Shown: positions 1 to 64,000 of the stretch, piece by piece
Position numbering within the stretch: position 1 is the first letter of the stretch
Layout of the letters: each line of letters begins with the position of its first letter
Made by a program: the position numbers and the translations under genes
Notes under the pieces: generated by a model
Seen by the model: only the letters and a program-made list of their open reading frames with translations
Told to the model about the DNA's origin: nothing
The model's database searches: none
DNA from: Parcubacteria group bacterium Gr01-1014_17
GTDB lineage: Bacteria; Patescibacteriota; Minisyncoccia; Phycocordibacterales; UBA10002
Reading direction: 5' to 3'
Assembly: GCA_007376285.1 (NCBI GenBank)
Contig: VMFZ01000005.1
Coordinates: 699 to 64,698 of the forward strand
DNA length: 64,000 nucleotides

Positions 1-647
1 GGTTTTGTCGCGACCACAACTTTTACAGGTAAGTCGCGCACGGCGTCAAAAAGAGTTTTATAGTCGCGCCCTAAGTCGCGGCCGACGGATAGAATATACA
101 GCACCCGATGTTGGTCGGCGGCAAACATCGGGTGCAGGAAAGATTTCGCATCAATTCCAATATGGCGAAACACAATTTTTTCTGGAGCAATGCCGGCGTC
201 AATAAGCGGCTGTATTTGCGCGCGTGCGGTACAGACGATAACATCTAAACCCTCAATTGCTTTTTTATTGAACCAATGTAAAAACCCGCGCGGGTGGCGA
301 TGGAGCGCATTTGCAAGGTAAGTGTTGTAAATTACGAACCGCGGCTTTTTCCAGCGCAGGATTTTTTTTGCGAGAAATACGAGCGGGAGTCCTGCGCAGA
401 GAAACACGATGTCGTATTTTTTGATGGCGAAAATGTAGGGAAGATGAACAAGATTGAAAGAAACACGGCGCAAAAACTCCGGCAAACACCACTCAATAAA
501 CTCGGCATTTATGCCGAATTTTTTCATATAATTCAAGCCAAGCAGTTGGGTGTCTGGTACAAGCCCAAGCTTCCATTTTTCATAGAATGCCTTGCGTGAC
601 CCAGCGTATATATAAAGTACGCGAATGCGCTTAGGAATGTTGTTCAT
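1..647 (-). CDS. Glycosyltransferase family 1 (GT4), N-terminal ~215 aa; 3' end lies outside the window
   Basis: Continuous minus-strand frame from the ATG at ~647 to the window edge (MNNIPKRIRVLYIYAG...VLYILSVGRDLGRDYKTLFDAV). It is absent from the ORF track because no stop codon lies in the window. GT4-type N-domain followed by the start of the C-domain (VGRxxxxK-like). Confidence 0.55.
   Translation of the reverse strand, partial: MNNIPKRIRVLYIYAGSRKAFYEKWKLGLVPDTQLLGLNYMKKFGINAEFIEWCLPEFLRRVSFNLVHLPYIFAIKKYDIVFLCAGLPLVFLAKKILRWKKPRFVIYNTYLANALHRHPRGFLHWFNKKAIEGLDVIVCTARAQIQPLIDAGIAPEKIVFRHIGIDAKSFLHPMFAADQHRVLYILSVGRDLGRDYKTLFDAVRDLPVKVVVATK
103..135. repeat. 33 bp perfect palindromic element (11 bp stem CACCCGATGTT, 11 nt loop) inside the GT4 coding sequence, in-frame
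   Basis: CACCCGATGTT-GGTCGGCGGCA-AACATCGGGTG read directly. Its length is a multiple of 3 and it is translated as HPMFAADQHRV in the minus-strand gene. The stem is the same as in the terminators near 53.24 kb and 61.93 kb. Confidence 0.5.
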
Positions 648-724
648 AATTGGCTATTATATAACGAAGTCGCCTCTACTTTCGTTGCAAAAACATACAA
701 TATGAAATTTGTTATAATCGCACA

Positions 725-2917
725 ATGTATAAATTTCTGACCGGACTTCCAATAACAGTTCGCTATTTGATTGCCGGAGGCACATCTACGGCAATTGACC
801 TCGTGATTCTGTATATACTCACAGAGTTTTTCGGATGGTGGTATCTTGCGTCGGCCACTGTAGCGTTTGTGGTGGCGGTTGTCGTTAGTTTCGTCTTGCA
901 AAAGTTTTATACATTCAACAACAGCGACATATCGCAAAAAACAGTCGCCGCACAAAGCACTCTCTACCTTGCGCTTCAAATTACCAATATCGGTATTAAC
1001 ACCATGCTTATGTATGCGCTCGTTGAATGGGCGGGCGTGTGGTATTTTTTTGCGCAAATTATCGCCGCCGCCGCTATCGCCGTTGAAAGTTTCTTTGTGT
1101 ATCGTTTTATCATATTTCACACAACAGCGCCTCTAGCGCATCGCGCGGCACAGGCAGTTGCTGTGCTCCGCTTTCACCACGTGGCTCTCTCGGTAGCTGT
1201 TGTTGTATCTCTTTTGTACGGACTGCACCATTTTTTAATGCCGCAATTTATGCCTGAGGGTTTTGTGTACAAGCCCATTACTTACGAGTCCGACCATGAT
1301 GCTGGCGGATACTACGGACCGCGTGCAAACGCTTTTTTTTCGCGCAACCAACTGGATTCCCCATCTTTTCTTCCTATTCTTAACCCGCTGATTATTGGTG
1401 GTCTTGGCAAGTTACTCGGAAGTATGGAACGGGCATATATTGTTTCTGATTTTCTGTTTCCGCCGCTTATTTTTCTTGCGGTATACGCGCTCGCGCGTGA
1501 GATACTATATCGCCGTCTTCCCTCACTCATCCTCGCTTCGATTTTTATTGTCTCACCGCTTGTCGCGCTTTTTATACCGCCTTTCAACGCGGCAACTCTG
1601 CATAATTTTTTCACAGAGTGGTTTCCAGCTTTCAGAGAGCCCGCGCTTCTACATTTCTCCAGTTTTGAATATCCAAAAATCACCTTTTTGTTTTATGTCT
1701 GTGCTTTGTTTTTTATTTTCCGCGCGGTTGCGCGCGGCGGAAGAAAAAATATATTACTTGCAGGTCTTTTCTTTGGGTCGCTATTTTACACTTATTTGTA
1801 CGATTGGGCGTATATAACTGTCTCGCTTTTCATTATGTTGGTTTGGTTTGCATTGCGGCGAGAATGGAACACGGCGAAATCATGCGCTGGTATTTTCGGT
1901 ATTGGCGCGCTTGTTTCTATTCCGTATTGGCTTAACTTTGCGGCGTTGCGCCGCTTGCCGCAGTATCAAGACATCATCTTCCGCATCGGCGGACTTGAGG
2001 TTGGGCGAAGCTTTCGGTTTTCGTCGGTATGGAAAACCTACGCTCGGCATATTGTATGGATTGGAGCGCTTGCCGTCACTTCGCTTAGACGCATCCCTCG
2101 CGCTGTGATTTTCCTGATAGCGTTGCTTGCCGCGTATTTTGTTGTGGTGAATGTACAGGCGGTACTTGGTTTTTCACCACAGCCGGACCATTGGTATCGC
2201 GAGACCTTTCTTCCAGTACTGCTTTCTCTTGGTGTAGTCGGCGTGTGGACATGGGATCGTTTTCTTTCTGCGCGCATTTCCAGAAAAACAGTGCGCATCT
2301 CCTGTTCTATCTTTTTAGTTTTGTTTTTCGCACAGGCGTTTTACATGCAATATTCACTCAGTCGCAACGATTCGGTCGTGTGGGGCGTGGAACGCCGATA
2401 CGCTGATGCATACGCGTGGCTTGCGGAACATACAGAAGCCGATTCTGTAGTTGGAAGTATAAGCGAAGCAACCAACCGCGACATTTTGCTGTTCTCGCAT
2501 AACTCTCTGTTTTTGCCGAGCGGAGGTACAACTCTTATGTCCAATGAGGAGATTTGGCAACGGTTTTATGTGCTCGCTCTTGCGTGGGAATGGTCGCCGG
2601 AGCAACTGAGCAATTTTGTGCAGAAAAACTCGTACTACTTTTTTCAAGATTATTACCGCTCGAGCGCGATTGACAGTTATTTTAAGACCACACATCTACA
2701 GCTGATTCCGGAAGATGAGTTAGCAATCCACATGTCCGAGTTCGTGGAAACGCAGCAAGATAGCACGCACTCAATACAGTACAGGTTGGATTATCTTTTT
2801 GTTGGACCGCGTGAAGAGGCAATTCTGCGGGTACCAGCATCTTTTGCAAAATTGCCGCTTGCTTATAACGCTGATGGCGTGAGAATATACAGAATAAACC
2901 ATGAAAGAAAGAGATGA
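725..2917 (+). CDS. GtrA-like domain fused to a multi-pass GT-C-fold membrane glycosyltransferase (ArnT/PMT-like) with a C-terminal extracytoplasmic domain
   Basis: 730 aa. The N-terminus (LIAGGTSTAIDLVILYILTEFFGWWYLASATVAFVVAVVVSFVLQKFYTFN) matches the GtrA family. It is followed by more than 10 predicted TM helices and a ~170 aa soluble tail. The adjacent gene is a GtrB-like GT2. Confidence 0.5.
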   Translation: MYKFLTGLPITVRYLIAGGTSTAIDLVILYILTEFFGWWYLASATVAFVVAVVVSFVLQKFYTFNNSDISQKTVAAQSTLYLALQITNIGINTMLMYALVEWAGVWYFFAQIIAAAAIAVESFFVYRFIIFHTTAPLAHRAAQAVAVLRFHHVALSVAVVVSLLYGLHHFLMPQFMPEGFVYKPITYESDHDAGGYYGPRANAFFSRNQLDSPSFLPILNPLIIGGLGKLLGSMERAYIVSDFLFPPLIFLAVYALAREILYRRLPSLILASIFIVSPLVALFIPPFNAATLHNFFTEWFPAFREPALLHFSSFEYPKITFLFYVCALFFIFRAVARGGRKNILLAGLFFGSLFYTYLYDWAYITVSLFIMLVWFALRREWNTAKSCAGIFGIGALVSIPYWLNFAALRRLPQYQDIIFRIGGLEVGRSFRFSSVWKTYARHIVWIGALAVTSLRRIPRAVIFLIALLAAYFVVVNVQAVLGFSPQPDHWYRETFLPVLLSLGVVGVWTWDRFLSARISRKTVRISCSIFLVLFFAQAFYMQYSLSRNDSVVWGVERRYADAYAWLAEHTEADSVVGSISEATNRDILLFSHNSLFLPSGGTTLMSNEEIWQRFYVLALAWEWSPEQLSNFVQKNSYYFFQDYYRSSAIDSYFKTTHLQLIPEDELAIHMSEFVETQQDSTHSIQYRLDYLFVGPREEAILRVPASFAKLPLAYNADGVRIYRINHERKR

Positions 2918-3677
2918 TATTGTCGTGTCGGTCATTATTCCGCTGTACAATGAAGAGCAGCGTTTACATAAAACTTTCGCAGCGATTGAACAGTTCGGAT
3001 TTACACATGGCGTCCATCCTTTTGAAATTGTGTTTGTTGACGACGGTAGCCGCGATGCGACCGTCAAATTAGTGCGTGCATTCATAGCTAATTTTCTCGG
3101 GGCTCGACTCGTCTCACATCCGAAGAATTTAGGAAAAGGTGCGGCAGTACGCACAGGAATGCTTGCGGCGCGCGGAGCGTGGCGGCTTTTTGCGGATGCC
3201 GACATGGCGACCGACCTTAGTGAGTTTCGAAAGTTTATTCCGTTTTTCTCATCTGGCGCACCCGTTATTATCGGTAGTCGCCGTATTTACGGGGCAGAAG
3301 TACTCGTACATCAGTCGCGGTTACGCGAAATAATGGGCGGGGTCTATACGATGCTCGCTAATTTTTTTACCGGTGCCAGCGTGTCCGATTTTACTTGTGG
3401 GTTCAAGTGTTTCCGTGCAGATGCCGCGCACGCAATTTTCTCGCGCTCGCGAATTGCGCGGTGGAGTTATGATGCGGAAATTCTTTTTTTAGCTCACCGT
3501 CTTGGGTTTGCCATTCAAGAAGTCCCGGTGTTGTGGAGAAACGACGGTGCGACGCGCGTCCGGCTGTGGAAAGACGCGCCGCGCGCGTTTTTTGACCTAC
3601 TTCTTTTGCGCGTATATACGGCGATTGGGCGATATAGATTAGGCGCAGTAGAACATATTAGTCGCAATATATCTTGA
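2901..3677 (+). CDS. GT2 polyprenyl-phosphate sugar synthase (Dpm1/GtrB/Alg5-like)
   Basis: VIIPLYNEE...VFVDDGSRDAT...GKGAAVRTG...ADADMATD motifs typical of the GT2 dolichyl/undecaprenyl-phosphate glycosyltransferases. Its start overlaps the preceding GT-C gene. Confidence 0.7.
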   Translation: MKERDDIVVSVIIPLYNEEQRLHKTFAAIEQFGFTHGVHPFEIVFVDDGSRDATVKLVRAFIANFLGARLVSHPKNLGKGAAVRTGMLAARGAWRLFADADMATDLSEFRKFIPFFSSGAPVIIGSRRIYGAEVLVHQSRLREIMGGVYTMLANFFTGASVSDFTCGFKCFRADAAHAIFSRSRIARWSYDAEILFLAHRLGFAIQEVPVLWRNDGATRVRLWKDAPRAFFDLLLLRVYTAIGRYRLGAVEHISRNIS

Positions 3678-3699
3678 TGCATAGGGGTTTTAAGTATAT

Positions 3700-5901
3700 A
3701 TGCGGCTTCTGTTTATTACACAAGCGATTGATGAACGCGACCCTGTGCTCGGGTTTGTGTGTGGGTGGCTTCGCGCGTTTGCTATAGAATTTGAGCATAT
3801 ATCGTCAGTGTGTTTGCGAAAGGGCGGGTATGATTTACCGAAGAATGTATCAGTACATTCTCTCAAAGAGGGCGCCAAACAAACCGAACCAGATGTTGAT
3901 AGGCGGCAAACATCTGGTTCGGTTTCTCGACTGAGATATGTATTGCGTTTTTTGCGCTTTGTATGGCGCACACGTAATGAATACGACGCGGTGTTCGTGC
4001 ATATGAATCAGGAATATATCTTGCTTGCGGGTGTTTTGTGGCGATTGCTCGGAAAACCTGTGGCGCTTTGGTATAACCATACTGCGGGCGGAGTGTGGAC
4101 AAAAATTGCAATTCGCCTTGCGACCGTTGTATTTCACACCTCGCCATACGCGTTTACGGCTGGAACTAAAAAATCAATCCGTATGCCTGCCGGAATTAAT
4201 ACTCAACTTTTCTCTCTTGTTCATGAAATACAGAGGACACAGCATTCAATTTTATATTTAGGAAGAATCGCGCCGATTAAGGGAATAAGGGAAATAGTAC
4301 AGGCGGCTTTAATACTACGCGAACGCAATGAAGATTTTTCTTTAACGATATGCGGAGATGCGCTTCCGCGCGATGCGGCGTACGAAAAAGAAGTTCACGC
4401 GCTCGCGGAGCCGCTCGCGCGGAAGGGGAAGTGTCGTTTTTTGAATGCAATACCAAACTCTGATGCCCCGAACATTTTTTCAGCGCATGAGATTTTTGTA
4501 AACCTCACTCCTTCGGGCAATTACGATAAAACTGTGCTTGAGGCAGCGGCATGCGGCGCAATCCCCATCGTTTCATCGTCCGCGTTCCGCGATGCCTTTC
4601 CGCATGAATTGTTTTTTGAAGAACGAAATCCACAGTCGCTTGCGGATGCGATTGAACGGGTATTTGCACTATCGGACAAAAGAAAAGAAGAAATTAAAAC
4701 ACCACTAAGAAAATATGTCATAGAGACGCACGATTTGAGTTTACTGGTGAAGAAAGTGAAAAAAGTTCTTTCCGCTAAGCGTGTTTATTATGTTGCAAAC
4801 GCTCGCATACCGACAGAAAAGGCGCACGGGATTCAAATTGCAAAAATGAGCGAGGCGCTCCGCAAAATCGGCGCGGCTCTGACGCTTGTCGTTCCACGCC
4901 GTGGGAAGAAAGTGTTGCTCAAAGATTTCTACAATCTTACGGAAGAGGTTCCGCTCATCCGTCTACCATCATTCCCATACCGCGCGAGCTTTCTGCTCGG
5001 CTCACTTTCTTTTATGATTTCTGCGTTTCTGTTTCTTCTTGCGCGGAAAATCCGAGGAGAAAAATTTTTGGTGTACACCATAGATATGGATCAATTCTCT
5101 TTTTCGCTTATTCCGTTTTTGCGGGTGCCGTACTTTGTGGAGATTCACGACGCGAAACGACGCGGAATCTTGTTTCAACGGCTATTCAATCGCGCACAAG
5201 GCATTTTGACGATAAATAACATTATTAAAAATAAATTATGCGCGCGGTTTGTGATGCCGAGCGAAAAAGTGCTCGTTGCACCGAATGGTATTTCCGAAGA
5301 ATTTTTTAAAGCGAGAAATATCAGTGCGGATAAAGCGCGTGCCGTGCTCAATCTTCCGCTTAACAGAAAAATTGCGCTCTACGCAGGACAGTTTTACGCA
5401 TGGAAGGGTTTGGAAATCTTGGCGGAAGCGGCGCGCCGCGCGCCGGCAATTATATTTTACCTTGCGGGTGGGACGCGCGAAGCGTTTGAGCGCATCACCG
5501 ACATCCGCGATATTCCGGCAAATATATTGTTTGGCGGGGTGCGCCCTTATACAGAAATGCCGCTTCTCATGCGCGCGTCCGACGCACTTATCGTGCTCGG
5601 CACTAAACGCGATGAGTATTCATATTTTCACACATCGCCGATGAAACTATTTGAGTATTTGCCAGTCGGAAGACCGATTGTCGCGGCACGGACTCCAGCG
5701 ATTGTTGATATGGTTTCTGAAAAGGAGGTCTTTTTTTACGAACCAGACAATGCAGAAAGTATGGCTCAAGTGACGATGGAAGCTATATGCAATAAAACTT
5801 CCGCCAATGAAAAGGTCTCCGTGGCGCGCAAACTTGCGGAAAAATATACATGGAAAACCCGCGCCGAAGCCGTTCTTACGCTATTGGTGAATGCTGTATA
5901 A
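3700..5901 (+). CDS. Tandem double-domain glycosyltransferase (two GT4/GT-B modules, 733 aa)
   Basis: Two successive GT1-family domains, each with an EAAACG-like or LFEYLPVGRPIV-like C-terminal nucleotide-sugar binding motif (LEAAACGAIPIV at ~aa 280; KLFEYLPVGRPIVAA at ~aa 650). Confidence 0.65.
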   Translation: MRLLFITQAIDERDPVLGFVCGWLRAFAIEFEHISSVCLRKGGYDLPKNVSVHSLKEGAKQTEPDVDRRQTSGSVSRLRYVLRFLRFVWRTRNEYDAVFVHMNQEYILLAGVLWRLLGKPVALWYNHTAGGVWTKIAIRLATVVFHTSPYAFTAGTKKSIRMPAGINTQLFSLVHEIQRTQHSILYLGRIAPIKGIREIVQAALILRERNEDFSLTICGDALPRDAAYEKEVHALAEPLARKGKCRFLNAIPNSDAPNIFSAHEIFVNLTPSGNYDKTVLEAAACGAIPIVSSSAFRDAFPHELFFEERNPQSLADAIERVFALSDKRKEEIKTPLRKYVIETHDLSLLVKKVKKVLSAKRVYYVANARIPTEKAHGIQIAKMSEALRKIGAALTLVVPRRGKKVLLKDFYNLTEEVPLIRLPSFPYRASFLLGSLSFMISAFLFLLARKIRGEKFLVYTIDMDQFSFSLIPFLRVPYFVEIHDAKRRGILFQRLFNRAQGILTINNIIKNKLCARFVMPSEKVLVAPNGISEEFFKARNISADKARAVLNLPLNRKIALYAGQFYAWKGLEILAEAARRAPAIIFYLAGGTREAFERITDIRDIPANILFGGVRPYTEMPLLMRASDALIVLGTKRDEYSYFHTSPMKLFEYLPVGRPIVAARTPAIVDMVSEKEVFFYEPDNAESMAQVTMEAICNKTSANEKVSVARKLAEKYTWKTRAEAVLTLLVNAV
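3884..3922. repeat. 39 bp palindromic element (14 bp stem, 11 nt loop) inserted in-frame in the tandem-GT4 gene
   Basis: CCGAACCAGATGTT-GATAGGCGGCA-AACATCTGGTTCGG. It shares the GATGTT...GGCGGCA...AACATC core with the element at 103-135, and its length is a multiple of 3. It encodes EPDVDRRQTSGSV inside the N-terminal GT domain. Confidence 0.5.
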
Positions 5902-5908
5902 TCATCCT

Positions 5909-6580
5909 ATGAAGTCTTTACTTGGAATTGCGGATTTTTTTGGACTTACAAAAAAGATCATTCGCACGCGAATAGATGCTTTTTTGCAGAAACACGCGAC
6001 AAACGAGCGGACGCTTGATGTGGGGGGAGGTTCTGGGCCGTACAAAAAGTATTTTCCTAACCGCGTGTGCATTGATAACGAGGCGGGCGAGGGGGTTGAT
6101 TTCGTTGGCGACGCCCACGATTTATCGCGCTTCCGTGACGGAGAGTTTGAGTGCGTTCTTTGTACTGAAGTGTTGGAACACTTGCATACGCCGCAGAAAG
6201 CGATTGATGAAATGCGGCGAGTACTTAAACCTGGAGGCACCATCATTTTGACCACCCGTTTTATTTTTCCACTCCACAACATTCCTGGCGACTATTTCCG
6301 CTTTACACGCTACGGTCTCGCACATCTTTTTCGCGATTGGACGAAAGTAGAAATAAAAGAAGAAGGCACAACGATGGAGGCACTTGCGGTATTATCTGAA
6401 CGGATTGGATTCCAGACGGAAACATTTTGGACAAAATGGCTGTCTGTTGACTGGCTTATTTTGGCGAAAATTATCCCGTGGTTTTCATTTTTGATTACCA
6501 AGGAATACGGCGAGGTGGGACGCAAAAATGAAACAAAAAGTATTTTAACGAGCGGATATTTCGTGATTGCGAGAAAGTAG
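5909..6580 (+). CDS. Class I SAM-dependent methyltransferase (Methyltransf_11-like)
   Basis: LDVGGGSGPY...CTEVLEHL...LKPGGTIILTT motifs. The ORF track starts at 5891; ATG 5909 is preferred because the upstream gene stops at 5901. Confidence 0.6.
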   Translation: MKSLLGIADFFGLTKKIIRTRIDAFLQKHATNERTLDVGGGSGPYKKYFPNRVCIDNEAGEGVDFVGDAHDLSRFRDGEFECVLCTEVLEHLHTPQKAIDEMRRVLKPGGTIILTTRFIFPLHNIPGDYFRFTRYGLAHLFRDWTKVEIKEEGTTMEALAVLSERIGFQTETFWTKWLSVDWLILAKIIPWFSFLITKEYGEVGRKNETKSILTSGYFVIARK

Positions 6581-7732
6581 TATAAGTTCGTCGGCAACAC
6601 GCGCAACCATTTCTACAGTAATGTCTTCGCTTTGGCGGCGCGCTTCGCGCGCGTTGTACACAGTATTGTCCAAGATACCGAGCGCGGGCTTTTCGCGTGG
6701 TGCGGCGACCGTGCGGTGGAACTTTCCCTGCGGCGGCTGGATGTTTTCATACATCGGTCCTACGATGTCTATAGTTGGCGTGCCAAACGCTTCCGCAATA
6801 TAGACCGGTCCCGTGTCTGCGCTGATAAAAAGCGAAAACGAAGCAATGATCGCTTTTAATTCTTCCAATGAAAAGCGGTTGAGCGTATTAAGCGCGCTCG
6901 TTTCTTTTTTCACGGCACGCATCATTTTTTCTACTTCCTGCGCGTCACTGCCAACACCCAAAACGAGAATGCGCCCGCCGTGCTTTTGCGCAAGGTAGTC
7001 GGCAACTGCCGCAAACTTCTCCGGCGCCCATCGTTTGATGGGATCGCCGCCAACACCTGGCAAAATGCCGACTATCACATCTCGTTCTGGGGCAATATTT
7101 TGTTTCTCAAAGAAAGCGTTTACGCTTGCTTTCGCTTCTGCGGTATAGGTGAGCCGTTTGGTCGTATCGTCACTTTTAATACCGATGGGCTCAAGGAGCC
7201 GCAGATATTCGCGTGGCACATAACGCTCATTATAATGGGGAATTGCAATAACGGCGCGCAAAAGTTTTTTGTAAGTGCGCGTCTCGTAGGGAGAGTACCC
7301 ACCGACAATTTTCGGCGCGGCAATTGCTTTCACTCCGCCAGCGATAAGGAGCGTAAGGCCGTAAAGCGATGGCAACGGAAGCACGCCAAAGTCGGCGTGC
7401 TCGCGCGCGAGGACGCGCGCGGCGCTCCAAAAACTTTTTCCGATGACGATATACTTATCCACCTCCGGATGCCCGTGCAAAAGTTTTTGATTAACCGCAT
7501 CGCCTAACACCACAAGTCGCGCATGCGGGAAGCGCTTCTTAATCGCGTGAAAAAGAGGTGTCGTGCACACCATGTCGCCGAGTTTTGCTCCCTGCAGAAT
7601 AGCAATCTTACTGGGGTTTTTGGGCGCGCGTCTGCGCGCGCCGAAAAACACGACATGCGCCGATGCGAGTAGAAAAAGTCCAGCGTTTTTAAGCCGTTCA
7701 ATAACGGCGCGCCGCCATTTGCGAAATGTCAT
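6545..7732 (-). CDS. Glycosyltransferase family 9 (ADP-heptose:acceptor heptosyltransferase-like)
   Basis: KIAILQGAKLGDMVCTTPLFHAIKKRFPHARLVVLG N-terminal signature of the RfaF/WaaC/WaaQ family. C-terminal ADTGPVYIAEAFGTPT motif. Confidence 0.65.
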   Translation of the reverse strand: MTFRKWRRAVIERLKNAGLFLLASAHVVFFGARRRAPKNPSKIAILQGAKLGDMVCTTPLFHAIKKRFPHARLVVLGDAVNQKLLHGHPEVDKYIVIGKSFWSAARVLAREHADFGVLPLPSLYGLTLLIAGGVKAIAAPKIVGGYSPYETRTYKKLLRAVIAIPHYNERYVPREYLRLLEPIGIKSDDTTKRLTYTAEAKASVNAFFEKQNIAPERDVIVGILPGVGGDPIKRWAPEKFAAVADYLAQKHGGRILVLGVGSDAQEVEKMMRAVKKETSALNTLNRFSLEELKAIIASFSLFISADTGPVYIAEAFGTPTIDIVGPMYENIQPPQGKFHRTVAAPREKPALGILDNTVYNAREARRQSEDITVEMVARVADELILLSRNHEISAR

Positions 7733-7788
7733 AGTGTGTCGTATTATAACGCTTTAGCCAGCCCGTTTGTTTTCATAAAAAAGCGAAT
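7733..7788. promoter_or_regulatory. Divergent intergenic region between the GT9 gene (-) and the heptose module (+); presumed promoters
   Basis: 56 bp AT-rich spacer between divergent start codons. No motif could be verified. Confidence 0.25.
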
Positions 7789-8655
7789 ATGAAAGAGAAA
7801 ATAATCGTGTTGGGCGCTGACCATAACGGAGTTGCGGTAAAAGCCGTTATTAAAGAACTCCTGAGTAAACTCGGATTTATTCCTATTGACCTTGGTCCGC
7901 ACACTGAGAGCGAGAAAGTTGATTATACGGATTATGCGCAAATGCTTGGGCATATCGTCAATAATGGCGATTCAACGCGAGGGATTCTTGTTTGCGGAAC
8001 GGGCGTCGGTATGAGTATCGTTGCTAACCGCTTTCCAAATGTGCGCGCCGCACTCGCGCACAGCGCGGAGGTAGCGCAAAAGACACGCGAGCACAACGAT
8101 GCGAATGTATTGTGTCTCGGCGCATGGGTGAACTCGCTTCCCGAGAACTTGCGCATTGTTCGTGCATGGCTTAATACTGAGTTTGGCGAAGGCAGACATG
8201 TGCGGCGGGTGGAAAAAACAAAAGAGCACTCGCGCGATAAGATTGTTTTTACAAACGGAATTTTTGATATTTTGCACAAAGGGCATATTGAACTCTTTAA
8301 ATTTGCAAAATCCCTAGGCGGGCGGCTTATTGTCGGAATCAATTCAGACCGCACGACTAAGTTGCTTAAAGGGAAAGGCAGACCCATCAATTCCGCGCAA
8401 GAAAGAAAAGCCACACTTGAAACCATACAATACATTGACCAAGTCGTTGTTTTTGACGACACAAAAACAATCGGCATTATCCAAGATGTGAAGCCGGATA
8501 TTGTGGTAAAAGGCGGAGAATGGACTTCTGCGGAAGTGCGACGGCGCGACAAAATTCCAGAAAAGATAGAAGTGCGAGTTTGCCCTTTGGTAATGCAGTC
8601 GTCCGGAATTAAATATTCTTCAACCAATGTTATTGAAAAAATCAAAAACAGATAA
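7789..8655 (+). CDS. Fusion: RpiB/LacAB-family sugar-phosphate isomerase (N-terminal) plus heptose-1-phosphate adenylyltransferase (RfaE/HldE domain II-like cytidylyltransferase fold, C-terminal)
   Basis: N-terminus GADHNG...ILVCGTGVGMSIVANR...GEGRHVRRV matches RpiB. C-terminus IVFTNGIFDILHKGHIELFKFAKSLGGRLIVGINSDRTTKLLKGKGRPINSAQER...VKGGEW matches HldE domain II. Confidence 0.7.
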   Translation: MKEKIIVLGADHNGVAVKAVIKELLSKLGFIPIDLGPHTESEKVDYTDYAQMLGHIVNNGDSTRGILVCGTGVGMSIVANRFPNVRAALAHSAEVAQKTREHNDANVLCLGAWVNSLPENLRIVRAWLNTEFGEGRHVRRVEKTKEHSRDKIVFTNGIFDILHKGHIELFKFAKSLGGRLIVGINSDRTTKLLKGKGRPINSAQERKATLETIQYIDQVVVFDDTKTIGIIQDVKPDIVVKGGEWTSAEVRRRDKIPEKIEVRVCPLVMQSSGIKYSSTNVIEKIKNR

Positions 8656-9565
8656 GCCGATTTTGGTTATTGGGGATGTCATTTTAGACATCTATCATTT
8701 TGGAGACCATCTTGCCGACTCCGAAGGAGTAGCAGTTGGGCGTGACAGAGAAACGCGCCACTCGTGGGGCGGGGCGGGACTTTTAGTGCGCAACCTTCTG
8801 GAGTTGGGACAAAAAGTATCTTTCATTTCTCTGGTAGGAGACGACCAATGGGGTGAATATGAGAAACAGTGGACGCACCGCAACTTGACGAAATATTTTG
8901 TGCGCGAACGCGTAAGAAAAACCGTCGTCAAAGAGCGGTTTGTGGTGGACGGTAAAAAAGTGTTTAAGTGGAATTCGTTAGAAGATAAAAGGACGAGCCC
9001 TGCGACCGGGAGGCGTATGCTCTCTTTGGTAAAAAAAATCCTTCCACAATGCAGGGTACTCGTCATCTCCGACTATCGGCACGGCCTTTTGAGCAGACAC
9101 CTTGCGACGCAACTGGTGACGCTTGCAAAAAAAACGGACATACCGGTTGTCGTTGATTCTCAGGTGTCGCAACGGGAGAGCAACCACCAGTGGTACGCTG
9201 GAGCCGATGTGTTTTGTTTGAATGAAGAGGAGGCGCGTTCCATTGAGCCTGCATTTGATGCGGAAAATATAGAGCGTTCGCTTCAGCAACTCTCCAAAAT
9301 TCTGGATAGTAAATATATTGTGGTAAAAAGAGGAGAACGCGGTTCGGTGGCACTTATATCCGGTGCATATATAATGTCGCTGCCGCACAAAGTCAAAGCG
9401 GTTGATTCGTGTGGTGCGGGAGATGCGTTTCTCGCGGCGCTTGCCTCGCGTGGATTTCCCCCCAACGAAGACGCACTTCGATTTGCTAACTTCTGGGCGG
9501 CGCTTTCAACCACCGTTATCGGCGCCGAACCGCCAAAATATGTGCAAAAATATGTACGGCATTGA
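8627..9565 (+). CDS. PfkB-family carbohydrate kinase (heptose 7-phosphate kinase, RfaE/HldE domain I-like)
   Basis: ILVIGDVILD N-terminus and the DSCGAGDAF PfkB signature. It overlaps the preceding adenylyltransferase gene by 29 bp. Confidence 0.65.
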   Translation: MLLKKSKTDKPILVIGDVILDIYHFGDHLADSEGVAVGRDRETRHSWGGAGLLVRNLLELGQKVSFISLVGDDQWGEYEKQWTHRNLTKYFVRERVRKTVVKERFVVDGKKVFKWNSLEDKRTSPATGRRMLSLVKKILPQCRVLVISDYRHGLLSRHLATQLVTLAKKTDIPVVVDSQVSQRESNHQWYAGADVFCLNEEEARSIEPAFDAENIERSLQQLSKILDSKYIVVKRGERGSVALISGAYIMSLPHKVKAVDSCGAGDAFLAALASRGFPPNEDALRFANFWAALSTTVIGAEPPKYVQKYVRH

Positions 9566-10643
9566 TATAAAAACATTGGACCAGTTTATTACTACCCCAC
9601 AGACGGAAAAAAGGCCGTGGGGTATTTTCAGCATGATTGCGGATGTGCCGGAATTCCGATTTGAGCGATGGGAAATGATTGCGGGAAAATCGGCTTCGTT
9701 TTTGGTTGGCGCGAAACGAGAGGCGACCATTTTTATTGAATCCGGCGCGCTTATTGTTGGAAAAGCGGAGATTCTTGAGCGGCAAGCAATTACTCTGGCG
9801 ACTAAAAAACGGCTCACGCTTCATGCGACTGTAGATACAGTCGCTTATGTGTTCCACGGTCCGCCAAGCGGAAAGGGCGGTTCTAGAAAGATATTTTGCA
9901 CAACTGACTTTCGCGATAAGTACTGGGGTACTATTGAAACAATTGTGAGTACTCCGGGGTATGCGGCAAAGCGGATGCTCGTGAAAAAAGGATGCGCCGC
10001 AAGTTTGGAGTATCATTGCAGAAAGATGGAAAGTTACTACATTCACTCCGGAAAATTGCTTCTTCGTTTGCGCGCCGGGCGCGGCGAGGACCGGTTTTTT
10101 GAAATGGAGGCCGGCGCCGCCGCGCTGATTCCGCCAGGGCTTATGCATCAGCGCGGCGGCAGAGAAGATGCGGTGATTATTGAGATTTCAACAAAAGACG
10201 AAGACAGCGACTCGTTTTTAGTAGAAGATGGGGCGAAACATCCGATGCCTAGACTATGCGCGGGCTTGCCCTCCGTAGCCTTGGCGAAGGAGGGGAAACG
10301 GATTTGTTTTGATATAGACGGCGTGCTATGCAATCAAGTGGAAGGGTTGGACTATCGCGAAGCAAAACCAAACCAAGAGGCGATTGCGCTAGTTAATAAA
10401 CTCTACGACGAAGGGCACACGATATACCTTTTCACCGCGCGTTTTATGGGGCGGAACAAAAATGATTGGAAAAAAGCGTACGAGGATGGGTATGTGTTTA
10501 CAAAAAAGCAACTTGAAAGGTGGGGCGTCAAATTCCACGACTTGTTTTTCGGCAAGCCAAACCTAGATATTATTATTGATGACCGTGCTGTTTTTTATAA
10601 ACCAGATTTACAACTCATTGAAAAAGAAATAAGAAAGAGGTAG
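9552..10643 (+). CDS. Double cupin (type II phosphomannose-isomerase-like) fused to a HAD-IIIA phosphatase (GmhB-like)
   Basis: RPWGIF cupin motif and a second cupin (LEYHCRKMESYYIHSGK) resembling the ManC C-terminal PMI domain. C-terminus ICFDIDGVLCN...IIIDDRA is HAD. The ORF track start at 9402 overlaps the upstream gene by 160 bp, so ATG 9552 is preferred. Confidence 0.55.
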   Translation: MYGIDIKTLDQFITTPQTEKRPWGIFSMIADVPEFRFERWEMIAGKSASFLVGAKREATIFIESGALIVGKAEILERQAITLATKKRLTLHATVDTVAYVFHGPPSGKGGSRKIFCTTDFRDKYWGTIETIVSTPGYAAKRMLVKKGCAASLEYHCRKMESYYIHSGKLLLRLRAGRGEDRFFEMEAGAAALIPPGLMHQRGGREDAVIIEISTKDEDSDSFLVEDGAKHPMPRLCAGLPSVALAKEGKRICFDIDGVLCNQVEGLDYREAKPNQEAIALVNKLYDEGHTIYLFTARFMGRNKNDWKKAYEDGYVFTKKQLERWGVKFHDLFFGKPNLDIIIDDRAVFYKPDLQLIEKEIRKR

Positions 10644-10709
10644 GATGCAGATAGATTGAAAAGTCGCCTCATCGGCGACTCGCCGAAGAGGCGAGAAAGG
10701 TCTTTGATT

Positions 10710-11384
10710 ATGAGCGAAAATGAATTGTTGCGAACAGTGTGTGCACAGAACAAGCGGTTGGCGGAACTAGGGCTTGTGATACTTACCGAAGGCAATGTGT
10801 CGCAAAGGCAAGATAGTGTAATGGCCATAAAACCGTCCGGTATCCCATACAACAGGCTCACTTCGGACTCCATAGTGATTGTTGGAATTGCAAGTGGTCA
10901 CATACTGATAAGCGAGTTTTCTCGCGCTCCCTCGGTTGACACACCAATTCATCTGGAAATATACCGGCGGTTTCCGGAAGTGGGCGGCATCGCGCATACG
11001 CATTCGCCGTATGCAACTGCATTCGCGCAAGCTGGACAGCCGATTCCGTGTTGTGGGACAACGCACGCTGATGCGTTTTTTGGGGAAGTGCCTGTAACGC
11101 GGATTCTGACCGAACAAGAAGTGGAGGGCGATTATGAACGGAATATTGGCGTACTCATTGCATCAATGCTCAAACCAGATGCTATACCTGCGATACTGAT
11201 GAATGGGCACGGCCCATTTACTGTCGGCAAAACGGCACAGGAGGCAGTTGATAATGCGTTGATTTTGGAAAAAGTTGCCATGTTGGCACTTGTGGGTCTG
11301 CAGCCACTTTACCTGCCTTCGTATTTGCAGAAAAAACATTTTTTGCGAAAGCACGGTCAGGCCGCCTCGTACGGCCAGCTATAG
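10710..11384 (+). CDS. Class II aldolase/adducin family protein (L-ribulose-5-P 4-epimerase / fuculose-P aldolase-like)
   Basis: GNVSQR...IKPSG...HTHSPYATAFAQAG...GHGPFTVGKT motifs of the AraD/FucA family. An upstream stem-loop and RBS favour ATG 10710 over the track start at 10656. Confidence 0.65.
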   Translation: MSENELLRTVCAQNKRLAELGLVILTEGNVSQRQDSVMAIKPSGIPYNRLTSDSIVIVGIASGHILISEFSRAPSVDTPIHLEIYRRFPEVGGIAHTHSPYATAFAQAGQPIPCCGTTHADAFFGEVPVTRILTEQEVEGDYERNIGVLIASMLKPDAIPAILMNGHGPFTVGKTAQEAVDNALILEKVAMLALVGLQPLYLPSYLQKKHFLRKHGQAASYGQL

Positions 11385-11398
11385 GATTCTCTTTCACA

Positions 11399-11432
11399 AA
11401 GCGTCTCCCTACGGGAGACGCTTTTCTTTTGT
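11399..11432 (+). terminator. Rho-independent terminator (GCGTCTCCC-TAC-GGGAGACGC followed by a T-tract)
   Basis: A perfect 9 bp GC-rich stem followed by TTTTCTTTTG, directly after the aldolase stop codon. Confidence 0.6.
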
Positions 11433-11457
11433 ATGTTTTCTGCTATTATGAAAAACC

Positions 11458-12198
11458 ATGAAATTATTTCTTGATTCCGCAAATTTGGGAGAAATCAAAG
11501 AGGCGCTTGAAAGCGGGCTCATTTTAGGCATTACCACAAATCCGTCGCTTCTTTCAAAAGAGCCGAAAGGAAGCTACCTCACGCATATGAAAGACATCGT
11601 TTCGCTCCTTAAAAAAGACGGAAGAAATCTTTCTTTAAGCGTTGAAGTATTTTCCGAGAAGCCGGAGGAAATGTTCAAACAAGCCAGAGAATTTAAAAAA
11701 GCGCTGAAATACAAAAACTTAGCGATAAAGATTCCCGTCAATTATAAAGGGCAAAGTTATCTAGGTGTTGTTCGGCAGTTGAGCGATGAAGGTGTTATGG
11801 TAAATTGCACGGCGTGTATGACACCCCTCCAACTCTCTATGGCCGCCGCGGCAGGCGCACGATTCGTGAGTTTATTTTACAATCGCGTACGCGACGGGGC
11901 GAAAGACACAGAATATGAAGCAGTACGAAAAGAAATGCTGGAAAAGAAAGACATTGAGCAAGCCGATTTTGAACCGAATAATGTGCTCCGCGAGGCGCGC
12001 GCGCTTCTCGCGCCGTACCCCAAAGCGGAAATCATTGCCGGCAGTATTCGCTCGGTATTGGATATTAAAGAGGCGGGGCTTGCCGGCGCGCATATCGTGA
12101 CTGCATCTTTTAAGACGCTCAAAGCCGCGCTCACGCACTTCAAAACCGACCACGCCGTAGGTAATTTTCTGAACGATTTCAAGCAGTGGTGTGCGTAG
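11458..12198 (+). CDS. tal: Transaldolase / fructose-6-phosphate aldolase family (short TalC/MipB type)
   Basis: MKLFLDSANLGEIKEA...GITTNPSLL N-terminal signature. The ~245 aa length is typical of the short transaldolase subfamily. Confidence 0.7.
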   Translation: MKLFLDSANLGEIKEALESGLILGITTNPSLLSKEPKGSYLTHMKDIVSLLKKDGRNLSLSVEVFSEKPEEMFKQAREFKKALKYKNLAIKIPVNYKGQSYLGVVRQLSDEGVMVNCTACMTPLQLSMAAAAGARFVSLFYNRVRDGAKDTEYEAVRKEMLEKKDIEQADFEPNNVLREARALLAPYPKAEIIAGSIRSVLDIKEAGLAGAHIVTASFKTLKAALTHFKTDHAVGNFLNDFKQWCA

Positions 12199-12228
12199 GG
12201 TTTGTAATGGTAATATATCAACGGCACT

Positions 12229-12945
12229 ATGAATATTATTCACCGAATAAAAAGAACAAAGAAAAGATTTTATATCTGGCGGCGCAACCGTCACTTTCAC
12301 TTGTTCGGTCGTAAATTCATTCCAAAGGCCGAAATCCTTCCTTTTGATTCAAGGAATATTCTGCGCACTGACTATTTTTCCAGACAACTTGAGAAAGTTA
12401 GAAATATAAATGGCTCGGTGATTGAATGCGGTGTGTGGCGCGGCCGTTCCCTCTTCATATTGTCAACGCTTGCCCATAATCGCCGAGTTTTTGCCTTTGA
12501 TTCATTTGAAGGTTTTCCAAGTCCGGAAGGAGGGAAAAATGATAATCCTGAAGCGGCGCTCAAATACCATTTCAAGAACACTTCACCAGAGATGGTTCGT
12601 GAATTTCTGAATATGAGCAAGGCGGTCAGTAAATTACCAGACAATGTACGCATTGTGCAGGGGTATTTTGAAGATATATTACCTCAATGGAAAAAAGAAA
12701 TAGGACAGATTGCGCTCATCCATCTCGACTGCGATATTTATGAATCGTATCATGTATGTTTCTCCAATCTATACGACCAACTGTCCACAGGAGGTTTGAT
12801 CTTGTTTGACGAATATCTGTCAGGAAATAATGCGATTGAATGGCCCGGCGCCAAGAAAGCGATCGATGAATTCTGTGTGCGCACAGGCGAACGCGTTGAG
12901 CATGATGAGCGGTCCAACAAGTATTTCGTGACGAAGCGCCGGTAA
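12229..12945 (+). CDS. TylF/MycF-family (macrocin-type) sugar O-methyltransferase
   Basis: ECGVWRGRS...FDSFEGFP...HLDCDIYES...GGLILFDEY motifs. Confidence 0.65.
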   Translation: MNIIHRIKRTKKRFYIWRRNRHFHLFGRKFIPKAEILPFDSRNILRTDYFSRQLEKVRNINGSVIECGVWRGRSLFILSTLAHNRRVFAFDSFEGFPSPEGGKNDNPEAALKYHFKNTSPEMVREFLNMSKAVSKLPDNVRIVQGYFEDILPQWKKEIGQIALIHLDCDIYESYHVCFSNLYDQLSTGGLILFDEYLSGNNAIEWPGAKKAIDEFCVRTGERVEHDERSNKYFVTKRR

Positions 12946-12977
12946 CTTTTTACGAAGTATAAAAGTTGTGAAGTAAG

Positions 12978-14363
12978 ATGAACCACATACTCGTTTCAGC
13001 GTCAACGGGCGCGTTTGTCCGTAATTTTTTGCGCGGGGGTTTTCTCGATGAAGCCCGACGCACCGGTCTTTTGCTGGTTTTTGTAGTGCCTCCAGAAAAA
13101 ATTGACGCGTATAAAAAAGAATTCGGAGCGCATGGGGTTAGTTTTGAAATAGCGCCGCGGCAAGATTTCTCGTTTTTGGAGTCCTTGTTCAAAACACTAG
13201 AAAAGTGGAGCGTGCATACCCGTTTCATGTTTTTACATCATATGTTTTTTCTCCGGCGGTGCAGTTCGCAAGACGCGTTCTCTGTTCGTATTATTCTTTT
13301 TGCCATACGGATGCTTTTATGGTTTTTGGGGCAATTCCGTTTGTTCCGCGCGTTCGTTCGCTTGGCATATGCGGCTCTGCCTGCGTCGTCCGTGCGCGAA
13401 TTTCTTAAAACCCGCCAGCCCACACTCGTGTTTTGTCCCGCTGTTCTTTACGGTTCAGAGTGGCAATTCATTAAAGAGGCGAAAAAATTAGGCATCAAAA
13501 CAGTCGGCATGCTTTCCAGTTGGGATAATTTTTATTCCAAAACATTTCTGCGCACGCTTCCGGATTATTTGTTGGTGCAAAATGAATTACTCAAACGGCA
13601 AGCGGTAAGTTTTGCGGATTATCCGGAAAAACAAATTCGTGTTGTTGGCGCGCCGCAATATGATCGCCACATTATGCGAATGGGGGTTATAGGAAGGAAC
13701 GAGTTCTTTCGGAGTATTGGTGCGGACCCGGTGAAAAAGCTCATATTGTATGCATTTTCTGGAAAGATAAGCGAAGCCGTTGATAATGAAATGCTCGCCG
13801 TTCTTCATCGCATACTCACAGAAAGCGGATTGGCGCAGGAAGCGCAGGTGCTCGTGAGACCATACCCGAAACGCAATTTTTCTCCGCGGAAAGCGTCATG
13901 GGCAAGGCATACTTTTGGGTTTTTAGTGGAAGAATCATCAACGGAAATTGGCGCAGGGAGAGACAAATGGGAGATGGATGAAAACGCTCTTCGCTTTATG
14001 GCGAACTCGATTGCGCATGCCGATATCGTGATAACCGCATGCTCCACCTTTTTTGTAGAAGCTACGATTTTCGGAGTGCCACTAATCGGTATCTCTTTTG
14101 ACGGCGCGTTGAAACTGGACAAATGGAATTCAACACGCCGTTTTCGCACATGGGAGCATATTGCAGATTTGGAACGGACTTGGGGCGTGTGGTTTGTGGA
14201 AAGCGAAGCGGAACTTACGAAAGCACTTCAAGCATATCTTTCTTCGCGGGCATTGCACGCTGAAGGGCGCAAGTGCATTATAGATGAGCAGCTTGCCGGT
14301 CTTGGTGGCAAAGCGGCGGAGGCGATCGCTCATTCGCTTAAAGATATTCTTAGTGTTGTATGA
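12978..14363 (+). CDS. GT-B-fold transferase, TagB/TagF (CDP-alditol phosphotransferase, Glyphos_transf)-like; paralog 1 of 5
   Basis: Shares with four other ORFs in the window the block SWDN...(V)VG-PQYD, the KLILYAFSG segment and the C-terminal ITACSTFFVEATIFGVPLIGISFD motif, which resembles the TagF LITDYSSvxFD region. Confidence 0.4.
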   Translation: MNHILVSASTGAFVRNFLRGGFLDEARRTGLLLVFVVPPEKIDAYKKEFGAHGVSFEIAPRQDFSFLESLFKTLEKWSVHTRFMFLHHMFFLRRCSSQDAFSVRIILFAIRMLLWFLGQFRLFRAFVRLAYAALPASSVREFLKTRQPTLVFCPAVLYGSEWQFIKEAKKLGIKTVGMLSSWDNFYSKTFLRTLPDYLLVQNELLKRQAVSFADYPEKQIRVVGAPQYDRHIMRMGVIGRNEFFRSIGADPVKKLILYAFSGKISEAVDNEMLAVLHRILTESGLAQEAQVLVRPYPKRNFSPRKASWARHTFGFLVEESSTEIGAGRDKWEMDENALRFMANSIAHADIVITACSTFFVEATIFGVPLIGISFDGALKLDKWNSTRRFRTWEHIADLERTWGVWFVESEAELTKALQAYLSSRALHAEGRKCIIDEQLAGLGGKAAEAIAHSLKDILSVV

Positions 14364-15274
14364 AAAAATTACTATTTTCTTTTTTTAAATTGGCGACTCG
14401 CTTGTTTCAGGGTAAAAATTTGGGCGCATGGATACCCGGCTTGCGCCCGTCCCACCGCTTTTTGCTGAATGCGCTCAAGCCAAAAGGGGTTGTAGAAATA
14501 ATTGTGTTTGGTAAAACGCTTTTTGTAGATACACGCGATTCTGGCGAAGCAAACGAAATAATTTTAGGTGAACAATATAGCCCGTACGAAACAGAAATAT
14601 TCCGCTCGCTGGTAAATCCAGGTATGACAATCGCCGACATTGGTGCGCATATCGGCTACTTCACGATTATGGCAGCGGACTTAGTTGGTCCATCGGGTCG
14701 CGTATACGCATTTGAGCCAGATCCTAAAAATTTCGCGTTATTGTCGCGTTCTATATCCGCGAACCAGTTTGTTAATGTCGTATCGGAGAATAAGGCGGTC
14801 TCAAACAAAGCTGGAATTGAGACATTGTTTCTGGACCGTTCCAATTTAGGTAATATGTCTTTTTCTAGACAAAATATACCTGCCGACTCTTCTGGCGGAA
14901 ATGTTAGTGTGCCCACAGTAACGCTTGATGAGTATTTTTCCGGATTATCATTAGATATCATCAAAATTGATGTGCAGGGTGCAGAAGGCCGCGTGTTTGA
15001 ATGTAGTAAGGATACACTCCATAAGGTGCAGTTTGTACTTGCGGAGTTTTGGCCGTTCGGCTTGCGGAATGTCGGCACTGATCCGCGCGCATTTCTTGAG
15101 ATGTTTGTACGCGCTGGTTTTTCTCTCTATCTGTTGAATGAAGGCGCGCATACCATGAAGAAAAAGACCATCGATGAGCTTCTTTTAATTTCCGGTAATC
15201 GTCCGGAAGGGAAAGGATGGGCGAATATTTTATGCGTGCGTGATTCGCCGCAAGCATTATTATATGGTCATTAA
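14360..15274 (+). CDS. FkbM-family methyltransferase
   Basis: IADIGAHIGYFT...YAFEPDPKNF...IKIDVQGAE motifs. Confidence 0.6.
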   Translation: MKKLLFSFFKLATRLFQGKNLGAWIPGLRPSHRFLLNALKPKGVVEIIVFGKTLFVDTRDSGEANEIILGEQYSPYETEIFRSLVNPGMTIADIGAHIGYFTIMAADLVGPSGRVYAFEPDPKNFALLSRSISANQFVNVVSENKAVSNKAGIETLFLDRSNLGNMSFSRQNIPADSSGGNVSVPTVTLDEYFSGLSLDIIKIDVQGAEGRVFECSKDTLHKVQFVLAEFWPFGLRNVGTDPRAFLEMFVRAGFSLYLLNEGAHTMKKKTIDELLLISGNRPEGKGWANILCVRDSPQALLYGH

Positions 15275-15848
15275 ACCGACTGGTAGCAGGCAAAGTAAAA
15301 TTGTGCGAAGCGGCGAAGCCGCGCGCATATTTCATGCATTCGGACCGAAGAAAGGCCGCGTGCTTGATATGGGGTGCGGCGCATTTCCATTCCAGCCGTC
15401 TGGTAGCGGATATGAAGTAGTGGGGATTGATCAAGACAAAGTAGGGTTTGTGCACTGCGATTTTTCATACGACCAACTCCCGTTTCCAGATGAGTCGCTT
15501 GATGCCGTGACCGCTTGGGAGGTCTTTGAACATCTTGAAAATCCATTTTTTGCGATGCGCGAAGTGCGTCGTGTACTCAAGTCAGGCGGAAGATTTTTTA
15601 TGTCTGTGCCGAATCCAGCGCATATAGAAAGCCGTGTGCACTTCTTTTTATATGGCGATTTACCGCGTTGGCGGCGGCGAAGCGACCATATTTTTATTCC
15701 GCTTCCCGCAATTATGCGTAAGACATTCGCAAAAAGATTCAACCTCATTTCTATGAGGTACGCCTTACCATCTTTATTGGGATTTCGTTTGCCGTTTTGT
15801 GCAGGTAAGCATACTGGGTTGAACGCGGTGTGGATGTTTGAGAAGTGA
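15264..15848 (+). CDS. Class I SAM-dependent methyltransferase
   Basis: VLDMGCGAF...AWEVFEHLENP...LKSGGRFFMSVPN motifs. Its 3' end overlaps the convergent nucleotidyltransferase gene by ~97 bp. Confidence 0.55.
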   Translation: MVIKPTGSRQSKIVRSGEAARIFHAFGPKKGRVLDMGCGAFPFQPSGSGYEVVGIDQDKVGFVHCDFSYDQLPFPDESLDAVTAWEVFEHLENPFFAMREVRRVLKSGGRFFMSVPNPAHIESRVHFFLYGDLPRWRRRSDHIFIPLPAIMRKTFAKRFNLISMRYALPSLLGFRLPFCAGKHTGLNAVWMFEK

Positions 15849-16572
15849 AATACTTCTCCGCCTTTTGGAGCCATTCCACATCCGTTGTCGTCGTTGCGGG
15901 AATGTTGGTTTCAAATGCGCCAAGGAGTCCTTTTTCCGCAAGGTCGCTCAAAAATTGATGATGTAGACAGAAGTTATCCGGTACGACTAGCGGCAGGTTT
16001 TCAGTTACTACTTGTTTTTTGAGCAGGAAAAAGCCAATGTCTTGTCCATGGTAAAAAGGGTCTGGAGACAACCGGTTATCGTATCTTTCTATCAGGCCCT
16101 TTTTATTGATATGGACATTATTGTTTGGTCCGTAGATTCCGTCTTTGTTTTTGTTTCTGTAGACAGTCATCATCGATGGAACATTAAGCTCGTTAAAGCG
16201 CGCTAGGTGCTTTTCTAAATTGAACGGCCAGTATATGTCATTTTTGTGAAGAACGAAAAAATCATCCAAGAGCGGGATGGCGCGCGCGAAACGCGCGCCA
16301 TGGTTCAGTGCGGAAGGTGCATGCTGGTACGATATTTCTACACCAAATTTTTTTCCACTACCTAAATACTCTGTAATGCTTTCTTCTGCGTGTCCAGTAA
16401 GTATCAAAAAACGTTTAAGCCCGTTTGCCTTGAAAAGTTCAATCAAGTGTTCTAGAAACGGCTTCCTGGCGACTTTTACCATCCCTTTATTTATATTTTT
16501 AGTCAAAGAGATTAACCGCTCGCCGCGTCCACCCGAAAGAATAACGACTTGTGTAATGTTTGACTTTTTCAT
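15751..16572 (-). CDS. Sugar-1-phosphate nucleotidyltransferase (NTP_transferase family)
   Basis: VVILSGGRGERLISLT...KGMVKVARKPFLEHLIE N-terminal G-rich loop. Confidence 0.6.
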   Translation of the reverse strand: MKKSNITQVVILSGGRGERLISLTKNINKGMVKVARKPFLEHLIELFKANGLKRFLILTGHAEESITEYLGSGKKFGVEISYQHAPSALNHGARFARAIPLLDDFFVLHKNDIYWPFNLEKHLARFNELNVPSMMTVYRNKNKDGIYGPNNNVHINKKGLIERYDNRLSPDPFYHGQDIGFFLLKKQVVTENLPLVVPDNFCLHHQFLSDLAEKGLLGAFETNIPATTTTDVEWLQKAEKYFTSQTSTPRSTQYAYLHKTANEIPIKMVRRTS

Positions 16573-16594
16573 TTGATGGTGTCAATCTTTTCAT

Positions 16595-17341
16595 ATGAAT
16601 ATACCGCATTTTAAGCAGTATGCAAATGATTTGCAGGTGATTGAAAAAGCATTTGGCCATCTTCCTGATTTTGATGTGAATGCTGTGTTTGCCACATGGG
16701 AGGCGGGAAATCTATTTCTTCCTGAATGGAAAAACAGTAAGTTATTTGGTTGGTGGATGAATGTAGCTGCGCATATGAGCGTTGCCGCTGTGCTTGGCTA
16801 TAAGTTGTCTTTATTTATGAAAGATTCTCTTGCGAAAGAAGGGTTTACACCGAAAGATATTATAGAAGCACTACTTGTACATGATTGGGCGAAACGTTTG
16901 GAATCTGATGTACTGGCAGATGGCGCAGAAATGGTAATGCGTGAATCAGAGATGCATCATAAGACTCTTTTGCAGTGGTTTCCGGAAAAAGTTACCGAGC
17001 TCACTGCCGCTACGGGTGACAATGGGGTACAAATTACGGACACGCGCCAATTTACCTCTGGCGAGAAAATAATCTTTTACAGCGATTATTGCACTTCTAG
17101 TTGCCGCATCGTTCCTTTCGTAAAACGACTTGAAGAATTACTGCCGCATTTCGCGCGTGGCGGGCGGTACGAAAAAGCGGATGCATACTACAAAAAACAC
17201 TACAGGATGAGCCATAATGAAAAAATAACACAATTACTTGCACCGATTGAGGCGGAGTTTATTGCACTAACAGGAGGCGCAAAAAAAAACTTCCCAGCAT
17301 GTCTCATTCCTGATGAGTTTTGCGAAAATACATATGAATAA
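16595..17341 (+). CDS. Hypothetical protein (possible HD-like motif)
   Basis: No confident family assignment. LLVHDWAKR could be an HD motif. It lies 22 bp from the divergent nucleotidyltransferase start. Confidence 0.3.
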   Translation: MNIPHFKQYANDLQVIEKAFGHLPDFDVNAVFATWEAGNLFLPEWKNSKLFGWWMNVAAHMSVAAVLGYKLSLFMKDSLAKEGFTPKDIIEALLVHDWAKRLESDVLADGAEMVMRESEMHHKTLLQWFPEKVTELTAATGDNGVQITDTRQFTSGEKIIFYSDYCTSSCRIVPFVKRLEELLPHFARGGRYEKADAYYKKHYRMSHNEKITQLLAPIEAEFIALTGGAKKNFPACLIPDEFCENTYE

Positions 17342-18413
17342 ACGTATTTTAATCACCGGTTCGGAGGGGTATTTGGGGAGCGTTATTGCGCCGTTTTTAA
17401 TTGAGCGCGGATACGACACAACAGGTCTGGACATCGGTCTTTTTAATGACGCCTTGCTTTATAAAGCGCCGCATTTTCGCGTTATTAAAAAAGACGCGCG
17501 AAATGTTTCCGCAAGAGACCTAAGGGGAATTGACGCAGTTGTGCATCTAGCGGGTATTTCTATAAACGACCCGTTCGGAAACTTGCCTCCAGAAAAACTG
17601 TACGGTCCTACGCGTGAGTACGCACGCAACATAGCGGCGCTATGCAAAAAAGCGGGCGTAAAGTTTATCTTCGCATCAAGTTGTTCAATTTACGGAAAGT
17701 CGGGGGAAGAAATGTTGAACGAGGATTCGGTCGTCCATCCGCAGATTGACTATGCAAAAAACAAACTTCAAGTGGAAGAGGACTTGGCGCTTTTGGCAGA
17801 TAAGAGCTTTTCGCCGATTGCGCTCCGTTTTGCGACTGCGTTTGGAACATCTCCGCGTATGCGGTTTGATATTGTTATAAATATGTTTGCTGGAATGGCG
17901 TTTACGGAAAAGAAAATTACGCTAAACTCGGACGGGCAAGCGTGGCGGCCGAATGTGCATATCTCGGACATTGCGCGCGCCGTGGAATGCGCGCTACGCG
18001 CGGATTATGCGGGCGGGAAATTGCTTGTACTCAATGTGGGTACGGAAAACAATAATATGAAAATTGCAGACATTGCAAACATAGTAAGCGAGGAGTGCGG
18101 AGGCACGCCGATTTTGTTTGCATTCAAGGAAGCGCGCGGCGCAAGAAGCGCATTCGTTACTAGTGCTGCGGTTTCCGCAAGCGGCGCGGATTCGCGCAAT
18201 TATCGCGTGTCGTTCGCACTCGTTAAAGAATACTTTCCAGATTTTGAATGCAAGTATTCAGTTCGCTATGGCGTAAAGGAAATGCTCGCGCAGTTCCGCA
18301 AGATTAATATGACGCCAGCGCAATTTAGAGACCGTGGATTTTACCGAATTAAACGGCTTGAAGATTTGTATTCAAAAGGCGAGATTGACAGCGAGGTAAG
18401 ATTGAAAAAATAA
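17334..18413 (+). CDS. NAD-dependent epimerase/dehydratase (extended SDR)
   Basis: RILITGSEGYLGS Rossmann motif and YAKNK catalytic region. Paralogous to the ORF at 24588-25526 (shared LRFATAFGTSPRMRFD vs LRLATVFGMSPRMRLD). Confidence 0.65.
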   Translation: MNKRILITGSEGYLGSVIAPFLIERGYDTTGLDIGLFNDALLYKAPHFRVIKKDARNVSARDLRGIDAVVHLAGISINDPFGNLPPEKLYGPTREYARNIAALCKKAGVKFIFASSCSIYGKSGEEMLNEDSVVHPQIDYAKNKLQVEEDLALLADKSFSPIALRFATAFGTSPRMRFDIVINMFAGMAFTEKKITLNSDGQAWRPNVHISDIARAVECALRADYAGGKLLVLNVGTENNNMKIADIANIVSEECGGTPILFAFKEARGARSAFVTSAAVSASGADSRNYRVSFALVKEYFPDFECKYSVRYGVKEMLAQFRKINMTPAQFRDRGFYRIKRLEDLYSKGEIDSEVRLKK

Positions 18414-18415
18414 CT

Positions 18416-19297
18416 ATGGAATATCGCGCGCTTGGAAAGACAGGAATGAAAGTGTCGGTGGTGGGAATTGAAACCCATCAGTGGAGCGGTATGGGAGGAA
18501 GATTGTTTTCTGTGCTTGATATTCGCGCTATTCTCGCGCGTGCTGAGAAAAGCGGAATAAACTTTATTGACACCGGCGAATGTTATTTCTTCCACGCCGC
18601 GGAGCGACTTTTAGGGGATGCACTCGGAAAAAACAGAAAGAAATTCATCATTGCAACCAAGTTTGGACACAAGAGCGAGCCGCAAAGAGTTGTTCCTGCG
18701 TGGACGAAAGAAGCGATTCAGAAGTCGTTGGAAAATTCTATGAAAGCACTCAATACTGATTACATTGACCTCTATCAGATTCATCTTAATAGCACTGAAG
18801 ACGCACAGAGCATTCGTACAAATATATCATCTATTAAAGAAGTGTTGCATGAAGCATGGCGCACGGGAAAAGTTCGCGCGGTCGGCATATGTTTGGGCGA
18901 TAATGAATTATTTGACACTAATGGCGCGTTGCTAAAAGATGTTGCGAAAATGCTTGATATAGAAATTGTACAATTCGTTTACAGCCGCCTTGCACGGGAA
19001 GCCGAAAAACAAATTTTGCCTTTTGCGAAAAAGCATGAACTCGGCGTGATTGCGCGCGCGCCGCTCTCTAAAGGATACCTTTCCACGCGTTTTAAGCCGA
19101 CAAATAAGAGTTATGATGCGGAGCGTATGAAAGAAGTTGAGAAAATAAAAGAAACGGAAGTGCCAGCGGGCGCAGATTTGTCGGAATGGGCGATTGCGTG
19201 GTGCGCAAGCAATCCGCTTGTGTCATCGGTTGTTCCTGGGTGCAGCGCGCCGGAACAGATTGATTCTACTGTGCGCGCGCTCAAAATTAAGGTATAG
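18416..19297 (+). CDS. Aldo/keto reductase
   Basis: YRALGKTGMKVS...INFIDTGECY...LYQIH typical AKR blocks. Confidence 0.7.
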   Translation: MEYRALGKTGMKVSVVGIETHQWSGMGGRLFSVLDIRAILARAEKSGINFIDTGECYFFHAAERLLGDALGKNRKKFIIATKFGHKSEPQRVVPAWTKEAIQKSLENSMKALNTDYIDLYQIHLNSTEDAQSIRTNISSIKEVLHEAWRTGKVRAVGICLGDNELFDTNGALLKDVAKMLDIEIVQFVYSRLAREAEKQILPFAKKHELGVIARAPLSKGYLSTRFKPTNKSYDAERMKEVEKIKETEVPAGADLSEWAIAWCASNPLVSSVVPGCSAPEQIDSTVRALKIKV

Positions 19298-19306
19298 TTT
19301 AGCGGT

Positions 19307-20560
19307 ATGAAAAATAGGATATGCAGAGTATGCAAAAGCACTGCTGTCAAGCCGTTTCTTGACTTGGGAAATCAGCCACACGGCGACAGTTTTATCGCAA
19401 CGAAGGATTTGAATGAGCACGAGCCACACTATCCTCTCCGCGCATGTTTTTGTTTGGATTGCACTACTGCGCAGATTGATTATACAGTTCCGAAAGAAGT
19501 AATGTTTGAGTATTATCCGTATGTATCAGGTACTACACGAATGCTCAAGGAGCATTTTGAAAAAAGCACTGAGCGGCTTATTAAGAAACTAAAATTAAAA
19601 AAAGGGGACTTCGTCGTAGATATAGGCTCAAACGACGGCACATGGCTTGAGTGTTATAAAAATACCGGCATCCGCTTTTTGGGGATTGACGGTGCGAAAA
19701 ATCTTGCAAAGATTGCAAACGCTAAAGGATTGGAAACATGGCCTAAGTTTTTTAACAAAAAAATCGCGCAAGAAGTAATTGCAAAAAAAGGAGGCGCAAA
19801 TCTCGTAACCGCAGCTGGCGTTTTCTTTCATCTGGAAGAACTACATTCCGTAACGGAAGGAATTGCAGAGCTTATCGGAGGCACGGGAGTACTCTGCGTT
19901 CAGGCGATTTATTTGGGAGAAATGGTGAATATCGGCGCGTTTGACCAGATTTACCATGAGCATCTAACTTATTGGACATTGCGTTCAATTGAACATTTGC
20001 TTGGGTATTATGGACTGGAGGTATTTTCGGTGGAGTTTTTCCCGATCCACGGCGGCACGATTGAATATCTGATTGCGAAGAATGGCGTGCGCAAAATTGA
20101 ACCGTCTGTTGCGGCAATGAGGAGCAAGGAAAAGAAACTCCGACTCGGAGATATTAAGACCTTTGAAAAGTTCGGTGCGCGCGTATGGGAGATGAAAAAA
20201 GAACTTATACCGATTCTTCGGAAATATAAAAAAAAAGAAAAGCGGATATTCGCACTTGGCGCGCCGATTAAGGGTTCTACGCTCCTAAATTCGTTCGGCA
20301 TCGGCACTGAACTGGTGGAATGCGCTGTGGAAGTAAACCCGCTTAAAATAGGGAAGTATATTCCTGGCGTTCGCATTCCTATTAAAGATGAGCGGACAGC
20401 CGGCGAACCGGACGCGTACCTAGTTTTACCGTGGAATTTCCTACCAGAACTTCTACGAAAAATGGAGTCGTATATAAAGGGCGGCGGCGCATTTATCGTA
20501 CCCGTGCCGAAACCAATGGTGATTGATAAAAATAATTATCACAAATTTACAAAGAAATGA
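19307..20560 (+). CDS. NDP-sugar C-methyltransferase family (TylCIII/TcaB9-like: zinc-ribbon, MT core and C-terminal domain)
   Basis: 417 aa. N-terminal CRVC...CLDC four-cysteine motif, a central SAM-MT region (VVDIGSNDG) and a C-terminal domain. The architecture matches C3/C5 sugar methylases. Confidence 0.5.
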   Translation: MKNRICRVCKSTAVKPFLDLGNQPHGDSFIATKDLNEHEPHYPLRACFCLDCTTAQIDYTVPKEVMFEYYPYVSGTTRMLKEHFEKSTERLIKKLKLKKGDFVVDIGSNDGTWLECYKNTGIRFLGIDGAKNLAKIANAKGLETWPKFFNKKIAQEVIAKKGGANLVTAAGVFFHLEELHSVTEGIAELIGGTGVLCVQAIYLGEMVNIGAFDQIYHEHLTYWTLRSIEHLLGYYGLEVFSVEFFPIHGGTIEYLIAKNGVRKIEPSVAAMRSKEKKLRLGDIKTFEKFGARVWEMKKELIPILRKYKKKEKRIFALGAPIKGSTLLNSFGIGTELVECAVEVNPLKIGKYIPGVRIPIKDERTAGEPDAYLVLPWNFLPELLRKMESYIKGGGAFIVPVPKPMVIDKNNYHKFTKK

Positions 20561-21459
20561 ATATATTCGTAACAGGCGGAACTGGATTTTTGGGTAGACA
20601 TTTGGTGCCCCACTTACAAGAAAAGGGGCACAGAGTGGTTGTCATTAATTCCAAGAATTGCGATTTGCGTGAGAAGCAGAACCTACTGCAGTTTAATGAT
20701 CAAACATTTGACAGAATTTACCATCTTGCGGCGTGGACTAAGGCGGGGGATTTCTGCCTGTACCACCAAGGAGAACAGTGGGTCATCAACCAGCAAATCA
20801 ATACGAACATTCTTTGGTTTTGGAAAGAGTTTCAGGAAAAGGCGCTTATGGTAACGATGGGCACAAGTTGCGCCTACCCGCTTGGAGATGCCGCGCTCAA
20901 GGAAGAAAATTATATGGCGGACGAGCCGGACCCGCATCTTGCCACCTACGCTTATACCAAGCGTATGCTCTACGCCGGGCTGCTGGCTTTTCAGATGCAG
21001 TTCGGAATGAAATTTCAGCACCTCATTCCGTCTACGCTTTACGGACCGAAGTTTGAAGCCGGTGATAACCACTTTATCTTTGACTTGATAAAGAAAATCC
21101 ACGCCGGAAAAACGCGCGAAGAAGAAGTGGTACTCTGGGGCACGGGCGAGCAGGTGCGCGAGCTGATGTTCGTTGACGACGCTGTACGACTCATTGAGTT
21201 TGCGGCAGAGCTTCCACAAAGCGAGTTGTTGAACCTCGGAAGCGGCGCGGGCTACAACATTCGACAGTATGCCGAGATGCTCTGCGAGATTATGGGTTAC
21301 GACCCGAAAAAGATTCGGTACGACACCACGAAGTACAGTGGAAACCCAAAACGGTTTTTTGATACAACCAAGATTAAGAAACTCTTTCCCGACTTTGAAT
21401 ATACCGATATACGCGAAGGGTTGCGCAAAACAGTTGCGTATTACGAATCCATAGTGTAG
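20557..21459 (+). CDS. GDP-L-fucose synthase-like (GDP-4-keto-6-deoxy-sugar 3,5-epimerase/4-reductase family SDR)
   Basis: MNIFVTGGTGFLGRHL...YAYTKRMLYAG...LNLGSG pattern resembles Fcl/WcaG. Confidence 0.5.
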   Translation: MNIFVTGGTGFLGRHLVPHLQEKGHRVVVINSKNCDLREKQNLLQFNDQTFDRIYHLAAWTKAGDFCLYHQGEQWVINQQINTNILWFWKEFQEKALMVTMGTSCAYPLGDAALKEENYMADEPDPHLATYAYTKRMLYAGLLAFQMQFGMKFQHLIPSTLYGPKFEAGDNHFIFDLIKKIHAGKTREEEVVLWGTGEQVRELMFVDDAVRLIEFAAELPQSELLNLGSGAGYNIRQYAEMLCEIMGYDPKKIRYDTTKYSGNPKRFFDTTKIKKLFPDFEYTDIREGLRKTVAYYESIV

Positions 21460-21468
21460 GTTTCTATT

Positions 21469-21939
21469 ATGAAGCAGAAGAAATCAACAATGAAAATGCG
21501 GGTTTTCAACCCCGTATGCAATCTCAATACAATTAAAGACGGCCGGGGCGGGGTATTTTCGTTTGTCCCGCCTGCGCCGATTGCCGAATGGACTCATCAG
21601 TTTATCAAGGCGGGAAAGATACGCGGCAACCATTACCACCCGGAGTTTGACGAATATGTACTTCTTGTTGATGGCGCTGGTGTGGAAGTGGAGAAAGACC
21701 ACAAAACAAAGCAGGAACATTTTGTATATATGAGCAAAGGCACTTGCATTTTCATTCCGCGCAACACGCGCCATGTGTTTATGGCGATGACGGATTGCGA
21801 GTCGGTGTCTTTTCTCACGAAACCGTGGGACAAGTGCAAGCGCCCGATTGTACATGAAAACTTAGGACTCGGCATAGGCGACCACGGCGACCCAAAAAGC
21901 GAGTACTATAAAGCAAGGAATCAGAAAATTACATCATAA
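21469..21939 (+). CDS. Cupin-domain protein (sugar keto-isomerase/epimerase-like, WxcM/FdtA-like)
   Basis: Small cupin fold with HYHPEFDEYVLLVDG...IFIPRNTRH. Sits among NDP-sugar modifying genes. Confidence 0.4.
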   Translation: MKQKKSTMKMRVFNPVCNLNTIKDGRGGVFSFVPPAPIAEWTHQFIKAGKIRGNHYHPEFDEYVLLVDGAGVEVEKDHKTKQEHFVYMSKGTCIFIPRNTRHVFMAMTDCESVSFLTKPWDKCKRPIVHENLGLGIGDHGDPKSEYYKARNQKITS

Positions 21940-22901
21940 TGCCTGTTCGTTTTGGAATCATCGGGTGTTCGCGGGTGGCGCAGCGGCGATTTTTGCCCGC
22001 CCTCGCCGCTTCGGAACGCGCGGCGCTTTCTTTTGTCGGCAGTCGAGATGCGGAGAAGGCAAAAAAATATGCAAATGAATTTCACGCTGCGCATTTTGGA
22101 AATTACGAAGATGTTCTCGCGAGCAAGAATGTTGATGCTGTGTACATTTCAACTCCGCCAACTTTGCATTACGAGTGGATTGTGAAATCCGCGCGCGCTG
22201 GTAAGCATATTATCTGCGAGAAGCCCGCGTGTATGGACTATGAATCGGCGCACCGAGCAGTTCAAATATGCAGAGAAGCGGGCGTGCGCCTTATGGAAAA
22301 TTACGCCTTTTTATACCACCCACAACACGCCGCCGCGCGCGATATTATGTCAGAAATCGGAAGCATAAAACGAATAAGCGCGCGCTATCTTTATCCGTTT
22401 CCGCATGGAGGAGATATCCGATTTAATCCTGCATTGGGCGGCGGCGTGTTCCACGATTCGTTTGGATATCCGCTAGCGCTCGCACGATTTTACTTCGGAC
22501 AATTTCCGGAATCAATATCATGCGTGCAAACAATGGACGCGCATCGCGGTATTGATACTGCAGCGGAAATTGTTTTACATTTCTCACGAAATCGCGCGCT
22601 TGATGGAAAGGTGCAAATGGGAAGTGCCGAATACGCATCGTCGTATACTTTACAAGGAGATAGCGGAAGTGTGGAAATAGTGCGTGCATTTGCCGTTGAT
22701 GCCGATAAACCCGCGGAAATCTTGCGTACAATCAATGGCGAGATTGAAAAGATTCAGATACCACCAGCAAGCCAGTTTCAGCTCGCGCTTGACGATTTCT
22801 GCGATGTTGTAAGAGGGAAAACACAAAAGGATTTTGATGGGGAACTTATTGCACGCGCAAAAATTAAAGATGCCGCAGAGCAGTGTCTTATGAGAAAATA
22901 A
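21939..22901 (+). CDS. Gfo/Idh/MocA-family NAD(P)-dependent oxidoreductase
   Basis: VRFGIIGCSRVAQRRFLPAL...EKP motif region and a C-terminal alpha/beta domain. Confidence 0.65.
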   Translation: MPVRFGIIGCSRVAQRRFLPALAASERAALSFVGSRDAEKAKKYANEFHAAHFGNYEDVLASKNVDAVYISTPPTLHYEWIVKSARAGKHIICEKPACMDYESAHRAVQICREAGVRLMENYAFLYHPQHAAARDIMSEIGSIKRISARYLYPFPHGGDIRFNPALGGGVFHDSFGYPLALARFYFGQFPESISCVQTMDAHRGIDTAAEIVLHFSRNRALDGKVQMGSAEYASSYTLQGDSGSVEIVRAFAVDADKPAEILRTINGEIEKIQIPPASQFQLALDDFCDVVRGKTQKDFDGELIARAKIKDAAEQCLMRK

Positions 22902-23868
22902 TTTGCGAGCCGGGTGCATTTATTTTTACCGGCAGAATATCTTTTTTAGGAAAGGTCTTTGTAAGTTTCGCGCGCGCGTACGGCGGAGCGAAAAAAAGAA
23001 CATATCCTCCTCCGCCCGCGCCAAGTAGCTTACCACCCCATGCACCAGCCTCTAATCCTTTTTGATATAGACTATCTATGGTCGGATTGGACACTCCTCC
23101 GTCAAGCGTGCGTTTTATTTTCCACGCATCGTGGAGCTGTTCTCCAAATAGTTGGAGCGGCTTATTTTTTGTCAGAATGTCATATCCTCTGTACGCCATT
23201 TCTTTGAGGGTGCGTAGCGCATCGGTATTTTGGTCTATGCGTTTTATTTGGTGTGCGGTTACAGCAGATGCTCTTCGCATAATGCCAGTATAGACGAGAA
23301 AAAGATGACTCTCAAAATCAGCAAGCCGTTTGTGAGAGATGGATACGGGGCGCACTAGGAAATCTTTTTCTGTTTTGAATTCAATCAAATTGAAACCTCC
23401 ATACGCCGCGGTAACTTGATCCTGACAACCAACTTTATCCTTTACTTTGTGTTTTTCAATAAAGATTGCCTCGCGTGCCAGTTTTTCCGCCGTTACTATT
23501 TTTTTATTAAAACAGTGTAGAGCATGAAGTACCGATACAGTTAGCGAGGAAGATGAGCCGAGCCCACTGAATGCGTGAGTATCAAAAATACTATGTAGCG
23601 CGACATCTTTTGCAACCCCCGTGTGTTTAAGGCACTCTCTAAACACATTATGTTGTATATGATGCACTGTTTTTGCCAATTCCACACTGCTGTATGAAAG
23701 GCGGATTGCATAATCAAACATATGGCTCAAAAATCGGTTTGCGGTAACATACGCATATTTATCAATCGCCGTTGCCAACACAGCGCCCCCTTCCTTAAGA
23801 AAGTATTCGGGATGGTCGGTACCTCCGCCGAAAAAACTTATGCGGAGTGGAGTGCGCGCAATAATCAT
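22888..23868 (-). CDS. hddA: GHMP kinase, D-glycero-alpha-D-manno-heptose 7-phosphate kinase (HddA)-like
   Basis: MIIARTPLRISFFGGGTDHPEYF N-terminus is the HddA hallmark. GHMP motif SGLGSSSS. Sits in an operon with an HddC-like nucleotidyltransferase. Confidence 0.65.
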   Translation of the reverse strand: MIIARTPLRISFFGGGTDHPEYFLKEGGAVLATAIDKYAYVTANRFLSHMFDYAIRLSYSSVELAKTVHHIQHNVFRECLKHTGVAKDVALHSIFDTHAFSGLGSSSSLTVSVLHALHCFNKKIVTAEKLAREAIFIEKHKVKDKVGCQDQVTAAYGGFNLIEFKTEKDFLVRPVSISHKRLADFESHLFLVYTGIMRRASAVTAHQIKRIDQNTDALRTLKEMAYRGYDILTKNKPLQLFGEQLHDAWKIKRTLDGGVSNPTIDSLYQKGLEAGAWGGKLLGAGGGGYVLFFAPPYARAKLTKTFPKKDILPVKINAPGSQIIFS

Positions 23869-23875
23869 GATTCGA

Positions 23876-24595
23876 TTACATTACCACAGGGTACATCTTA
23901 CGCGCTATTCTGTAACGTTCGGGTACCCCGATGTCAATAAGAATCTCGTCTGTTCTGAAACCATAACAATGTCGACGGAAAAGGGTGGGGAAGAATTCAT
24001 CTTCAAGTGAAAACGCGCTTTTATCCGGAAATAGTTTCGCGATTTTGCGGTTGACGATGTAGATTCCGGCATTCAAATGAAATGTTCCGTTGGCATCTGC
24101 GTCGGTTTTTTTTCTCCAGCCAGTAACACGCTGCGTCTCATCCATCTCCACTATGTTTCCACTGTCCCCTCTGTACGATTTGGTAAGCGCCATCGATAAG
24201 ATTCCTTCTTTTTCATTGTGGAAAGCACATAGTGCGTTAAAGTCAGGACTGAAGACCATATCTCCATTCATAATGAAAAATCGCTCTGCGCCGTTCGTAA
24301 AATGGAGCGCCCGTTTAACAGCGCCGCCAGTGCCAAGCGGTTCATCTTCTTCGGAAAATACGACGCGGTAGCCGCGCTCTTCACAATGTGCTTTCACCTG
24401 TTCTTTGAGATATCCGACGCTTAAAATGATTTTCTCAAAACCCGCTTTCGTAAGCATTGTCATAATCATATCCAAAAGCGTTTTATCGCCCATCGAGGCG
24501 AGTATTTTTGGCAGGTCAACAAAAACACTGCGCAAACGCGTACCAAGACCGCCGCACAAAACAATGATAGGTATATTTCGCAGTTCGTTAGACAT
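23876..24595 (-). CDS. hddC: D-glycero-alpha-D-manno-heptose 1-phosphate guanylyltransferase (HddC)-like nucleotidyltransferase
   Basis: IPIIVLCGGLGTRLRSV...LPKILASMGDKTLLD...LGTGGAV NTP-transferase motifs. Adjacent to the HddA-like kinase. Confidence 0.55.
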   Translation of the reverse strand: MSNELRNIPIIVLCGGLGTRLRSVFVDLPKILASMGDKTLLDMIMTMLTKAGFEKIILSVGYLKEQVKAHCEERGYRVVFSEEDEPLGTGGAVKRALHFTNGAERFFIMNGDMVFSPDFNALCAFHNEKEGILSMALTKSYRGDSGNIVEMDETQRVTGWRKKTDADANGTFHLNAGIYIVNRKIAKLFPDKSAFSLEDEFFPTLFRRHCYGFRTDEILIDIGVPERYRIARKMYPVVM

Positions 24596-25526
24596 TTGAA
24601 TACTGGTTGTTTTTGAGAATCGTAAAACCTTTGATGAGTTCCTCTATACCACGGTCCAGATTCCATTCTGTGTTGAATCCGGCGGCGGCAATGCGCGCAT
24701 TGGAGACGATATAATCGCGCTTATCTGGGTCTTCGCCAATTGGAGCTTCAATATAGGTAAACTTTGGCAGATGTTTTTTAATAATCGCACACAACTCAAG
24801 TTTTGAGAGGTTGGCGTCATCAAGCCCCACATTGTAGGGCCTGCCTCTCATTTTTTGAAAGTTTTCTATGCCGTGGATAAATACTCGCACGACATCCTGG
24901 ATATGTATGTAGTTTCGCTTGAAGTGCCATTCAAAAATAAGCATTGCGCGATCATTCACGGCGCGGTACACGAAATCGTTGACCAGCAAATCCAATCGCA
25001 TTCTTGGCGACATTCCAAATACGGTCGCAAGGCGGAAGCTTAACCCATTTTCGCGCGCCAACGCCACTTTCTCGGCCTTTACTTTGGTGACACCGTAGAA
25101 AGAGATTGGGCGGAGTGGCGACTTTTCAGTACAGAACTTATTTTTTTCGCCAATGCCATATCCGCTGTTGGTAATGGGGATGAGCATGCGCTGGCTCTTG
25201 CTCATAAGTTTTCCGAGCAGGGCGACTGCCCCAAAGTTGGTTGTTTCCGCCGCGATTTTGTTTTGCTCGCAAAGCGGCGCTCCCACGAGCGCCGCGAGCG
25301 GAATAATAATGTCGGCTTTTTCTACGAGTGGCTTGATTGTATTTTTGTCGCGGCAGTCACCACGCACAATGTTGAATGTTTTATACTGGCAACAATCGGT
25401 CAAACTGTTCTGGCGGTACATAAAGTTGTCCAACACGGTAACCACATAACCACTTTCAAGAAGCGCCGGGGTCAATACCGAGCCGATGTACCCCGCGCCG
25501 CCGGTGATGAGTATTTTTTGGATCAT
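24588..25526 (-). CDS. NAD-dependent epimerase/dehydratase (extended SDR; candidate NDP-heptose modifying enzyme)
   Basis: KILITGGAGYIGS and YGVTKVKAEK. First gene of the minus-strand hddA/hddC operon. Confidence 0.6.
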   Translation of the reverse strand: MIQKILITGGAGYIGSVLTPALLESGYVVTVLDNFMYRQNSLTDCCQYKTFNIVRGDCRDKNTIKPLVEKADIIIPLAALVGAPLCEQNKIAAETTNFGAVALLGKLMSKSQRMLIPITNSGYGIGEKNKFCTEKSPLRPISFYGVTKVKAEKVALARENGLSFRLATVFGMSPRMRLDLLVNDFVYRAVNDRAMLIFEWHFKRNYIHIQDVVRVFIHGIENFQKMRGRPYNVGLDDANLSKLELCAIIKKHLPKFTYIEAPIGEDPDKRDYIVSNARIAAAGFNTEWNLDRGIEELIKGFTILKNNQYSNV

Positions 25527-25632
25527 ACGTCTCTAGAAAGGCACACTATATCTCTTGTCTGCGATTTTTGCAATTTCCCAGCATATTTTTTGTGTTTCCA
25601 ATGTGGGGGTGATAGGATGAAAAAACACTCCT
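25527..25632. promoter_or_regulatory. Divergent intergenic region (epimerase operon on -, E1 alpha/beta operon on +)
   Basis: ~105 bp spacer between divergent starts. No motif verified. Confidence 0.25.
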
Positions 25633-26559
25633 ATGAACATGGACAAAAGAAGCATCGCGCGCGAGGTTATTCGATTGCGCGTACAGCAAATGGTAGTCAA
25701 TGAATGGTATAAAGCAGGAAGATTTAAAATCCCCATTCACCTTGGCTTCGGTCATGAGGCGCTCGCGGTTGCGGTAAGTGCCGTGATGGGGCGCGGCGAC
25801 TGGTTGTTTTTGACACACAGAAATATCGCCTATAATCTTGGTCGGGAAAAATCTCTCAAACCATTTCTTGATGAATATTCGCTTAAACCGACCGGTGTTG
25901 CTGGCGGGCGATTCGGCTCCATGAATTTGATACATCCTTCGCGCGGCATTCTGTATACATCAAGCATTTTAGCAAATCAGTTTCCAGTGGCGGTTGGGTC
26001 CGCGTTTGGCTTCACGGTTTCCGATGCAAACGGTATTGCTATTGTGTGCGGTGGCGATGGAGCAATTGAAGAAGGCGCATTTTACGAAAGCGTACTTATG
26101 GCAGCAAGCATCAAAGCTCCCATACTTTTTTTAATTGAAAATAACGAGTGGTCAATGCATACCTCCATTCGCGAACGCCGTGTGGATATTGACCTTAAAA
26201 AACTAGCGAGTTCGCTAGGAGTGCTGTATGTGTCCTTGAAAGGTAATAATGTGTTCGCCTATATTCAGGCGCTTGCCCGCGCTCGAAAACAAATTCTTAC
26301 ATCGCGCGCGCCGCTCTGTATTGAGGTAAAGGTAAATACACTGGGCGATTGGTATGATATGAAAAATCCGCTCTATCCTCAAGGTAAATTTGTCAAATAT
26401 CATACAGGAGCTTCGCCAAGCGTTATGCTCTCAGAAGAAGTGGTGCTCCAAAAAAATGCTGACGATCCGCTTTTTGTTTTAGGAAAACTTATTTCAGAGG
26501 CATCAGTAAAAAAAATGGCCGTTCAAGAATTGGCACACATAAGAAAAGAAATGATATGA
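25633..26559 (+). CDS. Thiamine-diphosphate-dependent E1 component, alpha subunit (pyruvate/acetoin dehydrogenase-like)
   Basis: GGRFGSMNL and GDGAIEEGAFYESVLMAASIKAPILFLIENNEWSMHTS match the E1 alpha TPP motif (GDG...NN), not transketolase. Confidence 0.7.
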   Translation: MNMDKRSIAREVIRLRVQQMVVNEWYKAGRFKIPIHLGFGHEALAVAVSAVMGRGDWLFLTHRNIAYNLGREKSLKPFLDEYSLKPTGVAGGRFGSMNLIHPSRGILYTSSILANQFPVAVGSAFGFTVSDANGIAIVCGGDGAIEEGAFYESVLMAASIKAPILFLIENNEWSMHTSIRERRVDIDLKKLASSLGVLYVSLKGNNVFAYIQALARARKQILTSRAPLCIEVKVNTLGDWYDMKNPLYPQGKFVKYHTGASPSVMLSEEVVLQKNADDPLFVLGKLISEASVKKMAVQELAHIRKEMI

Positions 26560-27491
26560 CTTACCTTTCATTTTTAAATTGTATTTTAAGAAAAGAGATT
26601 GCCACTCATACGAATCTCGTCGTGTTCGGGCAAAATATTTCCGCCGGTTCATACCTTGGTGGGCTCACCGCCGGTCTTTCTGTACCGCCAGAATCACGCA
26701 TTATCAATACCATTAATGCAGAGAATTCTCTCGTTGGTTTCGGTTTCGGGTTGGCGCTTTCAGGCACCAATGCAATATTTTTTATGCGGCAGATTGATTT
26801 TTTACTTCTCACAACTGACCAACTAGTAAATACCTACAATATCATCCGCAATAATCCCGCAGGACTTCCTGGCTCTTTCACCATTATGACTACTGTTATT
26901 GACCAAGGGTATGAAGGTCCGCAGTCAAGCTCCAACAATTTGGGGGACTTTTGTTCGCTTGCCCGCATTGACGCGTTTACCGTCACGAACAAAAGAGATA
27001 TTGAAGCGATTATTCCCGCACAACTGGTGTCGCCTGGTTTTCGAATTATCGCGGCGAGTCCGCGGTTGTACAAAACCGACCTGCTTGAACCGCCACTTGC
27101 CTATCGTTCTCCAACCGGCAACCTTTTTCAGTATCAGGAAGGGAATGATACGACGATTATCTGTTTTAATTTATCTTTTCCATATGGGTACGCACTTGCT
27201 CAAGCGATGCAGACAAAAGGGCTCCACCCGTCGCTTTTCAGCGTAAATATTCCCGTGCCGATTAAGTGGAATGTTATTTTAGAAAGTGTGAAAAAAACAA
27301 AAAAGCTCGTTATATTTGACGACAGTAAAAGTATGAATTGTTCGTATTACGCGCTTTTGGCGGAGGCGCGACTCCGTTTCAATTTGCAAAAAGAAATTAT
27401 CATTACCCGGCATTTAGGGAGTGATTGGCTTACGCCGAATTCGGACCAACTTGAAATTGATTACCAAAAGGTTATTAAAGATATCGTATGA
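26556..27491 (+). CDS. E1 component beta subunit (transketolase-like pyrimidine-binding and C-terminal domains)
   Basis: VVFGQNI...GFGFGLALSG pattern of E1 beta. Translationally coupled to the alpha subunit (ATGA overlap). Confidence 0.6.
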   Translation: MTYLSFLNCILRKEIATHTNLVVFGQNISAGSYLGGLTAGLSVPPESRIINTINAENSLVGFGFGLALSGTNAIFFMRQIDFLLLTTDQLVNTYNIIRNNPAGLPGSFTIMTTVIDQGYEGPQSSSNNLGDFCSLARIDAFTVTNKRDIEAIIPAQLVSPGFRIIAASPRLYKTDLLEPPLAYRSPTGNLFQYQEGNDTTIICFNLSFPYGYALAQAMQTKGLHPSLFSVNIPVPIKWNVILESVKKTKKLVIFDDSKSMNCSYYALLAEARLRFNLQKEIIITRHLGSDWLTPNSDQLEIDYQKVIKDIV

Positions 27492-28252
27492 ATTTTGAAT
27501 ATAACGAGATAAAAGGAAAACGCGTGCTGGTTACAGGCGCGAGTTCAGGAATTGGAGCCGCGATTGCAAGACAATTCGGTGCACGCGGCGCGCGCGTTGG
27601 AATCCATTACGGTAAAAACCACATCGCGGCTCTTGCTGTGCTTCGTATGATTCGAAAATCCGGTGGCGAGGGTAAACTTTTTGGCGGAGATCTTCGTATA
27701 GAAAAAGTCGCACAAAATCTCATGAGAGATTTTGTGCGCGCATTTGGCGGCATTGATGTTTTGGTGAATAACGCAGGTGCGCTCTATACTTACCGTCATT
27801 TTAGCCAATTAGATGGAAAAATGTTTGATGATATGTTTGTGTTACATTCAAAAGCGCCGTTTTTGCTTATGCAAGCCGCTTTTGTTCCTATGCAAAAGCA
27901 ACGCTTTGGGCGAATCATCAACATAAGCACCAACGCCATTACATACGCCGGTTCGCACACGCTGAACTATTGTGCCTCAAAAGCCGCGCTTGAGGCGATA
28001 TCTGCCGGTTTTGCGCGCGAGGGGGCGAAGGATAACATATTGGTAAATGTAGTGCGCTGTGGATTGATTGATACGCCAATGCATCGTAAGACTCAGGAGT
28101 ACGGAGAAACACGCTTTCAAGAAAGAATAAAAATGATTCCGCTTGGCCATGCGGGCAGTCCCGATGACATTGCGCAAATGGTTCTCTTTTTGGCGTCAGC
28201 GTGCGGCGATTTTATTACCAACGAGATATTTACTATTGCCGGAGGAGAATGA
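27488..28252 (+). CDS. Short-chain dehydrogenase/reductase (SDR)
   Basis: VLVTGASSGIGAAIA...NNAG...YCASKAALE classical SDR motifs. Confidence 0.75.
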   Translation: MNFEYNEIKGKRVLVTGASSGIGAAIARQFGARGARVGIHYGKNHIAALAVLRMIRKSGGEGKLFGGDLRIEKVAQNLMRDFVRAFGGIDVLVNNAGALYTYRHFSQLDGKMFDDMFVLHSKAPFLLMQAAFVPMQKQRFGRIINISTNAITYAGSHTLNYCASKAALEAISAGFAREGAKDNILVNVVRCGLIDTPMHRKTQEYGETRFQERIKMIPLGHAGSPDDIAQMVLFLASACGDFITNEIFTIAGGE

Positions 28253-28254
28253 AC

Positions 28255-28292
28255 AACCCCCACACTTGTCCGACAAGTGTGGGGGTATTGTG
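28255..28292. terminator. Bidirectional terminator hairpin (15 bp perfect stem ACCCCCACACTTGTC / GACAAGTGTGGGGGT)
   Basis: Perfect inverted repeat between convergent gene ends (SDR + strand, radical SAM - strand), followed by a T-rich run on the + strand. Confidence 0.6.
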
Positions 28293-29231
28293 TTATTTGA
28301 AGTACTTTCCCGCTTCCGTGTAGGGAACGGTGCAGTGCTTGCACATAGGCAAGTTATTTTTCTTGCCATCCAGATGCAGTTTTCGTACGGTCCCAAACTT
28401 TGGGGAATTAAATATCGCGATGGTGTTATCGTTTGCGACATTACCAAAGTTGTATTTTCCCTCGCTCCAATCTTCACAGCAGTAAGTTACTTGGCCATCG
28501 GCAAGTATATACATCACCTGGAACGGGAAAGGACAGGCGGTTTTTTCAAGAGTGTCATCTCGGTTGATTCCAACTTCAAGCGAACCCCATGAATGGGCCG
28601 GCAGGACTCCAAGGAAGTCACGCCGCGCGCGGTCTATGCGATGTTCCCAGAACTCAAGAAACGCTTTTTCTTCATGCGCATTGGTTTCTTGTCTGACAAA
28701 CCGTACAAGAAATCGCGTCTGGTAATTGCCTTCATTTCGCAAGGCAATCATCTGTAGGCAGTTCGCGACCGTCTTTTCCAAACGGCCGTTGACTCGAATC
28801 GCTTCATAAATCGGCGCGGTTGCGCCGTCAATAGAAAAGATAATCGTGTCAATACCGCTTTCAAGCATTTCTTCCTGTTTCTCCCGCGACAGGTTAAACA
28901 GCGCCATATTGCTGGAGAAGCCGATGTTTCTGAACCCGTGTTTTTTTGCATACCGAATTCTTCTCGACATCAGTTGGTCAAGAAACGGCTCTCCCAAGCC
29001 AAAGAGGTCCATCATCTCAACCTCTCCATTATGTGGAGAAAGGTCGTTGATGATTTTCTCAAAAAGCTCCATCGTCATAATGCCACGGACTTTTTTTGTT
29101 GGCGTGCTTATTGGGCACATTGGGCATCGCAAGTTGCAAATGCCACCGATTGTTTCAATCGTTACTCTCCGCGGAATAATTTGTCCCTGCGGAGCTGAAG
29201 GGGGCGTAAATGCCCATGGTTTTTCTGTCAT
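28293..29231 (-). CDS. Radical SAM protein with C-terminal SPASM/twitch cysteine cluster
   Basis: CNLRCPMCP (CxxxCxxC) near the N-terminus. C-terminal CPFPF...YCCEDW...CKHC cluster. The start is placed at MTEKPW because the upstream gene stops at 29228. Confidence 0.65.
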   Translation of the reverse strand: MTEKPWAFTPPSAPQGQIIPRRVTIETIGGICNLRCPMCPISTPTKKVRGIMTMELFEKIINDLSPHNGEVEMMDLFGLGEPFLDQLMSRRIRYAKKHGFRNIGFSSNMALFNLSREKQEEMLESGIDTIIFSIDGATAPIYEAIRVNGRLEKTVANCLQMIALRNEGNYQTRFLVRFVRQETNAHEEKAFLEFWEHRIDRARRDFLGVLPAHSWGSLEVGINRDDTLEKTACPFPFQVMYILADGQVTYCCEDWSEGKYNFGNVANDNTIAIFNSPKFGTVRKLHLDGKKNNLPMCKHCTVPYTEAGKYFK

Positions 29232-29800
29232 AATACTCCTTTCGTTGTTCGGACAAATTCTTTCCATGTCCCGTAGTTTTTGTGAGTTTCAGATATAAGC
29301 GGCTTGACACAGTCGAGCGGCCATTTGATGTTCACATCAGAGTCATTCCATATGATTCCGGCGCTTAAGTCCTCACGAAACCGATTGTCGGCAAAAGCCA
29401 TAACTTCTGCGTTGTTGGTTATAGATAGACATCCGTGTGCAAAACCGCGCGGCACGAACAGTGCATTGTGTTTTTCTGCTGTTAAGTCAACGGCGAGCCA
29501 TTCGCCGAGAGTAGGGCTTTTTTTTCTGATGTCTATGACCGCCCAAAACATTCTGCCTCGCGTTGCTACCAGCATTTTCCCTTCCATTTCTGGCGGAAGT
29601 TGCACATGCATACCGCGCAAGACATTTTTGTGTTTTGAGTGTACCAGACTTATCTGTTTCCACTCCGGTATGCCCCCAATTTTCTTTTTGAGTTCTTTCT
29701 CATCAAAAAACCGAGTCAGGCAGCCCCTGTGGTCCGTTATATGCCAAGGGATAATCTCAACTACCCCCGCCAATTTTGTCGGACGGATTTCCAGTTCCAT
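29228..29800 (-). CDS. NDP-4-keto-6-deoxy-sugar 3,5-epimerase (RmlC/RfbC-like cupin)
   Basis: GVVEIIPWHITDHRGCLTRFF...RGMHVQ...FVPRGFAHG motifs of the dTDP-4-dehydrorhamnose 3,5-epimerase family. Confidence 0.7.
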   Translation of the reverse strand: MELEIRPTKLAGVVEIIPWHITDHRGCLTRFFDEKELKKKIGGIPEWKQISLVHSKHKNVLRGMHVQLPPEMEGKMLVATRGRMFWAVIDIRKKSPTLGEWLAVDLTAEKHNALFVPRGFAHGCLSITNNAEVMAFADNRFREDLSAGIIWNDSDVNIKWPLDCVKPLISETHKNYGTWKEFVRTTKGVL

Positions 29801-29884
29801 TTTCTTTCCTTTTTTTAAAGACCAGTCTATCGCGAATTCTATGTCATTTAGTTCGTCTTGTCAAAAAAAACAAGAAACCGGTAT

Positions 29885-30727
29885 TCATCTTTTCTGAATC
29901 GCGAGAGCCATTACCGCATAATGATTCCGCAGAGTTTTTATCCGCCTTATGCTCAATGCTTCAAAGCCGCATTCTTTAAGAATCCGTGTAAGCGTTTCCT
30001 GGTCAAACATCCACAAGTGGCACGCATTAAAAATATCATCATCTTTTGGTTTGAGGCGAGACGCCAGTGCATCAGGCACTTCAACATAAAGAAACGAATT
30101 TGCATCCATATCTTTGCGAACGCTTTTCAGAAGCGACCTGGGATTCGCCATATGTTCCAAGACATAAACAAGGGAAATAAGATTGAATTTCCTATGAAAT
30201 CGGTTGGGCTTGTAAAACTTCTGTATCAGCGGAATTTTCAGTTTCTTTTTTACAAAGTCGTTGTTTTTGGCAGGGTCAATAATATAAGAACGCCAAAGGC
30301 GGTCTTGAAACTCATAAGCGAAAATTGCCGCGCCGCCTCCTATATCAAGCGCCGAGAACGGCGGCGCGGGCTTTTTAATAATGCCGTCTTCCCACACCCT
30401 TTCGATCGTTTCTTTTATCCAGCAAACTCTCTTCTTTGTTTCAGATTGATGTTCCGGCAGAGCTGTTATTTTGTTGAAGATTTCTTCTGCGGTTTCTTTT
30501 CTCCAATTGGCATTCGTGTCTCTATAGGCCGTTTCGTATATTGTGTGTATGACTTTCGGCGGTCTGGAATAGATGGAATAAAAGAAACCGCATTTTGAAC
30601 ACCGAACCCACTTTCGGAAATAATTTTTTGCGGTTACTCTCACTGCCGCTTCATATCGGTCCGGTTCTTTGTATGAGAAGATTACTTTATGAGAAGACGA
30701 CTTGCATAAAAGGCACGGCGATGGCAT
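29885..30727 (-). CDS. Class I SAM-dependent methyltransferase with N-terminal zinc-ribbon
   Basis: CLLC...CSKC cysteine pairs, then LDIGGGAAIF...LVYVLEHM MT motifs. Confidence 0.55.
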   Translation of the reverse strand: MPSPCLLCKSSSHKVIFSYKEPDRYEAAVRVTAKNYFRKWVRCSKCGFFYSIYSRPPKVIHTIYETAYRDTNANWRKETAEEIFNKITALPEHQSETKKRVCWIKETIERVWEDGIIKKPAPPFSALDIGGGAAIFAYEFQDRLWRSYIIDPAKNNDFVKKKLKIPLIQKFYKPNRFHRKFNLISLVYVLEHMANPRSLLKSVRKDMDANSFLYVEVPDALASRLKPKDDDIFNACHLWMFDQETLTRILKECGFEALSIRRIKTLRNHYAVMALAIQKR

Positions 30728-30793
30728 ATAGTGAAAGATACTATTCCAACTGCGTGTTGGAGTCAATTTTGTTTCGTGCTATTCTTTTTTTCT

Positions 30794-31690
30794 ATGATAC
30801 CTCACACAGAGCGTCGACACCCTTTGGTCAGTATCGGCGTTCCCACCTATAATCGAGCCGACCTTTTGCAACTCACACTCGATTCGCTTCTTGCGCAGAC
30901 CGACAAAAATGTAGAAATTATTATCTCGGACAACGCGTCAACCGACGGCACTGAAGCACTCTGCCGCGCATATGCAGATAGAGAAAATCGAATTTTCTAC
31001 TTTCGACAAGAAAAAAACAGAGGTCAAATGAACAATTATTCGTTCCTTTTGCAGAAAGCGCGCGGGAAGTATTTTATGTGGGCGCAAGACGACGATTCTA
31101 TAGACCAAAACTATGTGGAAGTTCTTACTGATGTGTTAGAAAAGAATCCTGAATACTCGGTTGCCTTGAGCCATTATTACGAAAAACGAGTTGGCGCACT
31201 GACTCCCTTGCCCATCCGCGCTATCACCCACGACTACACGCATAAAAGTTATCGCGAACTGTACGAGCGTTGCCTGTATGGGAAAATCAGCGCGCTTCTG
31301 CTCTACGGTTTATATCGGACCGCGTGTATAAAAGTGCTCTACGCCCGACAGCTTCCCCTCACCTTTAACAATCTTTTGTTGTGGATGTCGGAACTCGTGC
31401 TTGCGGTAAAGGTGTATTCGGTGCCCCTGCTTTTATATACGCATACGCAAGATGTCAGGAGCCACGAAGCGCGACAACCAGACGGTCCGCTTACGCTCGC
31501 AGAGAAAAGGCCTTTTGCAATTACACACTATGTCGCGACCGGCCCCTTTTGGCTTCTTACTTCGCGCGCGATTCCCTTACATAGGAAATTATTGATTTTC
31601 GGCCCGTGGATTCGCCGCGCGTGGAAATATAAACGCAAAATATTTAATGAATGGCGCTGCGCATTTCTCAATATGTTTCGGCGCGTATGA
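30794..31690 (+). CDS. GT2-family glycosyltransferase
   Basis: VSIGVPTYNRADLL...IISDNASTDGT...DDD typical GT-A motifs. The track start at 30731 overlaps the divergent gene, so ATG 30794 is preferred. Confidence 0.65.
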   Translation: MIPHTERRHPLVSIGVPTYNRADLLQLTLDSLLAQTDKNVEIIISDNASTDGTEALCRAYADRENRIFYFRQEKNRGQMNNYSFLLQKARGKYFMWAQDDDSIDQNYVEVLTDVLEKNPEYSVALSHYYEKRVGALTPLPIRAITHDYTHKSYRELYERCLYGKISALLLYGLYRTACIKVLYARQLPLTFNNLLLWMSELVLAVKVYSVPLLLYTHTQDVRSHEARQPDGPLTLAEKRPFAITHYVATGPFWLLTSRAIPLHRKLLIFGPWIRRAWKYKRKIFNEWRCAFLNMFRRV

Positions 31691-31693
31691 TAT

Positions 31694-33595
31694 TTATCGC
31701 TTGAGGAGTTGTATCAACGCATCCAGAGCCGCGTTCAGTGATCCAACAACTTGAGAAATTGCCGCGAGATTTTCTTTTCGTCTTTGTAGAGAGGTTGTGG
31801 TAGAAGTGTTTGTAGAAGGAGCAGAATTTACACCCGTAAGCGTGAACGGTAATGTGGCAGCGATTGATTGGCATCTCACAGATGCACTCGGCATATAAGT
31901 GCCGTAACATACGCGAGCACTATAATTTCCAGGCAAAGACGAGCGGGTGTCAAAACCGTCAATACCGGACGACGCATTATGACTGCCGATATTTACTGCT
32001 GTCCCATCGGGTTTTACTATTTCCGAGTGTACCGTAATAACCGATGGACAAGTGTAAGAAACATATATCACATCTCCGATTGCAAATGTAGTTTTATTAT
32101 TCGAAAGCGTAAACGTGAGATTAGAACATGTGTTCGCCGCAGTCGTAAAAGTATGTTCGGGCGGATAGCCGGTACTGAGTACCGCTGAATTTCCCTTTGC
32201 ATCAAAGTTATAAACTCTAAATGTGTAGAGCGTACCGCTTTTTAGATTTGAGAGGGTATAAGAATGCGGGGTCACATATGCCGCCCAAGAATTATCGTAC
32301 GGGGTAATCGCCCAATCCGCCACACTTCCATAGTTCACATATCCAAGGGCCGGTTCATCGGTAGTCCAAGTGATGACCGCTGAATTTGCGGTAATTGAAG
32401 AAGCCAACACTGATGACACGACTGGGGGCGTTATATCCGGTTTCGGAATAGTGAAATAATTGTCACTGTCGTCATACACTTCCGGACTGTCCCAATTAAA
32501 GACCCTTATTTTATAGTCGCTTCCAAAGCCGATTGCATTGTAGTATGGAGACGCCACCCTATCTCCCGAAGACGGTTCTCTCTCTACTGATGGCGGAAGC
32601 GACAAAGTTGTAGAATTAGTGGTAATTGGAGCGCTGTTGCTGTACACAACCTGTGAACCTTTTAAAATCTTGAATCCAACCCGACTCACTCCCTTTAACA
32701 AATAATTGATACCCTGATTAGAAAAATACATATCCCATGTTTCTCCCCCGTTTGGTGATGTGATGGTTATGGGAACGGTATTCTGCAGTGGCGGTGGTGT
32801 GGAGGTAGTATTAGATGCAGTTGTAATGGATGAGGAGATTGTTGCCGTTGTTGTTGTAGAAGGAGTAGAAACTGTAATCGTTGTTTGACTTGTCCCCGAA
32901 GAGGTACCGTTGACAGGTGCGACAGTCGTTGTCACCTCAACAATGGTAGTCGTTGCGCTTGTGGTAGTAGTAGAGGGTGCAAAAGGCGTGGTCGTTGTTG
33001 CAATCGGCAATTGTATTTCAGATGTTGTTGCGAGTTTCTTTTGAATGCCGGGCACCATCGTGAGCCCGGGCGGCACAACATCTGACTTGCCGGAGCCGCT
33101 CGTCAGCAAGTCGTTTATTTTGGTGAGCGTTTTCGGCCCTATATTTCCGACTGCTTCAATGTTGTGGCGCTCTTGGAACTTGCGGACTGCGGCGGCTGTG
33201 AGAGACCCGTAGAAGCCGGTTTGGAGTTTCTCAGGATAAAGGTCTGGAAATTGTGATAGAAACTTTTGAAGTTCACGCACATCCTCTCCACGCGAGCCGA
33301 TGGAAAGGGTGCGTGTGAAAATTGGTGCATTAATTTCTTGCGCTGCAGGTTGCCAGATAAGCGCACTAGGTTCTTCTTTTTCGCGCCGGAGCGCGTCACG
33401 CGCTTCAGTGAGCCGTACTTGAAGCACGACGATTTGGATTTCAATTTCTTGAATGGTACGCTCGAGCCCGCCGAGCGTATCTCCGCCCGCCGTCGTTTGG
33501 GCGTGCGCGCCAAAACCATACAAGAAAGCAAAGAGAAACACTCCTATTGCAAGAATCTCGGTACTTCTATGTTGCTTACGAGCGAACAATGACAT
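31694..33595 (-). CDS. Cell-surface protein: N-terminal signal/anchor, coiled-coil, peptidoglycan-binding domain, ~70 aa Thr/Ser-rich linker, then beta-rich (FN3-like) domains
   Basis: Hydrophobic N-terminus LAIGVFLFAFLYGFGAHA. PG_binding_1-like GSRGEDVRELQKFLS...GPKTLTKI. A TTTTPFAPSTTTTSATTTIVEVTTTVAPVNGTSSGTSQTTITVSTPSTTTTATISSSITTASNTTSTP stretch. C-terminal repeats with YTF/VY beta patterns. Confidence 0.5.
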   Translation of the reverse strand: MSLFARKQHRSTEILAIGVFLFAFLYGFGAHAQTTAGGDTLGGLERTIQEIEIQIVVLQVRLTEARDALRREKEEPSALIWQPAAQEINAPIFTRTLSIGSRGEDVRELQKFLSQFPDLYPEKLQTGFYGSLTAAAVRKFQERHNIEAVGNIGPKTLTKINDLLTSGSGKSDVVPPGLTMVPGIQKKLATTSEIQLPIATTTTPFAPSTTTTSATTTIVEVTTTVAPVNGTSSGTSQTTITVSTPSTTTTATISSSITTASNTTSTPPPLQNTVPITITSPNGGETWDMYFSNQGINYLLKGVSRVGFKILKGSQVVYSNSAPITTNSTTLSLPPSVEREPSSGDRVASPYYNAIGFGSDYKIRVFNWDSPEVYDDSDNYFTIPKPDITPPVVSSVLASSITANSAVITWTTDEPALGYVNYGSVADWAITPYDNSWAAYVTPHSYTLSNLKSGTLYTFRVYNFDAKGNSAVLSTGYPPEHTFTTAANTCSNLTFTLSNNKTTFAIGDVIYVSYTCPSVITVHSEIVKPDGTAVNIGSHNASSGIDGFDTRSSLPGNYSARVCYGTYMPSASVRCQSIAATLPFTLTGVNSAPSTNTSTTTSLQRRKENLAAISQVVGSLNAALDALIQLLKR

Positions 33596-33667
33596 TGTCT
33601 GTAGTGTACGATATTATCACTCAAACACAAGCCAATTATCCACATTGGCTTACTGTGTTATATTGTC

Positions 33668-35269
33668 TTGGAATATATGCTTCACAACTTCATTGTTTTC
33701 TTTGAGACCATTCTCTTTTTGTACATTTCGTATGTTGCAGGAAGGGCTTTCTTGCCGCGGCTCGGCGTCAAAGCGGTTTCCGGAATAGTGGTTGCGGTGC
33801 AGGCGGTTCTGCTCGGTTTGGGTATGTTCGCGCTCGCTGGTTTGGCGTTCGGACTCTTGGGGATATTCAATGCGGTAACGCTCTGGGCGTTTACGGCGAT
33901 GCTTGTGTTTGTCGCGCGAAAACAGATTCGGGCACACTTCTTATCGCTTACCATGGAAAACACGCGGCGCGTTTTCCATGCATTCCTCGGTTTGTTTAGG
34001 GAGAATACTTTTTTAAAAATACTGATTGCGGTATGGTTGGTTGCTAATTTTTCTCTCGCGTTCGTGCCGCTTACCGCGCACGACACCATAGATTACCATC
34101 TGCCCATTGTGCTGGACATTGTGGAAAAGGGGCGGACGGACTTTACGAGCGCGATTGAGCACTATAGTTTTACGCCCGTTCTCGCGGAGATTTTATACGC
34201 TGTGCCCGCCGTGCTGTTCAACGAAAAAACTGCTCCATTCGTCTTTCAGCCGCTACAGTATATGACGCTCCCGCTTTTTCTCGCGCTCGCGTACGGGTTT
34301 TTGCGGGATAAGCTCAAACGGCGCTGGCTCGCGCCGGCGGCGCTTCTCGCGGTGTTGGGCATGATGGCCCTCCAAAGAGAGGTTTTACACATGGGGTATG
34401 TGGACACCTTTGCGTTTTTATACGGATTTGCGGCGCTTTTCCCGCTTTTGGAATATGCGTCACAACAAAACGGAAACGCAAAACCGCATTTTTCGGAATT
34501 GATGTTTTCCGCCGTGATGCTCGGGATTTCGCTCGGTATGAAATATTTCGGTTTTTTCTTCGGCGTATTCGCCATTGTGTTTCTGGTCGTCGCATGGAGG
34601 CGTTTCTCTATAACGGCGCATGAAATGGGGCGAATGCTTTTTATATTCTGCGCGATTGTCGCGGCTATTTCCTTATTTTGGTACGCCAAGAATTGGTTCT
34701 GGTTCGACAATCCGCTGTACCCGATGTTTTCATCCGACCCTGCGATTGCGATAACTCAGCAAGGTATTAAGTCGTTTCTGCTTGACCGAACATTTTTGAA
34801 TTTTTTTATTTTCCCCTTTGCGCTTTTCGGTCAATGGTTTTTGAATCCCGCGGTAGAGAGTTCAAGCAATCTGGTGATTTTTGCGTATTTTGTATTGCTG
34901 TATCTGCTTGTCGCTCCGCGGATTTTCACGCGCGAGAAGTTTACGCGCGCGGAAGTATTGCTGTTTGTGTTCGTGCATGGCTATCTCGCATTCCACTTCG
35001 TACTCTCGCATTACCTCCGCTACCTCTTGCCGTCGGTGATGATTTTACCTGTGCTCCTTGCGCTTCTCGCGGACAGGCTCTTCTCTACCGCGGAACGCGC
35101 GCTTTCCGCGCTGCGGTTTTCTGTACTTCACAAAACCGCTCACCTCATTGTGGCGCTCGCTATTTTGGTTGTGTTTCTCGGAAACTTCCATTATTTCCAA
35201 ATTCGTTTTTCCTATATTTTAGGTATTTATAATGAACAAGAATATGTACGAAAAATCGGAAGCCAATAA
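33668..35269 (+). CDS. GT-C-fold integral membrane glycosyltransferase (ArnT/PMT/GT39-83-like)
   Basis: 533 aa with about 13 predicted TM helices and no soluble catalytic domain. Immediately followed by a GtrB-like GT2. Confidence 0.5.
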   Translation: MEYMLHNFIVFFETILFLYISYVAGRAFLPRLGVKAVSGIVVAVQAVLLGLGMFALAGLAFGLLGIFNAVTLWAFTAMLVFVARKQIRAHFLSLTMENTRRVFHAFLGLFRENTFLKILIAVWLVANFSLAFVPLTAHDTIDYHLPIVLDIVEKGRTDFTSAIEHYSFTPVLAEILYAVPAVLFNEKTAPFVFQPLQYMTLPLFLALAYGFLRDKLKRRWLAPAALLAVLGMMALQREVLHMGYVDTFAFLYGFAALFPLLEYASQQNGNAKPHFSELMFSAVMLGISLGMKYFGFFFGVFAIVFLVVAWRRFSITAHEMGRMLFIFCAIVAAISLFWYAKNWFWFDNPLYPMFSSDPAIAITQQGIKSFLLDRTFLNFFIFPFALFGQWFLNPAVESSSNLVIFAYFVLLYLLVAPRIFTREKFTRAEVLLFVFVHGYLAFHFVLSHYLRYLLPSVMILPVLLALLADRLFSTAERALSALRFSVLHKTAHLIVALAILVVFLGNFHYFQIRFSYILGIYNEQEYVRKIGSQ

Positions 35270-36032
35270 AAGAAACAGCGTCGTGGTGATTATGCCTGCG
35301 TATAATGCGGCTCGGACTTTGGAGAAAACATATAGGGCGATTCCGTATGGCGCGGTGGATGAAATTATTCTGGTAGACGATGCAAGCCGCGATGATACTC
35401 TCGCGGTCGCACACACGCTCCCTATCCGTGTGTTCAAGCACAAGCGCAATTACGGATACGGCGCGAACCAAAAGACCTGCTACACCGAAGCGCTTAAAAC
35501 AGACAACGATATTATCGTTATGCTTCATCCCGATTATCAGTACGACCCGTCGCTTTTACCGACGCTTATTGCGCCCATTGCGGAGGGCCGCTCGGACATC
35601 GTGCTGGGCTCACGGCTTATGGGGAAGAGCCCTGTTGCGCAGGGAATGCCGTGGTGGAAATACCTCGGCAATCGACTCCTCACTCGTTTAGAAAATATCG
35701 TGTTTGGTTTGCATTTATCCGAATATCATACCGGTTATCGCGCGTACGCGCGCCGCGTGCTTGAGGAGGTGCATTATGAAATGAATTCGGATAAGTTTGT
35801 GTTTGACCAAGAGTTTATCGCGCAGGCGGTGTGCAACAAGTACCGGATTGTGGAAGTGCCCGTGCCGACAAAATATTTTCCGGAAGCATCGTCTGCGAGT
35901 TTCCGCGCCAGCGTCGTGTACGGTTTTTCTATTTTGTTTCTGTTGGCGCGCTACCTTCTCCATCGGAATGGGTGGGTGTGTTCTATGCAGTTTGAGAGCT
36001 TGCCGAGGCGATATAAAACGGCGGTTCGTTAA
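35232..36032 (+). CDS. GT2 polyprenyl-phosphate sugar synthase (GtrB/Dpm1-like) with C-terminal TM helix
   Basis: VVIMPAYNAARTL...VDDASRDDT...YGYGANQK. C-terminal FSILFLLARYLL hydrophobic segment. Confidence 0.7.
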   Translation: MNKNMYEKSEANKRNSVVVIMPAYNAARTLEKTYRAIPYGAVDEIILVDDASRDDTLAVAHTLPIRVFKHKRNYGYGANQKTCYTEALKTDNDIIVMLHPDYQYDPSLLPTLIAPIAEGRSDIVLGSRLMGKSPVAQGMPWWKYLGNRLLTRLENIVFGLHLSEYHTGYRAYARRVLEEVHYEMNSDKFVFDQEFIAQAVCNKYRIVEVPVPTKYFPEASSASFRASVVYGFSILFLLARYLLHRNGWVCSMQFESLPRRYKTAVR

Positions 36033-36851
36033 CATATTCCGCTGTTTAGCATTAAGCCACGGCCGTATCTTATTGCTAAATGCGCACATACACTATCTTT
36101 AACGGTCGTCAGAGATAGTGTATCCAAGTATTTTGCAAAATACTGAAATAGAAAAATAAACATTTTTTACGATTTTGCGCTTTGGTTTTTTGCGATAAAG
36201 TGGTATTATTTTTTGTATGAATCTCATTGTAAAACGAATCTTTACCTGTTTTGTTATTTTACTAATTCTTTATTATGCTGTGATTTTATTGCTTACACCA
36301 CCAAAGGAATCGTGGCCAGTTTTCTCTCTTAAAACTGGGGAATTTAAATGTTGGACCTAAGGGTATCGAGAAAAATCTAGTTTTGAAAGACGTCTATTCA
36401 ACAATGGAAACGCTTTTAAGAAAATTTGATGGATGTTACTTTGATTTGACAGATATGAACTACTCAATTAACACCTCATTAAACAGAGAGAAACTTGTAG
36501 TCGAACCAAATGAATATGTTAATCTTTCTAACGAACGCGAGTTTGTTTTTCCAGTAAGACTTGATGGTTTGAGCCGGATTTTTATTCTGCTTCAGATTCT
36601 ATTTGTTGGATTACCTTTGGTATTGTTAGTCTTCAAAACCATCATCAAGTTTGTTATTAAAGGTAGAGACTTTTTTATAAAATAATTTATGAATCTATCC
36701 AACAACGAAAAACTGGATGTCTACGAGTTGGTCTGACATTCCTACATTCCTAGGAAAGTAGGAATATCAGCACATTGGGACATTCTTATATTTCTAGTGT
36801 ATCGTACAATGTGGCACAGTTCTTCACAATAAAACAACAAGAAAGGCGGCT
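36033..36851. other. AT-rich non-coding stretch at the start of a lower-GC island
   Basis: A visibly lower GC content than the flanking genes. Contains a hairpin CACTATCT...AGATAGTG (~36095-36125). No long ORF. Confidence 0.4.
36404..36685 (+). CDS. Small hypothetical protein with a C-terminal TM segment
   Basis: The track ORF 36383-36685 uses a TTG start; ATG 36404 is preferred. C-terminal hydrophobic segment IFILLQILFVGLPLVLLVF. Low-GC codon usage. Confidence 0.25.
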   Translation: METLLRKFDGCYFDLTDMNYSINTSLNREKLVVEPNEYVNLSNEREFVFPVRLDGLSRIFILLQILFVGLPLVLLVFKTIIKFVIKGRDFFIK

Positions 36852-37643
36852 ATGGTCAAAAGACAAGAAACGCGGTATCTCATTTCCCGAAGCGAGCAAA
36901 GCATCTTTTCCGAAATCTACTTCCCCAAAAGAGCGGCGTACTATGGCACTATCTTTGATGCCTTGCGTAAAGGTTATAAAGAGGATGTCGTTAAAAAATA
37001 CATGGACACTAATGCGCCGGTTCTCCTTGAAGAGTACCAAGCATATCCTGCACTCTTTGACCCAGATGACTACACAAAAGCACGGAGAGTAACAGAGCCA
37101 GTCTCAGTTGAGAAAGCGCGCGAACGCATCAAAATGTACCAATCCCCATTTAAAGGTTGGTCAACTTATAGCGTAGACGGTGTCTTTTTTGATAAAAAGA
37201 ACAAAATGTACGAGGAAGCGGTCCAAGTAGTGCGCATTATGTTCCGCTTCCAGAGTTCTTTCGCTCTCGTAGCAGAAAAGGAGGGATGCAGTGATGTATT
37301 GCGATGCATGCTGGTATGGCTTGCTACCCGCCAAGGACGGTTGGCTGGCCACAAAATATGGTTTGAGAGCGAGAAACGGCTTTTCGTCACAAACCAGCCG
37401 CCTTTTCCGAAACGCAAGCGCGCTTTTGTAGAACAGCACTTCGCTAGCATCGCCAGAGAAGTGAATAAATGGATTGACGACCGCGGGCTTTTCACCTTTG
37501 CGTATTTGGTCCATAAGTTTGCAGAAAATGTGCTTGCCGAGCAACTGTACGAAAAAGAGATTTGGGCGACCAATCTTTTTAATCAAAACCTCATTATAAC
37601 GAGCCGTGTTGAAAACGGCGAAAATCACATAACGCAGAAATGA
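36852..37643 (+). CDS. Hypothetical protein (263 aa), no recognisable domain
   Basis: Clean ATG-to-stop ORF inside the low-GC island. No motif recognised. Confidence 0.4.
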   Translation: MVKRQETRYLISRSEQSIFSEIYFPKRAAYYGTIFDALRKGYKEDVVKKYMDTNAPVLLEEYQAYPALFDPDDYTKARRVTEPVSVEKARERIKMYQSPFKGWSTYSVDGVFFDKKNKMYEEAVQVVRIMFRFQSSFALVAEKEGCSDVLRCMLVWLATRQGRLAGHKIWFESEKRLFVTNQPPFPKRKRAFVEQHFASIAREVNKWIDDRGLFTFAYLVHKFAENVLAEQLYEKEIWATNLFNQNLIITSRVENGENHITQK

Positions 37644-37655
37644 AAGGAAAAATAA

Positions 37656-37997
37656 ATGAAAGAAAGTAAGATTCATCCAAAAGTCACGGAACTCTTGCAA
37701 GAAGTATTCGGTTGGTTTAACGAAGATGAAGGCGAGCGAGCCGGAAAATATCCAGAAGTTTATCTCGTGTCTTTGTTAGAAAATATCAAAGAGGAATTGC
37801 CCGAAGTATCAGCGATGCTCTATTCAGCGGTTGATATGGCAAGATTCGGTCCTGATGTAAAAGGATTCAGATTCGGTCCCGCGACAGAAAGATTCCAAAA
37901 GATATTATCTGTCGTTCAACCAAATGAGAAAGTACCATCTCATAAAATGGGAAAGAAATCTCTAAAACGCCGACATTTGCAAAAAATTGCCGCGTAA
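37656..37997 (+). CDS. Hypothetical acidic protein (113 aa) with a basic C-terminal tail
   Basis: Begins 13 bp after the previous ORF. Ends KKSLKRRHLQKIAA. Followed by a terminator. Confidence 0.35.
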   Translation: MKESKIHPKVTELLQEVFGWFNEDEGERAGKYPEVYLVSLLENIKEELPEVSAMLYSAVDMARFGPDVKGFRFGPATERFQKILSVVQPNEKVPSHKMGKKSLKRRHLQKIAA

Positions 37998-38015
37998 CTT
38001 CTTGTTGTGTTCTCG

Positions 38016-38048
38016 CAAGCCCCGTTCAAATGGACGGGGCTTTTCTGT
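38016..38048 (+). terminator. Rho-independent terminator (AGCCCCGT-loop-ACGGGGCT followed by TTTTCT)
   Basis: An 8 bp GC-rich stem with a T-tract, directly after the island's last ORF. Confidence 0.55.
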
Positions 38049-38063
38049 ACTATATGGTAATAT

Positions 38064-39428
38064 TTGTCGGCGCGGCGATATCTTTTCTTTTTCCCGAATT
38101 GCGTCGGCGACCAATTGCAGAAAATTGCCGCGGCGCGGAATGATATACGCATCGTCTTTTTGGTTCTGAAAAAGGATTACGAACGCTACAAGCTGTTTCT
38201 GACTCGATTTCCCAGTGAACGCGTTATTGTGGAATCAGTATTACTTTCTTTCCAGAGAACTTTTTTTCAGAAGATTGTCCGCTTTTTTTATTCGTACCTT
38301 CTCTATACCAACACGACGCGTATTCTCGCAACGATGGGTATGCGCCCAGGCGAACCTCCCGCGGGAGGCAATCGTTTTATGGCGCCGCTCAAATGGCTCA
38401 TCGCGAACTCATTTGGGCGTTCGCGTTTTGTGCGTTTGAAAGTCGCGCCCTTTTTGCATTATCTCGCATTCAAGGACAGGCCGCTCGCTCCGTTGTTTGA
38501 GAAATACCGTCCCGATGCGGTATTTCTCTCCAGCATGTACGACCGTTTTGAAACACAAGTTATTCCGGAAGCAAAACGCCGCGGCATAAGAACCATCGCC
38601 ATGCCCGCGAGTTGGGACCATGTGGACAAATATTATTTGCCGTTCCATGCGGATATATTCGTGGCGCACAGCGAGCAGATAAAGCGCGCGGCAATCCGTT
38701 TCCAAAGTTATGCGCCCGAGTCCATCGTCGTGACTGGTTACCCGCATTTTGATTTTTTGGCGAGCAGAGAGTCGGTGCTTTCGCGCGAAGATACGCTCAA
38801 GGATCTCAACTTGCCGGCGGACTCACGCTACATTTTGTACGTGTCGGGAAGCGCGTATTGCCCCGATGAGCCGGACATTGTGGCTGAAATGTTGAAGTGG
38901 GTTGACGCTGGCGCGTTCGGCGAGAACACTTATATTGTTTTGCGACCGTACCTCGGTTCGCGAAGCAAAGATAAGGATTTTGACGCAGAAAAATATACGC
39001 GCCTATCGGAACATCCGCGCCTGCGCGTATTTGACAAGCGCGGCGTTGAAAAATTAGACGAGTCGGTGCTCTATCTCAATGTGATGCGGCATTCCGCAAT
39101 GGTGCTTGCTGTGTACAGCACGGTGTTTTTGGAATCAGTTGTGTTTGACCGCCCGCTCGTTGCGGCGCCATTTGACGGGTGGAATACGCGGCCGCTGTAC
39201 CGCTCAATACGGCGTTTTGAAGGATTTGAGCATTTTAAGGATGTTGCAGCGATCGGCGCGATTCGCGCGGCGCGCTCTTTTCCGGAATTGAAAAAAGTTA
39301 TTTCGGATTATCTTGCACATCCTGAACGGGATGCGGAAAAGCGTGAGAAAATGCGTCGCGAAATTTGTTGGAAGCTGGACGGTCGTTCTAGTGAACGATT
39401 AGTGAATCTTATTTTGGAAAATCTGTGA
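38064..39428 (+). CDS. TagF-like GT-B transferase, paralog 2 of 5
   Basis: ASWDHVDKY...VTGYPHFD...ILYVSGSAY...VYSTVFLESVVFDRPLVAAPFD...LDGRSSERL blocks shared with the other paralogs. Apparent TTG start. Confidence 0.4.
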   Translation: MSARRYLFFFPNCVGDQLQKIAAARNDIRIVFLVLKKDYERYKLFLTRFPSERVIVESVLLSFQRTFFQKIVRFFYSYLLYTNTTRILATMGMRPGEPPAGGNRFMAPLKWLIANSFGRSRFVRLKVAPFLHYLAFKDRPLAPLFEKYRPDAVFLSSMYDRFETQVIPEAKRRGIRTIAMPASWDHVDKYYLPFHADIFVAHSEQIKRAAIRFQSYAPESIVVTGYPHFDFLASRESVLSREDTLKDLNLPADSRYILYVSGSAYCPDEPDIVAEMLKWVDAGAFGENTYIVLRPYLGSRSKDKDFDAEKYTRLSEHPRLRVFDKRGVEKLDESVLYLNVMRHSAMVLAVYSTVFLESVVFDRPLVAAPFDGWNTRPLYRSIRRFEGFEHFKDVAAIGAIRAARSFPELKKVISDYLAHPERDAEKREKMRREICWKLDGRSSERLVNLILENL

Positions 39429-40762
39429 AGACCATCTTTATCATTTGCTTCCACCCGCTCATCTCGCGCAATATTTTGAGCGCGCCATTTTTTAAGATAC
39501 TTGCCGGTGTTGCAGGATTGCGCATTGTGTTGGTTGTTTCTGAAAAGAAGATTGATTTCTTTGAGAAGTTTTACCAAAAAGACAATGTCATTATAGAAGG
39601 CATTCCACGGAAATTAAACGAAGCCGATTATTTGTTTAAGGACTTGGCGGCGGCGGCGATTCGCACGCGCACGCGGAAGCTGATACGCAATATGCGCCTT
39701 GGACACGAACGGTGGAATGCGCTTCGCGTGTTTTTTTGGGCACCGCTCATCCGTCCGCTTATTCCAAAGCTTTATGCGTGGTGTATGCCATGCAAGCGGT
39801 ACGCTACACTGTTTGAAAAATACAAGCCCACTGAGGTGTTTGCAACGGATATTTTTAATCCGATGGATGTCATTTTTATGTACGAAGCGAAACAGCGCGG
39901 CATCGCCACCGTCGGAATGGTGCGCTCGTGGGACAACTTGACCGCCAAAGGCGGATTTAGGGTGGTGCCGGACACGCTCGTTGTACAAAACGAGATTATT
40001 AAAAAAGAAGCGCAAGATATTCACGACATTCCGGAAACTAAAATCCGCGTCGTCGGCATTCCGCATTACGACAAATATCGGAATGGCGCGCCAATGCCGC
40101 GAACAGATTTTTGCGCGACACTAGGTATCCCTCCGGAGAGAAAATTTATTTTGTACGCCCCGGTGGGAAATCGATTCTTCACAAAGAATACCTTTGACCG
40201 AGAAATGATACTGATTCTTCGCGCTATACTTCCTGATAATTTTTATCTTTTGGTGCGTACGCCACCAGGCGACCCGGTTGATATGGAAGGAATACCACTC
40301 GACCCGCACATTATTATTGACGAGCCGGGTACGCGGTTTCCGTGGGCGGGGGAGCGGCTGATTGATACGGAAATGTCTCCGCAGGACGATGACTGGCTTG
40401 CCGCAACACTTTCGCATTGCGAGCTTTTGGTTTCCGGCTTCACCACGCTCATTGTTGATGCGGCGCGGTTCGGCAAGCCGATTATTGTGGTGGGTTTTGA
40501 TGCGAAAACGCCTTTGCCATATAACGAAAGCGTCTTGCGCCAGCTTGGGTTCAATCATTTTCAGCCAATCTTAAAAAGCGGCGGCGCGCGAGTGGCGCGG
40601 AATGAAAAAGAATTGAAGCTGGTTATAGATGAGTATCTTGCGAATCCGGAACATGATGCGGAGGCGCGGCAGAGAATGGTTACCGAGCAGTGTTTCAGAT
40701 ATGACGGCAAGTCAAGCGAACGGCTCCTCCGCGTTATTTTGGAGAATATAAAGATATGTTAA
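39425..40762 (+). CDS. TagF-like GT-B transferase, paralog 3 of 5
   Basis: RSWDNLTAKG...VVGIPHYDKY...FILYAPVGN...GFTTLIVDAARFGKPIIVVGFD...YDGKSSERL blocks. Confidence 0.4.
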   Translation: MKTIFIICFHPLISRNILSAPFFKILAGVAGLRIVLVVSEKKIDFFEKFYQKDNVIIEGIPRKLNEADYLFKDLAAAAIRTRTRKLIRNMRLGHERWNALRVFFWAPLIRPLIPKLYAWCMPCKRYATLFEKYKPTEVFATDIFNPMDVIFMYEAKQRGIATVGMVRSWDNLTAKGGFRVVPDTLVVQNEIIKKEAQDIHDIPETKIRVVGIPHYDKYRNGAPMPRTDFCATLGIPPERKFILYAPVGNRFFTKNTFDREMILILRAILPDNFYLLVRTPPGDPVDMEGIPLDPHIIIDEPGTRFPWAGERLIDTEMSPQDDDWLAATLSHCELLVSGFTTLIVDAARFGKPIIVVGFDAKTPLPYNESVLRQLGFNHFQPILKSGGARVARNEKELKLVIDEYLANPEHDAEARQRMVTEQCFRYDGKSSERLLRVILENIKIC

Positions 40763-40772
40763 TCTTGCTCGT

Positions 40773-42566
40773 ATGAACATTTTAGGCCTTAAAATTAAAC
40801 AACATGACACGGGTGCCGCGCTTATTGCCGGCAATCGCGTGGTCGCGATTGCCGAGGAACGGTTGAATCGCGTGAAGCATTCCCGCGATATGTTTCCAAA
40901 TCTCTCCATTGAGTATTGCTTGAACACACTCTGCGTGCGGCCGGAGGAGGTGGATTTAGTGGTACTGGATCAAGTCGGCTCGCATACGAAGCGCCCCTCT
41001 GAAGTTGTTTTTAAGCGAAATGGAGGAGGGCGGTTTACAAAAGCGCGCGTTGAAACCATCAACCATCATGATGCGCACGCGGCGGCGGCTTTTTTCTGTT
41101 CCCCGTTTCTGGAGGCAGGCATATTGATTGTAGACGGCGTCGGAGAGACTCTTCGCGATAATTTGGGGGCGCTCGGCACGGAAACGGAAACCATCTACCG
41201 CGGAGATGAAAATCATCTCGTCATGCTTCAAAAAACCCGCCACCTGCGTGAAATGCTTGGATTTCCCTATACGACCGGCATCGGAAAACTCTACTCATTT
41301 ATTTCAGATGGATACCTTAACTTCGGCGATTACAACGAAGGCAAAATGATGGGTTTGGCGCCCTATGGAGACGGTAGAATTTTGGAAAAGTATCCGCTTT
41401 CGCGCTGGTTTCGCATAGACGCGGAAGGTAGGGTTTTGTGCAACCCGCTCATTTCGTTCGCGGGGCGCGAAGAGTCGAAAGGATTTCGCCAGAAATCATA
41501 TCCGCAGGGTTGGCTGCGATGGTTTCTGAATGAAGCGCTACGGAAAACCGCATACGGGTTGTTTCGCGCCGCATACCGCAGGCGCGAGCCGTCTTTAACG
41601 GAACCAATTTTGTTTGATGAGATTCATTTGCGCAAGCCGCGGCGGAAAGCCGAAACGCTTCCGGAGCCGTATTACGCCGCGGCGGCATACGCGGTACAAA
41701 AGGTGTTGGAAGAGGTAATGGTAGTATGGGGGAAACGGATCAAATCTATGACAGGCGTAGATAATCTATGCCTCGCCGGAGGAGTCGGTTTGAACATTGA
41801 CGCGAATCGAAGGTTCCTGGAGGATGTCGGCTTCAAAAAGCTTTTTGTTCAACCAGCAGCATCCGACACCGGCATTGCGCTTGGGTGCGCGTTGTGGGGC
41901 GCACACCAGATTTTGAGATTGCCCCGTTTTTATGAAATGAAAAGCGCATCGCTCGGTAAAACCTATTTGGAAACAGACATCACCAACGCGCTTGAAAAAT
42001 ACAAAGACAAAATTACGGCGCGCCGTTCGAACGACTTTGCGAGCGATGCCGCAAAGTTAATTGCGAGCGGCAAAATTATCGGCTGGTTTCAGGGCGGGAG
42101 CGAATACGGGCCACGCGCGCTCGGCAACCGCTCTATCATTGGTGATGCCCGCAATCCTGAAATGGCGAACATCATTAACAAAAAAGTGAAGCACCGCGAG
42201 CCGTGGCGGCCATTCGCGGCAAGTGTTCTTGCTGAGAAGCAACGCGAATGGTTTGAGTTGGAACACCCAAGCCCGTTTATGCTTCTTGCCGCGCCGGTGA
42301 TGAAAGAGAAGCGCGCGCTCGTTCCTTCGATTGTGCATATAGATGGGAGTTGCCGTATTCAATCCGTAACAGCGGAAGCAAACGAGCCGTATTATGCATT
42401 GCTTAAAGTGTTTGAAAAAGAGACCGGCGTACCGCTCGTTCTCAATACTTCTTTCAACGACGCGGGCGAACCCATTGTGGAGACGCCCGAAGATGCACTC
42501 CGGTGTTTTTTGAATACGGAAATGGACGCGCTCGTACTTCACAATTGGATTGTAGAGAAGAAGTAA
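40773..42566 (+). CDS. Carbamoyltransferase (NodU/CmcH family)
   Basis: ILGLKIKQHDTGAALI...HHDAHAAAAFF N-domain and the C-terminal Carbam_trans_C region (GPRALGNRSI...HIDGSCRIQ). Confidence 0.8.
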   Translation: MNILGLKIKQHDTGAALIAGNRVVAIAEERLNRVKHSRDMFPNLSIEYCLNTLCVRPEEVDLVVLDQVGSHTKRPSEVVFKRNGGGRFTKARVETINHHDAHAAAAFFCSPFLEAGILIVDGVGETLRDNLGALGTETETIYRGDENHLVMLQKTRHLREMLGFPYTTGIGKLYSFISDGYLNFGDYNEGKMMGLAPYGDGRILEKYPLSRWFRIDAEGRVLCNPLISFAGREESKGFRQKSYPQGWLRWFLNEALRKTAYGLFRAAYRRREPSLTEPILFDEIHLRKPRRKAETLPEPYYAAAAYAVQKVLEEVMVVWGKRIKSMTGVDNLCLAGGVGLNIDANRRFLEDVGFKKLFVQPAASDTGIALGCALWGAHQILRLPRFYEMKSASLGKTYLETDITNALEKYKDKITARRSNDFASDAAKLIASGKIIGWFQGGSEYGPRALGNRSIIGDARNPEMANIINKKVKHREPWRPFAASVLAEKQREWFELEHPSPFMLLAAPVMKEKRALVPSIVHIDGSCRIQSVTAEANEPYYALLKVFEKETGVPLVLNTSFNDAGEPIVETPEDALRCFLNTEMDALVLHNWIVEKK

Positions 42567-42568
42567 TT

Positions 42569-43201
42569 ATGCAGAATATACACTACGGTGTGTTACAGTG
42601 TTACGGTATGAAAAAACCACATTGGTCATGTTGGCGACATCTCAATTATTTATTTTACCAACAGCACCTTTCTGGTTTGCGTGGCACCCTGCTTGATGTC
42701 GGAGTCGGGAAGAGGCACCTCAAAAATTTATTCACTGGTTTTAATTATAAGGGAGTTGATTGGGCGGGAGATGCCGATGTGTTATGTGATTTGAATGCGG
42801 AGTGGCCGTTTCAGAAAGAAAAATTTGATGTCATCATTTGCTCAAACACGCTGGAACATATAAAAAATCCTCATTTTCTCGCCGAGAATATGCTCAAGAG
42901 CTTACGCGGCACTCTATTAGGTACGGTTCCTTATATTACAAAATTACATCAAGAACCGCATGATTATTTCCGTTATACGCCCTACGCGCTTATGGATCTT
43001 TTAGAAGGCGTGAAAATATATCCTCTTGGGAGCGCCATAGACGCGCTTCACTTGATACGGAAAAAAGTCGCTCATGACATGCAGCCGATTTTTAAAAACA
43101 GATTATGGCATTTTGTTAATAAATTGACTGATAGGATAGAACCGAAACTTGATCCTTCTTGGCAAATGCCGTTGGGATATTGGTTTATGGTTAAAAAGTA
43201 A
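42569..43201 (+). CDS. Class I SAM-dependent methyltransferase
   Basis: LLDVGVGKRHL...ICSNTLEHIKNP motifs. The track start at 42503 overlaps the upstream gene, so ATG 42569 is preferred. Confidence 0.55.
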   Translation: MQNIHYGVLQCYGMKKPHWSCWRHLNYLFYQQHLSGLRGTLLDVGVGKRHLKNLFTGFNYKGVDWAGDADVLCDLNAEWPFQKEKFDVIICSNTLEHIKNPHFLAENMLKSLRGTLLGTVPYITKLHQEPHDYFRYTPYALMDLLEGVKIYPLGSAIDALHLIRKKVAHDMQPIFKNRLWHFVNKLTDRIEPKLDPSWQMPLGYWFMVKK

Positions 43202-43213
43202 CTATCTTTAAAA

Positions 43214-44215
43214 ATGATGCCGACGATTTTATATGTGTATGAAGAGCGGATTCTGGAGGCGCTTCGCGCGTTGGTGTTTTCGCATTTTCCTTCCCGTGAG
43301 TTTTCGGTTGAGCAGATGACCTATGCGGCACCGCTTTCTGAACAAAAAGAGAAATTATCGCGTGCCGACGCCGTGTTTTTCGCGCCGGGAAGGTTTTTAT
43401 CCGACGAAGCGATGCACGCGGCTTCGCGCTGTCGGCTCATGCAGTTATGGAGTTCCGGATTTGACAAGTTTAATGTACATGGGGCGACCGCGGCGGGGAT
43501 TCCGGTCGCGACAAACGGCGGCGCAAACGCTTCGTCAGTTGCCGAACACGCCGTTCTTTTGATGCTTGCGGTGTCGCGCCGCCTTCCAGAAATGGATATA
43601 AAGGCGCGGAGCGGACAGTGGGGCGGTAGCAGTTATGGTTTGGAAATGCAGATGCTTGAGAAAAAACGGCTCGGCATTGTGGGGTTCGGGAACATTGGGC
43701 AGAAAGTCGCGGAAAAAGTGGCAGGGTTCGGTATGGAGATTTGTTATTATGACACGCGCCGCGCCGCTCTCGAGGAAGAAAAGCGGCTGAATGTGCGCTC
43801 TATTTCTTTTGACGAATTACTCCGCGCCTCCGACATTATTACCCTACACCTTCATTTAAACGAAACTACCAAACGCCTTATTGATGCGCGCGCGTTTTCT
43901 CTGATGAAAAAGGGCGCGATACTTATTAATGCGGCGCGCGCGGAATTGGTTGACAAAGACGCGTTCTGCAAGGCGCTCAAAACAGGCATCGTGCGCGGCG
44001 CGGGGCTGGATGTATTTGCAGAAGAGCCGCCTCGTTCCGATGATGCACTCTTTTCTTTTCCGACGGTCGTGGCGACTCCACATATTGCCGGTTCAAACCG
44101 TGATGCGTATGAGGAGGTGATGAAGCGCTCGCTTCAGAACATTAAACGCGCGCTCAAAGGAGAAGATATTCTCTGGTCCGTCAACGGATTAATCCGCCGT
44201 AAACTTATCGTATGA
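43214..44215 (+). CDS. D-isomer-specific 2-hydroxyacid dehydrogenase (glycerate/phosphoglycerate dehydrogenase family)
   Basis: LGIVGFGNIGQKVAEK NAD motif and HIAGSN catalytic His region. Confidence 0.75.
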   Translation: MMPTILYVYEERILEALRALVFSHFPSREFSVEQMTYAAPLSEQKEKLSRADAVFFAPGRFLSDEAMHAASRCRLMQLWSSGFDKFNVHGATAAGIPVATNGGANASSVAEHAVLLMLAVSRRLPEMDIKARSGQWGGSSYGLEMQMLEKKRLGIVGFGNIGQKVAEKVAGFGMEICYYDTRRAALEEEKRLNVRSISFDELLRASDIITLHLHLNETTKRLIDARAFSLMKKGAILINAARAELVDKDAFCKALKTGIVRGAGLDVFAEEPPRSDDALFSFPTVVATPHIAGSNRDAYEEVMKRSLQNIKRALKGEDILWSVNGLIRRKLIV

Positions 44216-45030
44216 TAAAATTGATGAAGCGCACATTCTGGAAGATATTCTGGTGTTTCTTTTTGGTATTATGGAAGTGCATTCCCTTGAGGCGCAAAGC
44301 GCTTTTGTTGGAACAGGAGCCGCTTCACGGCGCCCTCGATTGGGATAGAAGTGTTTTACTATCCGTCAGTTCTTTGCAGGACATACGGCGATTGCGTGCC
44401 GCTGGGAGTGAACCCTACACCGCGCGGTGGATTGCAGAAGATATGCGCGACGGCGATTGCCTCTACGATATCGGCGCTTCCGTCGGGGCGTATTCTTTTA
44501 TTGCCGCGCGTGCGCATAAAAACATAACGATTTACGCGTTTGAGCCGTCAGCCGCAAGTTTCGCATCGCTTCTAGCGAATATCGCGCGCAACGGATGTGG
44601 CGCGCGCGTCATTCCTCTTTCAGTAGCTCTTGGCGAACGAACAGGATTTACAACTTTTATCTACGCTTCGCTCTTTTCGGGCGCGACAAAACAGCATGGC
44701 ATCAAAGGCGTGGGCGCACTTTCCGATACACGGCAAGTTGTATACGCATGGGCGCTTGACGACCTTATTGTCGGAGCAAAACTCGCACCGCCGACGCATA
44801 TTAAAATAGATGTAGACGGCTCCGAGATAATGGTAATGCTTGGAATGCTAAAAACACTTGCATTTCCGTCCGTACGACTCGTGCAAGTTGAGGCAAGCCA
44901 GGGGAAGGAAGGTACGGCGGGTACGATTTCCGAAATACTGACTGGTGCCGGGTTTGTATTAGCGGAGACCAATCGCGCGGACAACTTTCGTGCGACCGAT
45001 TACTTATTTCGCCGTGCTTCCGTTATATAG
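44212..45030 (+). CDS. FkbM-family methyltransferase
   Basis: LYDIGASVGAYS...YAFEPSAASF...IKIDVDGSE motifs. Confidence 0.55.
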   Translation: MIKLMKRTFWKIFWCFFLVLWKCIPLRRKALLLEQEPLHGALDWDRSVLLSVSSLQDIRRLRAAGSEPYTARWIAEDMRDGDCLYDIGASVGAYSFIAARAHKNITIYAFEPSAASFASLLANIARNGCGARVIPLSVALGERTGFTTFIYASLFSGATKQHGIKGVGALSDTRQVVYAWALDDLIVGAKLAPPTHIKIDVDGSEIMVMLGMLKTLAFPSVRLVQVEASQGKEGTAGTISEILTGAGFVLAETNRADNFRATDYLFRRASVI

Positions 45031-45033
45031 TAT

Positions 45034-46389
45034 ATGCCGTACAAAAAGATACTCTTTTTTGTAAAGTCATTGCGATTTCTGCGCTATTTTAAAAGTGTGG
45101 TTGAAGCTCTGCTTCGCCGTGGGTTTGCTGTGCATATTGTGTTTGATTCGGAGAAATATGAAGAACCGTCCGACAATTCTCTGGAACAATTTAAAAAAGA
45201 ACACCCGCTTTTTTCATGGGAGAATGGGCCGCTTCGCACCGACCGATGGGCTCGCTTTATCATCGCGTGCCGCAATATACGCAATTACGCTTTTTTGGTT
45301 CGCATCCGCGCGGTAAAGCGCCATACTGACCGGATGTTCCAATATCTTCCTGTCTCGTTGAGGAAAAGCATTGCACGCATGCCGTTTTTGCGGTTTGTGA
45401 TTGCACTGCGCCCCGTGGACTTTTTCTTATCTCTCTGCGAATACATGGTGCCGCCAGATATAAGTATTACGAACTATATTCGCGCCGCGCGTCCGAGCGC
45501 CATACTGGTATCGTACCGCAACTTTCCCTGCACTTCTCCTGATATAGATTATCTTAAGTCAGCAAGAAAGTTACGCATACCCGCGGCAACCATCACGCCT
45601 TCGTGGGACAACCTGACGACTAAATCGCTGATTCAAGTAAAACCAGACGCTGTATTGGTTTGGAACGAAGAGCACGCGCATTCAGTGCATCGCTATCATC
45701 ATATTCCGAAAGAGACCATAAAAATAGTTGGCGCCCCCCAGTTTGATGCGTGGTTTGAACGCCGCGTCCCCTTTCAAATTCGTGAACGCTTTATAGACTC
45801 ATATGGGCTTGACCCGAACCGGAAATTTCTTTTGTATATCTCTTCGGCATCGGCTGGACGGCGCAACCCGAACGCGATTCACCTGCTTCGTGAGGCGTGC
45901 AACGCCAGCACGGACCCGCTCGTGCGCACGATACACATTCTCGTGCGCCCCTATCCAGGATACGAAGGATTTTCAGCAGTAGGGAATATATTCGGCGTCA
46001 CGGTCCTGCCGGCTCCGGCAGAGGGGAGACGCACACTTCAAGATGACGCGCTGTTTTACGATTCCATTTTTCATTCTTTTGCGGTGATTGCTTTGGATAG
46101 TGCGGCGTTTTTTGATGTGATGGCGGTCGGCAGACCGGGCATTGTCTACCGAGATGCGCATTTTTCCGACATTCAAAGTGCTGAACATTTTTCAGCACTT
46201 ATGGGGCGTGGAGCGCTCTATGAGGCGAATTCTGGATATAGGTTCACCTCCCTTGTTTCCAGATTACTTGCCGGTAAGGATGAATTTGCCGCGCGTCGCG
46301 CAGAATATTTAAAAAGATTTATACGCCCGCGCGGCATAGAACGAAGTGCCGGTGAAGCCGTTGCAGATGAAGTAGAAAAATTCTTATGA
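45034..46389 (+). CDS. TagF-like GT-B transferase, paralog 4 of 5
   Basis: PSWDNLTTKS...IVGAPQFDAW...FLLYISSASAG...VIALDSAAFFDVMAVGRPGIVYRD blocks. Confidence 0.4.
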   Translation: MPYKKILFFVKSLRFLRYFKSVVEALLRRGFAVHIVFDSEKYEEPSDNSLEQFKKEHPLFSWENGPLRTDRWARFIIACRNIRNYAFLVRIRAVKRHTDRMFQYLPVSLRKSIARMPFLRFVIALRPVDFFLSLCEYMVPPDISITNYIRAARPSAILVSYRNFPCTSPDIDYLKSARKLRIPAATITPSWDNLTTKSLIQVKPDAVLVWNEEHAHSVHRYHHIPKETIKIVGAPQFDAWFERRVPFQIRERFIDSYGLDPNRKFLLYISSASAGRRNPNAIHLLREACNASTDPLVRTIHILVRPYPGYEGFSAVGNIFGVTVLPAPAEGRRTLQDDALFYDSIFHSFAVIALDSAAFFDVMAVGRPGIVYRDAHFSDIQSAEHFSALMGRGALYEANSGYRFTSLVSRLLAGKDEFAARRAEYLKRFIRPRGIERSAGEAVADEVEKFL

Positions 46390-47588
46390 TTCATTCTCTT
46401 TTCAAGAGATTTCGGCTACATTTTTTCGCACTCGCCGCGCTCGCGCTTTTTCCGCTTCTCGCGATTCTTGCTCGCATTCGTGCGCGGGGACGCACCGGCA
46501 ACGCACCGCGTATATTGGTCGTACCAATACTGACGCGCGTCGGGGATTTGGTGTGTTCAACACCGGTGTTTCGGGAAATAAAGATGCACTTTCCAAACGC
46601 CCACCTTGCAGTGGTCGTCGGTCGGAAAGCAAAGGGAATTCTTGTGCACAATCCACGGATTGACGATCTGATTGATTACAATAATGAGCGTTTTCATGGA
46701 TTTGCTGGACGCTGGAGGTTTTTCTATTTTTTATATTCGCAAAAATTTGACGCGGTATTTTCATTGGGAACGAGCGTTATCGGTACGCTTTCCTGTATTT
46801 TCGCCGCCGCTCCGATTCGTGTGAAGACCGTGGTGGCGCACCCGCCGTTTTTTGAGCGATTGACCGATTGGATGAACACAGATCGGGTAACCTATACGCA
46901 CGGCACATTTCTCCAGAAACATTATGTGTCGCTTCTTTCCGCGCTGGGAGTTCGTTCTGCACAACCGATCAAAGAGGTATTCACGACCGAGGCGGGCGAG
47001 AGGAAAGCGCGCGCATTTTTTGATGGCGCGTTTGGAGGCGTTCCGCCGCTTTTGGTTGGTATGACTGTCTCTGCGGGCAACAAGATAAAAGAATGGCCAC
47101 TGGCGCGTTTCGCGGAGGTTGCGGATATACTGGTGGAGAAATATGGAGCAAGAATTATTTTCATAGACAGTCCGGCGAATCGCGAACGCACTGAAGAGGT
47201 GGTGGGTCTGATGAAACGGCGTGCTGCGGCGTGCGCAATAGATTTTTCTTTGGAAGAACTACCTTCGCTCATTAAACGATTACACGCTTTTGTGGCGGTA
47301 GACACGGGCGCTATTTATATTGCGCACGCGCTTGGCGTTCCATTGGTTGATATTATTGGACCCGTTGAGCCGAATGAACAGCCGCCCTCTGATGAAAAGA
47401 GTGTTCAGGTCCTTCCGGCGAGTGGAATCGAGCCCACCTCATTTGTTTTCTATTCGAATGAGTGTAACGGCAATTATATGCCGGCGGTTCTCTCTATTAC
47501 CGCGCCACAAGTCGTTGCGGCTTTTGAGTTGCTCATTGCGCGCGGATTTGTACGCAATGCGCAACCTTTTTATGAAAAGAATTCGTAA
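46386..47588 (+). CDS. Glycosyltransferase family 9 (heptosyltransferase-like), second copy
   Basis: RILVVPILTRVGDLVCSTPVFREIKMHFPNAHLAVVVG N-terminal GT9 signature and VDTGAIYIAHALGVP. Confidence 0.6.
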   Translation: MIHSLFKRFRLHFFALAALALFPLLAILARIRARGRTGNAPRILVVPILTRVGDLVCSTPVFREIKMHFPNAHLAVVVGRKAKGILVHNPRIDDLIDYNNERFHGFAGRWRFFYFLYSQKFDAVFSLGTSVIGTLSCIFAAAPIRVKTVVAHPPFFERLTDWMNTDRVTYTHGTFLQKHYVSLLSALGVRSAQPIKEVFTTEAGERKARAFFDGAFGGVPPLLVGMTVSAGNKIKEWPLARFAEVADILVEKYGARIIFIDSPANRERTEEVVGLMKRRAAACAIDFSLEELPSLIKRLHAFVAVDTGAIYIAHALGVPLVDIIGPVEPNEQPPSDEKSVQVLPASGIEPTSFVFYSNECNGNYMPAVLSITAPQVVAAFELLIARGFVRNAQPFYEKNS

Positions 47589-49353
47589 CATCGCATCGCA
47601 TTGGTGGCGGTTGTTTAATACGCTGTACCGTAGTTGCCGGCGCCGCATGGCATTTGTCGTGTTTCTCGGCTTTGCCTCAAGTTTTTTTGAAGGATTTGGC
47701 GTGGTGCTTCTTGTTCCGCTTATTGCGTTTCTCGTAGGAGGACAGGGTGCGCCAACCGGCGCATTAGCGAACTTTCTTTCAAACATTCCTCTTGGTTTCT
47801 TGGGTGGGTGGTCGTTCAAGGCGGTTTTCGTTCTGGTTGTGGTTTTGTTTTTGGCAAAAGGCGCTCTACTGTTTTGGGCAGGCGTATTCCGTGCGAACAC
47901 ACTGACGAGCTATAGCAGAATGATGCGCGAACGCTTATACCGCCAAATGCTCGGTTCCTCATTTTCTTATTTACGCGCTCAGAAAATAGGAAATTTTAAC
48001 CATATATTGATTTCTGATTTGAAGGCGAGCGTCAAATTGCTTCATTTTTCCACGGATGTTATCCGTTCGGTTGCAAACCTCTTTTCATACGCCGCACTTG
48101 CTTTTCTCCTCTCGCCGGCCATCGCGGGGTTGACGCTTGCCGGAGGCGCGTTGTTTCTCCTTGCATGGAATCCGGTTTTTGCGCGTTTACGGAACTATAT
48201 GCGCAAGCTTATGCGTGTCCGAGCGGACATGACTCACGCTATAGATGAGACGCTCATCGGCATCAAAACCATCAAGGCGCTTGGGGTTGAGAAGGAATCG
48301 CTTCTGCGGGTGCGAGGCTATTTTAATGAGACAGAAGAAGTTGAGCGAAGGAAAGACCTTGCGCGCCTTACCGCCAAGCTCTCTGTTGAGCCCGTATCAC
48401 TCTTTTTCATTATAAGCGTCTTTGCTATATCGTATTACTATTTATCGTTTGATGTAACCACATTCATTCCGATTGTGTATTTGATACAACAGATGTTTAC
48501 GCGCATTGGCAAGATACAGTCTTCGCTTAATGTGGTAGATGATTCCATTGCACATGCGGAAAAAGTCGCGGCTATCATTGCTGAAACTGAAGCTAACAAA
48601 GAGCCGCGCGGCGGTGCTATTCCTTTTTTATTTGAAAGAGAATTGGCGCTTTCGCATATTGAATTTTCATACCGCGGAGAGCCGATTTTTTCTGATTTAT
48701 CTTTTTTCGTGAAGCGAGGCGAATTTGTCGGCATAATCGGACCAACGGGTTCCGGCAAGACAACGATGGTTGATTTATTGCTTCGTTTGATGGAGCCTGC
48801 GGATGGGCATGTGCTTCTTGATGGTAGAGATGTGTCGCAGTTTTCAATTTCTGACTGGCGCAAAAAAATCATGTATGTTCCGCAGGAGAGTTTTCTTTTG
48901 AATGCGACCATAGCAGACAATGTGCGATTTTTGCAGGACATTCCCGATGCGTCAGTGAGGCAGGCGATTTCTCGGGCACAATTAGGGGATTTGGTGGCGC
49001 GCTGGCCGAAAGGAATTGATACGCAGGTTGGTGAGCGCGGCGCCGAACTTTCCGGCGGGGAGCGCCAGCGCATCGCCATTGCCCGCGCGCTTGCGCGCAA
49101 CCCCGATGTGCTCATCTTGGACGAAGCGACGAGCGCGCTTGATTTTGAAACAGAAGCTTCTGTGAAGAATGTTATTGACTCCCTGAAAGGAATGGTAACG
49201 ATTATCGTCATTGCGCACCGCATTTCCACCGTGCTCGGCGCGGACCGTATTATCGCTTTAGAAAATGGGCGGATTGTTGAAGAGGGAAGCCCGAAAGAAC
49301 TTCAGGTGAATCCAGATTCATATTTGTCGCGGATGCTGTCGTTTATCTCATGA
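47557..49353 (+). CDS. ABC exporter, fused permease-ATPase (MsbA/type I exporter-like)
   Basis: Six N-terminal TM helices, then Walker A GPTGSGKTT, signature LSGGERQR and Walker B LILDEAT. The track ORF starts at 47320 inside the upstream gene; an internal ATG (47557 or 47572) is preferred. Confidence 0.8.
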   Translation: MRNLFMKRIRNIASHWWRLFNTLYRSCRRRMAFVVFLGFASSFFEGFGVVLLVPLIAFLVGGQGAPTGALANFLSNIPLGFLGGWSFKAVFVLVVVLFLAKGALLFWAGVFRANTLTSYSRMMRERLYRQMLGSSFSYLRAQKIGNFNHILISDLKASVKLLHFSTDVIRSVANLFSYAALAFLLSPAIAGLTLAGGALFLLAWNPVFARLRNYMRKLMRVRADMTHAIDETLIGIKTIKALGVEKESLLRVRGYFNETEEVERRKDLARLTAKLSVEPVSLFFIISVFAISYYYLSFDVTTFIPIVYLIQQMFTRIGKIQSSLNVVDDSIAHAEKVAAIIAETEANKEPRGGAIPFLFERELALSHIEFSYRGEPIFSDLSFFVKRGEFVGIIGPTGSGKTTMVDLLLRLMEPADGHVLLDGRDVSQFSISDWRKKIMYVPQESFLLNATIADNVRFLQDIPDASVRQAISRAQLGDLVARWPKGIDTQVGERGAELSGGERQRIAIARALARNPDVLILDEATSALDFETEASVKNVIDSLKGMVTIIVIAHRISTVLGADRIIALENGRIVEEGSPKELQVNPDSYLSRMLSFIS

Positions 49354-50705
49354 AAACTATTTTTATTTCAATTCTTTCCGGCGTTGAGGCGAAAGCGATT
49401 TTGCGAACCGATATTCTCGGGACGCTTCTGGCGCGTGGAAACATTCGCGTGGTGCTGTTTGTGAAGAACGCAGCACGCGCCGCATTTTATGAAAAAGAGT
49501 TTTTGCATCCTCGAGTTTGTTACGAAGTAATTGACGCATATGCATTTTCGCCCATAAACACATTGTTTGATTTTCTGAAAAATTTTTTAGTGCGCACTAA
49601 TACGCTCGCGCTCTATCGCCGACTTCTCCTCATTGACCGTAAAAATGTCTTCGTATTTGTCGGAGGTTTTCTGTTCAGTGCACTGTTAGCCAGGCCGCTC
49701 TTTCAGCGTATCGCTCGATTTCTGGACGCCAGTTTTGTGCGCGACCAGATTTTTTACTCGGTGTTTGAGCGCTACAGGCCGTCTCTCGTATTTCTCGCCA
49801 ATCTTTTTGATACGGTGGAAGTAAGTATGCTCCGCGAAGCAAAACGGCGCGGAATTCGCAGTGTAGGTTTTGTTAATTCATGGGACAAAATTGCATCAAA
49901 GGGTTTTTTGCGGCTTGTGTCTGATGTAGTGATTGCACCAAACCATATCGTTAAAGAAGAGGCCATATATTATGATAATGTGCCACGCGAAAAGATTTTT
50001 GTGTCAGGCGTTCCACAATACGATATGTATTGGAGTATAGAAAATATTCTGCCTCGCGAGGTGTTTTTCCAAAAAATGAAGATGGACCCGAAGAAGCGCC
50101 TTATTATATTTGGCCCTATAGGAAAAACACTCAGCAATTCCGATTGGGAGATGATTGACACCATGCATTCATTACTCCAAGTGCATATTCCAGAAACGCA
50201 GATGCTTGCCCGTTTTCAACCAAATGACTTTGCGGGTGATGAAGCAGAATTTCGGAAGCGTCCTTGGCTTCATGTAGATGTTCCTGGTGTGCGCTTTGGT
50301 ACGGGTATTGGGATGGACTGGGATATGACTGCCGCTGAACTCCTTCATTTGAAAAATACACTTTTCCATTGTGCGCTTCTTGTTTCTTATGCCTCCAGTA
50401 TTTCAATCGACGCGGCGGTTTTTGACAAGCCGATAATAAATATTGGATTTGAAATACGCCATGGCGACCCAGCATGGAAACAGCCGACGCGCCGATATGC
50501 AACCGTGCATTACCAAAAAGCGCTCGCAACTGGTGGGATTCGTTTGGTTAAAAGCGAAGAAGAATTGATTGAGTGGATTAAGAAATATCTGGCGCATCCG
50601 CAATTGGACCGTAAAGGCCGCGCGCGCCTCGTGCACGAACAGTGCGTGTATACCGATGGCAAAACAGGCAAGCGCATAGCAGATTTTCTCTTGCGGCAGT
50701 TATAA
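49350..50705 (+). CDS. TagF-like GT-B transferase, paralog 5 of 5
   Basis: NSWDKIASKG...VSGVPQYDMY...LIIFGPIGK...LLVSYASSISIDAAVFDKPIINIGFE...TDGKTGKRI blocks. Confidence 0.4.
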   Translation: MKTIFISILSGVEAKAILRTDILGTLLARGNIRVVLFVKNAARAAFYEKEFLHPRVCYEVIDAYAFSPINTLFDFLKNFLVRTNTLALYRRLLLIDRKNVFVFVGGFLFSALLARPLFQRIARFLDASFVRDQIFYSVFERYRPSLVFLANLFDTVEVSMLREAKRRGIRSVGFVNSWDKIASKGFLRLVSDVVIAPNHIVKEEAIYYDNVPREKIFVSGVPQYDMYWSIENILPREVFFQKMKMDPKKRLIIFGPIGKTLSNSDWEMIDTMHSLLQVHIPETQMLARFQPNDFAGDEAEFRKRPWLHVDVPGVRFGTGIGMDWDMTAAELLHLKNTLFHCALLVSYASSISIDAAVFDKPIINIGFEIRHGDPAWKQPTRRYATVHYQKALATGGIRLVKSEEELIEWIKKYLAHPQLDRKGRARLVHEQCVYTDGKTGKRIADFLLRQL

Positions 50706-50714
50706 TAGAGCGTT

Positions 50715-51932
50715 ATGAATGTCGTGCGTAAAAAAATATGCGTGGTGAACGGAAAGCGGGGCGGTTTTAACGCGCTTCTGCCGACGATGCGCGCGATTGA
50801 AGCGGAACCATCGCTTGAATTGCAGGTGCTTCTGACTGATATGCATCTTTCCGAACAATTCGGATATACCCTTGAGTACGCAAAACGCTACATCTCTATT
50901 GCACGTACCGTTCCCTTGAATCAAACAGGAGGCACGGCACGGGAGAGAGTTGAGGCGCTTGGCCGCGGACTTTCGGGACTAGCAGGCGCGTTTGACGACT
51001 TGAAGCCGGATATTGTGCTTCTTCTCGGCGATCGTTCCGAGACACTCGTTGCCGCATTTGCGGCTTTGCAATTGGGCATTCCAGTCGCGCACATTCAGGG
51101 AGGCGAAGTATCGGGCAATTTAGACGGAATCCAGCGGCACGCGATTACCAAGCTCGCGCATCTTCACTTCACCGAAACTGAACGCGCTCGTCGGACTGTT
51201 CTACATTTAGGCGAAGAACGATGGCGCGTTCAGCGCGTCGGCGCACCGTATTTAGATTTTATTTTCCAAAAATTATACACGCCGGAGCAAGAAGTCCGCG
51301 CGAAGTTTAATCTTCAAGAAAATGAGCCGTTTCTTTTAATTCTTCAGCATCCGGAAACCAGAATGCCTGAGCGTAGTCGGAGCGACATGGAAGAAATCTT
51401 ATCTGCGGTTGAAGCAACGAGCCTGCGCGCGGTGGTCGCGTATCCGTGTTCAGACCAGGGATATGAAGGCATTATTGAAGCAATTGAGACGCGGCGCGGC
51501 AACCCGCAGTTTTCCATCCACAAAAATATCCCAGCTGAGGACTTTATCGGGCTTCAGGCGTGCGCGTCTGTGCTTGTGGGTAATTCTTCGGCAGCGATTT
51601 ATGAAGCGCCGTATTTGTATTTGCCGTCGGTGTCGGTCGGGAGCCGCCAGCGCAAGCGCGAACGGGAAAATAATATCATAGATGTTTTGCCGGAACGCCG
51701 CTTGATTAAAAAAGCGATTGATACGGCGCGTTTTGATGTGATTTTTCGGAAAAAGTTACACAGCCTGCGCCGTATCTACGGAGACGGAAAAGCGCATAAA
51801 CGAATTGTAAACGCTTTGCGCAAAGCCCCTCCGCGCGCGCGACTGTTTAAGAAGTCCCTCACTCATTACAGCATAAAACGCCAACTATTTGACCGATATG
51901 TAAAGCCACTAACCGACCGCTTGCGCGCGTAA
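50715..51932 (+). CDS. UDP-N-acetylglucosamine 2-epimerase (WecB/NeuC family)
   Basis: ICVVNGKRGGFNAL...LLLGDRSETLVAAFAA...HIQGGEVSG...THLHF motifs. Confidence 0.8.
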   Translation: MNVVRKKICVVNGKRGGFNALLPTMRAIEAEPSLELQVLLTDMHLSEQFGYTLEYAKRYISIARTVPLNQTGGTARERVEALGRGLSGLAGAFDDLKPDIVLLLGDRSETLVAAFAALQLGIPVAHIQGGEVSGNLDGIQRHAITKLAHLHFTETERARRTVLHLGEERWRVQRVGAPYLDFIFQKLYTPEQEVRAKFNLQENEPFLLILQHPETRMPERSRSDMEEILSAVEATSLRAVVAYPCSDQGYEGIIEAIETRRGNPQFSIHKNIPAEDFIGLQACASVLVGNSSAAIYEAPYLYLPSVSVGSRQRKRERENNIIDVLPERRLIKKAIDTARFDVIFRKKLHSLRRIYGDGKAHKRIVNALRKAPPRARLFKKSLTHYSIKRQLFDRYVKPLTDRLRA

Positions 51933-52004
51933 CAAAAACCGAGTTATTTTCGTTCCAAGAAATGGATATGCACGGAGAAAATAGAAAAATCAGAAAGGTA
52001 AGAA

Positions 52005-53231
52005 ATGAAGATAGAAAAAGAAGAGAAACAATTGACGGTATTAGTATTGGGTGGCGACGGATATCTCGGGTGGCCTACCGCGATGCATTTTGCGGCGCGA
52101 GGCCATGCGGTTGCGATTGCGGATAACCTCCAAAAACGGCGGATGGAAGAAGAAGTTGGCGGCGAACCCTTGTTTCTCCGCCCGACGCTTCAGCGGCGGG
52201 TCAAGCTTTGGAATTCGCTCAATGCCGGACATTACATTGCATTGCCCCCGGGCAATGTCATTGATATTGCGCAAAATGGGCCTGCGCTCATTGACTTCAT
52301 ACTTCGGTTTGAGCCTGATGTCATCATCCATTACGCGGAGCAGCCATCGGCACCATACTCAATGTGGAGCCGTTCGCGGGCAGTCAATACGGTTGTAAAC
52401 AATAGCGCTGGAACGCTCAATGTGTTGTTTGCGATTCGCGAGCTAAAGCGTCAAAACGGCAAAGACGCGCATCTTATCAAGTTGGGAACAATGGGCGAGT
52501 ATGGGACGCCAAACATTGATATTGAAGAGGGGTGGTTGGAAGTTGAACACAATGGTCGCAAAGACCGTTTGCCGTTTCCGAAACTCCCCGGCAGTTTCTA
52601 TCACGCTAGCAAAGTTGCGGACTCTGCCTACATTGAGTTCGCGTGTCGCGCGTGGGGGATTCGGGCGACTGACCTCAATCAGGGAGTGGTGTACGGAATC
52701 GATACGGCCGAGACAACACTTCATACTGACTTGGTCACCAGCTTCCACTATGATGCCGTGTTTGGTACCGCACTCAATCGCTTCATTGCGCAGGCGGTCG
52801 TGGAAGTCCCGCTTACGGTGTACGGCAAGGGTGGGCAGACGCGCGGATATTTGAACATTCGCGATACACTCCAGTGTGTTGCCTTGGCGGCGCAGAGTCC
52901 GCCGAATGCCGGAGAGTTCCGTGTGTTTAACCAGTTCACCGAGCAGTTCTCTGTGCTGGATCTTGCGGAAAAGGTGAAACGAGTTGGCAACACGCTCGGT
53001 CTCATCGTGGTCATTGACCACATTCAAAATCCACGCGTGGAGAAAGAGGCGCACTATTACAACCCCAAGCACACCGGTCTTTTGTCGCTTGGGCTTCAGC
53101 CACATCTGCTCACCGACGAAGTGATCACCGAAATGATACAAAAAGTCATCACAGCGCAAAAGGCGATTGACCGCGATGTCATTGCGCCTCGCATCCTTTG
53201 GCGTCCAGTCGAGGAAGCGCCATCAATCTAA
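52005..53231 (+). CDS. sqdB: UDP-sulfoquinovose synthase (SqdB/SQD1/Agl3 family)
   Basis: VLVLGGDGYLGW, HYAEQPSAPYSM, IKLGTMGEYGTPNIDIEEGW and RATDLNQGVVYG are the hallmark blocks of the UDP-sulfoquinovose synthases. Confidence 0.8.
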   Translation: MKIEKEEKQLTVLVLGGDGYLGWPTAMHFAARGHAVAIADNLQKRRMEEEVGGEPLFLRPTLQRRVKLWNSLNAGHYIALPPGNVIDIAQNGPALIDFILRFEPDVIIHYAEQPSAPYSMWSRSRAVNTVVNNSAGTLNVLFAIRELKRQNGKDAHLIKLGTMGEYGTPNIDIEEGWLEVEHNGRKDRLPFPKLPGSFYHASKVADSAYIEFACRAWGIRATDLNQGVVYGIDTAETTLHTDLVTSFHYDAVFGTALNRFIAQAVVEVPLTVYGKGGQTRGYLNIRDTLQCVALAAQSPPNAGEFRVFNQFTEQFSVLDLAEKVKRVGNTLGLIVVIDHIQNPRVEKEAHYYNPKHTGLLSLGLQPHLLTDEVITEMIQKVITAQKAIDRDVIAPRILWRPVEEAPSI

Positions 53232-53235
53232 ACAT

Positions 53236-53272
53236 AGCACCCGATGTCTGCAAAACATCGGGTGTTTTTTAT
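53236..53272 (+). terminator. Rho-independent terminator (CACCCGATGT-CTGCAAA-ACATCGGGTG followed by TTTTTT)
   Basis: A 10 bp stem with a T6 tract after the sqdB stop. The stem is the same as in the in-frame palindromes at 103-135 and 3884-3922. Confidence 0.65.
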
Positions 53273-53288
53273 AAGTTATACTGTCTGT

Positions 53289-54191
53289 ATGCGTTTGCTT
53301 ATCACCGGCAGTTCCGGCTTTATTGGCTCGTATGTCGCAGAAGAAGCTCGTGCGCGCGGGCATGAGGTATTTCCTTTTGATATAAAAGGAAGTTCACGCA
53401 ATGATTTTCGTCATTTTAGCGCAATCAAAAATGCGTGCAAAAAAGCAAAACCAGAGGCCGTCGTCATACATCTCGGCGCGTTACCATCGGTACAGCAGTC
53501 AATTAAAGAGCCGGAAGTAACCTATGAGACGAATGTACGCGGCACATGGAATGTGCTGGAAGCCGCGCGCCTAGGAGGCGCGCGGCGGTTCGTATTTGCA
53601 TCTTCCGCCGCGGTATATGGCACGACCGGCGAAGAATATGACGGCAAGCCGCTATCGGAAGATTTACCGCTTCAACCGAAAAATCCGTATGGACTTGCGA
53701 AAAAAATCGGCGAGCAGATGGTGGAAATGTGGTCGCGCGACACATTATGGAAAAACATTGACGGCGTGTCTTTGCGGTTTTTCAATGTATTTGGTCCTCG
53801 CCAAAGGCGGGATAGCGCGTACGCTACTGCTATTGAAAAGTTTTTGTATCAAGTTGCGAAAAAAGAGCCGCTTACTGTTGTCTCTCCAGGCACTCAGCGC
53901 CGCGATATGGTATTTGTGAGGGATGTTGCGCGCGCCGTGCTTGCCGCCGCGGAAGCAAAGAAGCCGTTGTGCGGTGTCGCCATAAATATCGGGAGCGGCG
54001 CGAATTACTCCATTCAGGAGATTGCGGATATAATTGGCGGTAAAAAATATCCGCGTGTTATGCTCCCACCACGGCAAGGCGATGTACTCGAAGTCCTCGC
54101 GGACATCTCGCGCGCCAAGACACTCCTAAACTGGTCGCCCGAGGTCTCGTTTGAAGAAGGGATTAAAATTATAAAAAAATGCAAGCAATAA
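53289..54191 (+). CDS. NAD-dependent epimerase/dehydratase (UDP-hexose 4-epimerase-like)
   Basis: MRLLITGSSGFIGS and YGLAKKIGEQ. The track start at 53244 lies inside the terminator hairpin, so ATG 53289 is preferred. Confidence 0.7.
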   Translation: MRLLITGSSGFIGSYVAEEARARGHEVFPFDIKGSSRNDFRHFSAIKNACKKAKPEAVVIHLGALPSVQQSIKEPEVTYETNVRGTWNVLEAARLGGARRFVFASSAAVYGTTGEEYDGKPLSEDLPLQPKNPYGLAKKIGEQMVEMWSRDTLWKNIDGVSLRFFNVFGPRQRRDSAYATAIEKFLYQVAKKEPLTVVSPGTQRRDMVFVRDVARAVLAAAEAKKPLCGVAINIGSGANYSIQEIADIIGGKKYPRVMLPPRQGDVLEVLADISRAKTLLNWSPEVSFEEGIKIIKKCKQ

Positions 54192-54871
54192 TTTTAGCAG
54201 CGGGACGCGGCGAACGGCTTCGGCCGCTTACGGATTCCACGCCGAAGCCGCTTATTTTGGTTGAAGGGCAATCAATGATTGCCCATGCTCTTAACGCGTT
54301 ACCTGACGCAGTTACCGAGATTGTTATTGTTGTCGGTTATCTCGGAGAACTTATTGAAAAGATCATAGGATTTTCTTGGAAAGGAAAACCGGTTCGGTAT
54401 GTGCGGCAGGAGAATGGGCGAACTGGAACTTTTGCCGCGCTTTCTGCCGCAAAAAAGATTCTCAGCGAACGATTTTTAGTCCTCGCAAGCGATGTGTTTT
54501 ATAAAAAAGATGACTTAACCAATTTACTTAACCATACGCTCGCCCTTTTAGTTCGGAAAGAAGTTGGCGACGATTCGCGCCGTATCGCGCAATGCATCGT
54601 TGAAAACGAAATTCTTTGCGGTATTAACGAAGGGGAAACCCCGAAAGGAAAGGTGTTTGCGAACTCCTCGGCGTATGTGCTTGATAAACGAATCTTTGAC
54701 GAGCCGGTTGTGCGCGGAGAAAACGGAGAGGAGTGGCTCTCGGTGATGGTGGGAAATCTCGCATCCCGCGTTCCTATTCGCACAGTGGTCAGTACTTTTC
54801 ATGCTACTATCACAAATTCAGAGGACATTCCTCGTGTTGAAAATAAATTACGCGCGCATTTGACAAAATGA
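54179..54871 (+). CDS. Sugar-phosphate nucleotidyltransferase (NTP_transf_3 / MobA-like fold)
   Basis: MQAIILAAGRGERLRPLTDSTPKPLI glycine-rich loop. Confidence 0.55.
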   Translation: MQAIILAAGRGERLRPLTDSTPKPLILVEGQSMIAHALNALPDAVTEIVIVVGYLGELIEKIIGFSWKGKPVRYVRQENGRTGTFAALSAAKKILSERFLVLASDVFYKKDDLTNLLNHTLALLVRKEVGDDSRRIAQCIVENEILCGINEGETPKGKVFANSSAYVLDKRIFDEPVVRGENGEEWLSVMVGNLASRVPIRTVVSTFHATITNSEDIPRVENKLRAHLTK

Positions 54872-54921
54872 CATAACTCGTAATATCCTGCCTACAGGTT
54901 TCCAAAAGAAAAGGATAGTAA

Positions 54922-55506
54922 ATGAACATTGAAAGACGAGAATCAGTTTTGCGGATTGAACAGGACGAAGTCGTGTTTGAGGGTAGGTTTTCCACAACAA
55001 CACAACGACATTTCACGAATACACGGGACGGAAAACACGGTGTCTGGGAAGTTTTTTCGCGCAAAGGCGCAACTGGACGAGTTGTTGGTGTACTTGGAGT
55101 AACATCTGCGTTTGACGCAGTGTTGGTAAATATCTATCGCGTACCACTTCGTGCGTGGGTTGTTTCGTTAGTATACGGAGGGTGTATGTCGGGAGAATCC
55201 GAAACGCAAACGGCTCAGCGCGAGTTTCAAGAAGAAACTGGATATGTTATCAACGAACCTCGTTTGCTTTTTGCAGGCCCTTTTGCGCCCGGGGTAATGG
55301 CGGATGAGATGTCTGTTTTTGTCGGTTTTGGGGCTACGCCGAGCGGAGCGGCTAGTTGTGATGTTGCGGAAGACATAGACATTCTTGTTTTACCTCTCCG
55401 TGACGCAACAAAAGAACTCGCATCACTTTCGCTTTCAGGAAAAGCATTGGTTGATGTGAAAGTTTTTGGTGCGCTATATGCCACAAAAGAAATCTGCGGA
55501 TTGTAG
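54922..55506 (+). CDS. NUDIX hydrolase
   Basis: Nudix box GESETQTAQREFQEETG. Confidence 0.7.
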   Translation: MNIERRESVLRIEQDEVVFEGRFSTTTQRHFTNTRDGKHGVWEVFSRKGATGRVVGVLGVTSAFDAVLVNIYRVPLRAWVVSLVYGGCMSGESETQTAQREFQEETGYVINEPRLLFAGPFAPGVMADEMSVFVGFGATPSGAASCDVAEDIDILVLPLRDATKELASLSLSGKALVDVKVFGALYATKEICGL

Positions 55507-55581
55507 TTTTCGTAAAGGCGCTTCATTACGGGGCGCCTATTTTTTTGGAATATGTTGTCCTGTGTTAGTGTTATAGCAATT

Positions 55582-56295
55582 ATGCAGAAAAAAACATACA
55601 AAGTGCTCGCGACCGTCACGGCGCGCGGGGGGTCAAAAAGGATTCCCAAAAAAAGCATTGTGCCGCTTTTGGGAAAACCTTCAATAATTTATGTGATTGA
55701 AGCGCTTAAAAAAGCGAAGCGCATCACGCGCCTTATTGTAGATACGGATGATGCAGAGATTGCGGACATTGGGCGTAAAGCGGGCACGGAGATTCCCTTT
55801 ATGCGCCCCGCGTATTTGGCGACCGACACCACGCCACATATCGCCGTGCTCAAATACGAACTTGATTTTCTAAAAGAAAAAGAAGGATATGCGCCGGACG
55901 CGGTAGTTTTGGTTCAGCCAACGAGTCCACTGGTCAGTTCCGAAGAAATTGATAAATGCATTGAGCTTTTGTTTAAGGAAAATTTAGATTCAGTTGAATC
56001 GGTTTTTGAAGTGCCAACCCATTTTCACCCGTTTGCACAACGCGTCATTGATACGGAAAGGTACACACATTTTCTTTTTCAAAAAGAACGCACAGAATCA
56101 AAGCGGACGGGGATTAAGCCGACAACTTATGCAATGGGGAATGTGTATTGTTTTCGACCTTCAAATTTGAAGGAATACGGGACGATTCAAGGGGAAAAAA
56201 GCAAGTCAGTGATTATAGAGCGGCGGACCGCCGTGGATATTGATGAGCTGTTTGATGTGGAAATTGCAGAGACAGTACTTAAAAATCTGGCATAA
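55582..56295 (+). CDS. Acylneuraminate cytidylyltransferase family (CMP-nonulosonic acid synthetase, NeuA/LegF/PseF-like)
   Basis: LATVTARGGSKRIPKKSI N-terminal motif. The track start at 55552 is extended; ATG 55582 is preferred. Confidence 0.75.
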   Translation: MQKKTYKVLATVTARGGSKRIPKKSIVPLLGKPSIIYVIEALKKAKRITRLIVDTDDAEIADIGRKAGTEIPFMRPAYLATDTTPHIAVLKYELDFLKEKEGYAPDAVVLVQPTSPLVSSEEIDKCIELLFKENLDSVESVFEVPTHFHPFAQRVIDTERYTHFLFQKERTESKRTGIKPTTYAMGNVYCFRPSNLKEYGTIQGEKSKSVIIERRTAVDIDELFDVEIAETVLKNLA

Positions 56296-56347
56296 AAAAA
56301 TCTTCCTCATCCGCGTTGGGACAAGGAAGATTGTGAGTAACCAGATA

Positions 56348-58330
56348 CTAAACCGTTTCAACAGTTCTGAGCATTTTGGTGACATTCTGTTTGCTGAGAA
56401 CCCGTGATACCCCGATCGGGTCGTTTCCGTAAAGACGCAGTAGGTCGTTGATCTGCGCTTTTTGGCTTTCGGTATGGAAGAATCGCACCCATATTCCTTC
56501 CTGTATAGCATTACCGCAGTTCGAGAAGTCAAAATGAAAGAAACCCTCCCGTACCGTGTCTGTGTCAAGGAACTCATGTTTTTTCATAATGGAAAAGATT
56601 TCCAGTTCATGAAGGTATAAAAGTTCGTCGTTTACTATCGTTCGCGCGCAAAAGAACGCATATTGCATGATCTCATCCACCGCATCCATAAATGCCATGG
56701 CTTTGAAGCGGTATATCATATTACTCCCATGCTTTCCATTAGCATATTCCGCAATTGCAGCAGTATTCTTTGCCGATTTTTGGAGCGCATCTTCTGACAG
56801 AAACAACTCCTCGATTGTTTCTTTTCGGAAACTATTGAAGATATCTTTCAACTTCGGCGGAAAGTTTTCCCTCCAACCATTGAAGAGGTTCAGAATGAAG
56901 TCCGATGTCTTTACTCCACGCTCATTAAGGAACGAAAAAAGTTCTACCAAAATGCTGTCGTTGTAGAACACTTCTATGGCGAGATGGAAGAGCCGCATTT
57001 CCAAATACTCCTCAAACGAGAGGTCTTTTGTAGAAGTACATATTTCTTCAATTTCCACGCTCACGATAGGTTCTTCATTGCCGAACGGATACACGCCGAA
57101 ACATTGCGACATCACCCGGTATCCTGTTTTCATATCAAACTTCTCCCGTGTTTCCGCCGCGCTCATCTCCACTCCCATAAGCATCATGAGCGGATAATTG
57201 CGGATGAACTGAAATCCCGCGTCCAAAAGGATTCGATTGGTCTCAATATGAGACATGACCGAATCCCCCGGCATCGCGAGAATTGACTCCGAGTATACAT
57301 TACTTCCCAGCTCACGGGCTTTTTGCGCAAGCTCCATAAGTTGGTCAGCTTTGATATTATTCCGTTTTATGTTTTTGAGCACTTCTTCGGAGAGCGATTG
57401 CACTGCGCCAGAAAGCCGAAGCGCCCCATGCACATTTTTTGCAACGCGTAGCACCCGCTCTTTCTGGTTTTTACCGGTGGCGACATGAATGTATTCCGGC
57501 CAGCCGAACTCGTTCTGGATGCGCGCAATTGCATCACCGATTTTCTCATCTTCCGGGTACATCCCGAAGTTTGAATCCACGATGTGCAAATCATGGACCG
57601 TCTTGTGTTTACGCTCCGCAATATAGCGCAGTTCTCGTTCAATTGTTTCGGTTCCGCGCCGATTGACTTTGTTGTAATACAGGAGTCCTTCTACGCAGAA
57701 GGTGCAAGTAAACGGACAGCCGCGATTGCACTGAATCATCGGTACGATGTGTGGTTCAAAAAACTCGTCTAATACTCCCGTCAAATATGGCGAGGGTATT
57801 TCGTCAAGGTTTTTTACCCGTTCCGCCGGCGGAACGATGACCGCTTTCCCTTCTCGGATAAAGTGGCAACCGGGCAACGCGATATTTTTTGCCACTTCAG
57901 CATCCCATCCGTTTTCGGTCAGCGCTTCCAAAAGCGCGGTAAAGCCGACCTCCCCCTCTTTGTAGACATAAAAATCTACGAGAGGATATTTTCGGAGAAA
58001 CTGTTCTTGCTCTGCGGGGTTGGTAGGATAATTCGGTCCGCCGAACACGATGATGGTTTGGGGATTTTTTTGCTTAATCCGTTGCGCAAAACTATACGAC
58101 AGGTCAATGTTCCACATATAGTTGCTGAACGCAACCATAGGCGGAATGTCTTGTAACAGAGCGTCAATCAGTTTGTTCGGATATTTGAAAATCCGAAAAT
58201 TAAACCTATCCTCACCTTTCAGGTGGGATGCGGCGTAGGTAACGAGGCACGCGACTGGGTAGGGCATGCAGTTTAAGGCGATGGTCTTGTAAGTATGTGT
58301 TAAATCACATACGAATATTTGTGTATTCAT
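56348..58330 (-). CDS. B12-binding-domain radical SAM protein (class B radical SAM, candidate methyltransferase), ~661 aa
   Basis: N-terminal B12-binding-like region (IIVFGGPNYP), then the radical SAM CxxxCxxC CNRGCPFTCTFC, and a ~250 aa C-terminal extension. The track ORF extends to 59032 with a low-complexity 234 aa N-terminus overlapping the divergent neuB gene. That extension is judged not to be real, and the start is placed at MNTQIF. Confidence 0.65.
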   Translation of the reverse strand: MNTQIFVCDLTHTYKTIALNCMPYPVACLVTYAASHLKGEDRFNFRIFKYPNKLIDALLQDIPPMVAFSNYMWNIDLSYSFAQRIKQKNPQTIIVFGGPNYPTNPAEQEQFLRKYPLVDFYVYKEGEVGFTALLEALTENGWDAEVAKNIALPGCHFIREGKAVIVPPAERVKNLDEIPSPYLTGVLDEFFEPHIVPMIQCNRGCPFTCTFCVEGLLYYNKVNRRGTETIERELRYIAERKHKTVHDLHIVDSNFGMYPEDEKIGDAIARIQNEFGWPEYIHVATGKNQKERVLRVAKNVHGALRLSGAVQSLSEEVLKNIKRNNIKADQLMELAQKARELGSNVYSESILAMPGDSVMSHIETNRILLDAGFQFIRNYPLMMLMGVEMSAAETREKFDMKTGYRVMSQCFGVYPFGNEEPIVSVEIEEICTSTKDLSFEEYLEMRLFHLAIEVFYNDSILVELFSFLNERGVKTSDFILNLFNGWRENFPPKLKDIFNSFRKETIEELFLSEDALQKSAKNTAAIAEYANGKHGSNMIYRFKAMAFMDAVDEIMQYAFFCARTIVNDELLYLHELEIFSIMKKHEFLDTDTVREGFFHFDFSNCGNAIQEGIWVRFFHTESQKAQINDLLRLYGNDPIGVSRVLSKQNVTKMLRTVETV

Positions 58331-58429
58331 GCGGTTGGTCTTTCTGTTTGAGGTTTTTTGTAAAGGTTCTTTTCCGGTAGTATTCTCACATAACTTTTCT
58401 TGTTTCGCAAGTGTTCTATAATTCACCAT
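58331..58429. promoter_or_regulatory. Divergent promoter region between the class B radical SAM gene (-) and the NeuB-family gene (+)
   Basis: ~100 bp AT-rich spacer between divergent ATGs. No motif verified. Confidence 0.3.
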
Positions 58430-59443
58430 ATGAATAAGAATTCTGTATTTATAATTTGCGAGGCAGGCGTAACAAATTACGGCGATTTTAACATCGCAAA
58501 AAAGCAAATTGATGCCGCGGTTGCCGCACAGGCGGATGCGGTAAAGTTTCAACTCTGGCGCACCGAAGATTTGGTGTCCAAAAAAGTCGCCAAGAAATAC
58601 CAGAAAGAATTGGGTTACGACTGGTTCGCGCGGCTCAAATATAAAGAGCTTGCGCCTCGAGAAATAAAAGCATTGCAGGCATATGCAAAAGAGAAACATA
58701 TTTTGTTTTTTGCGACGGCACATGATGTGGCAAGTTTGGAATATTTGGACAAAGAATTGCATGTGCCGTTTTTCAAAGTCGGTTCCGGTGAAGCTGGAAA
58801 TATTGATTTTCTCAAAAATGTCGGTAAGCGCAGAAAACCTGTTTTTATTTCCTTTGGTTTTCACACGGATGCGGAAGCGCGCAAAGCGATGCGCGTACTG
58901 AAAAAGTCCGGCGCGCCGAGAGTTATTCCGCTCCATTGCGTTACGGTGTATCCGACTCCGTTTAACCAAGTTAATCTTCTTCGTATTGGTTGGTTTCGCC
59001 GCGCGTTCGGCATTGCTGGTTTTTCCGACCATAGCGTCGGCCGCGCTGCGTGCCTCGCGGCGGTTGCGCGCGGCGCGTCAGTGATTGAAAAACATTTGAC
59101 TTTTGACAAAAAGGACCCGCGTTCGCTGGACAATCCAGGCGCGCTTTTGCCGGATGAATTTGTCGCGCTGGTGCGCGAGGTTCGAGACATTGAAAGTGCA
59201 TTGCGTGTTCCTTCTTCTGTCGCCCTTCAAAAAGCGCGCGCAAAAGCGCGCGCGTGGGCCGAGCAGGCGATTGTTGCGGCGCGAGACATTGCGGCTGGAG
59301 AAAAAGTCACTCGCGCGATGCTTGCGTTCAAACGGCCTGCGAAAGGCGGTGTTTCGTCAAACGAAATTGGCACCGTACTAGGAAAAAACGCAAGAGTTGC
59401 GATACCTGCAGATGAACAGGTACTTCTGAAAGATCTATCATAA
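58430..59443 (+). CDS. neuB: N-acylneuraminate (nonulosonic acid) synthase, NeuB family with C-terminal SAF domain
   Basis: FIICEAGVTNYGD...AVKFQ...FKVGSGE NeuB motifs and a C-terminal SAF/antifreeze-like domain. Substrate specificity (Neu5Ac, Leg, Pse or Kdn) cannot be read from the sequence. Confidence 0.7.
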   Translation: MNKNSVFIICEAGVTNYGDFNIAKKQIDAAVAAQADAVKFQLWRTEDLVSKKVAKKYQKELGYDWFARLKYKELAPREIKALQAYAKEKHILFFATAHDVASLEYLDKELHVPFFKVGSGEAGNIDFLKNVGKRRKPVFISFGFHTDAEARKAMRVLKKSGAPRVIPLHCVTVYPTPFNQVNLLRIGWFRRAFGIAGFSDHSVGRAACLAAVARGASVIEKHLTFDKKDPRSLDNPGALLPDEFVALVREVRDIESALRVPSSVALQKARAKARAWAEQAIVAARDIAAGEKVTRAMLAFKRPAKGGVSSNEIGTVLGKNARVAIPADEQVLLKDLS

Positions 59444-59486
59444 CATTTGACTTTTTGACGGCGTTGCAGTAAAAGTAACTTCTCTT

Positions 59487-61025
59487 ATGCACACGCCGGA
59501 CACTTCCAAATTTAATTTTGACGGGCTTTTTACTCTTGAGATGGCGAACAACCATCAAGGGTCTTTAGAGCATGGCAAGCGCATTATCCGCGAAGCGGCA
59601 GCGGCGGTCAAAGAATCTGGTGTTCGCGCCGCGGTAAAACTCCAACTCCGCGACCTTGACTCATTCATTCACCCTGCATTCCGCGAGCGAAAAGATGTAA
59701 AACATATTCCGCGTTTTCTTTCCGCCCGCCTCGGGCGGGATGAGTTCCGCGAACTCGTAGAAGAAACGCGCCGGCATGGGCTCTATACTATGGCGACCCC
59801 GTTTGACGAGCCATCTGTGGATTTTCTAAATTCGCTCGGTGTGGAGATTGTAAAAGTCGCGAGTTGCAGCGCGCAGGATTGGCCGCTTTTGGAAAAGATT
59901 GCTGGGGCAGGGAAGCCGGTCATTGTGTCTGTCGGCGGGCTGTCGGTAAAAGAGGTGGATAAAGTGGTTTCGTTTTTTGAGCATCGCGGCGTGCACTTTG
60001 CATTGATGCATTGCGTGGCGCTCTACCCAACACCTTCGGACAAATTCTCGCTTGGCTATCTTGACGCAATGAAGAGCCGTTACCCGCATTTGACTATCGG
60101 GTTTTCAACGCATGAAGCGCCGTCCGACACTTCTACTATTGGGCTTGCGTACGCAAAGGGCGCACGAATTTTTGAGAAACACATAGGCGTGCCGACCGAT
60201 ACGATTACGCTCAATGCGTACTCCGCAAATCCGCAGGAACTGCGTTTGTGGTTCGCGGCGTATCAGAATGCAGCCACTGCGTGCGGCGGAAGCGGGCGTC
60301 CTGTTACAGAAGCAGAGCGCGCTGATTTACAGTCGTTGAAGCGTTGCGTGTTTGCGAAAGTGCCTATTCGTGCAGGAGAGAAGATTTCGCGCGAGCATGT
60401 GTTTTTTGCTATGCCGCTTGTTTTACCCGAACATTTAACGAGCGGCGAGTTTCGCGTCGGTGCTGTTGCCGACCGCGACTATGCGGAAGGTGAGGCGCTT
60501 TCTGGCAAACTCGCACCGCGCGGTTTTTCAAAACAGGAAACCATTTCCGAAGCTGTGCGCGAAGCAAAGGGAATGCTTAATTTTGCGAAGATTCCACTCT
60601 CGCACGATTTTACCGTTGAAGTGTCACATCATTACGGCTTGGAGCGGTTTAAGGAAGTCGGTTGCATTATTATTGATTGCATAAACCGCGAATATGCGCG
60701 CAAGCTTGTGGTGCAATTTCCGGGACAGTACCATCCGGTGCATTACCACAAAGTGAAAGATGAAAGCTTTCATGTGCTCTCAGGTACTGTGGAGATGGAC
60801 GTGGAAGGGAAGAAGAAGGTGCTTATGCCCGGCGACACTTTGTGGATGCCGCGCGGCGTGTGGCACGGATTTCGCACTGATACAGGCGTCGTGTTTGAAG
60901 AGATATCAACAACTTCACTGGAAACGCAGGGCGATTCGTACTACATAGATAAGAGCATTTCCGCTATGCCGCGCGAAGCGCGCAAAACCAAGCTCTTGAA
61001 CTGGGGGCGGCATCAGTTTGACTAA
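59487..61025 (+). CDS. Second NeuB-family synthase with an extra C-terminal cupin domain (512 aa)
   Basis: FTLEMANNHQGSLEHG...VKLQ...VKVASCS NeuB core and a SAF domain. A ~100 aa C-terminal cupin follows (QYHPVHYHKVKDESFHVLSGTVEM...WMPRGVWHGF). Confidence 0.6.
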   Translation: MHTPDTSKFNFDGLFTLEMANNHQGSLEHGKRIIREAAAAVKESGVRAAVKLQLRDLDSFIHPAFRERKDVKHIPRFLSARLGRDEFRELVEETRRHGLYTMATPFDEPSVDFLNSLGVEIVKVASCSAQDWPLLEKIAGAGKPVIVSVGGLSVKEVDKVVSFFEHRGVHFALMHCVALYPTPSDKFSLGYLDAMKSRYPHLTIGFSTHEAPSDTSTIGLAYAKGARIFEKHIGVPTDTITLNAYSANPQELRLWFAAYQNAATACGGSGRPVTEAERADLQSLKRCVFAKVPIRAGEKISREHVFFAMPLVLPEHLTSGEFRVGAVADRDYAEGEALSGKLAPRGFSKQETISEAVREAKGMLNFAKIPLSHDFTVEVSHHYGLERFKEVGCIIIDCINREYARKLVVQFPGQYHPVHYHKVKDESFHVLSGTVEMDVEGKKKVLMPGDTLWMPRGVWHGFRTDTGVVFEEISTTSLETQGDSYYIDKSISAMPREARKTKLLNWGRHQFD

Positions 61026-61063
61026 AGAAAGGAATGGTGCTAGTATTCTGTTTGGAAAAATGA

Positions 61064-61150
61064 AACATCCCCCCAACCCCCCTTGAAAGGGGGAGCCTCA
61101 GAAAATCCTCCCTTGAGGGAGGTGTCTCCCGTAGGGAGACGGAGGATGTT
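61064..61150 (+). repeat. 87 bp structured repeat element, copy 1 (terminal inverted repeats AACATCC/GGATGTT, three internal hairpins)
   Basis: AACATCCCCCCAACCCCCCTTGAAAGGGGGAGCCTCAGAAAATCCTCCCTTGAGGGAGGTGTCTCCCGTAGGGAGACGGAGGATGTT. Hairpins: CCCCCC/GGGGG, CCTCCC-TTGA-GGGAGG and GTCTCCC-GTA-GGGAGAC. Confidence 0.6.
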
Positions 61151-61174
61151 GTCTTAAAAACAAAAGGAAAACAA

Positions 61175-61831
61175 ATGCACAAAAAATTAGTAGTGGTCTT
61201 TGATTTTGACGGCGTACTCACGGTTGGCGGCGAAGGGTTGAAGCAAAAAGCGTGGGACATTCTTGCGTTGCCGCTTCATCAAGAAAATGCAAATTTGCTC
61301 TATAAAAAGCGAGAGGAATTCTCTGGCGGCAAGGGCTCTCGGAACGATATTCTCCGTGAGACATTCGCAGAGTTCTATCCCCCATACAATGTGGGTCTTC
61401 TCACCGCCGGTTACGCCGACTGTTACAACACAATTGTGCATAAACTGTTGGAGCAATCCGGAATGCCAGAGGGGACGGAACAGACGCTTGCGACTCTCGC
61501 GAAGTTTTGCACTCTGTTTGTGAATTCTGCGACGCCGGAAAAAGCGGTACGGGAATCGGTGCAGAACTTCAACATTGTGCAACACTTCCGCGGCATCTTC
61601 GGCCAGCCGATTTCCAAAGTGGACAATCTTGCTCGTGCCCAGCATCTGACACAAGTTGACAGAGAGTTTATACTCTTTGTAGGCGACAGCGATGGAGATG
61701 CCAAAGCCGCAAAAGAGTTTGGGTGCGATTTCGTGGGGGTCGCAAATGATTGGAACAAGTGGACAAAGGAGACCGTCAAGTTTCCGCTTGTTGGTTCCAT
61801 AGCCGAACTTCCGAAATTGCTGGAAACATAA
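61175..61831 (+). CDS. HAD-superfamily hydrolase (candidate sugar-phosphate phosphatase, e.g. nonulosonate-9-P phosphatase)
   Basis: VVVFDFDGVLT motif I and FVGDSDGD motif IV. Flanked on both sides by the 87 bp element. Confidence 0.6.
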   Translation: MHKKLVVVFDFDGVLTVGGEGLKQKAWDILALPLHQENANLLYKKREEFSGGKGSRNDILRETFAEFYPPYNVGLLTAGYADCYNTIVHKLLEQSGMPEGTEQTLATLAKFCTLFVNSATPEKAVRESVQNFNIVQHFRGIFGQPISKVDNLARAQHLTQVDREFILFVGDSDGDAKAAKEFGCDFVGVANDWNKWTKETVKFPLVGSIAELPKLLET

Positions 61832-61918
61832 AACATCCCCCCAACCCCCCTTCAAAGGGGGAGCTTCTGAAAATCCTCCCTTGAGGGAGGTGTCTCCCGT
61901 AGGGAGACGGAGGATGTT
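61832..61918 (+). repeat. 87 bp structured repeat element, copy 2 (3 substitutions relative to copy 1, all in a hairpin loop or the first linker)
   Basis: Same sequence as copy 1 except TTCAAA for TTGAAA and GCTTCTG for GCCTCAG. Begins directly after the HAD stop codon. Confidence 0.6.
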
Positions 61919-61920
61919 CA

Positions 61921-61960
61921 TAACACCCGATGAAAATCGGGTGTTTTCTTTTGTTTCTTT
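61921..61960 (+). terminator. Rho-independent terminator (ACACCCGAT-GAAA-ATCGGGTGT followed by a T-rich tract)
   Basis: Hairpin with a T-tract immediately after repeat copy 2. Same CACCCGAT stem family as the other palindromes. Confidence 0.6.
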
Positions 61961-61989
61961 TTTCCTCCCTCTGTGGTTATATAATTCGT

Positions 61990-62712
61990 ATGAAGATTTA
62001 CGCCATTATTCCTGCGCGGGGCGGCTCAAAAGGCGTGCCTGGGAAAAATGTGAAGGACTTATGCGGCAAGCCGCTTATTGCGTGGACAATTGAAGCCGCG
62101 AAAAAAGTTCCGGAGATTTCTCGTGTCATTGTGAATACCGATGACGTAGATATTGCGGAGGCGGCAAAAAAGTATGGCGCGGAAGTCTTTCACCGACCGA
62201 AGAAATTGGCGCAAGACCTCACACTGGATTTGCCGGTTTTTGAACATCATTTGCGCGCGCTTGAAGCGGATGGGGACTTGCCAGACATAGTTGTTGACAT
62301 TCGCGCGACTGCGCCGCTTCGGCGCAGTGCGCGAATTGCGGAGGGGATTGCTCTTCTGAAACGGCTCGGGCGCGCCCGCGCGGACTCTGTTCGCGCGGTG
62401 TCAAAAGCAAGCAAGCATCCGTACAAAATGTGGCGGTTTCAAGGAGAACACATTGAGCCGTTTTTACCGGAAGCGCATACGGGAATGAAAGAGCCATACA
62501 ACGCGCCGCGCCAGATTTTGCCGGATGTGTTTCAAAACAATGGTTGTGTTAACATATTTTGGCCCGAGACGATTTTGGAGAAAAAATCAATGACTGGAGA
62601 AAAAATTGCCGGGTTTGTGATGGATGAGTGGGAGTCGGTGAATATCGACCACCCGATTGATTTTTTTGTAGCGGAACATTTAATGCGCGCACATCGCGAA
62701 AAATTCTTATGA
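61990..62712 (+). CDS. Second acylneuraminate cytidylyltransferase-family protein (CMP-sugar synthetase)
   Basis: MKIYAIIPARGGSKGVPGKN N-terminal signature. The track start at 61930 lies in the terminator, so ATG 61990 is preferred. Confidence 0.7.
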   Translation: MKIYAIIPARGGSKGVPGKNVKDLCGKPLIAWTIEAAKKVPEISRVIVNTDDVDIAEAAKKYGAEVFHRPKKLAQDLTLDLPVFEHHLRALEADGDLPDIVVDIRATAPLRRSARIAEGIALLKRLGRARADSVRAVSKASKHPYKMWRFQGEHIEPFLPEAHTGMKEPYNAPRQILPDVFQNNGCVNIFWPETILEKKSMTGEKIAGFVMDEWESVNIDHPIDFFVAEHLMRAHREKFL

Positions 62713-63779
62713 AAGTGAAAATCATAGGAGCGGGGTCAATAGGGAATCACTTGACGCAGGCGTGCCGGCGGATGGGGTGGAGCGTGTGCATTGTAGATGC
62801 AGACCCAAAGGCGCTTCTGCGGATGAAGAATGAGATTTATCCGACTCGCTACGGAGCGTGGGACAGTGCGATTAAACAATATACGCTAGATGAGGCGCCG
62901 AGCGGCGGTTTTGACATTATTATGGTCGGGACGCCGCCGCATGTTCGGATGGCGGTGGCGCTTGAAATGCTTGCAGAAAAGCCGAAAATACTTCAGTTGG
63001 AAAAGCCATTATGCGCGCCGTTTGATAAAAATCTGCGGAAGTTTGTTACGGCGTATAAAAAACAAAAAACTACAAAAGTAATCGTCGGATATGACCATTC
63101 GGTTGCGAAGGCAATGCATCGTGTCGCTGAATTGATTGCAAGCGGCATTACCGGAGAGGTGAAAACAATTGATGTTGAGTTTCGGGAACATTGGGAAGGA
63201 ATCTTCAAGGCGCACCCATGGCTCAAGGGTCCGCAGGATACCTATTTGGGATATTGGAAAAAGGGCGGCGGGGCAAGCGGAGAGAACTCTCACGCGCTTC
63301 ATTTGTGGCAGTATCTGGCGCGTATTTCCGGGTTTGGCGTATGGAAGAAAATGTCGGCGGCGATGAAAATGGAAAAAGATGGAAAAGTAGAATACGATTC
63401 TCTCTCTGCGTTTTTGTTTGAAACAGATACGGGAAAAGTCGGGCGCGTGATTCAAGATGTCGTCACAAAGCCGACGCGCAAGTGGGCGCGGCTTCAGGGT
63501 GTAGATGGTTTTATTGAGTGGATATGCAACGGCGTTCCTGGCGGCGACCTTGTGAGATATGCCGGCGCGGATGGCGTGGTGAAAGAAGAGATATTTGAAA
63601 AGAAACGACCAGATGACTTTTATCAAGAGACGCTCCATATCGCGGGTTTACTGTCCGGCAAAATCCACTTTGCAGATTCACCTCTTTCATTTGAAAGCGC
63701 GCTATCGGTGATGTCGGTTTTGGAGACCGCGTGGAGAAACAACAAAACGCAACTTGCGTATATCCGCAAGGTATGTTAG
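62709..63779 (+). CDS. Gfo/Idh/MocA-like NAD(P)-binding oxidoreductase
   Basis: MKVKIIGAGSIGNHL Rossmann N-terminus and an EKP motif region. Confidence 0.5.
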   Translation: MKVKIIGAGSIGNHLTQACRRMGWSVCIVDADPKALLRMKNEIYPTRYGAWDSAIKQYTLDEAPSGGFDIIMVGTPPHVRMAVALEMLAEKPKILQLEKPLCAPFDKNLRKFVTAYKKQKTTKVIVGYDHSVAKAMHRVAELIASGITGEVKTIDVEFREHWEGIFKAHPWLKGPQDTYLGYWKKGGGASGENSHALHLWQYLARISGFGVWKKMSAAMKMEKDGKVEYDSLSAFLFETDTGKVGRVIQDVVTKPTRKWARLQGVDGFIEWICNGVPGGDLVRYAGADGVVKEEIFEKKRPDDFYQETLHIAGLLSGKIHFADSPLSFESALSVMSVLETAWRNNKTQLAYIRKVC

Positions 63780-63829
63780 TATATTTTCGGAGTTCTAGAA
63801 GGTCTTTCACAATCAAATAGGAGGTCTGA

Positions 63830-64000
63830 ATGCATAAATGGATGAAGTGGACGGTGCTTGAAGCGGCGTCCAAAACGGTAGTGCGTTTGTTGCAGAAAGT
63901 TCTAGGAGACGCAACGACAACACTCGGCGGTGTCAGCGCGGTTATCTTCTTAACCGGTTTTGTACAGCTCGTGATGGGTCTTTTCGGTCTATTGTCCAAG
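63830..64000 (+). CDS. Hypothetical protein, 5' portion only (runs off the window end); possibly membrane-associated
   Basis: AGGAGG RBS 7 bp upstream of the ATG. Hydrophobic stretch VSAVIFLTGFVQLVMGLFGLL. Confidence 0.3.
   Translation, partial: MHKWMKWTVLEAASKTVVRLLQKVLGDATTTLGGVSAVIFLTGFVQLVMGLFGLLSK

What the first reader, a model, noticed from the sequence alone, without database searches (positions are those of the whole stretch)
31694..33595. Ser/Thr-rich cell-surface protein with a peptidoglycan-binding domain, bracketed by GT-C/GtrB glycosylation pairs: candidate glycoprotein substrate
The 633 aa protein has an N-terminal anchor, a PG-binding domain, a ~70-residue linker that is almost pure Thr/Ser, and beta-rich distal domains. 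It sits directly upstream of a GT-C membrane glycosyltransferase and GtrB-like polyprenyl-P-sugar synthase pair (33.7-36.0 kb). A second GtrA-GT-C and GtrB set lies at 0.7-3.7 kb. GT-C enzymes using polyprenyl-P-sugars (PMT-like) O-glycosylate Ser/Thr-rich regions. This is an architecture for protein O-glycosylation that is poorly described outside actinobacteria.
Basis: partly seen in the sequence, partly recalled or inferred. Interest (0 to 1): 0.6.

Follow-up and report, generated by a model that had tools for sequence, protein, structure and literature searches.

The report
Wall-docked Thr/Ser-stalk surface protein beside glycosyltransferases
A candidate-phyla-radiation (Parcubacteria) bacterium encodes a secreted, peptidoglycan-docking surface protein with a disordered Thr/Ser-rich stalk next to a membrane sugar-transfer enzyme pair; the protein may be sugar-coated by that pair, but the gene neighbourhood is not conserved and the mechanism is already known from streptococci and actinobacteria.

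Summary
The 633-aa ORF is real, but it is on the minus strand. It has a cleavable-looking signal peptide, a helix, a PG_binding_1 domain, an 84-residue disordered linker (54% Ser/Thr), three beta-sandwich modules and a C-terminal amphipathic helix. The window is a Parcubacteria (CPR) contig and is one large surface-glycan gene island.

The neighbouring 533-aa membrane protein matches no Pfam, NCBIfam or PDB sequence. Its model and a profile comparison place it in the GT-C superfamily, near PMT_2, with ArnT and Pmt as the best folds. The next gene is a DPMS/ArnC-like GT2 without TM helices. The protein gene is transcribed divergently from this pair.

Ten loci carry a homologue of this GT-C (34-86% identity). 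Only the window and its closest relative have a PG-binding or Ser/Thr-rich protein nearby. Seven loci encoding homologues of the protein lack the GT-C. The closest positional orthologue has swapped its middle modules and lacks the long linker at that position.

So the GT-C/GT2 pair is a conserved island module and the protein occupies a variable slot. The substrate idea stays plausible: S. mutans cnm-pgf shows the same accessory-substrate, core-machinery layout. It is unproven. The claim that this is poorly described outside actinobacteria is outdated.

The parts
31694..33595 (-). Gene for the 633-aa secreted, PG-binding, Ser/Thr-stalk surface protein (NCBI name 'mucin-2-like', Parcubacteria group bacterium Gr01-1014_17)
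   Evidence: ORF; 100% match to P0001; domains
33500..33595 (-). Signal peptide, aa 1-32 (MSLFARKQHRSTE / ILAIGVFLFAFLYGFG / AHA|Q)
   Evidence: One hydrophobic segment at aa 14-32; AxA-Q motif recurs in homologues; cleavage inferred from the -3/-1 rule
33374..33478 (-). N-terminal helix, aa 40-74; the family-conserved 'LQxQIxxLQ' type helix
   Evidence: AF2 helix with pLDDT 76-91; consensus of alignment A3
33119..33292 (-). PG_binding_1 domain, aa 102-159
   Evidence: Pfam PF01471, E 9.8e-12, 45.3 bits against a cut-off of 23; pLDDT >90
32759..33010 (-). Disordered Thr/Ser-rich stalk, aa 196-279 (45 S/T of 84 residues)
   Evidence: pLDDT <50 over aa 170-266; no DNA tandem repeat
32441..32770 (-). 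Beta-sandwich module 1, aa 276-385; homologues carry Kre9_KNH (PF10342) in their distal region
   Evidence: AF2 strands with pLDDT >90; Pfam domain lists of homologues
32141..32419 (-). FnIII-like module, aa 393-485
   Evidence: Pfam fn3 24.1 bits (cut-off 25) and Pur_ac_phosph_N; AF2 and Foldseek tandem-FnIII matches, E 2e-9
31841..32140 (-). Third, Cys-containing beta module, aa 486-585; about 90% identical to the orthologue P0002
   Evidence: pLDDT 45-64
31700..31792 (-). C-terminal amphipathic helix, aa 602-632; conserved across the family; preceded by a short S/T-rich stretch
   Evidence: helix, pLDDT 62-85; C-termini of homologues
33668..35269 (+). Unclassified GT-C-fold membrane glycosyltransferase (533 aa ORF; likely start at 33677, 530 aa); divergent from the surface-protein gene
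   Evidence: About 10 TM helices. No Pfam, NCBIfam or PDB sequence hit. AF2 pLDDT 79.8, pTM 0.86. Foldseek top hits are ArnT, STT3, Pmt1, ALG3, Pmt4 and DPY19. hhalign to a PMT/PMT_2 protein gives probability 97.8%.
35232..36032 (+). GT2 that resembles polyprenyl-phosphate sugar synthases (266 aa, no TM helix); overlaps the GT-C stop by 38 bp
   Evidence: Pfam GT2 E 4e-23. Best NCBIfam matches are AglJ, PpgS and Dol-P-hexose transferase, all below their cut-offs. PDB best matches are Pyrococcus DPMS 5mlz (E 6e-10) and ArnC.
30731..31690 (+). GT2 glycosyltransferase, convergent with the surface-protein gene; in locus L003 its homologue directly abuts the GT-C
725..2917 (+). GtrA domain (aa 13-131) fused to a multi-TM membrane protein of about 600 aa; probable but unverified second GT-C
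   Evidence: Pfam GtrA E 7e-19. Homologues are fused to GT2 instead of GtrA. 7 of 20 relatives give weak PMT_2 hits. hhalign to A1 or a PMT_2 protein gives only 17-24% probability.
2901..3677 (+). GT2 that resembles polyprenyl-phosphate sugar synthases (258 aa, no TM helix)
   Evidence: Pfam GT2 E 1e-28; best NCBIfam match PgfS at 68.6 bits, below the cut-off
38064..40762 (+). Two TagB/TagF-fold transferases. The first also hits the BFO_1060 nonulosonate-transferase model weakly.
   Evidence: Glyphos_transf hits at 43-47 bits; BFO_1060 at 46 bits against a cut-off of 200 for 38064-39428
47320..49353 (+). Fused TMD-NBD ABC exporter of the MsbA/HepA/PglK type, part of the glycan island

Best explanation
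The gene encodes a Sec-exported surface-display protein of a Parcubacteria (CPR) bacterium.

How the protein works (inferred from its anatomy):
- After signal-peptide cleavage, the PG_binding_1 domain docks it non-covalently on the peptidoglycan.
- An 84-97-residue disordered Thr/Ser-rich stalk spans the wall.
- Three Ig/FnIII-like beta-sandwich modules are held outward, probably for binding.
- N- and C-terminal amphipathic helices, conserved across the family, probably mediate oligomerisation or retention.

Family and position (shown):
- It belongs to a large CPR family that keeps the N-terminal module and the C-terminal helix but swaps linkers and distal modules.
- It sits as a lone, oppositely oriented gene in a variable slot of a conserved surface-glycan biosynthesis island that fills the whole 64-kb window.

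The neighbouring enzymes:
- The unclassified GT-C and the DPMS/ArnC-like GT2 form an extracytoplasmic glycosylation module. The GT2 would load a sugar onto polyprenyl phosphate in the cytoplasm, and the GT-C would transfer it outside the membrane. Both steps are inferred from fold and family similarity.
- Their conserved partners are the island's glycan genes. Their most likely acceptor is therefore the island's cell-envelope glycopolymer, as a side-chain decoration like CsbB/YfhO or GacI/GacL.
- The stalk of this protein is a possible additional or alternative acceptor.
For: Protein anatomy:
- ORF and domains.
- AF2 model with a disordered stalk and beta modules.
- FnIII-array fold matches.
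- The family shows a conserved signal peptide, helix, PG_binding_1 and C-terminal helix, with variable fn3, Kre9, LamG or beta-helix modules.
- The closest orthologue keeps aa 1-186 (74% identity) and the C-terminal ~150 residues (aa 486-633, ~90% identity over 148 aligned positions by count) but swaps the middle.

GT-C and GT2:
- GT-C fold: Foldseek top hits are all GT-C enzymes, the best being ArnT at TM 0.46.
- hhalign to a PMT/PMT_2 protein gives probability 97.8% and E 7e-13, with the invariant TAHDTxDYH aligned to TAWDALVYH.
- Second-tier relatives carry PMT_2.
- The GT2 resembles DPMS, ArnC, AglJ and PpgS.

Variable slot against conserved module:
- In L003 the upstream GT2 directly abuts the GT-C.
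- In L002 the slot holds four unrelated genes.
- Only L001 (86% identical GT-C) has a PG-binding protein there.
- Six further loci with a full or nearly full GT-C homologue (L008-L013, 34-55% identity) have no PG-binding or S/T-rich ORF within 10 kb, and neither does the fragmentary L014. A GT2 neighbour is present in most of them, and TagB/F-fold genes in several.
- Seven loci with homologues of the protein lack A1 or A2 GT-Cs.

Island content: GT4, two GT9, five TagB-fold paralogues, ABC exporter, carbamoyltransferase, NeuB, two CMP-sugar synthetases, many methyltransferases and epimerases.

Precedent for glycan acceptors: GT-A/GT-C(/GtrA) systems that decorate teichoic acids and wall polysaccharides (PMC5836110, PMC8035078, PMC7389260).
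Against: - No experiment and no sequence feature identifies the acceptor. ArnT (lipid), Pmt (protein), STT3 and ALG3 are all about equally distant from the GT-C.
- The same enzyme families that decorate teichoic acids also O-glycosylate Ser/Thr-rich disordered regions in streptococci.
- The S. mutans cnm-pgf locus shows that an accessory substrate gene can sit beside a core glycosylation operon.
- PG-binding paralogues recur in or beside glycan gene clusters. L004 has two in tandem, and L015 has one flanked on one side by a GT4 and sugar-nucleotide genes. This hints at some link between the family and envelope glycans.
- The 'teichoic-like' label for the island is uncertain. Three of the five TagB-fold genes (12978-14363, 38064-39428, 45034-46389) also resemble nonulosonate transferases, which act in protein O-glycan synthesis in Tannerella.
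- Signal-peptide cleavage, PG binding and an adhesive function are inferred, not shown.
Confidence: 0.55

Rival explanations
1. The GT2 makes a polyprenyl-phosphate monosaccharide. The adjacent GT-C transfers it outside the membrane onto Ser/Thr of the disordered stalk of this protein, and probably of other secreted Ser/Thr-rich proteins. The result is a Pmt-, PgtC2- or Pgf-like protein O-glycosylation system in a CPR bacterium, which would stiffen the stalk and protect it from proteases.
For: - The acceptor is exported, disordered and Thr-rich.
- The GT-C is homologous to PMT/PMT_2-bearing proteins.
- Pmt1 and Pmt4 are among the top fold matches.
- The GT2s resemble PgfS, DPMS and AglJ.
- The gene is adjacent in the window and in its closest relative L001.
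- There is direct experimental precedent for GT-A plus GT-C glycosylation of extracytoplasmic Ser/Thr-rich disordered regions (PMC12041528).
- An accessory Thr-rich substrate gene, cnm, abuts the core pgf operon in S. mutans (PMC5856776).
Against: - Adjacency is seen in only 2 of 10 GT-C loci, both closely related, and in 0 of 7 loci of protein homologues.
- The genes are divergently transcribed.
- The GT-C is always embedded in polysaccharide-type clusters. From general knowledge of those systems, not tested here, pmt and pgtC2 are not.
- About half of the family lacks a long S/T linker, and the closest orthologue lacks it at the same position.
- No Pfam PMT, PMT_2 or YfhO hit for any of the 13 close family members.
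Confidence: 0.27
2. The Ser/Thr-rich region is simply an unglycosylated flexible spacer of a modular wall-associated protein, or is modified by an enzyme encoded elsewhere. Its position beside the GT-C reflects insertion into a recombination-prone slot of the island and has no functional meaning.
For: - The slot content differs between relatives: empty in L003, four unrelated genes in L002, and a differently built paralogue in L001.
- A conserved 263-aa plus 113-aa gene pair moves from one side of the GT-C/GT2 pair to the other.
- Homologues lie in housekeeping contexts.
- The linker is non-repetitive low complexity of variable length and position.
Against: - Long exposed Ser/Thr tracts are protease-sensitive, and are glycosylated where this has been examined in monoderm bacteria (PMC12041528).
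- PG-binding paralogues recur near glycan genes.
Confidence: 0.15
3. The protein is the structural glycoprotein (S-layer-like) for which the whole island builds a complex glycan, as in the slg clusters of Geobacillus/Paenibacillus or the Tannerella general O-glycosylation locus. The GT-C would act as the oligosaccharyl:protein transferase.
For: - The protein is the only predicted exported protein with no recognisable enzyme or transporter domain in a 64-kb glycan island. A few small ORFs without any family match also lie in the window.
- The island encodes NeuB, two CMP-sugar synthetases and BFO_1060-like transferases, which act in Tannerella protein O-glycan synthesis.
- An MsbA/PglK-like exporter is present.
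Against: - No Wzy_C/PglL/WsaB-type O-oligosaccharyltransferase was detected.
- The GT-C is paired with a polyprenyl-P-monosaccharide-synthase-like GT2 in most loci, which suggests single-sugar transfer.
- The island is conserved in relatives without the protein.
- The family has many paralogues with different distal modules, unlike a single abundant S-layer protein.
Confidence: 0.05

Closest known systems
Streptococcus mutans Cnm/WapA with the Pgf machinery (PgfS GT-A, PgfM1 and PgfM2 GT-C, PgfE epimerase)
   Same: - A secreted wall-associated adhesin with a Thr-rich region is encoded right beside a GT-A plus GT-C module.
- The substrate gene is accessory (about 15% of strains) while the machinery is core (PMC5856776).
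- The window's 2901-3677 GT2 has PgfS as its best NCBIfam match.
   Different: - cnm is co-transcribed with pgfS. Here the genes are divergent.
- Cnm is LPxTG-anchored with a repetitive Thr-rich region. Here there is a PG_binding_1 dock and a non-repetitive linker.
- No epimerase sits in the pair.
- The GT2 scores are far below the PgfS cut-off (68.6 against 500 bits).
- The GT-C matches no Pfam family.
GtrB + PgtC2 (YfhO-family GT-C) glucosylation of Ser/Thr-rich disordered regions in S. pyogenes and S. pneumoniae
   Same: A Und-P-sugar synthase and a GT-C decorate extracytoplasmic Ser/Thr-rich disordered regions next to folded domains. Glycosylation protects these regions from proteolysis (PMC12041528).
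   Different: - PgtC2 belongs to the YfhO family. No YfhO hit was found here.
- The streptococcal substrates are housekeeping membrane proteins (PrsA, PBP1a, PknB).
- From general knowledge, not tested here, the streptococcal genes are not embedded in a glycan island.
Actinobacterial protein O-mannosylation (Ppm1 + Pmt, GT39)
   Same: A polyprenyl-P-mannose synthase and a PMT-type GT-C O-glycosylate Thr/Ser/Pro-rich regions of Sec-exported proteins. The GT-C here is a remote homologue of PMT/PMT_2-bearing proteins.
   Different: - No PF02366 or PF13231 hit for the 533-aa protein or its 12 close relatives.
- No PDB sequence hit to Pmt.
- The fold match to Pmt1 covers only 266 columns at TM 0.31.
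Three-component GtrA/GtrB/GT-C glycan decoration: B. subtilis and Listeria CsbB/GtlA-YfhO/GtlB-GtcA on teichoic acids, streptococcal GacI/GacL, Shigella phage GtrABC
   Same: - A GtrA-type flippase domain, a GT2 polyprenyl-P-sugar synthase and a GT-C are encoded within polysaccharide or teichoic-type clusters and add side-chain sugars outside the membrane (PMC5836110, PMC8035078, PMC7389260).
- The pair here is embedded in a glycan island with TagB/F-fold genes.
   Different: - The GT2s lack the C-terminal TM helices of GtrB/CsbB.
- GtrA is fused to the other membrane protein, 28 kb away.
- The polymer made by the island is unknown and may contain nonulosonic acids.
ArnT (GT83, lipid A Ara4N transferase) with ArnC
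   Same: ArnT is the best fold match (5f15: E 0.017, TM 0.46). ArnC is among the best PDB matches of the GT2.
   Different: The match is not significant (E > 1e-3), and there is no sequence-level hit. From general knowledge, CPR bacteria are monoderm-like and no lipid A acceptor is expected.

Membership tests
PG_binding_1 (PF01471) domain proteins | Match to the Pfam model above the gathering score | tested here: met
   45.3 bits against a cut-off of 23, aa 102-159; pLDDT >90 three-helix domain
Fibronectin type III (PF00041) | Pfam match above the gathering score, or an FnIII beta-sandwich fold | tested here: inconclusive
   Sequence score 24.1 bits against a cut-off of 25. The AF2 model matches tandem FnIII arrays at E 2e-9. 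So the fold criterion is met and the HMM score falls just below threshold.
GT-C superfamily of membrane glycosyltransferases | Multi-TM GT-C fold | tested here: met
   AF2 pTM 0.86. The top 16 Foldseek PDB hits are all GT-C enzymes at probability >=0.91, but with E 0.017-0.6 and TM <=0.46. hhalign to a PMT/PMT_2 protein gives probability 97.8% over 428 columns.
GT-C superfamily of membrane glycosyltransferases | Conserved acidic catalytic residue in the first extracytoplasmic loop | tested here: inconclusive
   Invariant H138-D139-T140..D142-Y143-H144 in 13 homologues. D139 aligns with an Asp of the PMT_2 protein. Topology and equivalence to the catalytic Asp of ArnT or Pmt were not established.
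PMT / GT39 protein O-mannosyltransferases (PF02366, PF16192) | Match to the PMT Pfam models | tested here: not met
   No hit at E <=10 for any of the 13 family members; no PDB sequence hit
PMT_2 / ArnT-like (PF13231, GT83) | Match to PF13231 or to the ArnT NCBIfam model | tested here: not met
   No hit for the protein or its close relatives. Only second-tier relatives (HMM E 1e-18 to 1e-44) carry PMT_2, some above the cut-off.
YfhO family (PgtC2, LTA glycosyltransferase) | Match to the YfhO Pfam model | tested here: not met
   Pfam scans returned no YfhO hit. The large extracellular domain typical of YfhO (general knowledge) is also absent: the model is 533 aa and almost entirely helical.
GtrB / CsbB-type bactoprenol glycosyltransferase | GT2 catalytic domain related to polyprenyl-P sugar synthases | tested here: met
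   PF00535 E 4e-23. Best NCBIfam matches are AglJ, PpgS and Dol-P-hexose transferase. PDB best matches are DPMS 5mlz (E 6e-10) and ArnC. All NCBIfam scores are below the equivalog cut-offs.
GtrB / CsbB-type bactoprenol glycosyltransferase | Two C-terminal transmembrane helices | tested here: not met
   No hydrophobic segment in the 266-aa or the 258-aa GT2 (Kyte-Doolittle scan)
GtrA family (PF04138) | Match to the Pfam model above the gathering score | tested here: met
   aa 13-131 of the 730-aa protein, 68.7 bits against a cut-off of 26.1
Extracytoplasmic Ser/Thr-IDR O-glycosylation systems (Pgf, GtrB/PgtC2, Ppm/Pmt) | An exported acceptor with a disordered Ser/Thr-rich region | tested here: met
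   Signal peptide; 54% S/T over 84 aa; pLDDT <50
Extracytoplasmic Ser/Thr-IDR O-glycosylation systems (Pgf, GtrB/PgtC2, Ppm/Pmt) | Glycan demonstrably attached to the protein in a GT-A/GT-C-dependent way | not testable with these tools
   Needs mass spectrometry, lectin blots or mobility shifts with and without the enzymes. The organism is uncultivated.
Extracytoplasmic Ser/Thr-IDR O-glycosylation systems (Pgf, GtrB/PgtC2, Ppm/Pmt) | Conserved genomic or phyletic association between the enzyme and Ser/Thr-rich acceptors | tested here: not met
   Association in 1 of 9 other GT-C loci and 0 of 7 protein-homologue loci. Genome-wide co-occurrence was not testable.
Serine-rich repeat glycoproteins (SRRP, accessory Sec) | Long Ser-rich repeats, LPxTG anchor, linked secA2/secY2 and cytoplasmic GtfA/B | tested here: not met
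   No DNA repeats, no LPxTG in the sequence, and no accessory Sec genes in the window

The most novel reading that the evidence does not exclude
A CPR-specific, so far unclassified branch of the GT-C superfamily (no Pfam, NCBIfam or PDB sequence match), together with a TM-less polyprenyl-P-sugar synthase, O-glycosylates the Thr/Ser stalks of a CPR-wide family of peptidoglycan-docked modular surface proteins. These proteins are framed by conserved N- and C-terminal helices. This would be, to my knowledge, the first protein glycosylation system assigned in the Candidate Phyla Radiation, acting on likely host-contact proteins of these episymbionts.
Probability: 0.25. Interest if true: 0.6.

Novelty: new member of a known kind. 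Interest (0 to 1): 0.35.

Why it matters
- CPR/Patescibacteria bacteria have very small genomes and mostly live attached to other microbes, so their surface molecules are central to their biology and almost uncharacterised.
- This contig devotes at least 64 kb to surface-glycan synthesis. That is several percent of a genome of the roughly 1 Mb typical of CPR (general knowledge).
- The contig also encodes a member of a large family of wall-docked, module-swapping display proteins.
- If the Thr/Ser stalks are glycosylated by the neighbouring divergent GT-C, it would extend lipid-carrier-dependent protein O-glycosylation to the CPR and give a handle on host-contact proteins.
- If not, the pair is another case of side-chain decoration of a wall glycopolymer. 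That is ordinary in mechanism, but it involves a GT-C family missing from current family databases.

Tried and rejected
- Pfam and NCBIfam on the 533-aa protein and its 12 relatives gave no hits.
- A profile search of PDB sequences gave no hits at E <=10.
Both are too distant for alignment-based trees: there are no sequence hits, and the fold E-values are 0.017-0.03.
- hhalign of the 730-aa family against the 533-aa family or a PMT_2 protein gave only 17-24% probability. I therefore do not claim a verified GT-C fold for the second set.
- The promoter/terminator scan found 14 and 10 sites against 12 and 10.2 expected, so it is uninformative. It is compatible with divergent promoters in the 72-bp spacer.
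- Tandem Repeats Finder found no repeats in the linker DNA.
- Rfam found nothing in 29-39 kb.
- PADLOC and PDB sequence searches on the 263-aa and 113-aa genes found nothing.
- Cluster names of second-tier GT-C relatives were only 'hypothetical' or an automatic 'ArnT-like' label.
- SRRP/accessory-Sec glycoprotein: rejected. There are no repeats, no LPxTG and no aSec genes.
- I first read the Glyphos_transf genes as evidence for a teichoic acid. I softened this after three of the five paralogues also hit the BFO_1060 nonulosonate-transferase model, and after finding NeuB and CMP-sugar synthetases in the island.
- S-layer glycoprotein with the GT-C as oligosaccharyltransferase: judged unlikely. 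No Wzy_C-type enzyme was found, and the island is conserved without the protein.

Full report
**1. What is in the sequence**

An ATG-initiated ORF of 633 aa occupies 31694-33595 on the minus strand. It is identical to an NCBI protein named 'mucin-2-like' from Parcubacteria group bacterium Gr01-1014_17, on a 65,147-bp contig. The window is therefore from a Candidate Phyla Radiation (CPR/Patescibacteria) genome.

The N-terminus has a basic n-region, one hydrophobic stretch (aa 14-32) and AHA|Q. An AxA-Q motif recurs at the same place in homologues. I read this as a cleavable Sec signal peptide rather than a membrane anchor. This is an inference from the -3/-1 rule.

The rest of the protein reads as follows:
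- PG_binding_1 at aa 102-159 passes Pfam's cut-off (45.3 against 23 bits). An fn3 match at aa 394-470 falls just below its cut-off.
- Residues 196-279 hold 45 Ser/Thr out of 84 (33 T, 12 S) plus 9 Pro. No other ORF in the window reaches 50% S/T over 40 residues.
- The DNA of this stretch has no tandem repeats.

An AlphaFold2 model built on 35 homologues gives:
- a helix at aa 40-74;
- a confident PG-binding domain;
- a disordered segment at aa 170-266 (pLDDT <50);
- two confident beta-sandwiches at aa 276-385 and 393-485;
- a weaker third beta-sandwich at aa 491-577;
- a second disordered S/T-rich stretch;
- a C-terminal helix at aa 602-632.

Foldseek matches the distal part to tandem FnIII arrays. 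No enzymatic domain was found.

**2. The neighbours**

The gene is a lone minus-strand unit.
- It converges on a GT2 at 30731-31690 (stop codons 3 bp apart).
- It diverges from a 533-aa protein with about 10 TM helices at 33668-35269. The spacer is 72 bp and the likely start is the ATG at 33677.

That membrane protein and its 12 close relatives hit nothing in Pfam, NCBIfam or PDB sequences.
- Its AF2 model (pLDDT 79.8, pTM 0.86) retrieves only GT-C enzymes at the top of a Foldseek PDB search: ArnT, STT3, Pmt1, ALG3, Pmt4, DPY19 and AftA/B. Probabilities are about 1, but E-values are weak (0.017 or worse) and TM is at most 0.46.
- A profile comparison with a remote hit that carries the PMT and PMT_2 domains gives 97.8% probability over 428 columns. 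The invariant TAHDTxDYH motif aligns with TAWDALVYH.
- An exhaustive HMM search finds 64 representatives at E <=1e-30 and 3,904 at E <=1e-3.
- Second-tier relatives of about 640 aa carry PMT_2, sometimes above the cut-off.

So this is a GT-C-fold enzyme on the periphery of PMT_2. It is not a member of the PMT, ArnT or YfhO families by their models, and it cannot be assigned to a protein, lipid or glycan acceptor.

The next gene (35232-36032) is a 266-aa GT2. Its best matches are AglJ, PpgS, Dol-P-hexose transferase, Pyrococcus DPMS (5mlz, E 6e-10) and ArnC. These are polyprenyl-phosphate sugar synthases, though all NCBIfam scores are below the curated cut-offs. It lacks the TM helices of GtrB.

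At 725-2917 a GtrA domain (E 7e-19) is fused to a membrane protein of about 600 aa, followed by another such GT2.
- Homologues of that membrane domain are fused to GT2 instead of GtrA. This fusion pattern argues for coupling with polyprenyl-P-sugar chemistry.
- 7 of 20 relatives give weak PMT_2 hits.
- Profile comparisons are not significant, so its GT-C fold is unverified.
- This set lies 28 kb from the surface-protein gene.

**3. The wider context**

Every other gene with a recognisable function in the 64 kb is a glycan-synthesis or export gene. A few ORFs match no family. The recognisable ones include:
- GT4, two GT9 and several GT2;
- an RpiB-cytidylyltransferase fusion and a PfkB kinase;
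- a GHMP kinase with nucleotidyltransferases, many epimerases/dehydratases and RmlC;
- more than eight methyltransferases, including a C-methyltransferase;
- a SPASM radical-SAM enzyme and a B12-radical-SAM enzyme;
- a carbamoyltransferase;
- UDP-GlcNAc 2-epimerase, NeuB and two CMP-sugar synthetases;
- an MsbA/HepA/PglK-like ABC exporter;
- five TagB/TagF-fold paralogues.

The TagB/F-fold proteins pass or approach Glyphos_transf. Three of them (12978-14363, 38064-39428, 45034-46389) also weakly hit the BFO_1060 model, the nonulosonate transferases of the Tannerella protein O-glycan (PMC5420450). The island's product could therefore be a teichoic-type polymer or a nonulosonate-containing heteroglycan. 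I do not commit to either.

**4. Is the adjacency meaningful?**

I collected loci holding homologues of the GT-C. Nine of them besides the window have a full or nearly full gene, at 34-86% identity. They come from MAGs labelled Taylorbacteria, Sungiibacteriota, Niyogibacteria, Giovannonibacteria, Saccharibacteria and others. A tenth (L014) holds only a 43-residue C-terminal fragment.
- In L001 (86% identity) a PG-binding protein occupies the same slot on the same strand.
- In L003 (65%) the upstream GT2 abuts the GT-C with nothing in between.
- In L002 (63%) the slot holds four unrelated plus-strand genes.
- In the six more distant full loci and in L014, no ORF within reach matches a PG-binding HMM or exceeds 38% S/T over 40 aa.
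- The polyprenyl-P-sugar-synthase-like GT2 stays adjacent in most loci. TagB/F-fold genes are nearby in several.

The reverse test gives the same answer. Seven loci encoding homologues of the surface protein contain no member of either membrane-GT family (HMM search with a positive control).
- Two of them lie in or beside glycan gene clusters. L004 holds two paralogues in tandem. L015 has a GT4 and sugar-nucleotide genes on one side.
- L016 has Mur ligases beside the gene and a GT4-GtrA-GT4 group about 8 kb away.
- The other four (L005, L006, L017, L018) are in housekeeping neighbourhoods.

So the GT-C/GT2 pair is a conserved module of the island, and the surface protein sits in a variable slot. 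A conserved 263-aa plus 113-aa gene pair (81-82% identical) also changes sides around the GT-C/GT2 pair, which marks this as a rearranging spot.

**5. The protein family**

The 77 hits form a modular CPR family.
- Conserved parts: a signal peptide, a 'DLQALIKQLQEQI..LQ' helix, PG_binding_1, and in most members a terminal 'NLAAI..L.SL...L..L..LLK/R' helix preceded by a short S/T stretch.
- Variable parts lie between these: linkers and modules such as fn3, Kre9_KNH, LamG, beta-helix and SMP-30.
- Of 39 members where the end of the PG-binding domain could be located, 12 reach 50% S/T and 21 reach 40% S/T in a 40-aa window just after it.

The positional orthologue P0002 shares aa 1-186 (74% identity) and the C-terminal ~150 residues (aa 486-633, ~90% identity over 148 aligned positions by count). 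It replaces the long linker and first beta-sandwich with a Cys-rich module, short T/P linkers, a NosD-type beta-helix and two fn3 domains.

S/T-rich linkers are a common trait of the family, but not a fixed one.

**6. Mechanism**

Shown by the analyses here:
- the domain order and the predicted disorder of the stalk;
- the GT-C fold and the homology of the GT2 to polyprenyl-P sugar synthases;
- the synteny pattern.

Inferred:
- Sec export and signal-peptide cleavage;
- non-covalent docking on peptidoglycan;
- a stalk that projects the beta modules through the wall;
- helices that oligomerise or retain the protein;
- a GT2 that loads polyprenyl phosphate, and a GT-C that transfers the sugar outside the membrane.

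For the acceptor I favour the island's own glycopolymer (about 55%). The pair is conserved inside glycan clusters irrespective of the protein. This also matches the CsbB/YfhO/GtcA, GacI/GacL and GtrABC systems (PMC5836110, PMC8035078, PMC7389260).

The protein-acceptor model keeps about 27%. Exactly this chemistry glycosylates extracytoplasmic Ser/Thr-rich disordered regions in streptococci (PMC12041528). In addition, the accessory Thr-rich cnm gene lies directly beside the core pgf operon in S. mutans (PMC5856776). Non-conserved adjacency therefore weakens the model but does not refute it.

A purely coincidental insertion with an unglycosylated spacer gets about 15%. An S-layer-glycan reading gets about 5%.

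**7. Comparison with known systems, and novelty**

Functionally the locus resembles the Pgf, GtrB/PgtC2 and Ppm/Pmt systems and the three-component glycan-decoration systems. By family models, the GT-C is a member of none of PMT, PMT_2/ArnT or YfhO. The GT2s are not canonical GtrB, because they have no TM helices and score below the cut-offs.

The claim that such an architecture is poorly described outside actinobacteria no longer holds. What is new is modest:
- a divergent GT-C family, mostly from CPR, that is missing from family databases;
- a CPR-wide family of wall-docked display proteins with conserved terminal helices;
- a very large glycan island in a small genome.

In the held literature I found only computational predictions of O-glycosylation for Patescibacteria (pilins; PMC12206443) and no experimental case.

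**8. Verdict**

Comparative genomics lowers its support.
- I rate it as a new member of a known kind, interest 0.35.
- The most novel reading not excluded is the first protein O-glycosylation system in the CPR, acting on host-contact proteins. I give it about 0.25 probability and 0.6 interest if true.

Noticed in passing
window 31700-31792 (aa 602-632) and 33374-33478 (aa 40-74); homologues P0002-P0055: Most members of the PG-binding surface-protein family end in a conserved amphipathic helix of about 28 aa ('NLAAI..L.SL...L..L..LLK/R'), whatever their distal domains. The helix is preceded by a short S/T-rich stretch. After the signal peptide they start with a conserved 'LQ.QI..LQ' helix. Neither helix matches a Pfam or NCBIfam model. 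They could be a CPR-specific retention, sorting or oligomerisation signal, or they could pair with each other.
   Followed up: partly
window 1-64000: Essentially the whole 64-kb window is one surface-glycan gene island. It holds more than 50 genes, including NeuB, two CMP-sugar synthetases, five TagB-fold paralogues, a carbamoyltransferase, B12- and SPASM-radical-SAM enzymes and more than eight methyltransferases. This is a large investment for a CPR bacterium with a small genome. Long stretches are syntenic in relatives (L001-L003).
   Followed up: partly
window 36852-37643 and 37656-37997 (low-GC stretch, 39.6% over 36-38 kb); L001 14608-15718; L002 8766-9892: A gene pair of 263 aa and about 110 aa has no Pfam, NCBIfam, PADLOC or PDB match. 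The 263-aa protein is 81-82% identical in three related loci, and the small one 44-60%. The pair lies downstream of the GT-C/GT2 pair in the window and in L001, but upstream of it in L002.
   Followed up: partly
P0001 against P0002 (window 31694-33595; L001 6929-9892): The two positional orthologues keep their N-terminal 186 aa (74% identity) and the C-terminal ~150 residues (aa 486-633, ~90% identity by count). Their middle modules are entirely different: S/T linker plus a Kre9-like sandwich in one, and a Cys-rich module plus NosD beta-helix plus two fn3 in the other. This looks like cassette-style exchange of the exposed part.
   Followed up: yes
L006 13853-15256 (beside homologue P0014 at 10001-12100): Components of a diversity-generating retroelement (bAvd PF22296 and an RVT_1 reverse transcriptase) lie 1.7 kb downstream of a homologue of the surface protein. 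A 250-aa ORF of unknown function lies between them. The target of the element was not determined.
   Followed up: no
window 725-2917; homologues P0113, P0118, P0121, P0131: The membrane domain of about 600 aa in this CPR-wide family is fused to GtrA at its N-terminus in some members and to a GT2 domain in others (839-844 aa). This fusion pattern links it to polyprenyl-P-sugar metabolism, although the domain itself matches no Pfam model. It co-occurs with the 533-aa GT-C family in L009 and L012.
   Followed up: partly
window 12978-14363, 38064-39428, 39425-40762, 45034-46389, 49350-50705: There are five paralogous TagB/TagF-fold proteins. Three pass Glyphos_transf (38064-39428, 39425-40762, 49350-50705). 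Three give weak hits to the BFO_1060 family, the Tannerella pseudaminic/legionaminic acid transferases (12978-14363, 38064-39428, 45034-46389). Whether they transfer glycerol phosphate or nonulosonic acids is open.
   Followed up: partly
window 7789-8655: A single ORF fuses an RpiB/LacAB-type sugar-phosphate isomerase to a cytidylyltransferase domain. A PfkB kinase follows. This suggests an unusual CDP-sugar or CDP-alditol pathway.
   Followed up: no
L005 13316-14767, L006 5322-6743, L015 1-3686: PG_binding_1-type domains also occur on a GH18 chitinase-like protein, an M23 peptidase and a 1,227-aa CarboxypepD_reg protein in these CPR loci. This is consistent with PG_binding_1 being a general wall-docking module in these bacteria.
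   Followed up: no

Follow-up and report, generated by a model that had tools for sequence, protein, structure and literature searches.

Between a GT2 glycosyltransferase gene and a TagF-like gene, the window (the whole stretch of 64,000 nucleotides that was analysed) contains about 2 kb with three ORFs of 93, 263 and 113 amino acids. This raises the question whether these ORFs form a single foreign island within the glycan locus, as an earlier note on this DNA had proposed, and which function they might have. The coordinates given in that note, its three ORFs and the two flanking genes were confirmed by ORF calls and Pfam matches. However, the region turned out to be a composite of two separate things, a strain-specific AT-rich spacer and an adjoining self-contained two-gene cassette, and we are highly confident of the anatomy of slot and bicistronic operon that is laid out in Table 1.

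Table 1. Features between and including the two flanking genes, in coordinates of the window (L009 is a syntenic relative).
Feature	Position	Strand	Remarks
GT2 glycosyltransferase gene, left flank	35232..36032	+	PF00535, E 4e-23
Hairpin/palindrome just 3' of the GT2 stop codon, bounding the variable slot on the left	36045..36080	+	18-nt arms
Strain-specific AT-rich segment, hypervariable slot	36086..36688	.	31% GC
ORF47 (47 aa), one hydrophobic helix	36217..36360	+	doubtful gene
ORF93 (G01um101417_313, 93 aa), orphan small membrane protein	36404..36685	+	NCBI-annotated
Conserved upstream region of the cassette	36689..36851	+	72% identity to L009 over 165 nt
Palindrome upstream of the putative promoter	36733..36770	+	19-nt arms; fold -18.9 kcal/mol, z -3.0
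Putative promoter GGGACA, 17 nt, TATCGT, TG-extended	36777..36810	+	deduced from alignment
C/A-rich 5' leader with Shine-Dalgarno	36819..36851	+	
ORF263, large protein (263 aa), undescribed family	36852..37643	+	
ORF113, small partner (113 aa)	37656..37997	+	acidic helical core, basic disordered tail (predicted)
C-terminal tail of ORF113	37953..37997	+	common to two unrelated partner types
Conserved 3' UTR motif	37998..38017	+	complementary to leader
Intrinsic terminator	38018..38046	+	10-bp stem, dG -22 kcal/mol, z -4.7 vs shuffles
TagF-like gene, right flank	38064..39428	+	PF04464, E 3e-11

The nucleotide composition separates the two parts. Across the 64 kb, windows of 600 bp had a mean GC content of 47.3% (sd 3.4), and the lowest value of all, 31.2%, was found in the window starting at position 36101. 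The low GC content that had been ascribed to the whole island holds for the spacer (33.5% for 36033-36851) and for ORF93 (31.2%), both with z about -4.5, but ORF113 is only mildly low (40.1%, z -1.9 among the genes of the window) and ORF263 is normal (45.6%, z -0.4). The low-GC part is a strain-specific spacer of roughly 0.65 kb, whereas the pair of ORF263 and ORF113 is a conserved cassette of near-normal composition. The supposedly non-coding stretch of 820 bp ahead of the ORFs, 36033-36851, itself contains ORF93.

The AT-rich segment is a hypervariable slot with a conserved landmark on either side, on the left the hairpin that follows the GT2 gene, on the right the upstream region of the cassette. 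The hairpin (RNA fold -15.5 kcal/mol, z -2.5) is unique within the window and is kept at the matching place in L009. In contrast, the segment itself had neither a DNA nor a protein match among about 85 related loci, and at the slot position L009 carries an unrelated low-GC segment of 2.0 kb with other secreted or membrane ORFs. ORF93 is probably a real gene for a tail-anchored small membrane protein; the transmembrane tail that had been noticed earlier corresponds to a C-terminal hydrophobic helix at residues 59-77, and when the spacer was shuffled by dinucleotides, an ORF of its length (100 codons) arose in 2.9% of the shuffles. As the sole member of its 90% cluster, with no relative in related loci or protein clusters, it is the only one of the three ORFs to which the term orphan applies. 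ORF47 is absent from the protein collection and a homologue was not found in related loci, and no paralogue of either ORF is present in the window. In these episymbionts, small secreted or membrane proteins are encoded in a hypervariable slot that separates the GT2 gene from the cassette.

Positions 36689-38046 constitute a self-contained bicistronic operon, composed of a hairpin, a putative promoter, a leader, ORF263, ORF113, a 3' UTR and a terminator. The last 30-50 nt of the upstream region are 84-97% identical to L010 and L011. At the position of the upstream palindrome, hairpins of different sequence are present in L009, L001, L013 and L014, and those of the latter two loci are terminator-like; the palindrome may be a terminator/insulator or an operator. 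The putative promoter, which was not called by a consensus promoter scan, aligns with TTGCAT/TTGCTA ... TATTAT of the relatives; the predicted start of transcription is near 36812. The leader, GTTCTTCACAAnAAAACAACAAGAAAGG, is nearly invariant between the window, L009, L010, L011, L075 and L085, and a stable fold was not found in it (z -0.2). ORF263 and ORF113 are separated by 12 nt. The 3' UTR motif, CTTCTTGTTGTGTTC, could pair with the leader, but duplex energies across the loci did not differ significantly from those of shuffled sequences, and one possible compensatory change was found in L013 only. The strong terminator that had been noted at the end of the region was verified, and most of 21 cassettes have a similar hairpin with a T-run after the small gene. 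An Rfam search returned only a chance match to a miRNA (E 0.8), and neither a tRNA nor a tmRNA was found in the window.

Large gene and homologous small gene occur together in about 30 CPR loci, with spacings ranging from a four-nucleotide overlap to about 36 nt. In L009 the cassette is present at the corresponding site. There the pair is 82% identical to that of the window, close to the 84-90% of the flanking genes (84% for the GT2 orthologue), and it was therefore inherited in this lineage and not recently acquired, whereas horizontal acquisition had been suggested. Conservation of one context throughout the relatives, which would have spoken against the earlier proposal, was not found: in L010 the cassette is found at a different position of the homologous glycan locus, in L001, L075 and L081-85 it is elsewhere, other close relatives have it in unrelated contexts, and in L079 the operon of the TagF orthologue exists without a cassette upstream. 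The window, L009 and L011 have the junction between cassette and TagF gene in common, and an alignment with the latter two revealed that the TagF-like gene of the window is 5'-truncated by a 73-bp deletion.

This junction is one argument for a function in the glycan locus, in which the pair would act as a regulator in the style of UpxY/UpxZ or as a novel modifying activity for the surface polymer made by GT2 and TagF. Glycan or envelope genes are also found at most two genes away from the cassette in the window, L002, L004, L005, L007, L009, L010 and L011 as well as in L020, L021, L075-77, L083 and L085, but many of these loci come from a single close subclade. Other cassettes adjoin genes for ComEC, PheRS (PheRS/ZIP), RNR, DnaE or SMC or tRNA clusters, non-CPR homologues have no glycan context, the TagF operon of L079 does without the cassette, and most cassettes examined are insulated by a terminator of their own. 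Moreover, Pfam and NCBIfam searches yielded no glycosyltransferase, polymerase or modification domain in the cassette proteins, and NusG/KOW, HTH or other domains expected of such a regulator or glycan enzyme were not found. We consider a glycan-related function improbable.

The window, L009 and L001 have a hypervariable low-GC segment directly upstream of the cassette, which could indicate that both arrived horizontally together, as what is left of a mobile element or a phage, or as a new abortive-infection or defence pair. The small ORFs upstream of the cassette are, however, not similar from locus to locus, so that spacer and cassette are not one element. In L005, L019, L027 and L006 the cassette is found within a tRNA cluster or next to an integrase-family gene, but by our own estimate the proximity to tRNA genes is about as frequent as chance predicts, and in the window there are no convincing flanking direct repeats or terminal repeats, no tRNA, no transposase and no integrase ORF nearby. 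A functional link to tRNAs or aminoacyl-tRNA synthetases, considered because of the tRNA clusters in L005, L019 and L027 and of PheRS, ArgRS and TrpRS genes elsewhere, was dismissed for the same near-chance frequency. Many distant homologues of ORF263 have a GC content far below that of their host locus, e.g. 0.40 versus 0.59 in L049, and the best BFVD fold matches, though weak, are small uncharacterised phage proteins; yet no relative was found in 50,697 phage records, 72,556 plasmids and IMG/VR. Searches of PHROG had no match, and with PADLOC-DB 2.0 none was obtained for the four ORFs of the window at E values up to 10 and only single chance-level matches for 36 family members. Presence is variable among close relatives, the spacer being unique and the cassette changing position, and the neighbours are glycan, housekeeping or tRNA genes, not defence islands or mobile elements. 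The phage-derived or defence module that had been envisaged is accordingly very improbable.

ORF263 belongs to an undescribed family that is sparse and scattered. One search retrieved 123 homologues, and a 50%-identity library contains about 320 clusters among 1.84 billion representatives; in 185,579 species genomes only 66 loci were found. Hosts are CPR bacteria and scattered Planctomycetes, Acidobacteria and others. The absence of recognisable domains from the proteins of the region was borne out in Pfam, NCBIfam, PADLOC and PHROGs, and the ORF263 family had no match in these libraries or in the PDB. The claim of missing homology was not upheld for ORF263, nor for ORF113, for which 17-33 database homologues and 34 ORFs adjoining ORF263 homologues were found. 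The AlphaFold model of ORF263 (pLDDT 88.6, confident) predicts an alpha/beta protein with three beta-hairpins and a helix of 43 residues, and it had no fold match in the PDB or BFVD. Residues from about 133 to 200 form an insert specific to CPR. Ten polar residues are conserved family-wide (E21, K26, S104, Y106, D109, E122, Q125, R128, E234, E236); they are predicted to lie on or beside the beta-hairpins, of which the long one is the most conserved and charged part of the protein. They do not seem to fit the motifs PD-(D/E)xK, Pol-beta NTase, ART and CYTH.

Two candidate assignments were rejected. A PDB profile match to a gasdermin (fungal RCD-1-2) had an E value of 0.1, covered one strand only and was lost with a wider family profile; Foldseek against the PDB finds no gasdermins, and in place of a membrane-inserting hairpin ORF263 has a charged and invariant one. 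Sub-threshold Pfam matches to Spherulin4/GH135 occurred in 6 of 43 family members; they do not agree with the predicted topology of ORF263, which shows no TIM barrel.

The identity of ORF263 between CPR phyla is about 50%, and this strong conservation is also compatible with an ordinary enzyme. ORF263 would then be a non-conflict accessory enzyme or binding protein that many phyla have as a solitary gene, and to which a regulatory, chaperone or targeting subunit, ORF113, would have been added in CPR. The conserved polar residues resemble a catalytic or ligand site, no library searched contained a defence or toxin-antitoxin signature for the pair, and the identity to L009 is on a par with that of the flanking genes. 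In addition, most members of the family (non-CPR, Gemmataceae) are intact solitary genes with no detectable small partner, and some occupy conserved housekeeping positions (ArgRS-X-TrpRS, PilS-X-PilR-like, after an aldehyde dehydrogenase) with stable synteny in some lineages. We regard this explanation as somewhat unlikely; it does not account for three features of the CPR cassettes.

First, six genomes contain two copies even though their size is only about 1 Mb; most of these copies are divergent and fall into different subclades of the tree. Roughly one sixth of all CPR copies are disrupted. Second, small genes have been retained next to large genes that are destroyed. In L020, L033, L036, L041, L042 and L044 the large gene has a frameshift, a truncation or a nonsense mutation, and in four of these (L020, L036, L041, L044) the small gene is still intact; L020 and L022 contain a second, inverted remnant in which about 30 matching residues of the large gene are left beside an intact small gene. 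Some of the frameshifts may be errors of MAG assembly, and the disruption in L011 is a run of N. Third, the core of the partner has been replaced repeatedly while its tail was retained. The standard partner has an acidic core (pI about 5) and a tail that is predicted to be disordered, KKSLKRRHLQKIAA in ORF113. In L011 and L013, the large proteins of which are just 57% identical, it is replaced by an unrelated partner of 122-126 amino acids, although the nearest relatives of each (76-81% identical) have the standard partner. Both types retain a tail ...KRRHxEKVAA as well as the same 3' UTR and terminator. Between the two unrelated cores the tail is preserved as protein, whereas its DNA shows synonymous changes. 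More distant CPR cassettes have partners without the tail.

These features argue for the reading that we prefer, namely that ORF263 and ORF113, the two-gene operon of an undescribed protein family, behave like a toxin-antitoxin-type accessory (conflict) module. Such a module had been one of the functions considered earlier; it is the best-supported functional guess, and on the circumstantial evidence of sequence comparisons we put its probability at roughly 35%. The effector would be ORF263, an alpha/beta protein that is located in the cytoplasm and represents a new family, with ORF113 as its cognate neutraliser. The Lys/Arg-rich tail of ORF113, which ends with ...HLQKIAA-COOH, resembles C-terminal ssrA/ClpX degrons and, if it functions as one, would render the neutraliser labile; alternatively, the tail may serve to bind nucleic acid or the large protein. 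Further support for the toxin-antitoxin-like reading comes from the sparseness of the family, its unrelated contexts and variable position, and the empty site in L079. As in type II systems, two adjacent genes form one autonomous operon, and the distribution is patchy and multi-copy with orphan small genes and partner exchange. The reading is weakened because a growth-arresting toxin should not persist alone, yet most homologues, intact in non-CPR bacteria and Gemmataceae, are solitary. No toxin or antitoxin family in Pfam, NCBIfam, PADLOC, PHROGs or the PDB matched the proteins of the window or the family alignments. A type III system was discarded; it needs tandem RNA repeats upstream of the toxin, and only two loose 19-nt repeats, unconserved in relatives, are present. 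The more far-reaching version, a new two-gene conflict module spread through the CPR/Patescibacteria with an effector fold not represented in the PDB, interchangeable partners bearing an ssrA-like degron, and possibly translation control between 5' leader and 3' UTR, is rather unlikely.

According to one hypothesis, classical defence and toxin-antitoxin systems are largely absent from bacteria with reduced genomes, the CPR among them (PMC12455944, section 10). If the toxin-antitoxin-like reading is correct, CPR genomes of roughly 1 Mb still carry conflict modules, and the repertoire gains a new family. If ORF263 is an ordinary enzyme, its family, which lacks annotation and comprises about 320 clusters from at least six phyla, still has a confident structure model and is thus a tractable target for functional work.

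Several known systems invite comparison. The UpxY/UpxZ proteins of Bacteroides, encoded at the head of capsular polysaccharide loci, are similar in that a large-plus-small pair is repeatedly found where surface-glycan loci begin or end, and in that some genomes have several copies. However, UpxY is a NusG-like (KOW) antiterminator that is co-transcribed with its locus, whereas the cassette has no such domain, is parted from the glycan genes by a terminator and has many copies outside glycan loci. Phage proteins of about 112 amino acids in BFVD (A0A5Q2UAG1, A0A127AVL0) matched ORF263 with a Foldseek probability of 0.99 but TM scores of 0.19-0.25. Together with DUF3574 they may reflect the conserved beta-hairpin of the family; DUF3574 itself was set aside as an assignment, its matches being sub-threshold for the whole family (best E 0.002, in three distant members) and the protein of the window unmatched. 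The partner tail recalls the C-terminal recognition signals of ClpX, which reportedly (Flynn et al. 2003) comprise C-motif 1 ('...LAA', as in the ssrA-tag) and C-motif 2 ('...RRKKAI' of MuA). It is basic, with a hydrophobic residue followed by Ala, Ser or Gly and an Ala at the free carboxyl end (variants IAA, VAA, AAA, VSA, VGA and ASA), a resemblance only, and one that does not extend to the tailless partners of distant CPR.

Type II toxin-antitoxin systems are the closest parallel. Neither ORF263 nor ORF113 is related in sequence or fold to a known toxin or antitoxin; ORF263 is bigger and more conserved than typical toxins, ORF113 has no recognisable DNA-binding domain (HTH, RHH and AbrB domains were not detected, nor was a PDB match by sequence or fold), and the non-CPR members are mostly solitary. 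On the other hand, the cassette shares with the toxin-first operons HigBA, HicAB and MqsRA an autonomous unit of two small, adjacent and probably co-translated genes with the larger gene first. It also resembles type II systems in its sporadic multi-copy spread, its variable position, the decayed large genes beside intact small ones, the 'mix-and-match' exchange of the small partner, and an acidic partner with a disordered tail that may serve as a protease tag.

The region between the GT2 gene and the TagF-like gene was shown to consist of a hypervariable AT-rich slot and a conserved operon of two genes, which is autonomous and belongs to an undescribed family. This cassette comprises the large gene ORF263 and its small partner ORF113. 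The window is part of the genome of Parcubacteria group bacterium Gr01-1014_17, in which ORF93, ORF263 and ORF113 are identical to the proteins with the locus tags G01um101417_313, G01um101417_314 and G01um101417_315, respectively. The earlier note had described a low-GC island of about 2 kb with three orphan ORFs preceded by 820 bp of non-coding DNA. The ORFs, the flanking genes and the terminator do exist, but the allegedly non-coding stretch contains ORF93. The mean GC content of the window is 47.3% (standard deviation 3.4, 600-bp windows), and the minimum of all 600-bp windows, 31.2%, starts at 36101. Because the spacer and ORF93 are deviant, whereas ORF263 and ORF113 are far less so, the compositional island shrinks from 2 kb to about 0.65-0.8 kb. 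Further low-GC stretches (about 39-42%) are found around 12000, 16000, 42500 and 58000 in the glycan region, e.g. at 42600-43200; the gene at 42503-43201 has a GC content of 40.1%.

Features of the slot, the cassette and the flanking genes (window coordinates)
Feature	Position	GC content	Remarks
GT2 gene	35232-36032		Left flank; PF00535
Spacer (819 bp)	36033-36851	33.5%	Between GT2 gene and ORF263
47-aa hydrophobic ORF	36217-36360		Inside spacer
ORF93 (93 aa)	36404-36685	31.2%	Inside spacer; C-terminal hydrophobic helix
ORF263	36852-37643	45.6% (z -0.4 among 60 window genes)	
ORF113	37656-37997	40.1% (z -1.9 among 60 window genes)	Downstream of ORF263
Hairpin and T-run	38018-38041		Closes the unit; dG -22 kcal/mol, z -4.7
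TagF-like gene	38064-39428		Right flank; PF04464

No relatives of ORF93 were found in any fetched locus, and its 90% cluster contains only itself and the same DNA with TGA read as a sense codon. The chance of a 100-codon ORF was 2.9% in dinucleotide shuffles of the spacer. ORF93 probably represents a real gene that is specific to this strain. In an ENA contig, the same sequence with an in-frame TGA as Trp is annotated as a 136-aa version (36267-36685, P0286), which is most likely a genetic-code artefact of the gene caller and no real variant. Between the GT2 gene and the cassette, the window and the related locus L009 share only the hairpin after GT2 and the last ~165 nt. The L009 gap has a length of 2.25 kb and a GC content of 31-39%, and its proteins are unrelated to those of the window: a Cys-rich protein of 404 aa that carries a signal peptide, a secreted Tyr/Arg-rich protein of about 75 aa, and a 121-aa membrane protein (5813-7833). 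The small ORFs upstream of cassettes showed no similarity between any of the loci compared.

As the earlier note had stated, recognizable domains are lacking: Pfam, NCBIfam, PADLOC and PHROGs gave no match for any of the four ORFs. Of the three ORFs of that note, in contrast, the label of orphan applies to ORF93 alone. In a collection of 5.8 billion proteins ORF263 has 123 homologues (35-83% identity), all unnamed and without Pfam domains, and its profile matched 320 clusters among 1.84 billion cluster representatives. Fragments aside, these are mostly 215-310 aa long, and domain fusions were not evident. When the GTDB species genomes were scanned, 66 loci were obtained, many of them in CPR lineages (Parcubacteria, Peregrinibacteria, Staskawicz-, Taylor-, Lipton- and Giovannonibacteria). 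At 22-45% identity, homologues also occur in Gemmataceae and other Planctomycetes, Acidobacteriota, Chloroflexia, Desulfobacterales, Microseira and Bacteroidetes. For ORF113, 17-33 database homologues were retrieved, mostly from CPR or unnamed bins, and a Jackhmmer search of the ORFs of the fetched loci recovered, in about 30 CPR loci, a homologous small ORF that directly follows the large gene.

For ORF263, AlphaFold gave a confident model (pLDDT 88.6, pTM 0.85, 43-sequence alignment) that contains beta-hairpins at residues 7-25, 100-132 and 238-254, helices between them, and a 43-residue helix (187-229). Residues E21, Y23, P25, K26, G102, S104, Y106, V108, G110, E122, Q125, W207, F214, E234, E236 and W238 are kept family-wide, D109 and R128 in most members, and the conserved residues are mostly located on or beside the beta-hairpins. 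Residues ~133-200 form an insert limited to the CPR and Gemmataceae clade. The ORF113 model (pLDDT 71.8 overall) has five helices, a confidently predicted core and a basic tail that is disordered; the cores of the small partners are acidic (pI about 5). ORF113 contains a tandem duplication of 27 nt (37842-37895, copies 74% identical) that encodes the 9-aa repeat RFGPDVKGF/RFGPATERF, and the extra copy is absent from the aligned homologues. The PDB contains no match for ORF113 and no fold match for ORF263 (Foldseek, best E 0.017, TM <=0.16). In BFVD, Foldseek found only weak partial similarity of ORF263 to small uncharacterised phage proteins, and the phage, plasmid and IMG/VR collections contained no relatives. 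A defence pair derived from a phage or another mobile element is the least likely of the four readings considered.

The synteny comparison proposed in the earlier note showed that the cassette is variable in position across relatives. L009 is syntenic with the window: its 633-aa, 533-aa and GT2 genes (74-86% identical) are followed by the variable segment, the cassette and the TagF-like gene. Identities to the window are 82% for ORF263 and 90% for the TagF-like gene, and ORF113 is also present; because the cassette is about as similar as its neighbours, it was inherited in this lineage. The cassette-TagF junction is kept in L011. However, the position of the cassette is variable: in L010 it occupies a different place within the homologous glycan locus, in L001-3, L075-77 and L081-85 it is found in other contexts, and L079, which has the TagF orthologue (77%) together with the operon downstream of it, contains no cassette within 6 kb upstream. 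The 533-aa multi-pass membrane protein just upstream of GT2 (33668-35269; no Pfam match, 86% conserved in L009) belongs to the glycan locus as an unannotated component.

Just past the cassette terminator the window carries a 73-bp deletion (38046-38064) relative to L009 (9160-9250) and L011 (2000-2090), which removes the ribosome-binding region, the start codon and about the first 14 codons (MKTLFxTVPSxA) of the TagF-like gene. Its ORF now starts at a TTG only 18 nt past the terminator, and thus this may be an impaired gene or a pseudogene. Direct copies of a 21-nt sequence (37974-37994 and 38112-38132, 19/21 identical) are located on either side of the terminator and encode HLQKIAA at the end of ORF113 and QLQKIAAA close to the beginning of the TagF-like protein. 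As each peptide is conserved independently in its own family, the repeat may be due to chance or local gene conversion.

Glycan or envelope genes neighbour the cassette in about 40% of the distinct CPR loci, many of them from one subclade. The remaining neighbours include ComEC, PheRS/ZIP, a histidine kinase, DHODH, RNR, Asn synthase, SMC, DnaE, an integrase-family gene and tRNA clusters. A glycan-specific role of the pair is regarded as unlikely. Outside CPR the ORF263-family gene is solitary, and it is found in the ArgRS/TrpRS interval (L051, L053), flanked by PilS- and PilR-like genes (L056), following an aldehyde dehydrogenase gene (Planctomycetaceae) or beside unrelated genes. The GC content of these homologues is often much lower than that of the surrounding locus, for many by 7-19 points, e.g. 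in L049 (0.40 versus 0.59), L052, L057, L061, L065/66 and L074. Their appearance is that of single genes inserted among housekeeping genes.

Alignment of the cassette upstream regions revealed a hairpin 80-120 nt upstream, whose sequence varies from locus to locus and which resembles a terminator in L013 and L014, followed by a -35/-10-like pair and a nearly invariant C/A-rich leader, GTTCTTCACAAnAAAACAACAAGAAAGG, before the ATG. The window version of the pair (GGGACA, 17 nt, TATCGT) is not called by a consensus scan, so that its promoter is only putative. A hairpin with a T-run is located ~10-40 nt past the small-gene stop codon in most of 21 cassettes examined. The shared upstream architecture and this terminator indicate that the pair is an insulated bicistronic operon. 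In the closest subclade, conservation at the DNA level comprises the last ~14 codons of the small gene, the 3' UTR motif CTTCTTGTTGTGTTC and the terminator. The leader AAAACAACAAGAA (36831-36843) and the 3' UTR TTCTTGTTGTGTT (37999-38011) are complementary at 12 of 13 positions. Both motifs are kept in the closest subclade, with one possible compensatory change (L013); the duplex energies across loci were not significant.

Six genomes contain two loci each (GTDB scan), and in most cases examined the paralogues belong to different subclades (NJ tree). In several CPR genomes the large gene is disrupted: it is N-terminally truncated in L020, contains an in-frame TAG in L033, is frameshifted in L036, L041 and L044, and is fragmented in L042; the break in L011 is an assembly gap. 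An intact small gene was detected beside the disrupted large gene in L020, L036, L041 and L044. Inverted second copies are located ~5 kb from the main copy in L020 (3078-3659, minus strand) and L022 (2120-2663, minus strand). Only a short remnant of the large gene is left in both, next to an intact, divergent small gene (~45% identical to the main-copy partner, as estimated visually from the alignment). In L029 there is just an inverted small gene upstream. In L011 and L013 the partner is an unrelated protein of 122-126 aa; the two are 64% identical and score E about 1 with the profile of the standard partner. The large proteins of these two loci share only 57% identity, and in the nearest relatives of each (76-81% identical) the partner is of the standard type. 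The C-terminal tail, ...K(R/K)RHxEK[VIA][ASG]A, is common to both partner types. Together, these findings indicate that the partner was replaced at least twice while the tail was kept.

Four readings of the cassette were ranked, and a TA-like conflict module (a toxin-antitoxin or effector-immunity pattern) was placed first, with a probability of about 35%. This tentative reading is based on the patchy and multi-copy distribution, the variable position, the frequent decay of the large gene, the orphaned small genes and the partner swapping, as well as on the acidic small partner with its disordered, putatively ssrA/ClpX-like tail. The main counter-evidence is that most family members are solitary genes, some of them with stable synteny, and that neither a known toxin, antitoxin or defence signature nor a link to mobile elements was found. 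Nearly as likely is a benign enzyme that has a helper specific to CPR. It has been hypothesised that TA systems are largely missing from reduced-genome bacteria, e.g. CPR (PMC12455944), and thus a TA-like module would, if true, be of some interest. Judged from sequence, the disordered tail of the small partner may resemble ssrA/ClpX tails, and the putative pairing of leader and 3' UTR would recall the 5'-3' fold-back control of hok mRNA.
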